DNA of 64,000 nucleotides, taken from positions 14,331,045-14,395,044 of the forward strand of contig NC_092680.1 in the NCBI RefSeq assembly GCF_964355755.1, in the 5' to 3' direction. Positions 1 through 64,000 of the stretch are shown piece by piece. The notes beneath the pieces were generated by a model. That model saw nothing but the letters and a program-made list of their open reading frames with translations. It was not told where the DNA came from and ran no database searches. Made by a program: the position numbers and the translations under genes. Numbering within the stretch: the first letter of the stretch is position 1; every line of letters begins with the position of its first letter. The stretch is from Antedon mediterranea (Eukaryota; Animalia; Echinodermata).

Positions 1-276
1 CCTTTTATTAGTGTATATCTTTAAAATTCAGGAAAGTGATATCAAGAAATAGTTACTGTCATTTCAATTATTAATTTAGATAATTCTGACAGTATGTTTA
101 TTGATGTTGAACAATGAAGAAAATATGTAGTAATTTGAGAAATATATATAATATTTAAAATAAAAATATAAAAGAAATAATTTTTAAGAACACAAATATT
201 TGCAAGGTATGTATGAGACTTTACTATAAATTTTATTGCTGTACTAACAAATTTCAATTCAATTTTTGTTTTGTAG

Positions 277-413
277 GTACCTGCTGGATTTACTTGTATA
301 GAAACCACACCTACAGGTTTCCCAGCAGACCTCAGTCATGGCTGCATCGGCAGTCCGAACATTTATCTCTGCATCAAAAGAGGATTTGACAAACCTCCAC
401 TCACTGATATTGG
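277..413 (+). CDS. DENND4: DENND4 exon (MABP)
   Basis: ttgtag|[19 protein letters not shown]...KPPLTDIG|gtagg. Confidence 0.92.
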
Positions 414-3400
414 GTAGGTTATGCAAACCTATAAATTACTCAAATTACAGTTGAAAGACTTGAAATTTATTTACACAATCACTACAACCCACACCTGGCA
501 ACCATACTATTTATGTGGTACAACTATCAAGATTTATCTTTCATAACCCCTAATGGTTTAGGCAGTTATTTCTACTACAAATTCTCACAGATTTTATATA
601 CAGAGAACGTATGTTTTTTTGTTATACACATTTTTGCTACAGCATTGAACGCATCCATAAACATAGTTTAGTGCATCAAAATGACTAGACTGTTCCTATG
701 TAAACTATTGCAGGTGTCTTTTATAGTTTTAGACCTTGTTATTTTGTCCCTTGTAAATTTGGGTTCATATTTCTGTTGTGAAAAACATTTGGTATGAAAA
801 TTATCTTCCAATAAATAATTTAAATGTTTGATCTCACTTTTTCCATTTAGAATTTTATATGAAGGAAAGGAACGTGTAATGAATGGATGTGAAATAATCA
901 GCACGACACCTACTGGTCACCCAGCAAATGTAAACAATAGTCGTATAGGCGTCGGAGGCCAGCGTGCTTATATTACATATAGAAGGGCGCACACTACATC
1001 GCCACAAAATGCTCTAGCAGTATATGATATTTGTGTTATCCTTGCAAATAAGGTTTGTTTGTATTGTCATAGGAACTATTATATAACACCTATATAAATT
1101 CCTGTCATTTGATTGGACGAATGTGGGTCACATGGCGTGCAATAGTACGCACTATTCAACGATCGTTAAATAGTACTTTTTGAAACATTTTTGTGTACGA
1201 AAAAAAAACGTCTAGATGTTATATAAAACAAATAATGAATGTTTTGTATTCGTGTAATGGTACAAATAATGGCACTTGGTGAATGATGAAAGGTTATATC
1301 AACTCGGCTTTGCCTCGTTGATATAACCTTTCATCATTCACCTCGTGCCATTATTTGTACCATTGCACTCATAAACATTCATTATTTGTATATTATTCAC
1401 ATAATCACACCATATGATATTCACATAATCACACCATATGATATTCACATAATCACACCATATGATATTCACATAATCACACCATATGATATTCACATAA
1501 TCACACCATATGATATTCACATAATCATACCATATGATATTCACATAATCACACCATATGATATTCACATAATCACACCATATGATATTCACATAATCAC
1601 ACCATATGATATTCACATAATCACACCATATGATATTCACATAATCATACCATATGATATTCACATAATCATACCATATGATATTCACATAATCATACCA
1701 TATGATATTCACATAATCATACCATATGATATTCACAAATCACACCATATGATATTCACATAATCGCACCATATGAATACAAAATACTGTATTACAACAC
1801 ATTTCTATTTGTATTAAAATTCATTGACATGATCTACAATTTACCAATGACTTTGATACAATTTTTACTGTATTTTATCACTTCTTGATATTAATTGTGT
1901 TGTATTTTTTATATTACACCAAAAAAAATGAATTCCTCCCCGAATAAACGCCTCCTCCGAATTAACACCTCCTCCGAGTAAGTGCCCCCTAAAAACCCTC
2001 CTGAACAATAAATGCCCCTGACGGATTTGAATAAATATGGTAAAAAGATCAATGAATTTTATATGTTTACATATTTTTATTAGCTACTTAATATTCTTTA
2101 TTTGAATTTGGTACAAATAATATGTTTATTTTTCATTTATTTAGGGAGAATCACCCCCGCATGCATTTTGTAAAATTAACAAGAATTTAAACAAAGGTGC
2201 AGTGGTTGGATCAGATGTGTACATGTGCTACAAGAAATCGGCTATAAAAAGTGATTCAGTTACGTGTCAAGCAGGTAAAAATTGTGTCAACCTCTTTTTT
2301 TTAGTCGTTGTTAAATATTGGTTTATTGGTTTATAAAACATATAAGCGGTCTTAAAATACAATTTACAAGTTATTACTTAGTTAAGTTGACAATTAGTAA
2401 ATAAGAAACACTACAAACTACACATAAAGTTTCAATAATATATTTTATATACTTCTATTTATATTATATAACATATCTGACTGTATTCTTGCAATTTGAT
2501 TGGTTAATTACGCATCACATATCATTTGGAATTAGCCCCAGCCGAGTTGAAAATAGTCAATTTTTCAACTCATGACAGTCAATGTTTCAACTCGGGGAAA
2601 TATTTTCACCATCCAACTATTAAACTTTCATTATTTGTAAATTATTCAATGATAAAAAATCTGCCATTAACTTGTTCTTTTCTAGAAACATTGAGTCGAT
2701 ATCCATTAGAAGACCATGAATCGTTCAACCTGCCAGATTCTGTGGCAAGGTTTTGCCTACCCATGGGGGCTGTGATTGAATGCTGGGCTAAGGATAGAAT
2801 GCATCCATTACCAGTGTTCTCAACATTCATTCTTACTGATAGCTCTGGTGAAAAGGTATGGTTTAACGCTTATACAACAACTCATGCGAACACACAATAA
2901 TGTATATTGTATAATCTGAATCCACAATTTATATGTCAACCCTTTTATCTGTATACAATTGTTTACGTTAAACCAGTTATTAGATATGTATGTTTGCGAC
3001 GTTTCAATTTGTTGAAAATGCCCTACAAAATAGGACGGATCGCTGCCTAATTTGCCTTACGTTGTTACTTGAATTCAAACTGATTTGATTTTCTGTAGAC
3101 TGACTTAAGCGGCGTAAAAGATCATTTTCGACACGGTTGCATATGCTTATTCGGATCCAACCTGTGGTTATACAATGTTATTTGTGTCGCTACGACATAG
3201 AGTTGGCTCTTAATGGAACCACAACAAAGGCTTGCTATTCTTCTCAATCCAAGTGGAAATTTCAGCAATTGATTGATTTTACCATTTCTTCCTTTAGATA
3301 TATGGTGCTGCTGTTACATTTTATGAAAGTTATCCCGAAGAAAGCCTTACACCTCAACAAGCAGTAGCCTTGAACATAAAGCAAAAGAAAGAAGATGGTT

Positions 3401-6400
3401 ATAGTATCAATACAAATAAGGCTGTCTGTCTACTTTCTCGTTGGCCATTCTTTGATCCATTTAAGAAGTTTCTTTCATTTTTATACCGTTTGTCAATATC
3501 AGGCCCTCATGAAATACCAATTGAAAGGTTAGTTTTAAATGTTTAGAGACAAGAATGTATTAATCCATCTTCCTAATTTTCACCAAATTTTGTAACCAGG
3601 TCCAGTACTATATTGTCAAGAAAAAAATAATTGGAAGATCTCAAATGTTATAATACACCTCTAATCAGGAAATATCTGTATAATAACACAGCTGCTATAA
3701 CTTTTATTCAAGTAATCCGCTGCTTCAATTTTGGATGCAAAATAGATCAGTTATAGACGGCACACAATACAGGTTTATTTTTGATGATGATTCGCCTTGC
3801 ATGACAGCAAATTCTTTACATGTTTACAAAAACCTGATCATTGTTATTATCACCATTATATATATAAAATGGCAAGAGGTGAATGATGAAAGGTTATATT
3901 TCAACGAGGCGAATATAAAACATTCATTCTTTGTTTTATATAACATCTAAATAGATTCCTATCATTTGAATCAGATTGAAAATGAAACAGTAACATTTGG
4001 TTTTTAATAATATATTAAATATTATATTTATATGGATTTTATAAACACACCTACTGTAGTGTTAATTATTTCAACAAACGACCAAATAATCCTAGGCCTA
4101 GCAAGACTATAGCACCTAGGCCTAGCCTAATACTAACAGGTCTAGCCTAATACTAACAGGCCTAATACTAACAGGCCTAGCCAGGTTAGAAAGGCAGTGA
4201 TACCATTACGAAACTTCGACAGACAACTGAAACTCATCTAGGCTAATTCTGTGTTTTCCAACGATTCCACGTCTTGTAGAGATGTTCCCATTATTTAATC
4301 AAAATTATACAAACAGCTAATTAAGCTAATTTAAATGCCTTTTTTGGTCCAAGTGATTTACACAAATATCTTAATTTAATTTCTTTAATTACACAGATAT
4401 ATTGCACACTTTATTCATGAGGTTCCATTTCCAACACCACAGAGACCTAGGATTCTAGTTCCAGTAAGTTTTCTTCTTTTGTTTCAAATAATGTTTTTTT
4501 TGGCGTTTCAGATAAAAGTTTCACAGCGATAACTGGTTAAATGGTGTTCTAAACCTACGTTATTTTCAGGTTGCCGTTTAACCGGTTACTGAAAACTTGT
4601 GCTGTTTCTGCTGTAATGAAATTGAGCTATTTTATGTCCATATATGTATACACTGATCCACTAAAAAGTCTAATATTTGAATTTCTTGAAAATGAATATG
4701 TTTTCTGTATTACAGCTTGCACATGATCAAATGATACTGACGCAGCCTAGGATGACAGCAATACCTCTGAGTGGGGCGTCCTTCTGTGCATTACTTCGAA
4801 ACCTAGGCCCAGATAATTGTATGAATCTATTAGTGTATGTTTTATTAGAACATAAGATGTTACTACATTCTCTGCGACCAGCCTTGCTCACTAGTGTTGC
4901 AGAAGCTGTATCAATGGTAATTAATAACATTATGGTTTTAATTAACTAATCATGTGTTTTAGTATAGTATGTTTCATTATTAATATCCTGTTGCAATTTG
5001 TATTGTTTACCCCCTGATGCTTATTGAAATAATTTACCGTCTTATATAAACATTTCCTTATTTAGTGCTTATGGAGTAAGTAATTCTATGTTTCATAACC
5101 ATAATATCAACTATGTGCCCTATTAGCCTGTTTGGGTGTTCCTAATTTCTAATGCTTGGAAAAGCTTGTTTTACCCATATACTACATTTTATTGAAAAAA
5201 TGTAACTTTTCTGGCAATATACCATTGGTTAAATAGGTCATTTTCAAGTAGTCATGTCGTAATTCACAGTAAAAAGTTAGTTAAATTTTTTTAACCATTG
5301 AAATTTTAAGATATGTATTTTAAAATTTTTTTCCCAGATGATATTTCCATTTCTATGGCAGTGTCCTTATATTCCACTTTGCCCTTTGACCCTGTGTGGT
5401 GTTCTCAGTGCGCCACTTCCGTTCATCGTAGGTGTTGATTCTCGTTATTTTGACAATTATGAAGCACCCTCTGACGTGACTTGTGTTGATATCGATACCA
5501 ACAGTCTGCTGCAGTAAGTCAAATTTAAATATTTGTTTTGCCATGCATGATAATGTTAGTTAAAGACATACTCTCATTCTGATATACTCTCACTCTGATT
5601 CTCTTACTCTAGCTATTAAAAATAAAAAATGTATTACTTTAAATACAATCAAAGTAACTTACTGCAAAAAAGCGGAAAGAATAAAAAGTTTGCAGTCAAT
5701 TTAAGAATCTACAGTGTCTGTAAATCACTCAAGCTTCAAACTGTTACTGTTCATTTGTTAAGAATTATTACTTTGCAGTAGGTCCCTCCCTTTAGGACAC
5801 CACAATTCAGGACGCATCTCTATTAAAGGGACACTTTGCAGTAGGTCCCTCCCTTTAGGACACCACAATTCAGGACGCATCTCTATTAAGGGGACACTTT
5901 GTAGTAGGTCCCTCCCTTTAGGACACCACAATTCAGGACGCATCTCTATTAAGGGGACACTTTGTAGTAGGTCCCTCCCTTTAGGACACCACAATTCAGG
6001 ACGCATCTCTATTAAGGGGACACTTTGCAGTAGGTCCCTTCCTTCAGGACACCACAATTCAGGACGCATCTCTATTAAGGGGACACTTTGTAGTAGGTCC
6101 CTCCCTTTAGGACACCACAATTCAGGACGCATCTCTATTAAGGGGACACTTTGCAGTAGGTCCCTCCCTTTAGGACACCACAATTCAGGACGCATCTCTA
6201 TTAAGGGGACACTTTGCAGTAGGTCCCTCCCTTTAGGACACCACAATTCAGGACGCATCTCTATTAAGGGGACACTTTGTAGTAGGTCCCTCTCTTTAGG
6301 ACACCACAATTCAGGACGCATCTCTATTAAGGGGACACTTTGTAGTAGGTCCCTCCCTTTAGGACACCACAATTCAGGACGCATCTCTATTAAGGGGACA

Positions 6401-9400
6401 CTTTGTAGTAGGTCCCTCCCTTTAGGACACCACAATTCAGGACGCATCTCTATTAAGGGAACACTTTAATAAAGTTCACCAATAAACTAATGTAGTAACA
6501 GCTTAGCCTGTTGTCTGCAATCTGTATACATCCAATCAGATATAAACATACTCAAGTACTAATTTTTCATCTCCCGATATTTTGTATCTGCAGTTCTCCT
6601 AGTAAAACTTCCCCTGGTTTTGTATTTTTGTTTTGATTTGAAAAAAAATATCACGTAATGTATAACATTGATAATTTCTACTAATACTAGGGCCTGGCAT
6701 ACCTATGTTTACTATTATAGATGTCAATTTTTGTAATAAATTCAAATAATAACTTTATTTTTCCAAGATGGGAGGTCTGTTACACATATTACAATGTCAT
6801 TTTCAATGTTTCTTATTTTCTTTAAAAATGAATACATAGTACCTAAACTATCATTGTACTATATGCATCATACTTTCATTTCATTTTTAATTTATAAGTT
6901 TATATACTGTATAAACACAGTTATTTTTATCACAGGAGTGACGACCGAAAAGGACAAAATTGGAAAATGCTTCCAAAGGTTAGAAAACAAATTTTTATTT
7001 GTAATTAATTTGGACTTTTGTAACTCGCATCCTTTAATTCTTCTATTATTTTATCAAACATACTTAGCAAGAATAATTTTAACTTTATTTTATGTCATTT
7101 TTATTATATAATTTGTTATACTTTTTTTAAATAGAAGCTGGCAAGACGTTTACACACAAGGTTGGAAACTTTGTACGTGGAGCTGTGTCAATCCAACGTG
7201 TGGGATGGCGTATCGGATGATCTGGCTGTTGAGATAGCACCCATTGACCTTGATTTTAGTCGCAAAAAGAAACAGGTAAGTCGCTAGATAATTTCTGTAA
7301 AACCTTAAGCTCTGTCTACACTATAAAAATAGTTTGACAAAACAGTGTGATGTGCCCAAACATGGTAGTGATATGATATCATCATCCATATATGGGCACA
7401 TCACATTTTTTGTCACAAGTTTGATAGAGCTTTAGAGTCAGTCAGTGAACTTTAACATGTTGCAAAACCTGTGGAGCACTAAGTTCACCCAAGATCCTAA
7501 GGTTCAAATGAAAATTTATCATTCAATTTTTGCTCTCTATATCACAAAATATAGGATAAAAAAAAAAGTACCAATAGCCAAGTAGTTAAAAAAAACAATA
7601 TAATACAACTTTGGGATATCTCTATACATCTATAATGTAATGAAATAAACATAATTGATTCTACAGGCTCACATGGAATTATGCATCCAAGAGGCATTCC
7701 TTGTTTTCATGGCATCCATGCTGAAGGGGTATCAACAATATCTACTGCCAATCACACAACAACCTAACATGAGGACCAAAGATGCCGCCTCTAGGTTTGA
7801 TGGCCCAGGTAAATTAAAATCATCTTATGCAGTAAAACTAATTTAGCGTTAGGCTTAGGCCTATATAACTTATCTGGTAGGCGCGACCGAATCTACGCAC
7901 AAAATGGAAACGAACGCCCAATAAGCACGGGTTTAATTCTTATTTTTAGCTGTTCGAAAATCATTTAAAATACAATTTATAATTATAATTATAAATTTAA
8001 ATACTAGAATTTAAAAAAAATGTATACCTACGAAAAATAATATTTAATTAAAAGAAACAATACTCACACAATATATATTTAAAAAATTTAAACTGGGTTA
8101 AAAAAAGTATGGTTCAAAAGTTATCATTTAAAGACACTTTTTGGGCCATATCTAAAAAAGTGTTTGAGGACCCCCCAAAAGATAGTCTTGTGCAACTCTG
8201 TGGTATCTATGGGTTTGGCAAAAAAAAGAACATAAACAAGAAATATTTCTTACAAAAAACGCTGCTCGCTTATTGAAAAATATTTTTTATTTTAAATGTT
8301 TTTGAATGTGTCATTTTATTGTCACATAATAGTTATTTTACCTGAAAAAAATGTAATTTAAAGCAACAAATACTTAAATTGTCTGTCAGACAATGGTTTT
8401 TGGGTTTCTTTTCTTTTTTTTATATGTGAATAAATATTATTTTTTTGTTACAGAAGTGAATACTCAATTTCTGTCACTTTAGTTAATTTTATTGCTAAGG
8501 TCAAATCTGGGGGTCACTTCATCACCCTAGATATTTCAATTGTGAAGTATCCTATTACAAACACAAACTTTAATGGACTGTTTCGATAATAATTCAATGA
8601 ATATCTGACAGTGAATATACCAGAAATGCTTAGGGATTTGTAATTTTAGCATGACATGTCCTAATAGACTCTTTCCCAGACGTTTTTTGGGTCTACTGTA
8701 GCAGCTGGAATCAATAAATTATAGTGGAGTTTCCATTTTCACAAAACTGTCTGTCCTTAGAACTATAACTGCTGCTTGCTTTAGCTTCTGATTGAGTATT
8801 CCTAATGGGACGTAGCGGGCTAGAGCAGCAGCGTGAAAAAATAAGAATAAAATTATCTTATTATATTATTATCTAATTCTGCTATACTAAAAACTAAAGA
8901 GAGTACAGTTGACTCCGCCTAAGTCGAATTCGCTTAAGTCAAATGTTTATGAAAGTCTCAATTCTTTCCTATACATTACAGTGTAATTTTTATTTGTAAG
9001 TCGAATTTTTCTAAGTCGAAATTAGGTGGAGTTGACTGTATATATTATGAACTATACACAAAATACAATATATCTATTACTCCATTTTGTCAATCGAAAT
9101 GGGAAACAGAATTTAGAAATATGAACTTTAAGTGGAATGAAATATGGTTAGAAAAAGTATATAGCATGAAACATGTAACAAAAGTAGCACAATTTAATTT
9201 TAAACTGCTACATCGGATTCTGGCATGTAAACAACGAATGAAGATATGGAAAATATCACACTGCCAAAATGAAATTGAGACAGACAAGCACATGCTTTTG
9301 AAATGTAAAAGTATCCAAAAAGTATGGACAAAATTCAATAACATGATTCTAAAATGCTATACACCTGAAGAAACCGTACATGATTGGCTAGACATTGTTA

Positions 9401-12400
9401 TTGGAACAAAAAGTGAAAATGTCAATGAATTATTATCACTGTTTACTTTTTGTATTTATAAAACAAATTTTATTAAATCATTAGAAAAGCATTCAAAAAT
9501 GAGATCAAAAGTCGTCTGGAACTTGTTCCGATATGAGCTAAAAAATCTTATACAGAATCAATATGCTTGTAACATAAACAAGGCAAAAAAGAAGTGGGGT
9601 AACGTAAAAAGAAAATTATTAACTTGTATTTCTTAAAATTACATTTTATTTTAATTTTTATTTATATATATATATTTTATACAATTTCTATATATAACTA
9701 CAATGTGTAATATGAAGAATGAAATAAAAGTGGGTTGGCCCCACAAAAGAGAAAAAAAAACTATACACAAAATACAGTATGATATGGAATATGCATCATT
9801 GCACACGGCTCTGTATCCCGGACAATGTTGCCAGGCTAATGTCAGTACCCCATTTTAAATGGGCGAATTTATATTTTGTAACAATATACCTTCGAGTAAC
9901 ACCTAATGGCCCCCAAAACATTATTTTGAAATGAAAGAATATCAAAAATCCATTTGAGGTTCAGTTTAATAAATGCAAATGAATATAGATAAAACATACA
10001 AATTGGCATCTGTTCTACTTGTTTATTGTACATTTGAGAATTCTCAAGCGGAGCTTAACTCATTAGTCTGGCGTTCACCTCCAGGCTTCAGATAGGGTTA
10101 GATTTAAGCCCAAGGAAGCAAGTGTGTATTGAACTACAGGATGAGAATTTAAGAATTACTAAAAAAAACTCTTGTTTAACAAGAAGATCATCAAGTGATT
10201 CAATTATTACCAAGTTACAAACAAATATCAAAGACAAGCAAGTTGGAAACAAATATAATTAAATTGTGGTATCCCAAACATATCGAGAAACAAAGACAGC
10301 TAGGAGGCCACCGTCAGGAGTGTACTGATCAATAACACTGGAGATATCCATGAACTAACATCATCTTACATTTCTTTTTGTGAGGAACTAACCATTCTCC
10401 AAAAACAGATTAACTTTTTTGTTTTTAACATAGTTGATGTATTTTAACTACAATGTATTAACAAATATTTCCTTATTTTATATAAATTAGACCAATAAAA
10501 GATGAATTTAATTGAATTTTGCAAGGGTATGGCAAACATTTGACCACTTAACTAAGCTCCCTGACGCAAATCTACTTTGAAGTAGTTCCTTTAATTCTCA
10601 GCCTTTATTTCCTTGACACATGAGCCAGAAATAGAAGAATAACTCGCTATGAACGTGTAAACAGATTTTAATATCATGTTGTTGTGTTATTTCTTTTTGA
10701 TAGGTTTTATCAAAAGTAGAGATAAGATGTCACATGCATTTTTTAAGCAATTCATTAAGACCCAGATGTTTATGAGCTTCATTGAGGAACGTTCTTTTGT
10801 GTCTCACAATGATGATATCTTTAACTTCTTTGATGATTGCACAAGGAAGGTGAGGAATAAAATATTACATTCAGATGATATACTGTACATACATTATTAC
10901 AAATTAATTCATTAAATTTCAGTATATCACCAGGTGGTTTAAAATTAATATTCTTTGCCTGTTGTGTTTATATATAAAAGCATCTCTCCGAAGATGCTTA
11001 TGGGTTTTTAAAAGGTGTGTGAGAAGTTAGTGGAAATATAGAAAAATACCATTGTATCCTGTTACACTATATTCTCAAATGTTGTGGATTTTTAACTTTT
11101 AAGAGGTTATTTTTCATAGGTTGATTCTGAAGGTAGAGAAGAAATCAAATTACTTGAAACTGAAGACTCGTCGCTAAACAGTGAGCACACAGTGTTTGTT
11201 GCACCTCCTGAACCTACAGGCAATGAAGATGAAAATGGTTATAGGTAGGTTTCAAAAAATGATAAATTATAAGGTTTATACACTACCTGTCATTACTATT
11301 AATTAGTTAAGTGGCCAAGTGGTAGTGCAGAGGTGCTGCCATAAAATTGGCACAGGTTTGAGGCTCTTGTTTACCATAAGGCCAATTTACACAGATGAGC
11401 GTTAGCAGTAAACGGAATCGGATAGAATCTATGTTATTTTTTTACATTTACCCGCTCAAATTCAAATTATCTTTTATTAATCCTTTCGGAAATTCATTGC
11501 TCATTTTACAAATATATATATAAAAAAATATAATTAATTTGAAACAATAAGATGTGGAAATCTGTGAGAATTAATTACATTTCAGTATATCACTGGGCGG
11601 TTTAGAATTAATGTTCTATGCCTAATTTGTTCATAAAAAAAATATATATAGATACATATTTTATGTGGGGGCAAGCACGCAGATTTTCGCTTACCGTTAA
11701 CACTCCTCTGGGTAAGTAGGCCTTTATGGTGATAGAACTAGTTCAGATAAGAACTAAACACTAAAGGTTCTGGTTCGTGTGCAAACTAGTTAACCCTTTG
11801 AAGAGTACTGGTTTATCTTATGAACAGGCATGAATCATGACGTCATTTGATTGGATGTGTGAAAATATCATTTTCATGGAAGTAAGCATAGATGGTTAAT
11901 TTATTGTTCTAAAATTAAAAGGTTTTATATTTTTTTATTTATGTATGAATGCATATTTGTCTATTTATCGTCGATTATTATCGTCCTAGTGTAAATTGGC
12001 CTTTACAGTATTTTTTTTCTCTGGTTAATTTTTTAAATTAACATTTTGTCCTTAAATCCTCTGAAAACGCTATGTTATTTTGGTCTTTTCAAATTTTAAA
12101 CTAGATTTTCTGCTATATCCATTAATTTCTTTAAAGTTGATTTGCAAAAAGACTATAATAATATTTCAGCATTTTATTTCATATTTACTAATAACATAAT
12201 TTGTTTTATTTTACAGCTACAATGTTTTTCCAAGGTTAAACAGTGATTGTTACAACACATCTTCTGCAACACCACTCAAGCGTGGTAGAAGCACCAAAAG
12301 CATTCCAACAAGTCCAGTACCACGACGAACTAAACAAGAAATAAAGAGTTCTTTAGAATTGGCAAAGAAACAGGCATCATCACCAGAAGAATGGGCAAAG

Positions 12401-15400
12401 TATGTATTATTTTTGTTTGTTTTTAGGCTTAACTATAATATATATATATATAATCAGTGTACCATGTCCCACATACCTGGCTCAGCCTATATATTGTGCC
12501 AGTTCTGCGGTACATTTCATTTCGAAACCTGAGCTGCACTGACGAGATCTAATAAGATCGAAACAGTACTGTCTGCAGATTGGGTATATATATATATATA
12601 TATATTTTCTTTAATAAGCAGTTGTATAGATAATATGTTGTATAGATACAATACAGTACATCATCTTAGCCTGACAGAACTCTGACTGGGCCTATGTGGT
12701 TGAGACTTGGTTACTACTAGGCCTAGCTGAATGTTAAGATTCTATTCCACCTTTTGTTAGTCAGCATAAGCCTGGTTCACAGTTGTGTTGCGATATAAGC
12801 AGTGTTTACAAGAAACGAAATATAAAATTCATAACAATTATATTAATTTAAATAGCTTTAGTCTTTCCCTTTTCCTCTTTCTAATGAGAATCAAGCTCCT
12901 TTGTGAACATCAACATGTTTTATGATTCACTGCTGCTTGGGGCAGACCAAAACTAGGCAATGGTTAATAATGCCAATTTACCTTAAAGCTCAGGTACAGG
13001 CATGAATTTTAAATATAATATTTGGTTAATTGTACATAAATCAAATATTTGTAACAGAAATCAAGACGAAAAAACATGAATTTCTCTTAAAATGGTCAAA
13101 TACAAAATTTGAAGAAGACTTTTTTTCAGTAATTAGGTAGTTAACCTAATGTAATAACATGTCTGGTGACTCCCTAGATGGTAAAAAAAGATGGTGGATA
13201 TACGGTGGATAATTTTTGCTATAGCATGAAAATAAAAATCTGAAGTTGAATAAAAATATCAAAAATGTAATATTCAAGTTATATTACCTATATTTAGTCA
13301 TCTGATAACATTTTTTACCACACCGTTTATTTTTCATAGCTTTTTAAAATGCCTCTCTATTTACAAAATTTGTGTACAAAAGAATAGAGATTTTACTGTG
13401 TAATTTGAACTATCCCCCCACTGATAAGAAAGTGCTTATTTTCAACAAGCTCGTGTAACACAAATAAAATCCCCAAAATTATGAAACATAGGGGAAACTA
13501 TAGATTGATAATTATTGGAATGTATGATCAATAGAAATGTTTTGCCCGCACCTGGCCTTTAAGGGAAATTATTGATAAATTCACGAAAATTAAGTGATTG
13601 ACTTGAAATATGTTTTATTCTGTGTAGATGTTTAATGGGTAATTGCTATAGTATATGGTTCACACATCTGCCATCTTACGTTAAATCCAGTCACTCAAAG
13701 ACCAGAGCACTTCGAACTGCTTTTACTGTATTAAAGAAAATGCAGACATACAATCTAACTCTTGCTGATGAAGTGTGCTACAGGGTTATAATGCAGCTAT
13801 GTGGACAGTACTGTCAACCTGTTCTTGCTGTACAGGTCTTTATGGAGATGAAGAAAAATGGAATCACTTTGAATGCATCTACGTATGGCTACTATAATAA
13901 GGTTTGTATGACATTTTCTAAATTTCTTTTTTTCTAAATGATAAAAACAATGTTATGTAAATGACAGTGGCATGGCTGCATGAATGACAGTTTTTATTCT
14001 GGTTTTTTTCTGTGGAAGTGAATAACTTAATTAAAACTACAAATGGTTCTACTCAAGTTGTTATTAGTTTAATGTTTTGGGAGACAATATTATATCTTTT
14101 AAGATCATGTTTCTAAAACTTTAACCATTTACCTGTATATCCCATAGTAAGCTACTGAATCTATTTAAAAAATATGATAAACTGGGACAAAATTGTAGGC
14201 AAAGGTTTTCGGTTTTAAATGAATGTATGTTGTCTTGACCACATAAAACAAGTAAAACCTCCGTCATCCACCGCCATCATATACAAATTAGCTATATAAC
14301 CCATATTTTCAGGAAACTTGTATCCAAGTCATTTGAGTCCAAAACAAAGTCTCTACAGACATTTTAGTTGCATTATGTATGCAAACATTGATAAATAGGG
14401 TCGAGGGTCAATTGTTGTATTTCCGGTCATTTTTTCGTAAAATGTTTTATCAGAGCAAATATAAATATGTACATTCTGAACAAGTTCTTGGAAAAATAAC
14501 TCTCTAGCCTTAGCGGTTTTCGATATATAGGAACCTGTAATTTCACCCCCTAATTTGCATATTTCATGTAACTTGTACTAATAATTTGCATACTTGGAAG
14601 GTGAGTGATACAGGTGTGATTTTGAGATTTACTAAACAGTCCTATGTTGGCTATTAGAAACCTGTATCTAAGTCATTTGAGGGCAAAACAAAATCTCTAC
14701 AGACATTTTAGTTTCATATGCAATATTGAGAAATGGGGTCGAGAGTCAAATGTCATACTTCCGGTCAATTTTTTGTAAAATGTTTCATTGGAGCAAATAG
14801 AAATATGTACATTTTGAATACGGCTGTGAAAAAATCAACTCTCTAGCATTAGTGGTTTTCGAGATATAGGACAACTGTAATTTTTCCTCCTTATTTGCAT
14901 ATTTTATTTAATTTTTACTACTTATTGTATACTTTCGAGGTGTGTGACACAGGTGTGATTATGGGAATTACAAAGTGGTCCTATGCTCGCTATTAGGAAC
15001 CTATGTCTGGGTCATTTGAGGGCAAAATAAAGTCTCTACAGACATTTTAGTCACATTGTGTATGCAAACATTGAGAAATGGGGTCGAAGCTCAAATGTTG
15101 TACTTTCGGTCATCTTTTTGTTTCATTAGAGTAAATATAAATATATACATTTTGAATAAATTAGTGAAAAAATAAACTCTTGGACTAGTAGTTTTTGCGA
15201 TATTTAATTTGCATATCATCGGGATGCTCAAATTTTGATCTCCTCATCATATATAACCATTTAAAAAAGAAAAATCTCTGTTTGCAATTTGTTTCAATTT
15301 GGGCTGTTTTGTTTGATAGATTGCCTAGCCTATCGGGACAACATATACATTTACTTAAAACTGGAAAACCGTTGCCTACAATTTTGTCCCTCTCAAATGC

Positions 15401-18400
15401 TAGATTCAGTAGCCTAATCGTTACTGTGCACATTTTAGTAAATTAAATTACTTTTGGGCGTGGGATAATCATTATTTATATTTGAATACAATTATAGTGT
15501 TGATGATACTCTGTGGCCACTTCTGCTATAGGATATAGGACAAATAATATTATTCATGACTAATGGTTATTTGTACTTTTTGCAGGCGGTTTTAGAAAGT
15601 CCATGGCCAGCGTCATCATTCACTGCTTACCAACAATGGATAAAGCTACGTAATGTTATAATGGCAGTAGGACGATTTCGACAAGGTCTCAAAAGGCCTA
15701 ACTGGGATACGGTAAGCGAAACAGACACGCGTAGTGGCAGTAGCGTCGATGTTGATATTGCTGTTGGGGAATCTAAACCAGAGATTCAACTAATTGATAT
15801 TGATGGAAAATTAACACGAGAGGAAAAATGTGGTACAGGTAAGGGTAATTTTAAAGGACAATTTAATAATTTCTTTGCACTGCATTGTACTATATGACAT
15901 TTACCATAATAGCATGCTGTCGGCAAACTATTACTTAATTTCTTGGGGCTTGCACCTGCTTCCATAATGATCATAATTCACATTTATTCGAATAAATACA
16001 GTATGTAAAACCAAACATTGTCAGATGGAAGCTTGAAGTGTGTGTGTGTGTTGTTTACTCTCTAGGAAATTCAGATATGGGATACGCATCAATGATCGAA
16101 AGCCTAGGTAGTACCGATCTGCTTGGCTCTCCTGATGCAACCATGGCCCCATTGCAGATGAGTTCACCAGCTAGTCCATCCCGAAGTCCTCAATGCTTAA
16201 TGGACAGGAGTTCTAACGAAGATGACGCTACAATAACGCTCAGTGAGTGCTATGTATATATAGATGTTGGTTTCATAGTCTTGTTTATTTATGGTGATTT
16301 TGTGGTGTATGTGTGCAGTCATGGAATTCTTTGTTTACAATAGGGAGGTTTCGCAATCTTACGAATACGATAACGAAAATGGATACGTCACACACACGTA
16401 TTCGTTTTTCGTAAGTCTGTCAAAATCCATGGCAACGAAATATTGAGGGCGCCGTCCAAAATATGACTGCGGTAAATTTGAGCGAAGCGCAGGTACGTGT
16501 TGCTTGGTGCTTGGCTGCCAAGGCCTAGCGTAACATCAAAGCGAGTGAGAACTTTAAAAACTGCTATTTATCAAAATTGACCTGACATTTTAGTAAATTA
16601 CTTTAGTAAATTACTTTAAATAAAAGTATAATTATATTATAATCAGGAATCATTCCTGATTCAAATGCAAAATGTGCAAAATAGATCAAAACCTATACTC
16701 GTTTTGTAGTTACGAGTATGACTGGTGATATTTGTCAACACGAATACGCTTTACGAATATGAAATGGGGATCAGCTCAAAAGTTTCACAAATGTGTGACG
16801 TATCCGTTTTCGTTATGGTATTCGTAAGGTTGCGAAACCTCCCTATTATCATGCAAACTATACTATTACAATGTATTTTCATGTATATTGTCTAAAAAGT
16901 GTTTCATCAATCAGTTATACTGTAGATAAATTCAATAAACAAATGATTTTCGGTTGCCTAGGGAATCATTACTGTTTGCCTAGCAATGTCTTAAAGTGAT
17001 AATGTAGACAAAAGATTCCATCTAGGATCGGTTGCTTTGTAGTTCAATTGTAAATATGTATTTTGATTTTTATGATAAACAAACTATACCTCACATTATA
17101 TAACATAAGGTATTAAATACTCACAATAATTTAATGAATTTTGTAGTTTTTTAGCCACCTGTTTGAAAAATTATGCAAATTGCACCTCTTAATATACTGT
17201 ATGCATGACACTGTTTTAAGTATTTCAAAAAGACTTGTGACACACTTAATTTGTTATATTAAATTATAGTTATGCTGACTATTAATTAATATAACTATTT
17301 TGATATTATACAATAATAAACTAATAAAAGAATTCACTACTTTCCTAATAAACTATTTTATAAAATAGAAAATACATTATATTAACATGAATAATACTCT
17401 TTTAATATAGTTAATTGTGTTATACTTAAATTGTATTATAAACTATATCTACATAATGACAAAGCGTTATATAATTTCAATATACAAAATCCAATTGCAT
17501 TTTCTTAAATTTACTTCTCTTCTCTAAAGTGCTTTACTCTACGCAATATTAAGTTTGCATGTGCATTTAGAGGCTTTTTGATTTAACACGCTTTCACTCC
17601 CTGTTAGATAAACATTCTGTGAAAAGTGTTAAGCCATCTAAGGTGGAAGGAATACTGGGTGATATCCCTGGTGTTGGACATTCAATAGTTCGTAATGTCA
17701 AGCCCAGCCATACTAGTATGAGCAGTGTGGCTACCTTAACTGGAAGTAGTACAAGTAAGTTGGATAGTTTTTTTCCGGCCAAAATTCATTTCAATTCCAT
17801 TTCATGTTATATATTATACTAAAAATTGATTTCTTCATTTCATTATGTATATTATATACACATAACGTCTTTCTGTCCATTCAACTTTTCCTTGAAGACG
17901 ACGCTGGAATTTTGACCGATAACTGTTTTATTCTGATGTACTCATTATAAAAACAGGCCCTTGTTATTAGATTTTGTGTTTCTTTGTGTTTATACACTGT
18001 AGTACTATAGAAAAACTACCAATATTTCTAACTTAGATTTGGAAATCGGTTATGTTTTTGTTATTTTTCTGCCTTTTTAAAATAATTCAATTGCCTAATT
18101 CAAGATAATCTAGAAAGAATATTCTTTATTATGTAATAATTTGTATTAAAATTAAATTATAAATACAACATTTAATAAGAGAACGCTTTGTACAGACAGA
18201 CACAAGGATTATGACATCACTCTGCCACTCATTGCTGTGTGTAAAACTGTCATTAGTCGCTATTCAACTTGGTTATCACACTGTTGCTTTATAGTTTGCA
18301 CCATATTTTATAATGGTTACTACACTTACACAAAAGCGTAATCCTTCTCTGTCATCTTAGAGGCAGAATGACTACAGCACTATATTTGTTTATAGCTTTT

Positions 18401-21400
18401 GCTGTACATGCTTTAACTGTGCTAGTGCTTATTCTTGTATGCCTATTTTAGTCTCTTTATTACTTTCAACTTTTACTTTTTATCTTATTATTTTCATTCC
18501 TTTGATTTTTTACAACCTTAATTATTATTTTTCCATGCATGCTATTTATAACTTATGTTCTAAATGTGTAACCTTATAAAAATAATTATTATGAATACCA
18601 TATTTTATTTAAAAAAATGAATTTTCCAAACTCCACCAAAATTTAACTACACAATATTTTGGAAAATGTTTATCATTCATTGCTGTAGTGAATGAGTGCA
18701 TACACATGTCAGGTTCCAATTTTGACCAATCATTGGTCATCATATGAGTGCCCAATACAAATAAAATATGGTTTGTTATTATTGTATAAGGTTACTAAAG
18801 TGAATATAAGACATCCTTTTATCACTTAAATGCAACAGGCATTTAATTTTTTTAAATATTTTTTATTACCCTATTTAATTTTCTTTTAATTTAATTTTTA
18901 CCATCCTCTTATGGTTTTCTGTTGATTTTTTAATTTTTTTTTAAATATTTTTTATTACCCTATTTAATTTTCTTTTGATTTAATTTTTACCATCCTTTTA
19001 TTGTTTTCTGTTGATTTTTCATTCCCTTCTCACAGGCAGTTCAGCAGGGCTCTTAATTACTGGTCATGATTCTGTAGACACTACCTTAGATGATAGTGTA
19101 TTTGAAAGTCAAGAAGCAGTCAAATGCAGTGCTAGTCGCAAACGCCATTTAAGTACGGGCGATTCAAGCCATCTAAGTCCAAGTCAGTGCAATTATAGAA
19201 GTCGTAGCACAAGTGGTGATAGTAATGCAACCATCGCGTCCTATCTTACCAGTCAGCATAGCCTGGACGGTGAATCTAATCTCATCAGGAGCAACCTGTT
19301 TGGTAGTGATGCAAAAATTCTTGAAGGCTTTGCAAATTCAAATCCAAAATTAAGGCTCTCACCACTTTTAGGAAACTCTTTAAATGAAGAAGAAAATGGA
19401 GAAGCCTCGGAGGGTGCCTTTCCTATTCCACGTTGTCAGTCCGACGGGAAGAAACCAGAACACTGGAATGGACTTCAGTTTGACACTAAAGGAACACCTG
19501 AACAACGAATTCAAATGGAAAACTTGATACATGGAATTGAAGAACTAAATCAAAATTTAGACACTAAAAAGAAAGATTTAGAATCTGTAGAAAGTATTGA
19601 CAATAAAGGTGCCTTTATTTCTATAATGGATGATGAGATACCTACAACTAATCTAATTGATACATCAATAGAATATGATAATCAATTAATTGATGTCAAT
19701 TCTGAAAGAACTGTTAGTTCTACTGTTACAGATAACGCAGATTTATTAGTTGATTTATCTGTATTAGACGATATTTCAAATACAACAGTTAAAACATTTG
19801 AAGTAAATCTTTTAGATGAAAATAATGAGTCCGAATCAACAGAACTGGACTCTGATGTTGAAACTGTGAAAGTAGGTAAAAATGAGGTTGTTGTGCCTAA
19901 TGGACACATTGAAAGTGTGGAGAGAACCCAACACAAAAGTATATTTCAAGGAAGTTCATCTTTAATGTCTTTGAATGAAGAACAAGACGCAGATTCTCAA
20001 AGCACGGACTCATATTCTGGTTCAAAAGAAAACTTAGCATTAGCTAAGAAAACACCTCGTCGAACTAATAGTTTCTTCTCACGAGTTAGTAATTTTAGTC
20101 CTAGAGTATCAAAAATGAATTTGACAAAGACCCTAAGTAATGCCTCTGAACAATTTGAAACATTACATGGATCTGCTAAGAAGGCAGCCAAAGCTGCACG
20201 TGCTGCTGCTACGCGTTATGGTACTAAATTTGTAGAATATGGTCGTCAGTTTTCTATTCCATCTATCGACCAGCAAGGATCTCTGGACTCAAATGGCCAT
20301 TCTCATTCTGATACGCATTTAAACCGGCCCCAGTCTTGGAATGAATTTCAATTTGATGGGATTGCTGATGATATTGGAACACCGTTAACAGGTTTGTCAA
20401 ATTTCCTTTGTATTTATCAGCTTAAGCTGCTGATTCTTACCACAACTCAAGGCTGTTATCTTTTAGCCATGTAAGAGAACAATGCAACAATTCATAGACT
20501 CCTTCAAAAAGCAAACCTTTTTAAAAATTGGAAAACCAGAATATTCTTAATGTACAAAAAGAGTCCCAGTTTCCCTTCTCTTCCATAATGTCTTCTGTAA
20601 ACCAGACTATCCAAATTCCAAATGCTTTTGAGATTACTAGTTTTTGTTTACTGTATTATAGCATTTAAATATTTTTTTTTTACAATTTATAGAAAAAAAT
20701 TTCAATTATTAAAAGCAAATTAATATAACTGCAGTATTATAAAATATTTCATATTTAAAAGTTACAATTTTCTTGCCATTAGCTTTTAAAAAATCATAAA
20801 ATTGAATATTTTCAGCAATTGCCACAATTCATTGTTTTAATTTAACCAGTTCATTGTTGATTATCTATTTTATTTAGTTATTTTCATAATCATTCCTGTA
20901 CTAATATGGGCATATATGATACTCTACATATAAATTACATGTTCATTTTCATACACATTATGTGATAATTTGTCAGTTTTGTTTATAGTTTTTATACTTT
21001 TAAATCACTAAGAAATAATTTAATATATGTTTATACTTGTTAACATTTTTTCAGAATTTAGACAAAACAATTTTTTTAAACAAAAATATTTAAAATATGA
21101 AAAGTTGATTCTCTTAACTCTTCATCTCAAATGCTTTACAGTTTAAGGAAGCTGACATTTCAGCGGAGTTTTTTCCCAATAGCACTGGATTCGTTATCAG
21201 TATTATTTAGGTGTTGCTTTCCTGGACCACATTTTATAGATGGATAGTTTGTGCTTAGCCAAACTTAGTTTTTAACTTGGTAAAGCAACAATCAAAGATA
21301 AGTTAACTATAGGCCGTAGTGATTTGTATTGGACATTGTACACCAAGTTAGTACTAGAGCCATGGTAATTACATATATTAGATATCTTCACACTGAATTT

Positions 21401-24400
21401 AATACAATAAGATATTAAAACAATGGATGAATTGCATTTTGATAGACAATGTATGCTTTAATATTGCTTGTTTATGTTTGCCATGTTGTTTGAGTAATTG
21501 TATATGTATGGCAATGCATAATTAAAACTTATCCACCTTTATAACTATACTTGTCATGGTTTAGTATAAAATTATTAGATTGTTGATAAATATATATTAT
21601 TTTTTTATTCAATTTTAAACACTTAAAAAAAAAATCCTAAACTAAATATGTTGCAATTAATATAGTCTATAAATTCAATATTCTATTCTAGGCTCCATGG
21701 GGGAACAGTTTTGTCCTGTACTGAAGTGGTTACCTAGTATAAAGAGAAAGTAGATAAATTAATTGTAAAATGGTTTCATTCAATCTTTATTATTTCATTT
21801 GTATTTGCTATGATCCCAAATTTTAATTGCTATAATTCGATGAATATAATCGCTCTCCTACGTAACTTGATAGTAGATTTTAGCATGGAGTTAGATACCA
21901 GTCCTCCGTTATTTTAATCCTTCCCACCAAATATTTTGTTCAAGTTTCAAAATATATTTTACTATATACAGGATATTCCTCAATTAAGATTTTACTAACT
22001 TGAAAACATATCTTACAAATATTAACAAATGTGCCCAAACATTGGCATATTTCTTAATTAAAATTATTAATAAATTTATTCTTTTGCATAATTTATTAGG
22101 TACTGTATATTAAAGATGTATTGGCCCCTGAAAAAATAATTCTTAAACATTTTTGTTGTTGAATATGCCATTTTAATGTCAACTATTAAGTGTTATCTAC
22201 TTTTTGACCAAAAATTGGATCCAAAAGAAAATGTATTTACATACAAAAATGTTATTATTTAATATGGGGTTTTGGTTGAATTTTACCATTTGTCATTTTA
22301 TAAGTGAAAACATTAATATTTTTTTTTTGTTTTTTTTTCTATGGAAGTGATACTTTGTTAGAGAAAAATTGTTTCTTAGGATAGCTTAACTGAAATCTAA
22401 AATAATATTTTAATTTTGTTGCATTGTGTTATAAAAAGTCAATTTTTTCAAAAGATTTAATGGTGTAAGATATGGTTTATCCACAGGGAGCATGCAGTCT
22501 CTGAATCTGTCACATGATATGGACGACTTTGGTTCTCGTCGTAATTTTGCAATGGACATACGGATAACAAGTTGTAATCGGTGTCATCAATGTAATGCAA
22601 TGTTGTATGATGAGGTCATCATGGCGGGTTGGTCTGCAGATGAATCTAATCTAGGCACTAAGTAAGATTTTAGCATACTGTATAATATAGAGTGTACACA
22701 AAACATCTAGTGCATTTTTCGAAACAAGTAGGTGTTTACCCCTCTTGGCATGGTGCACAGTGAATCACCATTCATGTAATAAGCAAACATATCGTCAGTG
22801 TGAACTCATGTATGTATGTCTAAATTGCAGGTCTTCGGTTAAACTCAATCTTTGTGTACAACTTTAGTGGGATTCTAGAATATTTATGTAAACCATAGGC
22901 TTCCTATCCTCTAGTCGTTGAAGGTTCCAACAAAAGTGACGAAATTGTTTCCTTTTATTGAAAATTCAATGGTTTCTTTAATACATACTCCTCTAGTCCA
23001 AGCAAGAAGTTAATGTGAATCAGTATTATATATCTGGGCAGGAATCAGTATTTTAAAGCAACTAGAGGTTATGCTCATTGTAATATTGTTATCCATCTTT
23101 TTTTTTCAGATGTTTTTTCTGCTCATCTTCAAATATTGTTCCCTTTTTGTTTATAAACATTGAGGACTTGCGTGGGAGGGATTTGAAACGCGAAAATTCC
23201 ATTGACAGCATGCACAGTTTACATGATAACATAAAACCTTTGGAAACACAGAACAAAAAAACGCAGTCGGTTCCTAGCATTGATGATATGCTTCTGGATA
23301 AATTTGATGAGGAACCGAACAAGAATGATTCGGATAATGACAAACTTATCAGTTTAGATGATGACAATTTGGACACTTCTCGTAGTGATAGCACCCTCCC
23401 AAGTGAGGTTAAGCCGTTGAATTTAAGGCAACGATCAACAAGCGAATGTAAACATACAGACCTTGCTGATATGGGTCAGAGTTCAAGTAGCCTGAAACCT
23501 TTTGATATCAGCAAGAAGCTTATTAATAAGAGCAGGTTTGTATACATTGTATTCTTATTTTTGTTTTAAATTTATAAAATCTTGCAATTATATTCTTGTA
23601 TATGACTGTGTATAGAGAAGATAAATAAGTCTAGCACAAAAAGTTTTATTTTAACCTTTGCTTAATGCAGTATATGATTTTTTTCAGTACATTACCAGCT
23701 CGGACGAAAAGCCTTACAGTGCAAGACGAATATTTCCAAGCATCCAGCCTAACTTCAAGTCATTACGGATCTAAGGAGTACATTCCACCACCAGTTAATA
23801 AGAAAAAGATTGAACCTATTAGTGTTCCATACCTTAGCCCTCTAGTCTTAAGGAAAGAGATCGAGAATGCCATAGAACATGAAGGAGAGTCTTGTTTGAG
23901 GTCTCCACAGTTTGTGGAAATGCATCCAATCATCTTCTGGAATCTGGTAAGTATAAAATAAGAGTTTTAAGAATGAAATGATTTACCACACAGGAACATT
24001 TGATTGTTAACTAGGTGCCATATATGGAAAATGCTTGAGTGCTAAGTGTTGTTCTAAATCATCTTACTTACAATACCATATATAGAATAGACCTGACAGG
24101 TGGATAACCATCACAACACAGTGCAGGGAGATGGCAATGCTGGTTGTTGACTTTTATCCGAAAGGGCTTATTGGTTCAATTTTTAGTTTCATGATTTAAA
24201 CATTGGTACTACTAATATGTGTTAAGCTCTGTCTACACTATCAAAAATAGGATGTGCCCATATACTATGACACAATGAATCACTACCATATTTGGGTGTA
24301 TCACAAACAAACTAGTTTGATAATGTAGACAGAGCTTTAGGAAGCGTGAAATAATTCTTGTAATTGATAATGCAACTGCCTGTATTTTTCTCCCCTAGAT

Positions 24401-27400
24401 TTGGTATTTCCGTCGGCTTGAAATTCCAACTAACCTTCCTGGCTTAATTTTAGCTGCTTATAGTGAAGGCAGAGAGACAGTGGAAGTAAGTAGTTAGCCA
24501 TGTACTTACTACAAAACCATGCAAATGTATTTTAGTAGATAGTGTGTATTCATACATTGTACTCGTTTTTTTTAGGCTTGTAATCAGTACCTTCATAATG
24601 ATAGTCGTCATATAAAGTTAAACCTACTTTGGGATAATGTGGAACTGTACAATGAGATTGGAGTGCCAATGTACATACTATGGAACAATAGAGATTCATC
24701 TCTAATGAAGGCACTAATTACAGAAAGACAGTCATTCTCAAAAGGGTAAGAATAATATTAGTGGTGATGGTTGTGATGAAGATATGTGTAGCGGTGGTGA
24801 TGTAGTAGTAGCAATGGATGTGTATGATGTTTAGTAGCAGTGGCAGTGTTTATGGTATTTCTATAGTGATATTTGTAGCAGTGTTGATGGTGATATTTGT
24901 AGCAGTGTTGATGGTGATATTTGTAGCAGTGTTGATGGTGATATTTGTAGCAGTGTTGATGGTGATATTTGTAGCAGTGTTGATGGTGATATTTGTAGCA
25001 GTGTTGATGGTGATATTTGTAGCAGTGTTGATGGTGGTATTTGTAGCAGTGTTGATCATGGTATTTGTAGCAGTGATGATGGTATTTGTAGCAGTGATGG
25101 TGGTATTTGTAGCAGTGTTGGTGGTATTGGTAGCAGTGATGGTGTTGATAGTAAAGGTGGTATTTTCTAAAGTGGCTGTGTTGATTGCAGTGATGGTGGC
25201 AGTCATATTGGAGTGATGTTGGTTAAAAAAAAGGTGGTGCTGGTGGTTTTGGTAGCACAGTGGTGGTATTGCTAATAGTGCAATGATGGTGGTTTTAGCA
25301 CATAGTGTTGTTATTAGTGATGATGTTACTAACAACACGTGATATTGTGTCATAGGAGCATGGCTCTTAATAGCAGTTGGCTAAATAATATATAATTATA
25401 TAGATATAATTTATTGTTTTGTTGTATTTCAGATTTATGCTTGAAGTAGTAAAATGCATCAAACTGAATGATGTTCAGAGACCGATTGAAATGATGCTTG
25501 AGGAGTTCAAGAAGCAACAAATATCAAAAGAGAAAAGAAGAAGTATCTATCGCGAGGTGTTGTTTCTTGCTTTTGTAGCACTCAAAAGAGAAAATATTGA
25601 TCATGGTATGGTATCTTCAGTTAATTATAATATATGCTTCAGTGTTCAGATTTTTATTCTGACGATGTTTGCTCTTTTCTTTTAGTAATAAGGAGATTCA
25701 TTGGAAATAGCTAAATTTTCAGAAGTCAAAAGATTATAGTTTATAACTTTACGCAAGGACTTATTATATTCAGTATAGTTTTGTGCATCTATCTATGAAA
25801 GAGGAATAATAGCATTTTATGGATAATGCAAAAGTATCATTAGGTCAAACATTATTGTAATATAATGCACTGTTCAAAAAGAATGTTTTGTGTCAAGCAC
25901 TTCAAAACAAATTAAAAACACATATAAATATTTACATAACATTTGTATTTATTTCAACAACCTCTAAAAGGAGAAGAATAATATACAATACACACATTTA
26001 AAATACAAGGAATAAAATGTTATAAAGTTCACTTCCCTTTACAGCTGCGTCCCTTAACAGCCGCACTTTCAAAAGCCAGTTTATTCTTCCTGTCTAATTA
26101 GTGCATTTAGTACCTCCCGTATGCAGCCATCTCCTGTAAGCTTTTTGTGTGGTAAATTATCTCTCGTAAGCGGCCACCCGAAAATTTGCATTGACTTTTG
26201 ACAACATAAATAAAATTGTTATACCTAATGTGCTTTATTATTAGCTTTACTGTATGTCGAAGCTTGTATCCAAAATCTTTTTGTTTGATTTATTAGGCGT
26301 TTGATTGAATTATTTAATTATTTTTAATCATTTTTGCATGTATATCCATTACTTGAAAGTTTTGCACGACGTAACCATAGAACTGATGTTTTTGTGTCCC
26401 CACAAAATGAGTATTTACATGGTATTTCTAGGCCATATCCAGATCCTGTTCACTTGTTGTTGTTACTGTCATATTACCTGTATTTATCCTACTCTTTAAA
26501 AACCTGCTAACATAGGGTGATATTTGTAACCAATAATGTTATCATGTTCATTCGAATTGAGTTATTGGTGTTCAGCTGATCATCACTTTCTGATTTACCC
26601 TGCGATCGCAACATCATTGTTATGTTTATGTTATTCGGTTCTCGCTTTAAATCTCTTTTTTGTCTATTTAAAAAATGAGATAATATGCGATCCAGATTCT
26701 CATTCCCATATTATCTCATTTTTGTAGAAAAAGGTTACTTGAGTGTATACTGTGTACCATCTTTATTTTTTGACCAACCATTTTCATTCATAAAAGCTTT
26801 TAAAAGTTGTCTGAAAATCATAAATACTATTAAACCACCTGATCTTAAACAATAAAGTACAATTAGCTGGAGAATTTAAAGGCCTGTTGCGTTAAGAACT
26901 CCAAAAAATATTGTGCAACTGTATGGTTATTTATTGGCTCCAATGGATAGTGTATATTGTATTCTCTGTACCAGATGTGTATTGTACAGCATAAAGGTCC
27001 AAGATATTGTACACTTTGTGAATCTTATATAACAGAGAAAAAACAACATTGGATGTTTAGGGTCTTTCCAAAATTCAACTTCGACTGCTGATCTTATTCC
27101 TCCGACCAGACTTGGCTGTCATGGTAGGAATTTAAGGAAAAAATTAATTATCCAACTAGTTTATACTAAAACAACTAGATTTGCTGATAGTCCAATACCA
27201 TTCTACATCAAATTATTAAATTCATAATTATCTTCCTTGCTGACTTACGACTGCTCTTGCATGATGTTTTTTATGCCTGTCTAAAATTGTTAATGCTGTG
27301 TAGATTTGTATACATACATTTTTGCATGTTATTTACAGTCAATTGGTCGAATATGATAACTAATAATAACTTGTTTTTGTTAAATTAGATGCATTTGACG

Positions 27401-27525
27401 TAGAGTACCAAATAGCCTGTAATCGTTTAGCTGAAGAGCTTGCAGAAGACATGCAGACACATGACAGAGCCCCGGCGATATCCATACAACGATGCCGCAA
27501 GATATTTGGAGAACTTTACCTTTAA
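277..27525 (+). CDS. DENND4: DENND4/Crag-family Rab GEF (MABP-uDENN-cDENN-dDENN-PPR), 26 coding exons in window, 5' end upstream of window
   Basis: Spliced translation follows human DENND4A as recalled, end to end ([105 protein letters not shown]). All junctions are GT-AG and phase-compatible. Confidence 0.96.
851..1052 (+). CDS. DENND4: DENND4 exon (MABP)
   Basis: tttag|[16 protein letters not shown]...DICVILANK|gtttg. Confidence 0.92.
1070..1392. mobile_element. Non-autonomous palindromic element with ~75-bp arms (1228-1389); related fragments at about 3870-3950 and 37780-38190
   Basis: Long imperfect inverted repeat around the loop CTCGGCTTTGCCTCG. Arm sequences such as gatgaaaggttat and aaacattcattatttg recur at two other loci. 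Confidence 0.6.
1394..1776. repeat. 24-bp minisatellite, about 16 copies (TATTCACATAATCACACCATATGA)
   Basis: Direct tandem array; explains the 8-aa periodic ORFs. Confidence 0.95.
2145..2274 (+). CDS. DENND4: DENND4 exon
   Basis: ttag|[16 protein letters not shown]...VYMCYKKS...|gtaaa. Confidence 0.92.
2686..2855 (+). CDS. DENND4: DENND4 exon (uDENN)
   Basis: tctag|[13 protein letters not shown]...FCLPMGA...SSGEK|gtatg. Confidence 0.93.
3298..3527 (+). CDS. DENND4: DENND4 exon
   Basis: tttag|[10 protein letters not shown]...[16 protein letters not shown]...GPHEIPIE|gttag. Confidence 0.93.
4397..4463 (+). CDS. DENND4: DENND4 exon
   Basis: acag|[22 protein letters not shown]|gtaagt. Confidence 0.92.
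4716..4916 (+). CDS. DENND4: DENND4 exon (cDENN)
   Basis: tacag|LAHDQMIL...[17 protein letters not shown]|gtaat. Confidence 0.92.
5338..5513 (+). CDS. DENND4: DENND4 exon (cDENN)
   Basis: cccag|[17 protein letters not shown]...[10 protein letters not shown]|gtaagt. Confidence 0.93.
5770..6467. repeat. 63-bp minisatellite, about 11 copies
   Basis: Unit ACTTTGYAGTAGGTCCCTCCCTTTAGGACACCACAATTCAGGACGCATCTCTATTAAGGGGAC; 21-aa period in ORF 5758-6447. Confidence 0.95.
6936..6978 (+). CDS. DENND4: DENND4 small exon
   Basis: cacag|[14 protein letters not shown]|gttag, similar to human DKKNVAWKILPK. Confidence 0.88.
7135..7275 (+). CDS. DENND4: DENND4 exon
   Basis: atag|[13 protein letters not shown]...DFSRKKKQ|gtaagt. 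Confidence 0.88.
7308..7431. mobile_element. PIF/Harbinger (Tourist)-like MITE, copy 1
   Basis: TTA|AGCTCTGTCTACAC...AGAGCT|TTA; palindromic interior; sister copy at 24225. Confidence 0.75.
7667..7808 (+). CDS. DENND4: DENND4 exon (dDENN)
   Basis: tacag|[22 protein letters not shown]...FDGP|gtaaa. Confidence 0.92.
8906..9038. mobile_element. pogo/Tc1-like MITE
   Basis: TA|CAGTTGACTCCGCCTAA...TTAGGTGGAGTTGACTG|TA, with internal TAAGTCGAA repeats. Confidence 0.8.
9068..9758 (+). mobile_element. 5'-truncated L1/Tx1-clade LINE (ORF2 C-terminal zinc-binding region, A-rich tail, 18-bp TSD)
   Basis: ORF 9121-9636 has [10 protein letters not shown]...C..E.ET..H....C..I..VW. AATAAA and an A tail follow. 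The direct repeat AACTATACACAAAATACA is at 9050-9067 and 9759-9776. Confidence 0.88.
10704..10849 (+). CDS. DENND4: DENND4 exon (dDENN)
   Basis: tag|FIKSRDK...[14 protein letters not shown]...FFDDCTRK|gtgag. Confidence 0.92.
11120..11244 (+). CDS. DENND4: DENND4 exon
   Basis: catag|[13 protein letters not shown]...[12 protein letters not shown]...|gtagg. Confidence 0.9.
11378..11724. mobile_element. MITE with ~34-bp imperfect TIRs, inserted into a decayed tRNA-SINE (about 11309-11783)
   Basis: AAGGCCAATTTACACAGATGAGCGTTAGCAGTAA versus the reverse complement of the right end, AAGGCCTACTTACCCAGAGGAGTGTTAACGGTAA. Joined flanks resemble the SINE head at 49716. Confidence 0.7.
12217..12399 (+). 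CDS. DENND4: DENND4 exon
   Basis: tacag|YNVFPRL...[10 protein letters not shown]...PEEWA|gtatg. Confidence 0.9.
12453..12584 (+). mobile_element. Hammerhead-bearing Penelope pLTR/retrozyme-like mini-element within a (TA)n tract
   Basis: A ~130-nt island of higher GC between (TA)n tracts at 12438-12452 and 12585-12604, with a TATATA motif upstream of the hammerhead. Confidence 0.65.
12534..12578 (+). ncRNA. Type I hammerhead ribozyme
   Basis: CTGCA-CTGACGA-GATCT-AATA-AGATC-GAAA-CAGTACTG-TC-TGCAG. Core is intact and stems I, II and III pair; predicted cleavage after GUC at 12573. Confidence 0.88.
12987..13558. mobile_element. Kolobok-like non-autonomous DNA transposon
   Basis: TTAA|AGCTCAGGTACAGGCA ... 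TGCCCGCACCTGGCCT|TTAA. Confidence 0.7.
13628..13901 (+). CDS. DENND4: DENND4 exon (PPR-like repeats)
   Basis: gtag|[15 protein letters not shown]...[15 protein letters not shown]...TYGYYNK|gtttg. Confidence 0.93.
14311..15200. repeat. Diverged ~340-bp tandem repeat, about 2.6 copies (probably TE-internal)
   Basis: The motif gtcatttgag...aaa.tctctacagacattttag recurs in units starting 14311, 14656 and 14995. Confidence 0.8.
15586..15838 (+). CDS. DENND4: DENND4 exon
   Basis: tgcag|AVLESPWP...WIKLRNVI...EKCGT|gtaag. Confidence 0.9.
16066..16242 (+). CDS. DENND4: DENND4 exon
   Basis: tctag|NSDMGYAS (cf. QSDLGYNS)...|gtgagt, phase 1-1. Confidence 0.85.
16341..16845. mobile_element. MITE with ~55-bp TIRs
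   Basis: TAGGGAGGTTTCGCAATCTTACGAATACGATAACGAAAATGGATACGTCACACA ... TGTGTGACGTATCCGTTTTCGTTATGGTATTCGTAAGGTTGCGAAACCTCCCTA. Confidence 0.88.
17608..17754 (+). CDS. DENND4: DENND4 exon (symmetric, possible cassette)
   Basis: gttag|[14 protein letters not shown]...TGSST|gtaagt; 147 nt, phase 1-1, open frame. Confidence 0.72.
18842..19019. repeat. ~90-bp tandem duplication just upstream of the large-exon acceptor
   Basis: tttaaatattttttattaccctatttaatttt...ttttctgttgattttt occurs twice. Confidence 0.8.
19036..20391 (+). CDS. DENND4: DENND4 large exon, Ser/acid-rich disordered region
   Basis: cacag|SSAGLLIT...LFGSDAKIL...GTPLT|gtttg; 1356-nt open frame inside ORF 19011-20474. Confidence 0.9.
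22487..22661 (+). CDS. DENND4: DENND4 exon (Cys-rich C-terminal region)
   Basis: cacag|...[37 protein letters not shown]|gtaag. Confidence 0.92.
23110..23535 (+). CDS. DENND4: DENND4 exon
   Basis: ttcag|[22 protein letters not shown]...INKS|gtttg. Confidence 0.9.
23688..23946 (+). CDS. DENND4: DENND4 exon
   Basis: ttcag|TLPARTKS...[14 protein letters not shown]...HPIIFWNL|gtaagt. Confidence 0.92.
24225..24336. mobile_element. PIF/Harbinger (Tourist)-like MITE, copy 2
   Basis: TTA|AGCTCTGTCTACAC...GTAGACAGAGCT|TTA. Confidence 0.82.
24399..24485 (+). CDS. DENND4: DENND4 exon
   Basis: cctag|[18 protein letters not shown]...|gtaagt. Confidence 0.92.
24576..24745 (+). CDS. DENND4: DENND4 exon
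   Basis: tttag|ACNQY...LLWDNVELY...PMYILW...|gtaag. Confidence 0.9.
24866..25200. repeat. 24-bp minisatellite decaying into a 3-periodic GT-rich tract
   Basis: (GTGATATTTGTAGCAGTGTTGATG)n, about 7 clean copies followed by 21-bp variants. Confidence 0.9.
25433..25605 (+). CDS. DENND4: DENND4 exon
   Basis: ttcag|[18 protein letters not shown]...[10 protein letters not shown]...RENIDH|gtatg. Confidence 0.92.
26840..27370 (+). mobile_element. Decayed CR1/L2-group LINE 3' end
   Basis: Disrupted frame ending ...[17 protein letters not shown]...[19 protein letters not shown], then a T-rich UTR and a short (TAA)n tail; 5' boundary approximate. Confidence 0.55.
27389..27525 (+). CDS. DENND4: DENND4 terminal coding exon
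   Basis: attag|[13 protein letters not shown]...DRAP...[13 protein letters not shown]. Confidence 0.92.
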
Positions 27526-28627
27526 ATCCCTATGATTTATTCTTTTTTTTTCCATTTGTACACAGGCTTACTAGAAGTTAAGATATTCACAAATTTATAA
27601 ACTTTCTTTCATTTGTGAAACGTTATATATATACAAACATATACAACAAGAGAAAGAGGAAGTAAATTAAATGGTAGCCCGTAAAAGATTTTATGAACTA
27701 TTGAATAAAATTGATCAAATACTTAAATTAGAGATTGCTATATAGTTATTTACAATTTGGAAAAATGTGTAAATTATACACAATAAATATAAGGTTTAAG
27801 TAATAAGTAATTAAAACATCAATTCATTTTTATTCATAGTTATAGAATCTCCCATGAAAGTTTTTAATTTAAATTTCAAATGTTGTACATTAAAGATTTA
27901 TGCTTTATTTGGCCGGGAGTTTCATTGATTGATTGATGTGTAGTAAAATGTTACTTTAGTTGCTGATGTTAGGTATTCAAACATTTGGGAGCTCTAAATG
28001 CACATGAACATTTGCAATTATAACATATACCATTGTGGAATGAATGATATGAATTGAGTTATTAATGAAAACACCCAAAATTGAATGCATATAGTAGTAA
28101 ACACATTGTGAGTATTTTAATGGTATTTACATTAGGACGAAACCATATTTTATGATAACACAACATTGATTTTTAAAAGAACCACAACATTAATGAAAAT
28201 TGTTTATGTGCATTTAGAAATGTTTTTAGATAATCTGGCCAAGGTAAAAAAAAATATTTGGAAATAAACAATACTGTAATCTTTCTATCTTAAAAGTTAG
28301 TATTTTTCACCTTAAATGATAATACTGTAGTACAAGCAGTTTATAAAGGACAAAACATGTAGCTAATAATATGATTGACTTATTTCGGTTATTTCTCGGC
28401 CTCGGTATATAAATAATGATAATACCACTATTGTACAGTTACATGTTTTCCAGTTACTTTTTCATATAGTATATATACAATGTAAACTTAAATACAGTAT
28501 TGTATGTACTGTATACAATACACAAATATTTACCTGAAATAAATAATAACTTGTATTTTCCCTCATATAATTTTTATAGATTATTCAAAATGTGTTTTTA
28601 AACAAATCAAGAAAGTGGGTTGAACTC

Positions 28628-28978
28628 TTACCAGTTCATACACTCTGCTCACTGTATATTTATATAGATATTTAGTGAGGTATCTTTACCAGTTCATACA
28701 CTCTGCTCACTGTATATTTATATAGATATTTAGTGAGGTATCTTTACCAGTTCATACACTCTGCTCACTGTATATTTATATAGATATTTAGTGAGGTATC
28801 TTTACCAGTTCATACACTCTGCTCACTGTATATTTATATAGATATTTAGTGAGGTATCTTTACCAGTTCATACACTCTGCTCACTGTATATTTATATAGA
28901 TATTTAGTGAGGTATCTTTACCAGTTCATACACTCTGCTCACTTTATATTTATATAGATATTTAGTGAGGTATCTTTA
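28628..28978. repeat. 58-bp minisatellite, 6 copies, each with a hairpin
   Basis: Unit TTACCAGTTCATACACTCTGCTCACTGTATATTTATATAGATATTTAGTGAGGTATCT. Confidence 0.95.
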
Positions 28979-30472
28979 TCTACAGAAGGAATACATATAA
29001 TAATAGAAATTAAATGAAGACTGTAAATTAAAAATTAAAAAAAAATCTTTGAAATTGATTTCCCATGCCATTCACACCCTTATCAATGTTAGTGATACGA
29101 TTATACATTTTTTTCAAAGCTTGACAATATTTATTATAATTGTATACTTTATTGTTTAAATGCGATTTATTTTTTATGTTTTTATGGCCACGGTTTATCG
29201 CTAACTTTGATCAGTAGGAACAAACTTACCCTGATAAATAACCAAGTTTTGAACATGCTAATTTTGTTACTCAAGTAACTAAATGTTACTTGTGTACTGT
29301 TTAAACTTTAATTCAATATTATGGCTCCCAACAATTATTTTCTCTATTCACATCTTTCTTGTCAATGACTGTTGTTGGGGAAATCCTCTTTATCTATTGG
29401 AAATCCATTTCAAGGAAAAGCATTCAAATATACTGATTTACTGTGTGCATTTCATTAAAATCATATCTCTTAAGTGTATTCTATATTTACCCCTATGTTA
29501 TTTTGTTGTCATTTAAAATATATAATTATATATTGGTCTATTTTTTTAATGGTTGCCATGACTTAAAAATGAGTTTCAATCATATTATGGTGACCCACCA
29601 CACATTGTTTTATCTTTATAGTATATTTCATTTTTGTTCTCACTATTCATTATTATTTGTATACAATGTATGTGGAAAACAAATAAGACAAACAAACTTT
29701 ATTTATAATAATTTATGATTTTGATGTTCAACTATGTAATGCCTGCCATTATAGATGTTTTGTTGTATCATTTTTTGTCTATATTACATTAGTTGACAGT
29801 TGTCTACATAATAAGTTGTATATATGGTTTTTTGATTTTGTTGATAGTTGTTTGTGCAATTAATAATTTTTGTAATAGTAAGTACAGTTAATTTTGTATC
29901 GCATGGGTGGGTTGTAAAGAAAAGGTCCTCAAACAATAGGAATTGAGGAACGGAGCATTTTGTGATTTCAATTCTTTAATCATGAATCGTATCAAATAAT
30001 GTAATAACAGTTTAGAGACCTTCAGTGTAAATGCAATTAACAAAGTGTGTTGTTTTTTAGGACCTCTAAGGACTAAAATGTTTTGTTAAATAAATTATAA
30101 TATATTATTACTTTTCTTTTATAGACCTTTTAGCAGGTTCCATCTCTTAATACAATATTCTATATCAGATACATCTTAGAGGAGATTAAAATTATTATGA
30201 CACCAACCATGGATTAATTTTAATTTTCCAACACGCTTGACTATACTAAAGTTCTGCTGCCAATCAAACAAACATGCTCTTTGTCATGTCTCTAACCACG
30301 GCCCGTAGAAATCGTATGCGCAGTCTGATTGTTCTATTGACATGTCATGTATGTCGTTACCTATGGCCTGGGATTGGCTGGCTATGTATAGTTGCGATAC
30401 GTCACTAATTCTACTACTCAAGCGCTCGTTTTAAAAGTAGACGCATTTTACCATTTCTGATTTTTTAACTAC

Positions 30473-31195
30473 AAGTACTACTACTAGGCGTATTAATAGT
30501 AGTACTACCGTGTCTATATCCAGCCTGGTTCTTGTACTCCAATTAAGTACTACTACTAGGCGTATTAGTAGTAGTACTACCGTGTCTATATCCAGCCTGG
30601 TTCTTGTACTCCAATTAAGTACTACTACTAGGCGTATTAGTAGTAGTACTACCGTGTCTATATCCAGCCTGGTTCTTGTACTCCAATTAAGTACTACTAC
30701 TAGGCGTATTAGTAGTAGTACTACCGTGTCTATATCCAGCCTGGTTCTTGTACTCCAATTAAGTACTACTACTAGGCGTATTAGTAGTAGTACTACCGTG
30801 TCTATATCCAGCCTGGTTCTTGTACTCCAATTAAGTACTACTACTAGGCGTATTAGTAGTAGTACTACCGTGTCTATATCCAGCCTGGTTCTTGTACTCC
30901 AATTAAGTACTACTACTAGGCGTATTAGTAGTAGTACTACCGTGTCTATATCCAGCCTGGTTCTTGTACTCCAATTAAGTACTACTACTAGGCGTATTAG
31001 TAGTAGTACTACCGTGTCTATATCCAGCCTGGTTCTTGTACTCCAATTAAGTACTACAGTACTACTAGGCGTATTAGTAGTAGTACTACCGTGTCTATAT
31101 CCAGCCTGGTTCTTGTACTCCAATTAAGTACTACTACTAGGCGTATTAGTAGTAGTACTACCGTGTCTATATCCAGCCTGGTTCTTGTACTCCAA
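30473..31195. repeat. 72-bp minisatellite, about 10 copies, each with a 13-bp inverted repeat
   Basis: Unit AAGTACTACTACTAGGCGTATTAGTAGTAGTACTACCGTGTCTATATCCAGCCTGGTTCTTGTACTCCAATT. Confidence 0.95.
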
Positions 31196-33463
31196 CGCAT
31201 TCGACATGAAACCACTGAATGTCGCAAGATGATTTAGTGCACATAATATCATCATATTCGCCGTTCTACTTTCTTTACAATACATTTTTGTTGGTAATTA
31301 CGGCGCATGCGCCGCTAAGAAGCCTTTTTTATTTTGTAACATTGTGGGCGGTTCACGCTCTGTCATCAAGAGCCTGGAACCTTTGATCTCAAACTGATGC
31401 ATATCCGTCTATTCATTAATCCATACACCAACTAGCTTAGAAAGAACCCGCACCATTGAAATGGTTTAATGTATTTAAATTATATTTACAATCACAAATT
31501 TATGAAAGAAGTCGTATTTACATGTACAATTGTTTATTGTTTTAATAGTTTTTAGATAAGATGCTTTTAATAAGCAAATATGTATGTGCTAACAATTTCC
31601 CATGCTCTGCCGCCTTCCAAGTTATTTGTATTTTATTTCTTAATAGAAGTTGATGTAAGATAAGCGTTTGTATATAAATTTCAACTTAATATTACGGTGG
31701 AGTTAACATGAATAAATGTATGTGTATATTGAATAATTAGTACTAGAATTTTGTTTCAAGGTTGTTAAAAACTTTTGGGACACTTCTATTAAGGGGCCCG
31801 TTAAGGGGATACTTTCCTATGAAAAGAACAAGGGAAATATATGTTGCAAACCACAAATTCAGTGGAAATTGTTGGGTCCTGAAGATGTCCCTTATCAGGA
31901 GTTGTACGAGTATTGCACATTCGTGCTTGTTAAACATCTATATATTTGATTGGTTGACTTTTGTGACATCAAAAGCTGGTAAATTGGTAGAATGGGGTGG
32001 ATATACACATTGGCCAAATTCTCAAGTGAATTGTTAATGAGCCTAGACTTTGACCTTGATGACCTAACAAATGCAAACTTGCTCTTATACCAGCTGCACC
32101 AACCAAATTTGAAGACCATTCAAATCTAGTTTCCAAATAAAGTTGGACAGATGCACAAAGATTTGGTGACTTAAGTAGTAAGATGCTACTGTTGAAAACC
32201 TTGATACTGGAGATTGACATGAATGTTTTTTGATAATTTAAATTTTGCCCCTCTAAGAACTTTCATTTCTTTAAAGCTTGATTTTCTATAAATGCAATTA
32301 TAAATATTTAATTTTCTTTTCTTTTTTAACATTTTTTTTTTTTTCTTTAATAATAATATATGCTCCAATGTAATATGAATGAATTTCCTCAAGTGATCAA
32401 TAAAACCAGTCAGTCAATACTGACCCCCTGGACTTTGAGTCGAAATAATTGATTTCCATATTATTCCAACAAAAAATTGTAGTTTACCAAAAGAAAGGCT
32501 GAAAAGTTTGCTCTTCTTTCTTTTCTTAATAGAAAATCTGTAATTTGTGAATGCCTATAATAATATCAATTAAATCAAAATCATTAAATCAATTCAATGC
32601 ATTAATTGTATGCTAACTGCAGATAAACATTAAGATATGTAGGCATGTTGTTCTCAAATAAAATTAAACATGAAAACTGAAATACTGTGAATGAAAAGTG
32701 ACTTATAAATAGGCCATTAGAATTCCCAAGAGTGAAAAAAAAAAAGATTTTTCTTATAAAAAAGTGAAAATAAACTGTAAAATCTAACTAAAACCCATTG
32801 AATTTGAGTGAACATAAAAATAACATACATCATAACAACTTTAAACAAAAAGATTCAGCAAGCAATAATGAGTAGTAATAGGTGGCATCTAAAAAGCAGA
32901 ATGATCAAACTAGCTACAGCCACAAAGAAACACAAAATTATATTTAACAATTTTACAACAATACATGTAGGTTAAAAAATACAGTATATACAGAAATGTA
33001 AATAATCATAAAATTACAACGTATGTACTGCAATAATTAACAGCGATGAATTAACTCAAACAAAATAACAAAAACACATAAGTTCACAAAAATCGCTAAA
33101 AACAAATTTGAAAGAAGTAAGTTTGGTTTTTTTTTCAGAGGCGGTGTGACCTCCGTATTGACCTTTAAGTGCATAATTAATGATGAGTGTCAAACAACAT
33201 GGCGATAAACTGAACGGTAAATTAGCGACGCCCTTATCTGTATATCATATTCGGAACATGTTGTTGTAAAGTTAATTGTAACTTTGGGGTAAGTTCAGAG
33301 AATGTTATTGTATGTTCATATTTTTTATTCTTGGACCACCGTTAAAGTTTGTGATATAAACAAAATGTTTTCTAGAGGGCTAGGCTAAGCTCGAGTCCAA
33401 GTCAAATCACAGCTTCCCTCCCTCCGCCGTCAGCGTTCCAGCTAGGATTTTAGGGCCGAGTAA

Positions 33464-34974
33464 GGTAAACAGACGATCGGGTCCATGGACGATCAGGCCC
33501 AATGAATAAGATAAGACGATCGGGCCCAATGAATAAGACGATCGGGCCCAATGAATAAGATGATCGGGCACAAAATATTCTCGGAAAATAATTATTAGAT
33601 TTAAATTCACAAAAATAAAAAAATAAGTATTATTATTAATTACCGAATCAGGTTTCACGCATGTGCTATAGGCCTAGTATAAATTTTGTTGCGAGAGAGA
33701 AGTCAAGTTATAAAGTACGCCGTGGTTAAGATTCCGGCACCGGAACTCAACTGCCCAGCGTTAGGGAATCCAACACGCTATTACGCATGCCCAGAGCGAG
33801 GTAATCGGCGACTCTATACATCTACAGTACAGACTAACAGCAAAGACACTACACTATCTTTGCTAACACTCAGTGATGGATCAATTAATAATAGCTGCCC
33901 CACCACCACGGCGAACTAGCCTACAGTAGCCCATTCATATATAAACTTCATATAATTATGAATTATAATTACATGACTAATTTTATGATTTTCAAGTACA
34001 AAATAAAAGATTTCATATAACGCATTATACTGTAATAACATGCACTCGTATACAAGTTGATTTGTTGACGGCAGCCGCCGTGCGGATATGATTTGAAAAA
34101 AAACAGAACTGTTCGGGAAGCCGGAGTCGCAACGCTACGCTATATTCACTTTCGTACATTTCTTGAAATACGCAAGCGTTATGCCACTGGGTAGGCCTGT
34201 GTTTTTCTCCCGTTCCGAACTTCATACTTCCTCTGTCTAATGAAATTACAGCATTACGATTCTTAGATAGATACTGATTCTTATAAATATATAATAATTA
34301 TTTTAATGCGTAGCGTAGTGGTATTTTAATTATTTAATTCATGTATGGCCTAGGCCAAGTTTCATCCATCGCTCTCTCGCTCGCACAACGACTAACTAGG
34401 CTACAGTAAATCCCTATAACAACGTCCGACTCTCGGTGGTGTGGTGCGCGGTCTGTGGCACTAGGGCAAGCTATAATTACTTCGCTCTGGGCATGCGCAA
34501 TAGCGTGTCGGATTCCCTAATGGTGGGCAGTTGAATTCCGGTGCCGGAATCCTAACCACTGCGTATAAAATATTGGCCAGGCAGGGGAGTTGTTATTTAC
34601 TAGCAACTCCCTGCCTAGGCCTACAGTACACTGTAAATCGAGCAAAAATTAAATACGTGAATAGGCCTACATACAACACATATACACAATAATAACTATC
34701 AAAATCAATCAAATTTATTCATAAATCATTTGGTAAGAAATTATGATAAAATTAGAAAAATCTAATAATTTATAATTAAAATCTTAATTTACGCAAGAAA
34801 AGCACATTGACACTAAGCACTAGGCTACTAGGAATGAAATGTGGCACATTGTTTTATATAAAACACAAAAGACTATCGGGGCTCAACGTGGTTCTGAAAA
34901 CACTGGACGAACTGGTAAGACGATCGGGCCCAACACATAAGACTGATCGTCCGTGGTCCCGATTGTCTGTTCCC
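33464..34974. mobile_element. TIR element with subterminal ~22-bp repeats (foldback/MULE-like), outer element
   Basis: AACAGACGATCGGGTCCATGGACGATCAG versus the reverse complement of the right end, AACAGACAATCGGGACCACGGACGATCAG; tandem TAAGACGATCGGGCCCAATGAA. No clear TSD. Confidence 0.65.
33718..34563. mobile_element. MITE with ~83-bp TIRs and TA flanks, nested in the element above
   Basis: TA|CGCCGTGGTTAAGATTCCGGCACCGGAA...CGCATGCCCAGAGCGA ... TCGCTCTGGGCATGCG...TTCCGGTGCCGGAATCCTAACCACTGCG|TA. Confidence 0.88.
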
Positions 34975-35689
34975 CGTTGGGCTTGACGATGGTCTTAACA
35001 TTGGGCCTGATAGCCAAGTGTATTGTTTGTAAATCCGTTCCAATACAAAAAAAAAATATTTGTTAATAAAATCTACTTTTATAGAGTTAAATGTTTTGTT
35101 TGTAATTTATTATAAAATGAACTACAGTACGGATCAGGTGCCGTTTTAGGCCACCTCTGTCGGCGATTGACGACGATCGGGAGGTGGAGTGGAGTTGGGC
35201 CCCATTCTAAAAATAAAGGGAAGCCGTTTACTCCACGAAATTGTATAATTGTCCACCATAATATAAATTAAATCTGTTCTTACCACGAGTTTGTGATAAA
35301 AATGTAATATAATATTAAAGAATTATAAATATTTTAATAATAGTTTTATTTATCAACATTAAAATGATTAATCCTTTTTATGTGCATATTTTCTAATGTA
35401 CGTGTACGTGGTGTTTGTTGTGCAGATAAAACTAACTGTCAAAAAACAAAGACCTGTTTGTGCTAAACGGTGTAGCAAAAAGAACATAAGAATAAATAAA
35501 AGCAATCAACCACGACTGTTGCATGCTACACAGGATTCTCAGTCAGTGGGTCCCATTTACGGTCAACGATTAAGACGATTGAGTCCATCAAGAAATGGGC
35601 TCGACCTTCTCTGTGATGGTTCCGATCCTCAATGGGCTCAATCGCCCATGGGTCCTGGCGACCCGGTGCTACTGCAATTTTGCACCACA

Positions 35690-35754
35690 ATCTCTCGACC
35701 TTACCCAATTTAAAAACATTCACCTGTTGCGCGCAGTGGTGATTGTGAGTGACC
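35690..35754 (+). other. Candidate non-coding first exon of ATP8B
   Basis: Strong donor GACC|GTAAGT at 35755 at the end of a CpG-enriched region; a second candidate donor TCTG|GTAAGT is at 36569. TSS not determinable. Confidence 0.3.
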
Positions 35755-37131
35755 GTAAGTCTCTCTTTTATTTAGGTGCAAAATTGAAATAGTGCCGGCG
35801 CTTCCCCCCCCCCTCCCCTCGTAAAAAAACGCGAAACACAGAGATCTCCATGTTTGGCAGTCAAAGTGTTGAAGATGTATTGTCTCCAAAAAACATGAAT
35901 AATTATTAATAAATCAGACTTTAATTCGACCATTTTGCAGTTTTAATAAAGTTAAAGACAAAACAAACGTTTAATTTTAACCAAAAACCATTGTCTCACA
36001 GACAATTTAAGTATTACTGCTTTAATTAACACTTTTTTTAAGGTAAATCATTTTTTTTTTTCGATCCAGTTCTTGGTCAAAGTGAATATCTATTATGTGA
36101 CATTAAAATGCATATTAAATAAAAAAATTGACTGTAAACTGTCCAAACTGAATTATTTTGTGTAAATTTAAGCTCTATTATGGTATTGAATACAAATTGC
36201 ATTAAAACCTTATCGATTTATGATTATGAGTTTGATTCTTTAATATGAAAACTGGGTGTTTAAGTATTGGTTTCTAAGGAAACAGAATCCCAATATTTAT
36301 ATAATTATTGATTTGTTTTTTGTCTTTTCGTTACGGTTATTGATGGTCGATAAGTTTGACGCACAGCTTATTGTTAAAAACATGTAGCTTTACTGGACTC
36401 AAGGTGCTGTTTAATTAATAAAGTTTGTATCTTTCGTTTTCATGTAAATTCTACTTGGTTTGGAACCCTTTTGGGATCTAGTCTTCACTAGTATTACTAG
36501 TATTATTCAAATTAACACATTTCTTGTTTAATAAGATGGATTTCAGTGGTTTTAGTTAGCTGGATCTGGTAAGTTACAATAATTTAATTTTGACGAATTA
36601 AGTTAAAGGTACCTGTATTTAATCAATTAAAGTTCTAGTTTGTTAGGTTTTGGAGTGGAAAAGAGGCATAGTTAAGAAATATTAGAATATGAGACAACAA
36701 ACAAGCTTTCTTTTTGTAGATGGAGAAAGGTTAGGATAAAAGAATAGATTTTATATTGGGGAATGGATAAAACAACAAAAGTAGGTGATGACAGAAAGAA
36801 ACACTGAAATATCAGTTGGGGGTGGGGACGGGGATGTGAACAGCTGAATACTTCACAAGAGACGCAATGCAAGCACGTAAGCACAGCGCAAGTGAACTGT
36901 TGCTTGAGATTGATCAACTTGCTTGCGTTGTTGTGTCTACGTCCTTGCATTATAGGAAAACAAATATCTATATTTAAAACAGTAGAATGAAAAATAAGCT
37001 TTTGACTGGGTGGTAGAAATTGTGGATGCAGCTAAATAGTCATAAAATTTGCTTCAATATTATAGACTGATATATTATTACAGTAAAAATGTGTTATTCA
37101 AGCCTGGTTTACTATACAGTCAACCTACAGT

Positions 37132-37333
37132 CAGGCCTTGTCTTTTAAGGCGAGTGATTGTGATCACTCACCTAACAAACTCCTAAACTGCCCTTGAGGT
37201 GTGCGATTTACAACACGCTTAAATTTGGTAAACTTCTACACATCAACATACAAACAGCACACCTACAGCATCCCTGAATGTATTGAGGAGTGCAATTTGT
37301 AGCACACCTATAATTTTCAAAAGACAAGGCCTG
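37132..37333. mobile_element. MITE with 15-bp perfect TIR (CAG termini)
   Basis: CAGGCCTTGTCTTTT ... AAAAGACAAGGCCTG, flanked on both sides by TACAGT. Confidence 0.8.
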
Positions 37334-38592
37334 TACAGTACTACAATAATTGAATTCTTTCTTTATTCATTTCCATATTAGTATTATGGCTGTGTTGGTA
37401 TACAATAGTTATCACCACATTAGATATCACTTTTCTGTTAAATTGGGCCTACAGTATTCCAAATACATTCAGGTGTGTTATATTTGATATACCATATCTA
37501 TACTATAAATGTATCAACTGGTGTGATAATGAAAATGTTTTATAGAATACTGTACTGTTGAGCCTGTAATAAAAAACCACAAAACAGATCCATCTGAACA
37601 TACTGTAAATTGTGACAATATAACCATTGACCTTGACTTAAGGATTCAAGTATTATTTTCCAAGTCATGGGATTAAATTCTACTCAACAAAGATATGACA
37701 AGACAAGATAATAGTAGCAATGCAGCAATTTAAATATGAATATCAAATAGTATACAAATATAATAAAGTGAGGTCATGAGGTAAAGATGAAAGGTTATTT
37801 TCATATGAAATTTGAATGAAATCATAACAAATTTTCATCTTTCACCAAATTATTTGTACCAATTTACAAATATAAAACATTCATTATTTGTTTTATAACA
37901 CATCTACATTACTGTGAATTATGTTAATGAATCAACATATCCAGGCCTTATTTTGTTTTCTATGTCTTGTATTTACGATTCCATTAATTGCTCAAAATCA
38001 TAAAAACCATGTAAAGTTAATTTAGGTGCTTTTTTGGATCTACATTAGTACATATCGCTAGGCTCTCAAAAAATTGAGTGCGATTTTTAATGTTACCATA
38101 CTCTATTGTTTTATGTCAATGGATTATCGCCATGGCCTGTTTTTTTCCTAACAGTTAATTTAATATTATGTGACCCACAATCGTCCAATCAAATTAAGAT
38201 CTACTCAATACAGTAGATGTGTTACAACACATAAAAGATACTGTATAATATTAATTAAATACAGTGTTTTTGTTGTGTGTTAAATAATATAATTTGTACA
38301 GTGTCCACAGATGCTTGGTTAGTATCACAATATTCTTTTACATCAAAGTTAACAATCACACTAGATTTTCATCACCATCAAAACAAAGCATAGTTTGACT
38401 AGAAATGGTAAATTCTGTCAATATGGCAATTATTATGGCAATTATTTTGTCAATATGTTAATTAAAAGATGATTTCTAATCTGAAAAATGATTTCATTTG
38501 TTTTGTTGTACAGCTGGAGAAAAACTTAAAAACATACTTTTTTTAAACTTGCAGATTTGCCCTTCATAGCAGACAGAACTAACAGATTCAAA

Positions 38593-38608
38593 ATGGCTGC
38601 AGTCCCAG
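38593..38608 (+). CDS. ATP8B: ATP8B start-codon exon (coding part; exon begins about 38555)
   Basis: ttgcag acceptor at 38554, caaaATGGCTGCAGTCCCAG|gtaac; phase 1 fits the next exon. Confidence 0.72.
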
Positions 38609-41600
38609 GTAACTATTGATATTATCTATTGTTGTGTTTGAAAAATAATGTTTTAAATGTCCAAAGTGTGTTGCTCAAATCATAAACATGCTGAAAAAAA
38701 AAATTTAATTGTAATAACAAGCCTACCTTTTATTACTATTTATTAAACTTAAAACGTCTTGTTTTCGGTCTGATTTTGTGTTAGTTTTAAATATTAAGAA
38801 TTTTGGATCTATTTCTGAATGAGAGTGTCTGGTTAGGGTTGTTAGAATGTAATTTATAAATTTTACTTTTTTTTTTTTAGAAGAAGATTGGGGACGGGCT
38901 GTGAAGGCTAATGACAGAACATACAATTCTCAATTTCAGTATGCAGTAAGTACTTAAAATTTCATTTCTTACATCAATAATACACATTACAAAACAAAGA
39001 TAAAAAATGAGAATGAAAGAAAGGCATGTCTGACATCATCATCACTTGGTCATCTAACTTAGTAGGTAGATCTTGAGTTGGCTTTAAAAAGTGTAAGTAA
39101 GGTTGCCTTATTGATGTTAAGGGAAATTGTGCCACCAATCCTTGTTTTTATAGTCGAGCCGAAAGAAACTAGGGTTTCTAGTCATTTTCTATTTTGTAAT
39201 CTGTTTTGTCACCTGATTTAAATGCAAATTCAAAGTTCATATGTCAAAACATCATATTTTACACTCAATAATTTAGATAAGATTAAGATAATTTGAAGAA
39301 TACTATATTGGTAAAAAGTCAATGATAATATTGTACTTTTTACTAATACTAATCAGATTTAAAACACATCCATAATCATATTAATCGTTATTTAAAACAC
39401 ATTTAGCTCATAATCTAATTGACTTCATCATCAAAATCGTATTACTGTTGAAGTTGCTACAGTGGGAAAATCAACACATGGCTATAGCTATAAATGTGCG
39501 TAGTTGTTTGGCCAAGCATAGTGCAATCAATAGGCTAGGTAGAAAGAAGCTAACTACAACACTGTCGTGCATGGCCATGAATCAATAAACGCTATGAGAT
39601 AAACAGCTCCGTACTTATGTCAATTCAATATACTTGATTATGAATTTAATCGCTAGAGAATTTGAATTGTGGCACAAGATCATTATACTCGTAGTTTTAA
39701 TTATATTTTGTAATTATTATATAATTATTTCATCAGAAGTGCATTAATGAAATTGAATGATTCCCAACTGATGTTGTCCATAACATGGACTCGTTCTAGG
39801 AATCAATAATTTTTATATCCTGTTAAATCAATCAATTAATTTAATTAAAATAAGGTATTTTGTGTGCTATTTCTTTTTTTTAATTTTAAAATAATTGACA
39901 AAAATATTTGACTAAATACTAAAACAACATGTAGGCCTATAATATAGTCCTACAGTACATTTCTATGCTGAAATTACTGTGTATTCATCTGTGTGCACAA
40001 CCATCTAGTATAATCAACAGAACAACAGGATACATTTATATTTAACAACTAGTTATTTTAATTTTAAAACAAAAACATAGAAAGGCATAAAAACGAACAT
40101 ATAAAAACGGGAAATGTACCGACGGGGGCCATTCAACAGAAGAGAACGTCAAATTAAATTATTACTAGTAAAACATGCATAGATGGCATCCCATAACTCA
40201 AACTCAACATTTTAGCGCCAAAGGTCAATTATCCCAAAACACATCCTCATAATTCATGCAGATTTGTTTTGAGACACTTCCCTTTGGCGTTAAAACAAGT
40301 AGTCTTCTTTTCCAGCTGCTTAGAGAGGGGTCTTAGCCTTCCCATCATGCATGTCGAGTTTTCTATATTTTTTGATGACAGTGCATTTTGGTTTTTTTAG
40401 GTGATCATTTAGAATAAAATGATCACCTATTGTTATTGTATGAAATCTTTATTCTTCTTATTAGGTGATCATTTAGAATAAAATGATCACCTATTGTTAT
40501 TGTATGAAATCTTTATTATTTTTATTAGTTATCCGCTTAGTAGCGGATAACTCCTTGTAATCGTCCTGTTACTTTTTTTTTTTTTTTTTTTTTTTTTTCT
40601 TATTTCTTTCTTCCTCATTTTTGTGCCTCACGTATCTCAAAAACTTGTAAACATAACATTTCATAACTTTTTCAACATATGGGCATTTACGTGAAGTTGT
40701 GCACCTCCTATTTTTTAATGACGTCAGAGTTGCGCAACGTGACTTACGTGCGATTTTATGATTTTTTATGATTGATCATAGACTAAAAACCAAGCATGAA
40801 TTTGTTTTGACACTTTGTGAAAATTTAAGTCATATCAAGGGCAAACTTTTTGTGGATTAAAAATGCCATGTTTTACAAGACGTTACGCGCGCACGCGCAT
40901 TTCTCCTCTACTTTTGTGTCTCACATATCTCAAAAACGTGGAAACATAACATTTCATAACTTTGTCAACATATGGCCATTCACGTGAAGTTGTGCACCTC
41001 CTATTGTGAATGACGTCAGAAATGCGCAACGTGACTTACGCGCGATTTTATGAATTTCGCGTATTTAACATAGATTGAAAACCATATAACAATTTAAATT
41101 GAAACTTAGCAAAAGTTTAATTTATATCATGCGCTAACTTTCTGTGGAAAAAAAATTGCGTGTTTTACACAAAGTTATGCGCGCACGCGCATTTAAAATT
41201 CAAAATGCGCAAAATTAATTTTTAATCAACTTTCTACGCTGATCATGACATTTTGAGCATGTCAAAATTTCCCACGCGCGCGAACAATTGTATGCGCGTG
41301 GGGCGCACGTAGCGCTAAAAGTATTTTTTTTTTATTGATTTATGTTTTTCCAGCCTTTTATAGTAATTTTACCAATTTTAAAACAATTTCGACTTACAAT
41401 TACGTCATACGGGCACGTTGAATTGGATACTTTACGTGCGTTTTTTATGAAAAAGTTCAAAAATTCGTCAAAATTATGCCTATTTTTAAACAGTCATAGA
41501 TTATAAACTACGTGAAGAATTTTTTTTAAAATTACATATTCTGGAAGTTGATGAGTTGTAGATATCGGATCATGCATTAATATGGCTAACCGGACATTGT

Positions 41601-44600
41601 GACGTCATCGTATGGCCACACGAATGTAAAATATAGGATTTTTGTCTCTTTCGTTATTGCTCATCATATTCAATGGAGCGCATCACGCCTATCTGTATTC
41701 CTTTTTCTCTGAGATTTTAATATTGTCTAGGTCAATCAACTATCTTACGCATGAGTTAAAATATTTTAATTTTTATGACGTCACCATGCCTAAAAATTTT
41801 AATTAACAGCGTCATTAATTTCATCTTTACAGTAAATTTTAATCTGTTATAGCTCGTAAGAATAAAATGTGATAACCACGATTAAAACGTTTTCAGGAAG
41901 CTATGGTATTGTAGATACGAAATCATGTGAACTTTTCGCCAATCAGATGTTGTGACGTCATCATATGGCCAGTTAAATAAACAAAGTCATATTTTCATCT
42001 TTTGCGTCATAGTTCATTACATTTAAAAAAGCGCGCATTAATATTTCACGTATTCAAATTTCTTCTAAACGTTAATATGTTGTTGCTGAGATAATTTTCT
42101 TCCGAAATTACTACCTTCGCGTTTCCTTTTGAAAATTAAAATAAAATATGGGTCCCGTAATTTCACCTATTTTACACTGTTTGTGACATGTATACAGATT
42201 ATACTGTGTATACTATATGACAGAAAATATACAGCATTCAGCACTAACAACACATCATATTCTTCAGTTCAGGTCATAATGACATAATCTTTTTCGGTGT
42301 GCAATATTCCAACGTATGACGTGCACGTGGCGTTTGTCGTGCGGATAACTAACTCGTCAAAGTGACGAGTTTCATGTCTAGTTTTTTTTATTCTTTCTGT
42401 ACACTTTTTGTGTAACAATTATCTCAAAAAGTTGAATGGCAATGATCACAAAAAATTCACAGTGTCTTTCAAATACTTTAACTTAGCCATAATAAGCTTT
42501 TCAGCGTGATCACTCAACCGTGACGTCACGTATACGCGATTTTGTGAAATCACACTATCAATCATATCTCCATAACTCTTTATCACATATCAATAAAATT
42601 CACTATACGTAAACTTCAGGTGAAGGGTAAAAATATTAACAAATAAAAACTTACGTGTTTCAAGGTCATGCACGTGAAATCGCGTGTTAAAATTTTAAAA
42701 AGCTCAAAATTAAGTTTTGATCAATTTAGAGCATAAAATAGGCCATTTGCGTGTTTTAAAAAATTACTGCGCAAAAATAGATTTTTGCGCACAGGATTTT
42801 TAAAAAGCGTAAAAAATAAAATTTGATGTATACATCACATTCTACTCATAATCCTTAGTACAATCTCCGACTTTGAGTCCATTCAGACTTAAAATAACGC
42901 TATACGAGCACGTTAAAAATGACAAAATGCGCACATTAATTGTACAAAAGTGCTAAAAATGGTAAAAAGTAGGGCCTTTTTAAAATGAATATAACTCTTC
43001 AGAATGGCAGGTGACCCCCAATTTTTTTAACTTAATTTGGAAGCCAATAAGTTGTAGATACAAATGTATATACACATTATACGTACAAAATGGTATTACG
43101 TCATCAAATGGCCACTTCAATTTAAAAATTAGGATTTTTTTCCGTTTTGTGTAGTTTATCACATTCAATAGAGCGCATCTCCGCTATTTGAGCCCGATTT
43201 TCGCACAAATATTAGTATATGCTTGCTCAGTTACTTATCTTTCTCATGAGTTGTCAACATTTTCATTTTGATGATGTCATCACACGTAAAAACTTGAATA
43301 ACGTAGGTCGTGTAATTTCACCTTCGCCGTAAATTTGAATATCTTACAGCTCTTCAGAATTGAAGGTTACCTTGATGATTATAATTTATTATAAAAGCTG
43401 ATGAAATGTAGATATGAATTCATATAAAAACCAAGCCTGTCGGATGTTGTGACGTTAACATATGGCCAGATGAAGTTAAAAAGTAGTTTTTTCATCTTTT
43501 TCGTCAAAGTTATACAAATTTCAAAGAGCACGCACAGCGCTTCTACGTGCCAGATTCTCTTCCAATTCTTATATTTATTTGCTCAATTCATTATCTTTCG
43601 AAATTGTCATCTTTGAGTTTATTTTGATAATTCCATCATACCAACAAATTAGAACATGATGTGTGTCCCGTAATTTCACCTATGCTACACTGTATATATA
43701 CAGTATACACTGTACATATTGTATATGGCACATAATAGGCACAACTCAGCGATATAAGCGTAGGCATCATGTCATAGGATGGCGTACATCAACTTTTTAC
43801 GATCGTATGTTAACGTACGTGCATGTTTAAAAAATGTTAATTTCATTAAAATGATAACAATGATCACCTATAATTCGTCAAAGTGACGAATTAAGTTCTA
43901 GTTCTTATTAGGTGATCATTTAGAATAAAATGATCACCTATTGTTATTGTATGAAATCTTTATTCTTCTTATTAGGTGATCATTTAGAATAAAATGATCA
44001 CCTATTGTTATTGTATGAAATCTTTATTCTTCTTATTCTTATTATTTATTTCTCTCTGTACAGATTTTGTGTAACAAATATCTCAAAAAGTTTAATGTTA
44101 ATGATTACCAAAATTTCACAATGTCTTTCAAATACGTTAACTTAGTCCTAATAAGCTTTTCAGCGTGATCACTCATCCGTGACGTCACGTATACGCCATT
44201 TTGTGAAATCACATTATCAATCATATCTCCATAATTCATTATCACATATTAATGAAAATCACTACACGTAAACTTGAGGTCAAGATAAAAAATATTAGCA
44301 AATAAAAACTCGGGCGTTTCAAGGTCATGCGCGTGAAATCGTGCGTTGAAATTTTAAAAAGCTCAAAATTTAGTTTTTATCAATTTAGAGCATGAAATAG
44401 GCCATTTGCGTGTTTAAAAAAATTACTGCGCAAAAACACATTTTTGCGCACGCGATTTTTAAAAAGGGTAAAAAATAAAATTTGATGTATACATCATATT
44501 CTACTCACAATCCTTAGTACATTCTCCGACTTTGAGTCCATTCCGACTTAAAATAACGCTATACGAGCACGTTAAAAATGACAAAATGCACACATTAATT

Positions 44601-47600
44601 GTACAAAAGTGCTAAAAATGGTAAAAAAATAAGGCCTTTTTAAAATGAATATAACTCTTCAGAATGGCAGGTGACCCCCAATTTTTTTAACTTATTATGG
44701 AAGCCAATAAGTTGTAGATATAAATATATATACATATTAGACGTACAAAATGGTATGACGTCATCAAATGGCCACTTGAATTTAAAAATTAGTAATTATT
44801 ATCTTTTTGTGTGGGTTATCACATTCAATAGAGCGCATCTCCGTTATTTGAGCCCAATTTTTGCACACATTTTAGTATGTGCTTGCTCAATTAATTATCT
44901 TTCTCATAAGTTGTCAACATTTTTATTTTGATGACGTCATCACGCGTAAAAACTTGAATAACTTAGGTCGTGTAATTTCAGCTACACCATACATTTGAAT
45001 ATCTTATAGCTCCTCAGAATTAAAGGTGACCTTGAAGATTATAATTTATTATGAAAGCTGATGAAATGTAGATATGAATTCATATAAAAATTAAGCCTAT
45101 CGGATGTTGTGATGTTATCATATGGCCAGTTGAAGTTAAAAAGTAGTTTTTAAATTTCTTTAGTCGAAGTTATACAAATTTCAAAGAGCGCGCATTGCGC
45201 TTCTACGTGTCAAATTCTCTTCCAATCCTTATATTTATTTGCTCAATTCATTATCTTTCGAAATTGTCATCTTCGAGTTTATTTTGATAATTCCATCATA
45301 CCAAAAAATTTGAACTTGATGTGTGTCCCATAATTTCACCCATGCTACACTGTATATAGATATACAGTATATACTGTACATTGTATATGGCATATAATAG
45401 GCATAACTCAGCAATATAAGCGTATAATAGGATGGCATACATCAACATTTTCCTATCGTATGTTAACGTACGTACATGTTTAAAAAAAATTAATTTCATT
45501 AAAATGATAAAAATGATCACCTATAATTCGTCAAAGTGACGAATTAAATTCTAGTTATTTATTTCTCTCTGTACAGATTTTGTGTAACAAATATCTCAAA
45601 AAGTTTAATGTTAATGATTACCAAAATTTCACAATGTCTTTCAAATACGTTAACTTAGTCCTAATAAGCTTTTCAGCGTGATCACTAATCCGTGACGTCG
45701 CGTATACGCCATTTTGTGAAATCACATTGTCAATCATATCTCCATAATTCATTATCACATATTAATGAAATTCACTACACGTAAACTTCAGGTCAAAGGT
45801 AAAAGTATTAGCAAATAAAAAATTGCGTGTTTCAAGGTCATGCGCGTGAAATCGCGCATTAAAATTTTAAAAAGCTCAAATTTAAGTTTTGATCAATTTA
45901 GAGCATGAAATAGGCCATTTGCGTGTTTCAAAAAATTACTGCGCAAAAACACATTTTTGCGCACGCGATTTTTAAAAAGGGTAAAAAATAAAATTTGATG
46001 TATACATCATATTCTACTCACAATCCTTAGTACATTCTCCGACTTTGAGTCCATTCCGACTTAAAATAACGCTATACGAGCACGTTAAAAATGACAAAAT
46101 GTGCACATTAATTGTACAAAAGTGCTAAAAATGGTAAAAAATAAGGCCTTTTTAAAATGAATATAACTCTTCAGAATGGCAGGTGACCCCCAATTTTTTT
46201 AACTTATTATGGAAGCTAATAAGTTGTAGATATAAATATATATACATATTAGACGTACAAAATGGTATGACGTCATGAAATGGCCACTTGAATTTAAAAA
46301 TTAGTAATTTTTATCTTTTTGTGTGGGTTATCACATTCAATAGATCGCATCTCCGTTATTTGAGCCCGATTTTTGCAGATATTTTAGTATGTGCTTGCTC
46401 AATTAATTATCTTTCTCGTGAGTTGTCAACATTTTTATTGTGATGACGTCATCACGCGTAAAAACTTGAATAACATAGGTCGTGTAATTTCAGCTACACC
46501 ATACATTTGAATATCTTATAGCTCCTCAGAATTAAAGGTGACCTTGAAGATTATAATTTATTATGAAAGCTGATGAAATGTAGATATGAATTCATATCAA
46601 AATTAAGCCTATCGGATGTTGTGATGTTATCATATGGCCAGTTGAAGTTAAAAAGTAGTTTTTAAATTTCTTTAGTCGAAGTTATACAAATTTCAAAGAG
46701 CGCGCATTGCGCTTCTACGTGTCAAATTCTCTTCCAATCCTTATATTTATTTGCTCAATTCATTATCTTTCGAAATTGTCATCTTCGAGTTTATTTTGAT
46801 AATTCCATCATACCAAAAAATTTGAACTTGATGTGTGTCCCATAATTTCACCTATGCTACACTGTATATAGATATACAGTATATACTGTACATTGTATAA
46901 TGGCATATAATAGGCATAACTCAGCACTATAAGCGTATAATAGGATGGCATACATCAACATTTTCCTATCGTATGTTAACGTAGGTACATGTTTAAAAAA
47001 ATTAATTTCATTAAAATGATAAAAATGATCACCTATAATTCGTCAAAGTGACGAATTAAATTCTAGTTTATGATTTAATTCCATACAATAAGTAAAGATA
47101 ATTTTGTTAGAAATACTTTGGTTTTTAAAAATAATTTTCAATTTTTGTTTATTTGGAAACTTGCTGCAAAATTAGGTAACCTAGACTTGTATGATACAGA
47201 CCATGTGAACCTAATTTGGCATTTTCACTTAATTTGACGTTACACCCGCATCAACATTATTAGCAATAAATATTCCTTTAATATTTTGTGTAAAAATTTG
47301 ATATTTTCAATTGCAAGTCAATAGAAATTTATCAAAGCATGGTAAAACTTTTTAGTATTTGTAAAATTGTTGATTCACTCGTTCGTGGCCTTTCTACAAG
47401 CACTGTACATAGTGAAGGACACATGATGTGATGTATTTTAGCAACGACCTAATTCTGTGTATGAACACCAAATACCGGGATAATTCAATTGTTAATATTA
47501 CGCATTAGGCATTTCCTTTTGTCTACTGCAATACACAGTCTACTACTAATTCCTCTTTCACTATCACCGAATGTCATATTTCATCTTCTTTCTGCAAACT

Positions 47601-50600
47601 GCATTTTATGTAAAATTAAATAAATATATGGGCCTATTTAATTTTTTTAAATCTATAAACGGTAAAAATGGGAAATATAAGCCGATTTTAATAATTTAAG
47701 CAGTCCGCTATAAATACCAGCATGCATTGAACGCAGATTTAAATTTTCATTTTTCTTCTGTGATTCACCCACTTTCGATCTTGAAACCGTGAAGCTCAAA
47801 ACAAATGTAAGAACCTTTCAGCAAAAGTACCAGGATTCTGTCAAATTAATGCAGCTTAACTGCGTTTATACAGTACAACACCTTAAATTTGAACACGTCT
47901 TTAATTGTTAGCGTGTTGTAAGGGTCAAGTTGTTGTGTTTTCCTCATGTATGCTCACATGCATTATGAATTTATATGAGTTTATTAAAGGATTTTAACAA
48001 AGGATAATACTTAATTTAAAATTTAATTTCTTTAAATCTGCTTTTGAAATTAAATCGGTTAAGAATAAAGATATGTAAAAAAATGATCTACTATGCCCTA
48101 CATATACTTTTATTAATAATGAGAGGTCAAAGCAATATACTTCTTTCCAACATGCCAACAGCAACCAGGAATCTACAAAATTTTCAGCCAAGTAGCCTTT
48201 TTCACAATTAAAATCTCATTACACAAAACCTCTTCATTGTTATACAACACACTTCTCGTACAGTAGTCATGTTACTGTATATGCGTGTTGTATAAACGCG
48301 CCCCTGGACAACGTCAGGCTATGCCTATAGCCAGCGTACAATGTTCATACTTTACCGCTGTTTACCAGGTAGGCCTACAAAGCTAAGCCAAGCTATGCTA
48401 CTTAGGTAGTGCATTGTTTCTCTCTTTTTATCATATTTAACCATAAAACGTACATTTAAAGACAAGTTATCACCTGGTTTAATGTTTTTCAATTAATTTT
48501 TACAAAACATCAAAAATTGTAGCGATAGTGTCTTTAATACTAGTGAAGTCCCAATTTGCATTTTTGTGAAGGCAGTATATGTGTTTTGATGTTAAAGTAT
48601 CTTATTTTACATAACCTCATGCACTTTATGTTACGTAGAATAAATTTTACAGTGATCAGACTCCTACCAATAAATAATAATGATCGTTTTTGTATTGTAG
48701 ATGCTAGGTACAAAGTACTCAGTCAAGCCCTGTGAACAGTTATTATATCGTATAACTGTATAATTATTGGAATATAATCAGCGTTCTTATATTAATCCCT
48801 ACTGCCATTCATCAGTTATTTACCATCAATGTCATTGAAATTTCTGTTCATATTAGCTATATTATTTTAATCCATTCTGTAGGCGTTTCATAACAAGCCC
48901 ATGAGTCATTTTACTAAATGATTAATAATGAGAAATTATTAAGTATGATTAGTTTTGTGAACATTAAAGACGATTGATGCAGTGAAATTAAGACATTTTC
49001 CCTAACTACATTTTATTCAACAAGGCTATACATGGCTGCAGTCGCGTGCTCAAGTTAGTGTTTACCGACCAACCGACCGACCGACATAGTGAGCTGTAGA
49101 GACGCATTGCACACGACTAAAAATAAATACTATCATGGGTCTATTGCAATAAATTGTTTCATCTTTAAACTGTTAAAAATGTGAAAAATATGTGGATTCT
49201 AATAATTTAAGCGGCCCACTATGATGTTGTGTAGCATAGCAAAAGATGGTGTTGTGTATGCTGTGGCTATGTTGCACTGGTGAAAATAGTTAAATGTTTC
49301 TAGAGGAAATTATTTTAACATGGGGTACAGTATAGACCAGTTCCTCTGGTTTAAATCAATTATCAATTTAAAGTTGGACATGTAAACTACATTCATCCTA
49401 ACCATTTGATGGTGGTTTCTTTGAGGTTATTTTGTTACTCTTAAAATATTTTGTTCTTGCAGGATAATTATATAAAAACTTCCAAGTATAACCTCCTCAC
49501 ATTTTTACCAATCAATCTGTTGGAGCAGTTTTTGCGAATAGCTAATTTCTACTTTTTGATGTTGTTGATTTTGCAGGTAACTTTAACAAATAATTTAATT
49601 TTTTTTATTAGGATTATCAATAGTAAATTAATCACCATCCTATTAGGTAGGTGGTAATCCCTCTGATACAGGGGCTACTTTGTGAACCAGTTCACCGGGA
49701 TAACCTCACTTAAACAGTGAGTGAGTGGCCGAGCGGTTAAGACAGTGGAACCATAATCACGTAGCCATAACATCGGCAGTGGTTCGAGGCTCACTCACTC
49801 CATGGTTCTGGTGGTAGAACGAGTCTTCTCGGATAAGGACTATAAACCGTAGGTCCAGTGTACACAACTTGCTCGTGTGCACTTTAAAGAACCTAGTACA
49901 TCTTTCGAGACGAGTAGGGGGTTACCCCGGTGTACTAGTACATCACAACCACTGATCACCAACTGGGCCCTCTGGGAGATCAGTCTTTGACTGAAGAGGT
50001 CGCCCAGTATAAAGATAAAACAAACAAACAAACAAACAAACAAACTGGGTTGTATTGTTTATTTATAGTCCTTATTTGAGAAGACTTGTTCCACCACCAG
50101 AACTAGGAGCGAGTCGGCCTCGAACTCATGCCATTATTGTTGGCTCTTTAGGTACAGTAAACAGCCTTAACCACCTGGCCATTTTTACTTGCTCAACAAA
50201 ATTAACAAACATACACAAATTTGGCTTTAAATTGTTGAAAAAGGAGATGAAAATATTAACATTTTGTATTAATATTTGTGTAGTTCATTGATGTCATCTC
50301 ATCCTTGAATCCTGTGACAACAGCTTTACCTCTTTTGTTTGTACTTACGGTATCCGCAGTAAAAGATGGCATTGATGATTATGTAAGTATGTAATTAAAA
50401 CAAAAGTGTAATTAATTGGTAAATATTTGCAAGTTGATACAGTTTGTGTCTTTGATAATCTTCCACAGTTATTTCACATTAACACATACTGAGTACAGTA
50501 TTAGAGTAAATTTCCATACAGGTTGATTACACAAAATTACTTTACTAAAGTACAACCCTTCCCTTAAGACATACCCCTATTGATGTGTTACAATTCGTTT

Positions 50601-53600
50601 AAATGAATGTGGGAAAATATATGTGTTAACACTACAAGCCCTCTTCAGGGGACATCCTGCAGTACTGTAGGTATTAAAATGACTTTACAGTTACATTTAT
50701 TTATTTTTTTTTTATTTAGAAAAGACATAAAAGTGATGGAATTGTAAACAACAGAACTGCTGGTATATTGGATTCACAGTAAGTTTGGCTTCATTATATA
50801 ATTTTATTAATAAATGTAATTTTTTAAAAATGTGGTGTTTATGATGGTTGCCTATTACAAACATAGGATCTTGCTCTCAACTTATTTATCTTTTAACAAA
50901 CACCTCTCTCTAATAAACACGCCCTGCCCCCTTCCACCACCTATAACATTGTTCAGAATAAACACCGTGCCAAATGCACATACTGTACAGTAATATTGTA
51001 GTACAACGCATTTATATTTATAGTAGAATTAGAAGAAAATAGTTGTAAAAAAATAAAAAATGATCCACAATTTACCAATGCATTTTTCCCCTAGAATAAA
51101 CGTCCCCTAAAAACCCTCCCTCACATGGTGAAATAGGCGAAAACCTCTGTAAACTGTAATTAATATCATCCATCATTTTAGCTTTATAACAAGTATAATT
51201 TTTAAACCTTAATTACCTTTAATTACTAGTTATTGGTGCTTAATATTAGTTTCTTATTGAGTTCATCAATCATTGTAACATTGTTGGATATTGATACTGA
51301 TTATTAATAACAGTCTCCCAATAAATAATTGATTATTGACTAATATATATCCTGTATATAATAGCATGAAGGAATTTATTATAAGTAGGTGTGTTTGAAT
51401 AGAATTAATTGATTTATACTTGCTACGTTACTTCTTATAATATTTACTTTTATTGATTTGCCACCATAGTAATAAACAAACTATTATTGTATTATATCAA
51501 ATTAGTTATTAATATACAGTACTATAAAAAATAAATAATGTGTTAAAATTATTTGAATGAGGTTAATTAAACATGTAATATTATATTTTATTGAATTTTA
51601 CAATGTTAATATACAAAATTATATTACTAAAAACAGTAATTGTATGTAATTATTTTATTTTAAAAATGGCATAGTTCATACAATTGCTGACTGAGGGCAC
51701 AATTTGTTTATTCAACTTAATATGTCACTTTTTTAATTGCGTATAATTTTATGTGATTAATTTGTTTGTTTTGTCTAACTTTTTAGAGATGGCAAGCGAG
51801 ACCTAGTGGATACAAGATGGCGCAATGTAACGGTTGGAGATATAATAAAACTGAAAAATAATGACTTTGTAACAGCGGATATCTTGGTATTATCCAGTAG
51901 TGAGCCCCATAGCGTAGTGTATGTAGAGACAGCTGAGCTTGATGGGTATGTTATGTATAGCAAGTCACTTGGCCTTTAGTGTTCAATTGTGATTGCCAAT
52001 TGGTCAATAATATAATATATATTTTAGAATTTTGTTTCCTCACTTATATTTAAAGGTGTATTGTCCCCCAAAAACATGAAAAATGAAGATTAATTAAATC
52101 AGACTTTAAATAGGTTATTTTGTAGTTTAATAAAGTTAATCACTTCCATAGAAAAAAAAACGGAAAAAAATAATGTTTTCACTTATAAAATAACATGATA
52201 AATGGTTAAATTCAACCAAAAATCCATTGGCTGGCAGCCAATTTGACCATTTTTTGCTTTAAATTCCAGTTTTTATTTTCAGGTAAATAATTTTTTTTTC
52301 GATCTAAATTTTGGTCAAAGTCAATAACTATTATGTGACGTTAACATGGCAAATTCAACAACAAAAATTAAAAAAAAAGATCTGTTTAGACACAAAATGA
52401 ATTTAAATCTACACTCTGGACGACATGAAATCAAATTTGTTGAATTAATTTCATATTATATTATTGTATATAAATTGAATCCATAACAAATTGAATTGAT
52501 ACATATTTGATATTTTCTAGTGAAACCAATTTAAAAGTCAAACAAGCTCTACCAGAAACTTCACCATTGGGAGAAGATTTAGACAAACTTGGAAACTTCA
52601 ATGGTAAGTTGAAAATTCTACCATTAACTGGACATTCAAATTTACTTAAGCGTGGTTTCCACTAGGACGTAATGTTTGAATTGTGTCTATTGTATATAAC
52701 TTGTCTTACTTCAATCCCAAATCCTATTTTATATTCTTTACTTAATTTATAACCGCCAAGCCAATAACTCTACTTCCAACTGTACTCGATATGTCGTTTT
52801 CTTGTTAGGTGAAGTAAAATGCGAGGCTCCAAATAATCGCCTCGATCGATATGAGGGAACATTAATCTGGGGAGAAGAGAAGTTTGCATTAAACAATGAT
52901 CAGTTGTTACTCCGAGGCTGTCGAATACGCAACACGCAGTGGTGTTACGGTATTGTCATCTTCGCCGGTAAAGACACAAAGCTGATGCAAAATAGCGGCA
53001 AATCTAAATTTAAGAGAACCAGTCTTGATAAACTTATGAACAAACTGGTAATATCGGTAAGTTGATTAGAAATCTTTTATGACCAGTGGCACATATACGC
53101 AGCTGCAACAAAGCTTAATTATACTCGCTTTGAACCATTACATCACTGTAAATATTTTAAACATTACTCTTCCTCTATCTTTTTTGGTAGTAGAAATCAT
53201 TCATTTTCCGTGGAAATAGACATGTAAGCATAACAAATTAGTAGGTGAATAATAGAATGTGTAACCTACTTACATCAGTACAATTAGTATGTGTGAGTAT
53301 AGGGTATAAGTTTACACTCTGTAATTCAGCTGTATTGGATAGGCTTCATAGATGCAAAATTGAGAGTTTGGAGAAATATTAACAGGGTTGTTTGATTTAA
53401 GTGCTAAAATAATTTGTTTTTATATTGAATTGAACTTTTGGTTTTCTTTCTTTATTTCTTTAACTGAACATCGTTAGGCTGATATTAATAATGATTTTTT
53501 AAATATTTGGGAATAAAAATAGGTAACACATTCTGGATTTGAGAGTTTGTGATTATACAAGTATCAACTTTCAAGTAATTTAATTGTACTCTGTATTCTT

Positions 53601-56600
53601 TTGTAGATTTTTGTACTACTACTTGTGATATGCTTGATCTGTTCTATTTGCTGTTCCGTCTGGGAATACACATATGGAACCGATTTTCAGGTATATCTAC
53701 CGTGGGATCAGAAGAATGGCGCCATTATAGCAACGTTTAACTTCTTCTCATATATAATTGTACTCAACACGCTTGTGCCAATCTCACTATATGTAACGTA
53801 AGTAGCCTAAAACAGAGCAAAATATCAATATCAGATATCAATATATTAACAGTGTATATTATTATATTTTGATTAAAAAGAGTTTTTAAGAGTATTTTAA
53901 ACGTTTGTATATTTTAGGGTTGAGTTGATCAGGCTTTTCCAAAGTTTTTGGATAAACTGGGATGTGAAGATGTATTATGATGAGAAGGACTGCACTGCTA
54001 AAGCCCGAACTACGACCCTGAATGAGGAACTTGGGCAAATCCAGTATGTGTTTTCAGACAAGACAGGAACCTTAACTCAGGTATTGTCGTCACACAAATA
54101 AAATGATGTGTAGTAGTAAAATTAAAAGATAAGTTATGACAATTCATTGATGAGAAAATGATGAACCGTCTAGTGGTCTTCTACAAACGGGGTATCTTGG
54201 TTTGACAGCATGTTCTGGGTAAATTGTAGCCATCAGGTAATAGGCCAGTAAGTAACATATTCATTACACTATGTTTAGCAACTTTTTTTACGACGGACCA
54301 AAAAAAAGACCTCAGACATACTTCCATGGTAGTTTTCTTATGTGGTAGGTATTTGATTTTGTTTATCCTGACATCAAAATATAAATGGGAATGGTGCCTT
54401 AGACCCAAAATACTTCAAGTTGAGATAGAATATAAATGGGAATGGTGCCTTAGACCCAAAATACTTCAAGTTGAGATAGAATATAATGGGAATGGTGCCT
54501 TAGACCCAAAATACTTCAAGTTGAGATAGAATATAAATGGGAATGGTGCCTTAGACCCAAAATACTTCAAGTTGAGATAGAAGTATAAAATTTGGTATGG
54601 CAACTCGTATCGAAATTTCGCAACTTTGAGTTGATTACAGATGAATCACTGTGTCTATTTATTCATTTCCCGGAAAACGACAGGTATTGCCAGTTACTTA
54701 CTATGTGTATTCGAGAACCATCTAGTAAGTCATAATTGAATAAATATTTGGTTTACAAACTTTTTATATACAGTAGACCATCACCATATCCGTTGCAAGA
54801 TTGATGTTGAGTGCAAAATTCACACCAATCAGAGGTTGTACCGCAGCGTGCACAGAGGATAAACTTTTTTTTTTTGCCTTTAATATTATAGATATTTGTA
54901 ATTTTGTATGTATTTTTGTATGTACCCCATTTGGAAAATGAATTTCCAACATATTATAATTATAAAGGACCAATAAATAGTATCTTATGTTCACTGGTCA
55001 AATAAGGATGCCAAGCTTTTACACATAACTTGGTAAAATTGTTTAAATTTTGCAGTGACTAAATTGATTTGATAGTTTCTGCGACTGTATTATTTGTATT
55101 TAAGTGAAAATTGTCCAAATTTATTGTCTATGAAATTAGCATAAGTTTCAGGCAATTTTAAACGTTTACAAAATTGCCATGAGTGCGCAGATTTTTGCAT
55201 GCGCGTTAAGGGAGCGTGCCCAAATGTTTTTACTCCGTTTAACTAGTTACTAACTAGTTTAACGATTTACCGTTATATGCGAGCTAATTTAAATGGGGTT
55301 GGGCGTGTTCAGTGAGGCATATCAACCCCTCCGTTTACTAGCCACTAGCGTTAATACGTACTCTTTTTGCTCGATTTCTGTTTCACAACCTTTCTTTAGT
55401 AATTTCATCATATTTTATTCACTTTTCAACTTGAAACCACGTTATACGAGCATGTTAAAAGTGACAGGCATGCACGTGCAAGTTAACAAAATGGTGAAAA
55501 TATGCTAAGATCGTCAGAATGCTTGGGAACCCCTATTTTCCATTTTCTTAAAGTGTATGTGTCATATGTTTTTATTATGAAAATAAGAGAAAAAAAAATT
55601 AATTACGTCATCATTGATTGCATTTTAAATTTTTTTAAAATAGTTTCGACAATCAAACAAACTATAACATTTTCTTGGAACGAAATAACAAACTTAACAT
55701 TAATCTTCTTTTAAAATTTTCATATATTAACGTTGGAAGGTCAAAGACAGAATAAATAAATAAAATAAACAAATCATTCTCTTTCGAATGAGTTAAAAAT
55801 ATTTTAATTTTTATGACGTTATCATCAAAATTAAAAAAAACATGGGTCACATATTTTCAACTTTACAGTAAATTTCAATCTGTTATAGACTCTTCAGAAT
55901 AAAAAGTGATACTCATGATGAAAACTTTCCACGAAGCTATTGGATCGTAGATATGAATAAATGTAAACATTTTGCCAATCGGATGTTGTGACGCGATCAT
56001 ATGTTGATAAGTTGAATAAAAAAAAGTCAGATTTTCATCTCTTACGTCATAGTTCATCACATGTAAAAGTGTGCGCATCTATATTCTACGTAATATGTTG
56101 TTGCTCGGATTATTATTTTCTTCAAAAATTGCTATCTTTGTGTTTCATTTTGATGACGTCATCATGTTAAAAATTGGAATAAAAGGTGGTCCCATAATGT
56201 TACCAATGCTACACTTTATGTAATATGTATACAGAATTTAGTGTATACTGACACAAAATAAAGAGTACACTAACATTTTATTTTCTTCAGGTCATAATGG
56301 CATAATATTTTTTTCTATGCATAATATTGTAATGTATGACATTTATTTATTTATTTATTTATTTATTACCATATTTACTGAGGCTAGCCTATCCAGTTCC
56401 TAATAGAACTGATCATTCAGGGCCCTCGATAAAACATACATACAGTACAACACATAAAATATTAAATATTCAAATGACATAAAATATATTAAAGGCTTAA
56501 AAATTTACAATGATAATATAAAATTCATATAAAAGTTAAAATCGTTGACAGATAAAAAATATATATATATACATAGTACGAACAATATTAACTGGAAATA

Positions 56601-57181
56601 AATTGTTTAAGTTCACGTTTAAAGGAAATAACATTTTCAGATTGTCGATTGATTTTGGGAATCATATTAAAATACATAGGCGCTTTATAACTGAAACATT
56701 GTTTAAAAATCTCTAAAGAAGGTCGAGGAATAATATAATTACAATTAGAGATGGATCTGGTAGTAGGTCGACCTCCGGGCTGAGTCCTGGTTAACATGCG
56801 ACTGATGTAATCCGGAACGGTATTGATGGAAGCCCGATAGGCAAGACAACCAAGTTGAAACTGATAACGTTGAGAAACGGATGAGATAGAAATGGTGTTA
56901 TCCATGCACATGGTTTGTCGTGCGAAACTAACTCATAAGTTAAAGTTGCAAATTTCCGATATGAATTGTCATACCAAATTTCATGCTTCTAAAGCACTAG
57001 ACCGTTTATTTATCAATGTTTAAAATAGATAAATATGAGATAATTTATATTTGTTTGAGTTATTGATACAAAATTGTTCTATTTCCTACAGAATATGATG
57101 ACCTTCAACAAGTGTAGTATATCAGGCAAGAAGTTTGGTGAATTAAAAAACAAAGCTGGAGAAATAGTTACAGTTGATGAG
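38593..57181 (+). CDS. ATP8B: P4-type ATPase phospholipid flippase, ATP8B subfamily; first 11 coding exons, remainder beyond the window
   Basis: Spliced product [17 protein letters not shown]...IKTSKY...[12 protein letters not shown]...ETAELDGETNLK...PISLYV...[35 protein letters not shown] contains the DGET, PISL and DKTGT motifs and resembles human ATP8B2/ATP8B4 as recalled. Confidence 0.95.
38881..38945 (+). CDS. ATP8B: ATP8B exon
   Basis: polyT-ag|[21 protein letters not shown]|gtaagt. Confidence 0.9.
40399..47066 (+). mobile_element. Nested cluster of Helentron-associated (HINE/DINE-1-like) elements: family A (4 heads, 3 bodies) plus one family B copy
   Basis: A heads AGGTGATCATTT-AGAATA-AAATGATCACCT at 40399, 40463, 43910 and 43974. 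A tails (A)ATGATCACCT-AT-AATTCGTCA-AAG-TGACGAATT...CTAG end at 43901, 45554 and 47066, each followed by TT. Confidence 0.85.
40527..42381 (+). mobile_element. HINE family B element nested in the head microsatellite of a family A copy
   Basis: Head AGTTATCCGC-TTAGTA-GCGGATAACT, then a polyT tract; tail GCGGATAACT-AACTCGTCA-AAG-TGACGAGTT-TCATGTCTAG|TT. Confidence 0.85.
49019..49123 (-). mobile_element. Miniature DINE-1/HINE-like element
   Basis: Minus strand TTTTTAGTCGTGTGCAATGCGTCTCT...(GGTC)n...GCACGCGACT...CTTGTT: 5' palindromic subTIR, tetranucleotide microsatellite, 3' subTIR. Confidence 0.7.
49463..49576 (+). CDS. ATP8B: ATP8B exon (TM1)
   Basis: tgcag|[38 protein letters not shown]|gtaac. 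Confidence 0.94.
49716..50044 (+). mobile_element. Full-length tRNA-derived SINE with Deu/Nin-like core and (AAAC)n tail
   Basis: A box TGGCCGAGCGG at 49726 and B box GGTTCGAGGC at 49781. Core TAAACCGTAGGTCC...TTAAAGAACC...GAGTAGGGGGTTACCCCGGTGT, then a LINE-like 3' stem-loop. Confidence 0.88.
50062..50189 (-). mobile_element. Diverged 5' half of the same SINE family, inverted
   Basis: Reverse complement TGGCCAGGTGGTTAAG...AGTTCGAGGCC...GTTCTGGTGGTGGAACAAGTCTTCTCAAATAAGGACTATAAA. Confidence 0.8.
50284..50382 (+). CDS. ATP8B: ATP8B exon (TM2)
   Basis: gtag|[33 protein letters not shown]|gtaagt. Confidence 0.92.
50720..50778 (+). CDS. ATP8B: ATP8B exon
   Basis: ttag|[19 protein letters not shown]|gtaagt. 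Confidence 0.9.
51787..51945 (+). CDS. ATP8B: ATP8B exon (A domain)
   Basis: ttttag|[22 protein letters not shown]...SSSEP...ETAELDG|gtatg. Confidence 0.92.
52050..52400. mobile_element. Kolobok-like (TTAA-AG terminus) repeat fragment; relatives at about 22110 and 35869, inverted at about 8290-8420
   Basis: Shared terminus TTAAAGRTGTATTGtCCCC; internal ccattg...caattt and actattatgtgac motifs shared with the 35869 and 8290 copies. Confidence 0.55.
52521..52603 (+). CDS. ATP8B: ATP8B exon (A domain)
   Basis: tctag|[13 protein letters not shown]...LGNFN|gtaagt. Confidence 0.92.
52809..53056 (+). CDS. ATP8B: ATP8B exon
   Basis: gttag|[12 protein letters not shown]...[10 protein letters not shown]...DTKLMQNSG...LVIS|gtaagt. 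Confidence 0.94.
53607..53797 (+). CDS. ATP8B: ATP8B exon (TM3-TM4, PISL)
   Basis: tgtag|[10 protein letters not shown]...FQVYLPWD...[15 protein letters not shown]|gtaagt. Confidence 0.94.
53918..54080 (+). CDS. ATP8B: ATP8B exon (phosphorylation site DKTGT)
   Basis: tttag|[15 protein letters not shown]...[26 protein letters not shown]|gtatt. Confidence 0.95.
54378..54580. repeat. 51-bp tandem repeat, 4 copies (third copy 50 bp)
   Basis: Unit AATATAAATGGGAATGGTGCCTTAGACCCAAAATACTTCAAGTTGAGATAG. Confidence 0.95.
54578..56991. mobile_element. Composite element bounded by ~55-bp inverted repeats; 3' part homologous to the HINE family B body; interrupted by a LINE
   Basis: TAGAAGTATAAAATTTGGTATGGCAACTCGTATCGAAATTTCGCAACTTT versus the right end AAAGTTGCAAATTTCCGATATGAATTGTCATACCAAATTTCATGCTTCTA. 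Region 55800-56340 aligns by eye to 41770-42320. Confidence 0.6.
56341..56904 (-). mobile_element. 5'-truncated L2/Crack-group LINE 3' end with (TAAA)n tail
   Basis: ORF 56588-56911 reads ...VPDYISRML...TRS...[24 protein letters not shown]...SFKRELK, a typical ORF2 C-terminus; tail at 56341-56366. Confidence 0.85.
57092..57181 (+). CDS. ATP8B: ATP8B exon
   Basis: tacag|[30 protein letters not shown]|gtttg. Confidence 0.92.
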
Positions 57182-57440
57182 GTTTGTGCTCTAGTTGTAT
57201 TTTAAAATTGAATTTGATGATTTTAGATTCAAATAAAAATCCAGTGTGTATTATCAGTATGGTGAATGGGCAAACAAAAGCTGTTGGGTTTTACAGGCCA
57301 CTCAGTTGCAATATGTTTGAAATATATAAACGACATAATCAAACAAGTGACGCATGTAAGTGAGAGACGCAATCAATATTAAATTAAGTCTCCTCACAAA
57401 AAGAATAATTCATATTTTTGTACTGCATCCCATGTACTTG

Positions 57441-57817
57441 CAGGCCCGTAGCCAAGCCAAGGGGGGTTTTTATGGTTCGGCAACCCCCCCCCCCCCTTAC
57501 AGCAAACCCCTCTTAACCGACTTCGAACCCCGATTTCCGACATGCCCAATACCCTCACCTCATCTCTGAAAATCCTCCGAATATGTGCCCCACAGTACAA
57601 AAGATTATTCGTAAATTGAAAATTTTGTAAACTTATTCGTGAATAACTTATACCTTCTTCCCTACTTCTACATACATTGAGCAATACGTGTGAGAGTACC
57701 ATTTCCGCCCATAGGGCTGTCATTTAATAAAATTTGCTTTGCCTTAGGAGGAGCGGGGCAGTGACCCAAATATTGGTGTCCAAATCCCCCCTTTGACAGA
57801 TCCTGGCTACGGCCCTG
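57441..57817. mobile_element. hAT-like MITE (CAGG termini)
   Basis: CAGGCCCGTAGCCA ... TGGCTACGGCCCTG; no clear 8-bp TSD. Confidence 0.7.
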
Positions 57818-58579
57818 ATATGCCTCTTGTCTTTCATTTATTTTATTTCTATTCTTTATTATTGATTTTTTTTTTCTTTTGTTATAATCATTGTGTTTCT
57901 ATATTGATTTTCCAAGATGTGGAAATATAAGGTATGGCCAATTGTTGCGCAATGCTTTGTTAAATGCAGCATTATGAAATACGTGTTTCTGTATGTTAAT
58001 GTATTTTATAGGACATTACTCAATTGATGTTTATGTTTTATGTGTTGTTTATTATGTTTTTTTTATATATTATGCCTCGTTAATTATGTATGTACATTTT
58101 TTGTTTTGTATTTTGCATTTAACATGGCTGGCAGATTTATGTGTCGTACTAATGTTTAACTTTCTAAATGTATGAATGTTTTTTATTTAATTATGTGTTT
58201 TGTGTCAATATAAACAAACAACTAATTATAAATATACCAACAATTACAAAAAAATTAGATATGCTTGATACAATTTGACACGTGACTTCATGGCTTTCCA
58301 ATTTTGCTTTGAGAAATATAAAAAAACACAAACATAAATGTTTTACACAAGCTGATATTATAAACTTTATTATATTATTTATATTTTTAATCCATGTATA
58401 TTAGTTCATATAGAATGTTCTCTATAAATAAACCTTTATTAATGATTTTGATGATGTAAACTAATTGTTTCCTGAGATTTAGACAACTTGCCTGTTTGTC
58501 TGGCTATATTTCCTACATAGACTCATAATGTACTTGTGCGTGTCTCGTAGGTGTGAAGTATCACATGACTGCATACACA

Positions 58580-61500
58580 ATAAGTGGTTTAATGTTGAAC
58601 AAAGTAATTTATTACATATTGAGGATTACACGCTGGTTAACAGAAGAAGTGGAGGACTGGCTTTATATATTCATAATTCTATTTCTTTTAAAACCCGAGC
58701 AGATCTAAATTTAATTAAAAATAACCTAACTAATAACGATCATTCTGAATCGATATTTGTGGAAATCATTAATCCTGACTCTAAAAATATAATTGTTGGA
58801 AATGTTTACCGCGCACACAGGACAGACACAGACTTATTTATTTCAGATCTTAATGATACCTTATTAAAAGTAACAGAAGAGAACAAGAAATGCTATGTAT
58901 CTGGGGACTTTAATTTTGATTTACTTTGTGTTAATATGAATATAACAATTAATGACTTTTTAAATATCTTCGACATGAACAATATGTTTCCCCTTATTGA
59001 TAGACCAACACAAATAACGCATAGATCAGCCACTCTTCTTGACAATATCTTTACTAATGTAATCACACATCCTATCAAATCTGGTGTGTTTATATGGGAT
59101 GTTACAGACCATTACCCTGTTTTTCAAATCACGAATTCCCTGAAAGTTAAACACAAAAGTAATATTGGATACACACGATCACGGTCATTTAAACAACAAA
59201 ATATACATCGCTTCATAGACACGATACAAACAACTGAATGGAACAATGTACTTCAAGAACAATCGCCTGAAATAGCATAATAATATATTTTCAGACAAGA
59301 TTACAAACACAATACATCCGTCTGAGAAATCGCATTGGCATAAATGGTGTTGCTCTTAACTGGTTCCAGTCATATCTTACAGGAAGACGTCAGCTAGTCT
59401 GTATCAATGATGCATTCTCAGATGAAGCTTGCCTGGAATATGGTGTACCACAGGGGTCAGTAATTGGGCCTGGCCAGTTTTCCATTTATACGCTTCCCCT
59501 TGGTGACATTATTCGCAAACACAGTCTACATTTCCATTTCTATGCAGATGATACACAGATTTATGTGTCAGTAAATCCAGTGCAAAGGGATGTTGCTGCA
59601 GCAATCAGTAAGATGGAAGCCTGTATAGAAGATGTTCGCAATTGGATGACAACAAATTACCTAAAGTTGAATGATGGAAAGACAGAGTTTATTATCGTCG
59701 GGTCTAAATGTAACATCTCCAAAATCAACATCACACATATCAGAATCGGAAACTCTAACATCGCTCCCTCATCGGTGGTCCGGAATCTGGGAATCATGCT
59801 GGATAGTAATCTCACTATGGAAGCACAAATAACAACTGTATCCAAAGCAGCATGCATATCGATTAGGAACCTTGGTCGTATTCGCGGTAATCTTAACAAG
59901 AAAACAGCTGAATTGATTGTACACTCATTTGTCACTTCTAAAATTGACATTGGTAATGCCTTGTTGTTTGGCATACCAAAATCTCAAATACAACGTTTGC
60001 AGCGCTTGCAAAATATGGCAGCTAGAATTGTAACTTATACAAAATCAAACGCTCACATAACTCCTGTCCTGATGGATTTGCATTGGTTGCCTGTTCAACA
60101 ACGTATTAAGTACAAACTTGCGTTGTTTGTATTCAAGATCCTAAATGACAGTGCTCCTGCTTATTTATCTGACCTTGTGGATCGTTACGAATCATCCCGC
60201 AGAGGCCTACGATCATTGTCACAAAACCTTCTTCAAGAGCGTAGAGCGAAAAATCAGTGGGGTCAGAGATCTTTTTACGTTGCGGCCGCAAGTGTATGGA
60301 ACAGCTTACCAGCAACAGTTAAATGCTCAACTAGTCTAAACAGTTTCAAGACCAACCTAAAGACGTCGCTATTCGCTGATGTTCTCGCACGTTGTTAATG
60401 CACAAAGCGCCATGAGCGCCACATGGGTGGAGGATACCGGCGCTATATAAGTTTTCATTTATTATTATTATTATTATGTTTTCCTATACAATCTAAGCAC
60501 AAAAAATCTAAATATAATCGCATTCCTTGAAATCCATGGATTACTAAAACCATTATAAAATCTATAAATCGTAAAAATAAGCTCTATAAAAAGTATATTT
60601 CATCGCCAACCACCACAAATAAAAATTTACTCGCTATCGTAATATACTTACCTCAATACTCAGAAACGCAAAGAAAAAATACTACACAGAAGAACTAAAT
60701 AAAACCCAAAACGACCTAAAGAAAACTTGGAATATTCTTAATGGACTTCTATTCTAGGCCGAAAACAAAATTACCACTTACAGGCTAATATGAAAATAAA
60801 TGAGACGGAAGTTAATGACCCTAACGTAATCGCTAACAGCTTTAATAATTATTTTTGTAATGTTGGTCCTGAACTTGCCTAAAAAATTCAATCAACCCAA
60901 AACGATGAATTTAGGAATCATCTGAAGAACTTATCATCACCAATTAATTCCTTGTTTTTTCTACCAACCGATGTTAATGAAATAATTAGCACATGTAACT
61001 TACTTAATTCAAACTCAAGTCCGGGATATGACGATTTAAAAATGAGTATCATAAAGTATGTTATCCACTCCTTGGCAATTCCTCTAACACATATCTTCAA
61101 TATGTCTATCCTTTCTGGTATTTTTCCAACAAAACTTAAAATATCAAAGGTAGTACCAATTCACAAAGCAGGTTCTTATAATAAAATTCAAAATTACCGT
61201 CCAATATCTGTATTGCCAGCGTTTTCAAAAATTTTCGAACGAATTATCCATAATCACCTATATAAATTTATAAATAATAATACTTTACTTTATGACCGGC
61301 AATACGGGTTTCGTAGTAAATATTCATCTTACATGGCAGTACTAGAAGCGTATAATGATATAGTTACAAGACTTGATAACAATCATCATGCTATGGGTAT
61401 ATTTTTGGACCTCGCAAAGGCATTTGATACCATAGACCATCAAATCCTTCTCAAAAAACTTTATCATTACGGTGTTAGAGGGATCGCCTATGAGTGGTTC

Positions 61501-62977
61501 AAGAGTTATTTAACCAACAGATCCCAATTCACCGTGTATAACAATCATAAATCAACAACTAATATAATTCGATGCGGGGTTCCACAAGGGTCCATTTTGG
61601 GCCCATTATTATTTATAATTTATTTAAACGATATTGTTTCTAATTCCGATAATTTCTCATTTTATTTATACGCAGATGACACCAACATAGTAGTTTCTGA
61701 TAAAAATATTAAACAACTCATTACGACAGTAAATCAAGAAGTAAATAAAGTTTCCTCCTGGCTTAAATCTAATAAATTATCACTTAATATACTTAAAACA
61801 AATTACATTATGTTTAAAAATAAGCATAGTAGACGACAATATCACAATATTCAAATTATGATTGACAATACTATTATTTCACAGGTCTCTAATACTAAAT
61901 TTTTAGGCGTAATTATAGATGAAACACTAACATGGTTTAATCACACAGAATATATATCCAATATTATTTCTAAATATACTGGCATTTTATTTAGACTAAA
62001 ACATGCTCTCGCACCGAATATTTTATTTTCTTTATATCGCACATTAGTTCTCCCATACTTATATTATTGTAATCTTATTTGGGCAGATGCAAACAACTGC
62101 AATTTGAAAACCATTCATTTAAAACAAAAGAAAATAATTAGATTCTGTACAAACTCATCCTGGCTGGCCCATACTGCACCCTTATTTTTAAAATTAAAAA
62201 CTTTAACAATCTATGATATTTATAAATTAAAAAGCAATTTTTATGTTTAATTTTGTTAATAATAATCTACCAAGTAATTTCAATACTTTTTGGGCTAGGG
62301 TAAAAGAAACACATTGTCATAATACAAGAACATTAAATAATTTGCGTCCGCATAATTTCAGAACAGACCTGGGAATGAATACCATTAAACGGCAAGGACC
62401 TATATTGTGGAATGATATAAGCAATTTTATTAAGAACCAATGTACCTTAAGTTTATTTAAGAAGAAATTTATTCACAGTTTATTATCAATGTATCAGTAA
62501 TATTATGTTATATTTATATTTAATTAGTAGAGTAACATTATTTAAGTTTACTTAAACAATATATATATACACATATATATGTGTGTGTATGTAAATCTAT
62601 TACATTTTTTATCTAAAAGATGATATTCAGATTTTATTACCATGTACTAGTAAAAATAAAAATAACTATATGTAATCTTCATGTTAACCTTCTTAAGAAG
62701 TAAGTTAAAAATTATCATTTTATGATCAAAAAGAAATATAATATCTAATTTTCTCCTTTATATAAATATATTATTTTATCCAAGGGTTTGCAAACACAAG
62801 TGTTCACATGTCTTGTTATGTATTGCACCTTTGTCTTGTCTTTATGTTGTCTGTAATGTCACTGCACTAACGGGTGACCGGCTAACGAGCTTCGCTCTTA
62901 CGGTTATCCATCCATATAAGTTGTTTATCTTATGTTCATAAATTGAAATGGAAAATAAACTGAAACTGAAACTGAAA
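58580..62977 (+). mobile_element. CR1/Crack-group LINE, ORF2 (APE endonuclease plus RT) pseudogenised and split by a nested L2
   Basis: APE motifs GGLALYI, GNVYR, SGDFN, TLLDNIF, TDHYPV (58528-59280). RT motifs NYRPISVL, QYGFR, FLDLAKAFDT, GVPQGSILGP, YADDT (60952-62250). Stops and frameshifts at about 59280, 60528-60880 and 62240; tail AATAAA(CTGAAA)3. Confidence 0.93.
59318..60477 (+). mobile_element. 5'-truncated L2-clade LINE nested in the CR1/Crack element
   Basis: Open frame 59319-60398 (GVPQGSVIGP, FYADDTQIY, LKLNDGKTE, LQRLQNMAAR, LHWLPVQQRI); 3' UTR AAGCGC...GCGCTATATAAG and (TTA)n tail. Confidence 0.92.
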
Positions 62978-63032
62978 TAAGTAATGACATATAAGAGAAC
63001 ACATAGTATTAATTATCTTTGATGATACAGAT

Positions 63033-63250
63033 GTCAATGCACAAGTAATGACATCAAAAGAGAACACAAGGTGTTTTCTTTGATAATACCCACAAAATGA
63101 TGTCAACACAACAAGTAATGACATCCTATAATACAAGGTATTACCTAGATGATACCCACATAATGATGTCAATACACAAAAAGTGATTACATCACATAAA
63201 AGAACACAAAATAATGTAGATGATTATGAGACACATAAAATGATGTAAAT
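63033..63250. repeat. Degenerate ~65-bp tandem repeat
   Basis: Recurrent tgatgtcaa..caca..aagtaatgacatc and atacccaca units. Confidence 0.55.
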
Positions 63251-64000
63251 TACATTATAAATAATTTTTTTCATTTCAAAGGATCCGGCCAGCAGCCTGT
63301 CAATTTTACTACTGTTCTTTCTAACTTTAGGGTTAATTTGAATAAAAGTAATAGAAAGTCTGTGTTGTATTGTGTTTTAATAACCGCAAATTAATTTAAA
63401 AGGAAATTTGTCAAAGATGAAATGTACTGCCAGTATTTTTCAATTTTAACAAAATTTCATTTTAAATTAATTTGAGGTTATCTGCATATTTGAAGTCTAT
63501 CACAGTAGCATGTATGCGACAGTAGCTTGGTGGTAGCAGACATGCCATCCAGTCCTAGCTTCTCTGCTGCTGCTTCCAATCCTAAATAATCGAATAACTG
63601 AGTTTAGAAATTATGAGTAATAGATACTCCACCCTTGTTTATATCCTGAATTATATTCTAAAGTCATCATCGTCATCATCACAGAGAATATTGACCAGTG
63701 TGCATAGACAATTTATTTTCTTTTTTGTGTCATTCTCTATTTTATCCAGGTAGTTTTGGGTCATACCCTTGGTTTCTTTAACTTTTCTCAAATTCAGACG
63801 GCTCTTTGCGCTGAGATATCTAGACTAGACTAGAATACTAAAATATAAAGAAAAAAATAATGAAACTGAAGATGTGTGGCTCATCTTTTCTGAACTGTTT
63901 TATTTCTGTGATTTCTGTTATTGCATACTAAAAGTTCATGTATTTGTTGTATGAAAAGCAATTATGTTTAAAATTCTGTGTTTACTGTTAATGTATCTCA

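Follow-up and report, generated by a model that had tools for sequence, protein, structure and literature searches.

An intron of the Antedon mediterranea DENND4 gene contains a hammerhead ribozyme sequence that belongs to one 5′-truncated copy of an abundant, longer repeat family. The copy very probably arose by recent, incomplete retro-copying in a system of the Penelope-like element (PLE) type, which is the part common to the leading readings of the locus. On balance we judge it probable that the family is a non-autonomous, non-coding element of the retrozyme type, whose copying we infer to be carried out by Penelope-like machinery. Coordinates refer to the window, the whole 64-kb stretch of DNA that was analysed, and features lie on its forward (+) strand, apart from two TA tracts and a 29-nt segment to which no strand is assigned.

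A type I hammerhead in a DENND4 intron

The host intron (12400..13627, 1228 nt) lies between an upstream exon of DENND4 (C-myc promoter-binding protein-like) at 12217..12399, with its donor GT at 12400, and a downstream exon at 13628..13901, which was placed by protein match and shows 100% identity to the DENND4-like protein of Antedon mediterranea and 99% to that of Anneissia japonica. The Antedon DENND4-like protein maps onto the window in 24 pieces, with the exon junction between EEWAK and CLMGN, and a contig of 3026 nt from run X5 (a different sample of organism A, RNA by guess) joins 12399 to 13628. Intron 12400-13627 is spliced in that sample, whose animal may or may not carry the insertion. 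The predicted cut lies 174 nt past the donor on the sense strand of DENND4, and both the exon protein matches and the junction agree with the original prediction of a sense-strand hammerhead at this distance from the donor.

The whole hammerhead spans 12527..12585 and was recognised by Rfam match, structure scan, folding and alignment of relatives. A direct check of the sequence located stem I as CTGCA (12534-38) and TGCAG (12574-78), with a distal stem I at 12527-32/12580-85 (ACCT from 12527, GGGT at 12582-85), the core CTGACGA at 12539-45, a 4-bp stem II at 12546-49/12556-59 (whole hairpin 12546-59), GAAA at 12560-63, the stem III palindrome ACAGTACTGT at 12563-72, and the cleavage triplet GTC ending at 12573, after which the cut is predicted. 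Every part was thus found where it had been placed beforehand. The CUGANGA core, the GAAA, the NUH triplet and three helices are all present, and the motif ends in stem I, which makes it type I. The palindrome of stem III is real, while its proposed form in the monomer, 4 bp closed by a 2-nt loop, is unrealistic; realistic forms are 3 bp with a GUAC loop in the monomer or a 10-bp duplex in the dimer. The architecture is canonical, as in retrozymes: stem II has 4 bp, A9 and G10.1 are direct neighbours (A12545 and G12546), and the G10.1-C11.1 pair corresponds to G12546-C12559. Position 1.7 is a U (12580) and loop 2 ends in an A, the candidate bases of a loop 1/loop 2 tertiary contact, with stem I being 1 bp shorter than in HH9 and carrying a different bulge.

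A structure-based scan of both strands of the 64-kb window found no other hammerhead motif, and 200 dinucleotide shuffles of the window yielded 0 equally strong motifs and 9 loose ones. The search with Rfam hammerhead models that had been suggested for the locus returned HH9 as its best match, at 32.8 bits and E 2.4e-6, which is below the gathering score of 52; nothing in the 64-kb window reached an Rfam gathering score. The hammerhead sequence is therefore genuine, at the coordinates originally given for it, and self-cleavage is predicted from its sequence.

A 5′-truncated copy of an abundant family

To examine the family we aligned contigs from 7 distinct sequencing runs (15 listed) to the locus; three small-share runs (X10, X11 and X12) served for element structure and not for species range. 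Summed contig depth over the ribozyme was 96,000-122,000 in X1, as against 45-54 in the flanks, and 65,000 in X6, as against 65-69, although summed depth does not equal copy number, being inflated by short overlapping contigs. The contigs aligned numbered 287 and 373 in two alignments of X1 and 246 in X6. Taken together, depth and contig counts give a family of hundreds to low thousands of copies, in keeping with the earlier expectation of homologous copies. Within the 64-kb window the element has no further copy and is single at the locus.

The ends of these copies are strikingly unequal. At the 3′ side loose ends at 12578-12594 enter TA and unrelated AT-rich flanks in 4/4 runs, and in the window the corresponding (TA)10 tract occupies 12585..12604, with family copies ending at 12578-87 and running into TA. 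On the 5′ side, contigs break off into unrelated flanks at 12464, 12478-79, 12488-90, 12509-10, 12517-25 and 12530, and depth over the element drops stepwise in this direction. Moreover, a common continuation upstream of 12450, ending CTCTTTGTGTTC, was found in 6/7 runs (X1, X5, X6, X9, X11 and X12, not X10), the sequence beyond 12450 being readable for 30 nt only. The window element, as a 5′-truncated member of this family, is therefore not a complete unit in its 132 nt, and the description of it as a self-contained mini-element of about 130 nt, a solo pLTR or minimal retrozyme monomer, does not hold, since further copies reach beyond 12450 on the 5′ side. Target-primed reverse transcription with early termination, as in LINEs and PLEs, leaves just such a pattern, in which the 3′ end is fixed and the 5′ ends are ragged. 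Family copies also retain both strands of stem I, so their template would have been uncleaved, or re-ligated, at the hammerhead. A joint from 12580 back to 12438 occurs in one X1 contig, whose depth is that of a single copy (a longer tandem unit would give no listable joint), and in X11 a loose end carries a further hammerhead core directly after a TA tract.

The 5′ part of the window copy, a truncated piece of the family body at 12450..12526, contains a hairpin at 12456-12515 with arms TGTACC (12458)/GGTACA (12509) and CTGGC (12477)/GCCAG (12498), together with an internal TATATA at 12488. The original prediction that this half folds is correct as to the arms and the TATATA, but the folding of all 132 nt does not surpass that of shuffles (z -1.24). 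The TATATA is more simply explained by microhomology with TA targets than as a TATA box. The open frame of the 132-nt copy has no credible homologue; when 12452-12532 was considered as a coding, Cys-rich C-terminus no homologue emerged, the 4 matches all being to repetitive multi-stretch proteins. Upstream of the copy lies a (TA)7 tract (12439..12452), with the element's own ATA at 12450-52 forming microhomology at the 5′ junction, and further upstream a 29-nt segment of unassigned origin (12410..12438).

The same intron is found in an empty form. X6 contig 22, whose depth of 64.7 is like that of the flank, leaves the window at 12409 and resumes matching at 12604-12626 (19/23 by eye). Its source, organism B, has 1 exon difference and many intron differences from the window and lacks 12410-12603, though the family is present there. 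The 29-nt segment is missing along with the element, having either arrived with the insertion or constituted a separate indel. The empty allele, as read from one contig of one run, has no TA tract either, which leaves room for the tracts to have lengthened during or after insertion. Only one listed site, 12471, separates the window copy from the X1 majority, and variable sites in the family fall on 7/8 CpG positions as compared with 14/124 other positions (Fisher p 7e-6), among them G8 of the core and C11.1 of stem II, a pattern expected if methylated copies decay neutrally. The window copy is thus likely a recent mobile-element insertion and, given the empty site in organism B and the CpG decay of the copies, its intronic position looks incidental. 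HH9 and HH10 are single-copy and ultraconserved. The window copy resembles these amniote ribozymes (Rfam RF02275) in the sequence around stems I and II and in its sense intronic position; in contrast to them it is one of many and is missing from a related organism. With the orthologous site empty in organism B, and with more than a single copy in existence, the hammerhead is not a conserved intronic ribozyme of the HH9/HH10 type.

Relatives and the kind of element

Pattern scans revealed relatives with stem I and core as in the window at 13 loci of animal-like DNA, 2 in metagenomes and 11 in genome contigs. The latter all lie inside MAG records, none of it of the Antedon family; scans of viral contigs gave one unrelated phage hammerhead and otherwise 0. 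We aligned ten sequences from 8/13 loci with the window. In this alignment 120/120 cells pair, and 2/4 pairs of stem II show changes on both sides, compensatory changes of the kind that the original prediction had asked for. Conservation of stems I and III among the relatives is no evidence, since both had been prescribed by the search patterns. Two of the relatives, L008 and L010, are about 135 nt long, share the stems I and III of the window copy, have a tiny tail and (TA)n, and adjoin the 3′ ends of true PLEs. Their GAAA-to-TA distance is 16-26 nt, and that of the window copy about 21 nt, while other pre-TA hammerheads in the G001 loci, several of them right behind PLE ORFs, have 34-140 nt between GAAA and TA. 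The 26 matches of another family, G002, share a common 3′ end and have staggered starts, the longest reaching about 285 nt at two unlike flanks, and none of the 3 regions fetched had a PLE ORF upstream of the G002 copy.

In animals, non-coding repeats that carry a canonical type I hammerhead are retrozymes (Cervera & de la Pena 2020, PMC7229834). Retrozymes have been traced to PLE pLTRs; dispersed monomers have been described, and 42-44% of Xenopus retrozyme copies lie in introns (Li et al. 2026, bioRxiv 10.64898/2026.07.22.740005). Like the metazoan non-LTR retrozymes, the Antedon element has a canonical type I hammerhead with a short palindromic stem III in a copy without an ORF. Further likenesses are a copy level on the scale of thousands, dispersed monomers that also occur in introns, and a proposed dependence on PLE enzymes (PMC7229834). 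These features support the kinship with Penelope and retrozyme elements that the original prediction had drawn from the type I hammerhead with palindromic stem III. Known retrozymes, in contrast, form tandem arrays with units of 150-450 bp, each with a hammerhead, and are expressed as small circular RNA, whereas the Antedon family is known from contigs, its copies seem mostly to be short 5′-truncated pieces, its stem I has 5 bp, and its 3′ (TA)n is consistent. The passages of Cervera & de la Pena (2020) and Li et al. (2026) consulted here mention no crinoid or echinoderm retrozyme.

In an element of this retrozyme type, a source copy would be transcribed, and two hammerheads would pair through the ACAGUACUGU palindrome, whereupon the RNA would be cut into units that may circularise. 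A Penelope-type GIY-YIG endonuclease would nick TA-rich DNA, and reverse transcriptase would prime on intact or re-ligated RNA, about 5-14 nt beyond the cleavage site in the 3′ direction. Reverse transcription would mostly stop early, and the 5′ end would be joined through short ATA/TATA microhomology. For copies to stop a few bases beyond the cleavage site, the template would have to be intact or re-ligated, which bears on the role of the hammerhead in the Penelope and retrozyme cycle.

A possible though less than probable explanation is that the copy is the 5′-truncated 3′ end (pLTR) of an autonomous PLE, most plausibly of the Hydra clade, with the missing 5′ part encoding RT and GIY-YIG. 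5′ truncation and (TA)n bias are as compatible with an autonomous PLE as with a retrozyme-type element. Hallmarks of PLEs are seen in the constant 3′ end, the heavy truncation at the 5′ side and the preference for (TA)n, and the Antedon hammerhead is like PLE pLTR hammerheads in its sense orientation, its place at the 3′ end, its 5′ truncation, its (TA)n preference and its dimer design (PMC4209133, PMC8557442). PLE hammerheads have been listed for the echinoderms Strongylocentrotus (a sea urchin) and Patiria (a sea star) (Cervera & de la Pena 2014, PMC4209133), and 5′ truncation and a bias to (TA)n have been reported for PLEs, whose Hydra elements occur in a sea cucumber (Craig et al. 2021, PMC8557442). 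The minimal pLTR hammerhead has an extra base after A9, a long stem II and little or no stem III, unlike the window copy with its stem III and 4-bp stem II (PMC4209133). Hydra-clade PLEs are the exception among PLEs in having canonical motifs, and they insert at (TA)n (PMC8557442); indeed, a Hydra-type PLE at L064 carries a hammerhead with an ACAG/CTGT stem III and no extra base. True G001 PLEs run from ORF through 3′ UTR, hammerhead and tail to (TA)n, with mostly minimal hammerheads, and one X12 contig extends about 1 kb upstream of 12450. On the other hand, 9 PLE queries gave no PLE protein match in the 64-kb window, no PLE ORF lies beside the CTGCA-type hammerheads in L003-L013 or L039-L041, and the 34-140 nt between GAAA and TA in the other G001 hammerheads exceed the distance in the window copy. 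The locus further departs from PLEs in lacking a linked RT/GIY-YIG ORF and any inverted or partial-tandem arrangement and in its very short tail. At the 2 places per motif examined in the consensus file of Craig et al., in which line breaks may hide matches, the stem motifs stand outside any hammerhead context. Among the best 120 of 3724 Hydra-type PLE protein matches there was no crinoid name, the named ones all being corals, which says little either way on crinoid PLEs.

More doubtful is a SINE-like design of the Schistosoma Sm-alpha kind, in which internal Pol III A and B boxes would precede the hammerhead and a copy could transcribe itself, ending at a T run past the TA tract. An A-box-like TGGCTCAGC at 12478 and a B-box-like TTCGAAACC at 12521 lie 43 nt apart, a pair that recurred in 21/100,000 shuffles; the assignment follows what we take to be the A and B box consensus. 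The 132 nt contain no T4 run, TTTT occurs at 12605, and depth climbs steeply from 12475 on. Sm-alpha SINEs, which combine a promoter with a hammerhead, are known and have been reviewed together with dimer cleavage (PMC6765202), and the Antedon copy would share with Sm-alpha and Sj-alpha the placing of possible Pol III boxes immediately ahead of its canonical type I hammerhead. Unlike theirs, the Antedon boxes are imperfect and putative, and the copy is single at its locus. In addition, the box pattern was picked post hoc, with the B box lacking its first G, and relatives lack the pair (L010 has the A-box-like word only and L004 neither). Starts near 12478-90 are also explained by ATA/TATATA microhomology with TA targets. 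A tRNA-derived head of the element was likewise unsupported, neither ARAGORN nor Rfam detecting a tRNA.

The element works like a retrozyme or a pLTR, and its strict membership of either class is putative, the element being known here from the window copy and from contigs. The kind of element is already known, intronic copies of such elements are common, and the family itself appears to be new: no description of it, or of any crinoid hammerhead, was found in the literature searched, with most subscription papers and Repbase/Dfam outside the scope, which agrees with the earlier suggestion of an uncharacterised ribozyme-bearing family. Crinoids would thereby join the animals with abundant hammerhead retroelements, through a young, homogeneous family missed by Rfam cut-offs.

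Predicted folding and the host transcript

In the preferred fold of the monomer, core CUG (12539-41) is predicted to pair with stem III CAG (12564-66) with a probability of 0.63-0.86, a mispairing that folding preferred for the bare motif, for the donor plus 400 nt and for all contexts between the two. At 37 C the active monomer fold would cost 4.0-4.7 kcal/mol, and at 15 C as much as 6.0. For the dimer, the predicted minimum is a double hammerhead with free cores (-43.8 versus 2 x -17.4, or -34.8), and the double hammerhead is also the predicted minimum with one copy in its intron context; these folding energies omit tertiary contacts and Mg2+. The ribozyme is accordingly predicted to be self-inhibited as a monomer and active as a dimer, the latter in line with the dimer cleavage originally envisaged. 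The same monomer-off, dimer-on pattern is predicted for relatives L004 and L008; L012, whose stem III is long, would instead be active alone. By comparison, coral and mussel retrozyme monomers cleave in vitro at 0.8 and 0.1 per min, and invertebrate retrozyme monomers with a 2-bp stem III do cleave in vitro (PMC7229834); cleavage in vitro has been reported for 1/9 dimer elements (Li et al. 2026, bioRxiv 10.64898/2026.07.22.740005).

The original prediction had also proposed that the hammerhead may cut DENND4 pre-mRNA. This proposal is weakened by the monomer being predicted to misfold by 4-6 kcal/mol and by the spliced mRNA in X5, and strong cleavage of DENND4 pre-mRNA by a single copy appears unlikely from the folding. 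In the lone copy the pairing of core CUG with stem III CAG would block the active fold and leave the intron mostly spliced normally, and the single DENND4 intronic copy is most likely inconsequential.

Two readings would nevertheless give the ribozyme an effect on host transcripts. The first, which we consider improbable, treats the masking of core CUG by stem III CAG as a built-in off switch released by palindrome pairing, such that free family RNA would trigger sense intronic copies in trans, the window copy among them, and host pre-mRNAs would be cut; if true, intron cleavage across the genome would be set off by the RNA of a retroelement. The second, to which we give very little credence, is a host-adopted intronic ribozyme that would tune DENND4 by pre-mRNA cutting, like amniote HH9/HH10 or CPEB3. 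The sense orientation, the intact core, the position 174 nt past the donor and the best Rfam match, HH9, are what such a ribozyme might present, and the intronic CPEB3 ribozyme can lower host output (PMC10919898). Against this, the orthologous site in organism B is empty, the copy is one of very many near-identical ones whose CpG decay includes G8, the monomer is predicted to be misfolded, and X5 mRNA, from an animal that may or may not carry the insertion, is spliced across the intron. Finally, a chance motif in a microsatellite, for which one might cite the scores under Rfam gathering and the folding z of only -1.24 for the whole element, is already refuted by the 0 equal motifs in 200 shuffles, the E of 2.4e-6, the many genomic copies in contigs and the compensatory changes in stem II of the relatives.

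For a recent retro-copy of the retrozyme type, as we favour here, the filled and empty versions of one intron in related organisms constitute a natural test of the harm done by an intronic hammerhead.

Variants of the window hammerhead family

Among contigs aligned to the window locus, some of sequencing runs X12 and X1 carry a variant of the hammerhead family from which 10 nt, the CUGANGA core included, are deleted at window position 12539. This core-less variant occurs at a depth of 296/329 in X12, a small-share run, and at single-copy depth in X1. In a second small-share run, X11, a loose end at window 12591 reveals the core of a hammerhead of a different family, which starts directly 3′ of one copy's TA tract; the two families may thus have TA targets in common.

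Hammerheads and Penelope-like elements at other loci

An intergenic type I hammerhead in a phage (L014:4750-4813) lies directly 3′ of a stop codon, and its stem I, CTGCA/TGCAG, is identical to that of the window hammerhead. At the metagenome locus L002 two related hammerheads (609-703 and 1003-1074) are inverted relative to each other at a spacing of ~320 nt; both have a long, non-palindromic stem III, and one sits 3′ of a (GT)n tract. On the reverse strand of a second metagenome locus, L001, a degenerate second core (CTGATGA...GAAAC) is found ~45 nt upstream of the main, intact hammerhead.

Several different Penelope-like elements are nested within L064:1-11699 (G001:C61), and all of them terminate with a hammerhead plus a (TA)n tract; one of these elements is of the Hydra type, and its hammerhead has a full stem III. 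G001 contains 60 GIY-YIG matches, many of them inside Penelope-like ORFs, for which the named relatives among the best 120 of 3724 Hydra-type protein hits are coral proteins. G001, G002 and G003 (loci L003-L013 and L045-L071) are prokaryote MAG records with much animal DNA, and spliced genes and microsatellites are present in them. Such animal DNA is a contamination risk for surveys of ribozymes and transposons in 'bacterial' genomes.

Other repeats and coding-like stretches in the window

MITE-like elements occupy window positions 16339-16847, 33716-34565 and 49805-50103; their terminal inverted repeats are 56, 90 and 42 nt long, respectively. Nested LINE-type fragments (58483-62250) include two reverse transcriptase ORFs (PF00078) and, upstream, an ORF that we take to resemble an AP endonuclease, for which a Pfam search gave no match. 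The same search gave none for an exon-like frame at 52700-53065, presumably similar to a P4-type phospholipid-transporting ATPase.

Five homogeneous minisatellites (91-99% matches) lie within and 3′ of the DENND4 gene, with units of 24 nt (1394-1776 and 24866-25150), 63 nt (5770-6467), 58 nt (28628-28978) and 72 nt (30473-31195). Three near-tandem blocks of 1.5-1.66 kb each, with an internal periodicity of 354 nt, span 41500-47100, and a related copy is present near 55900.
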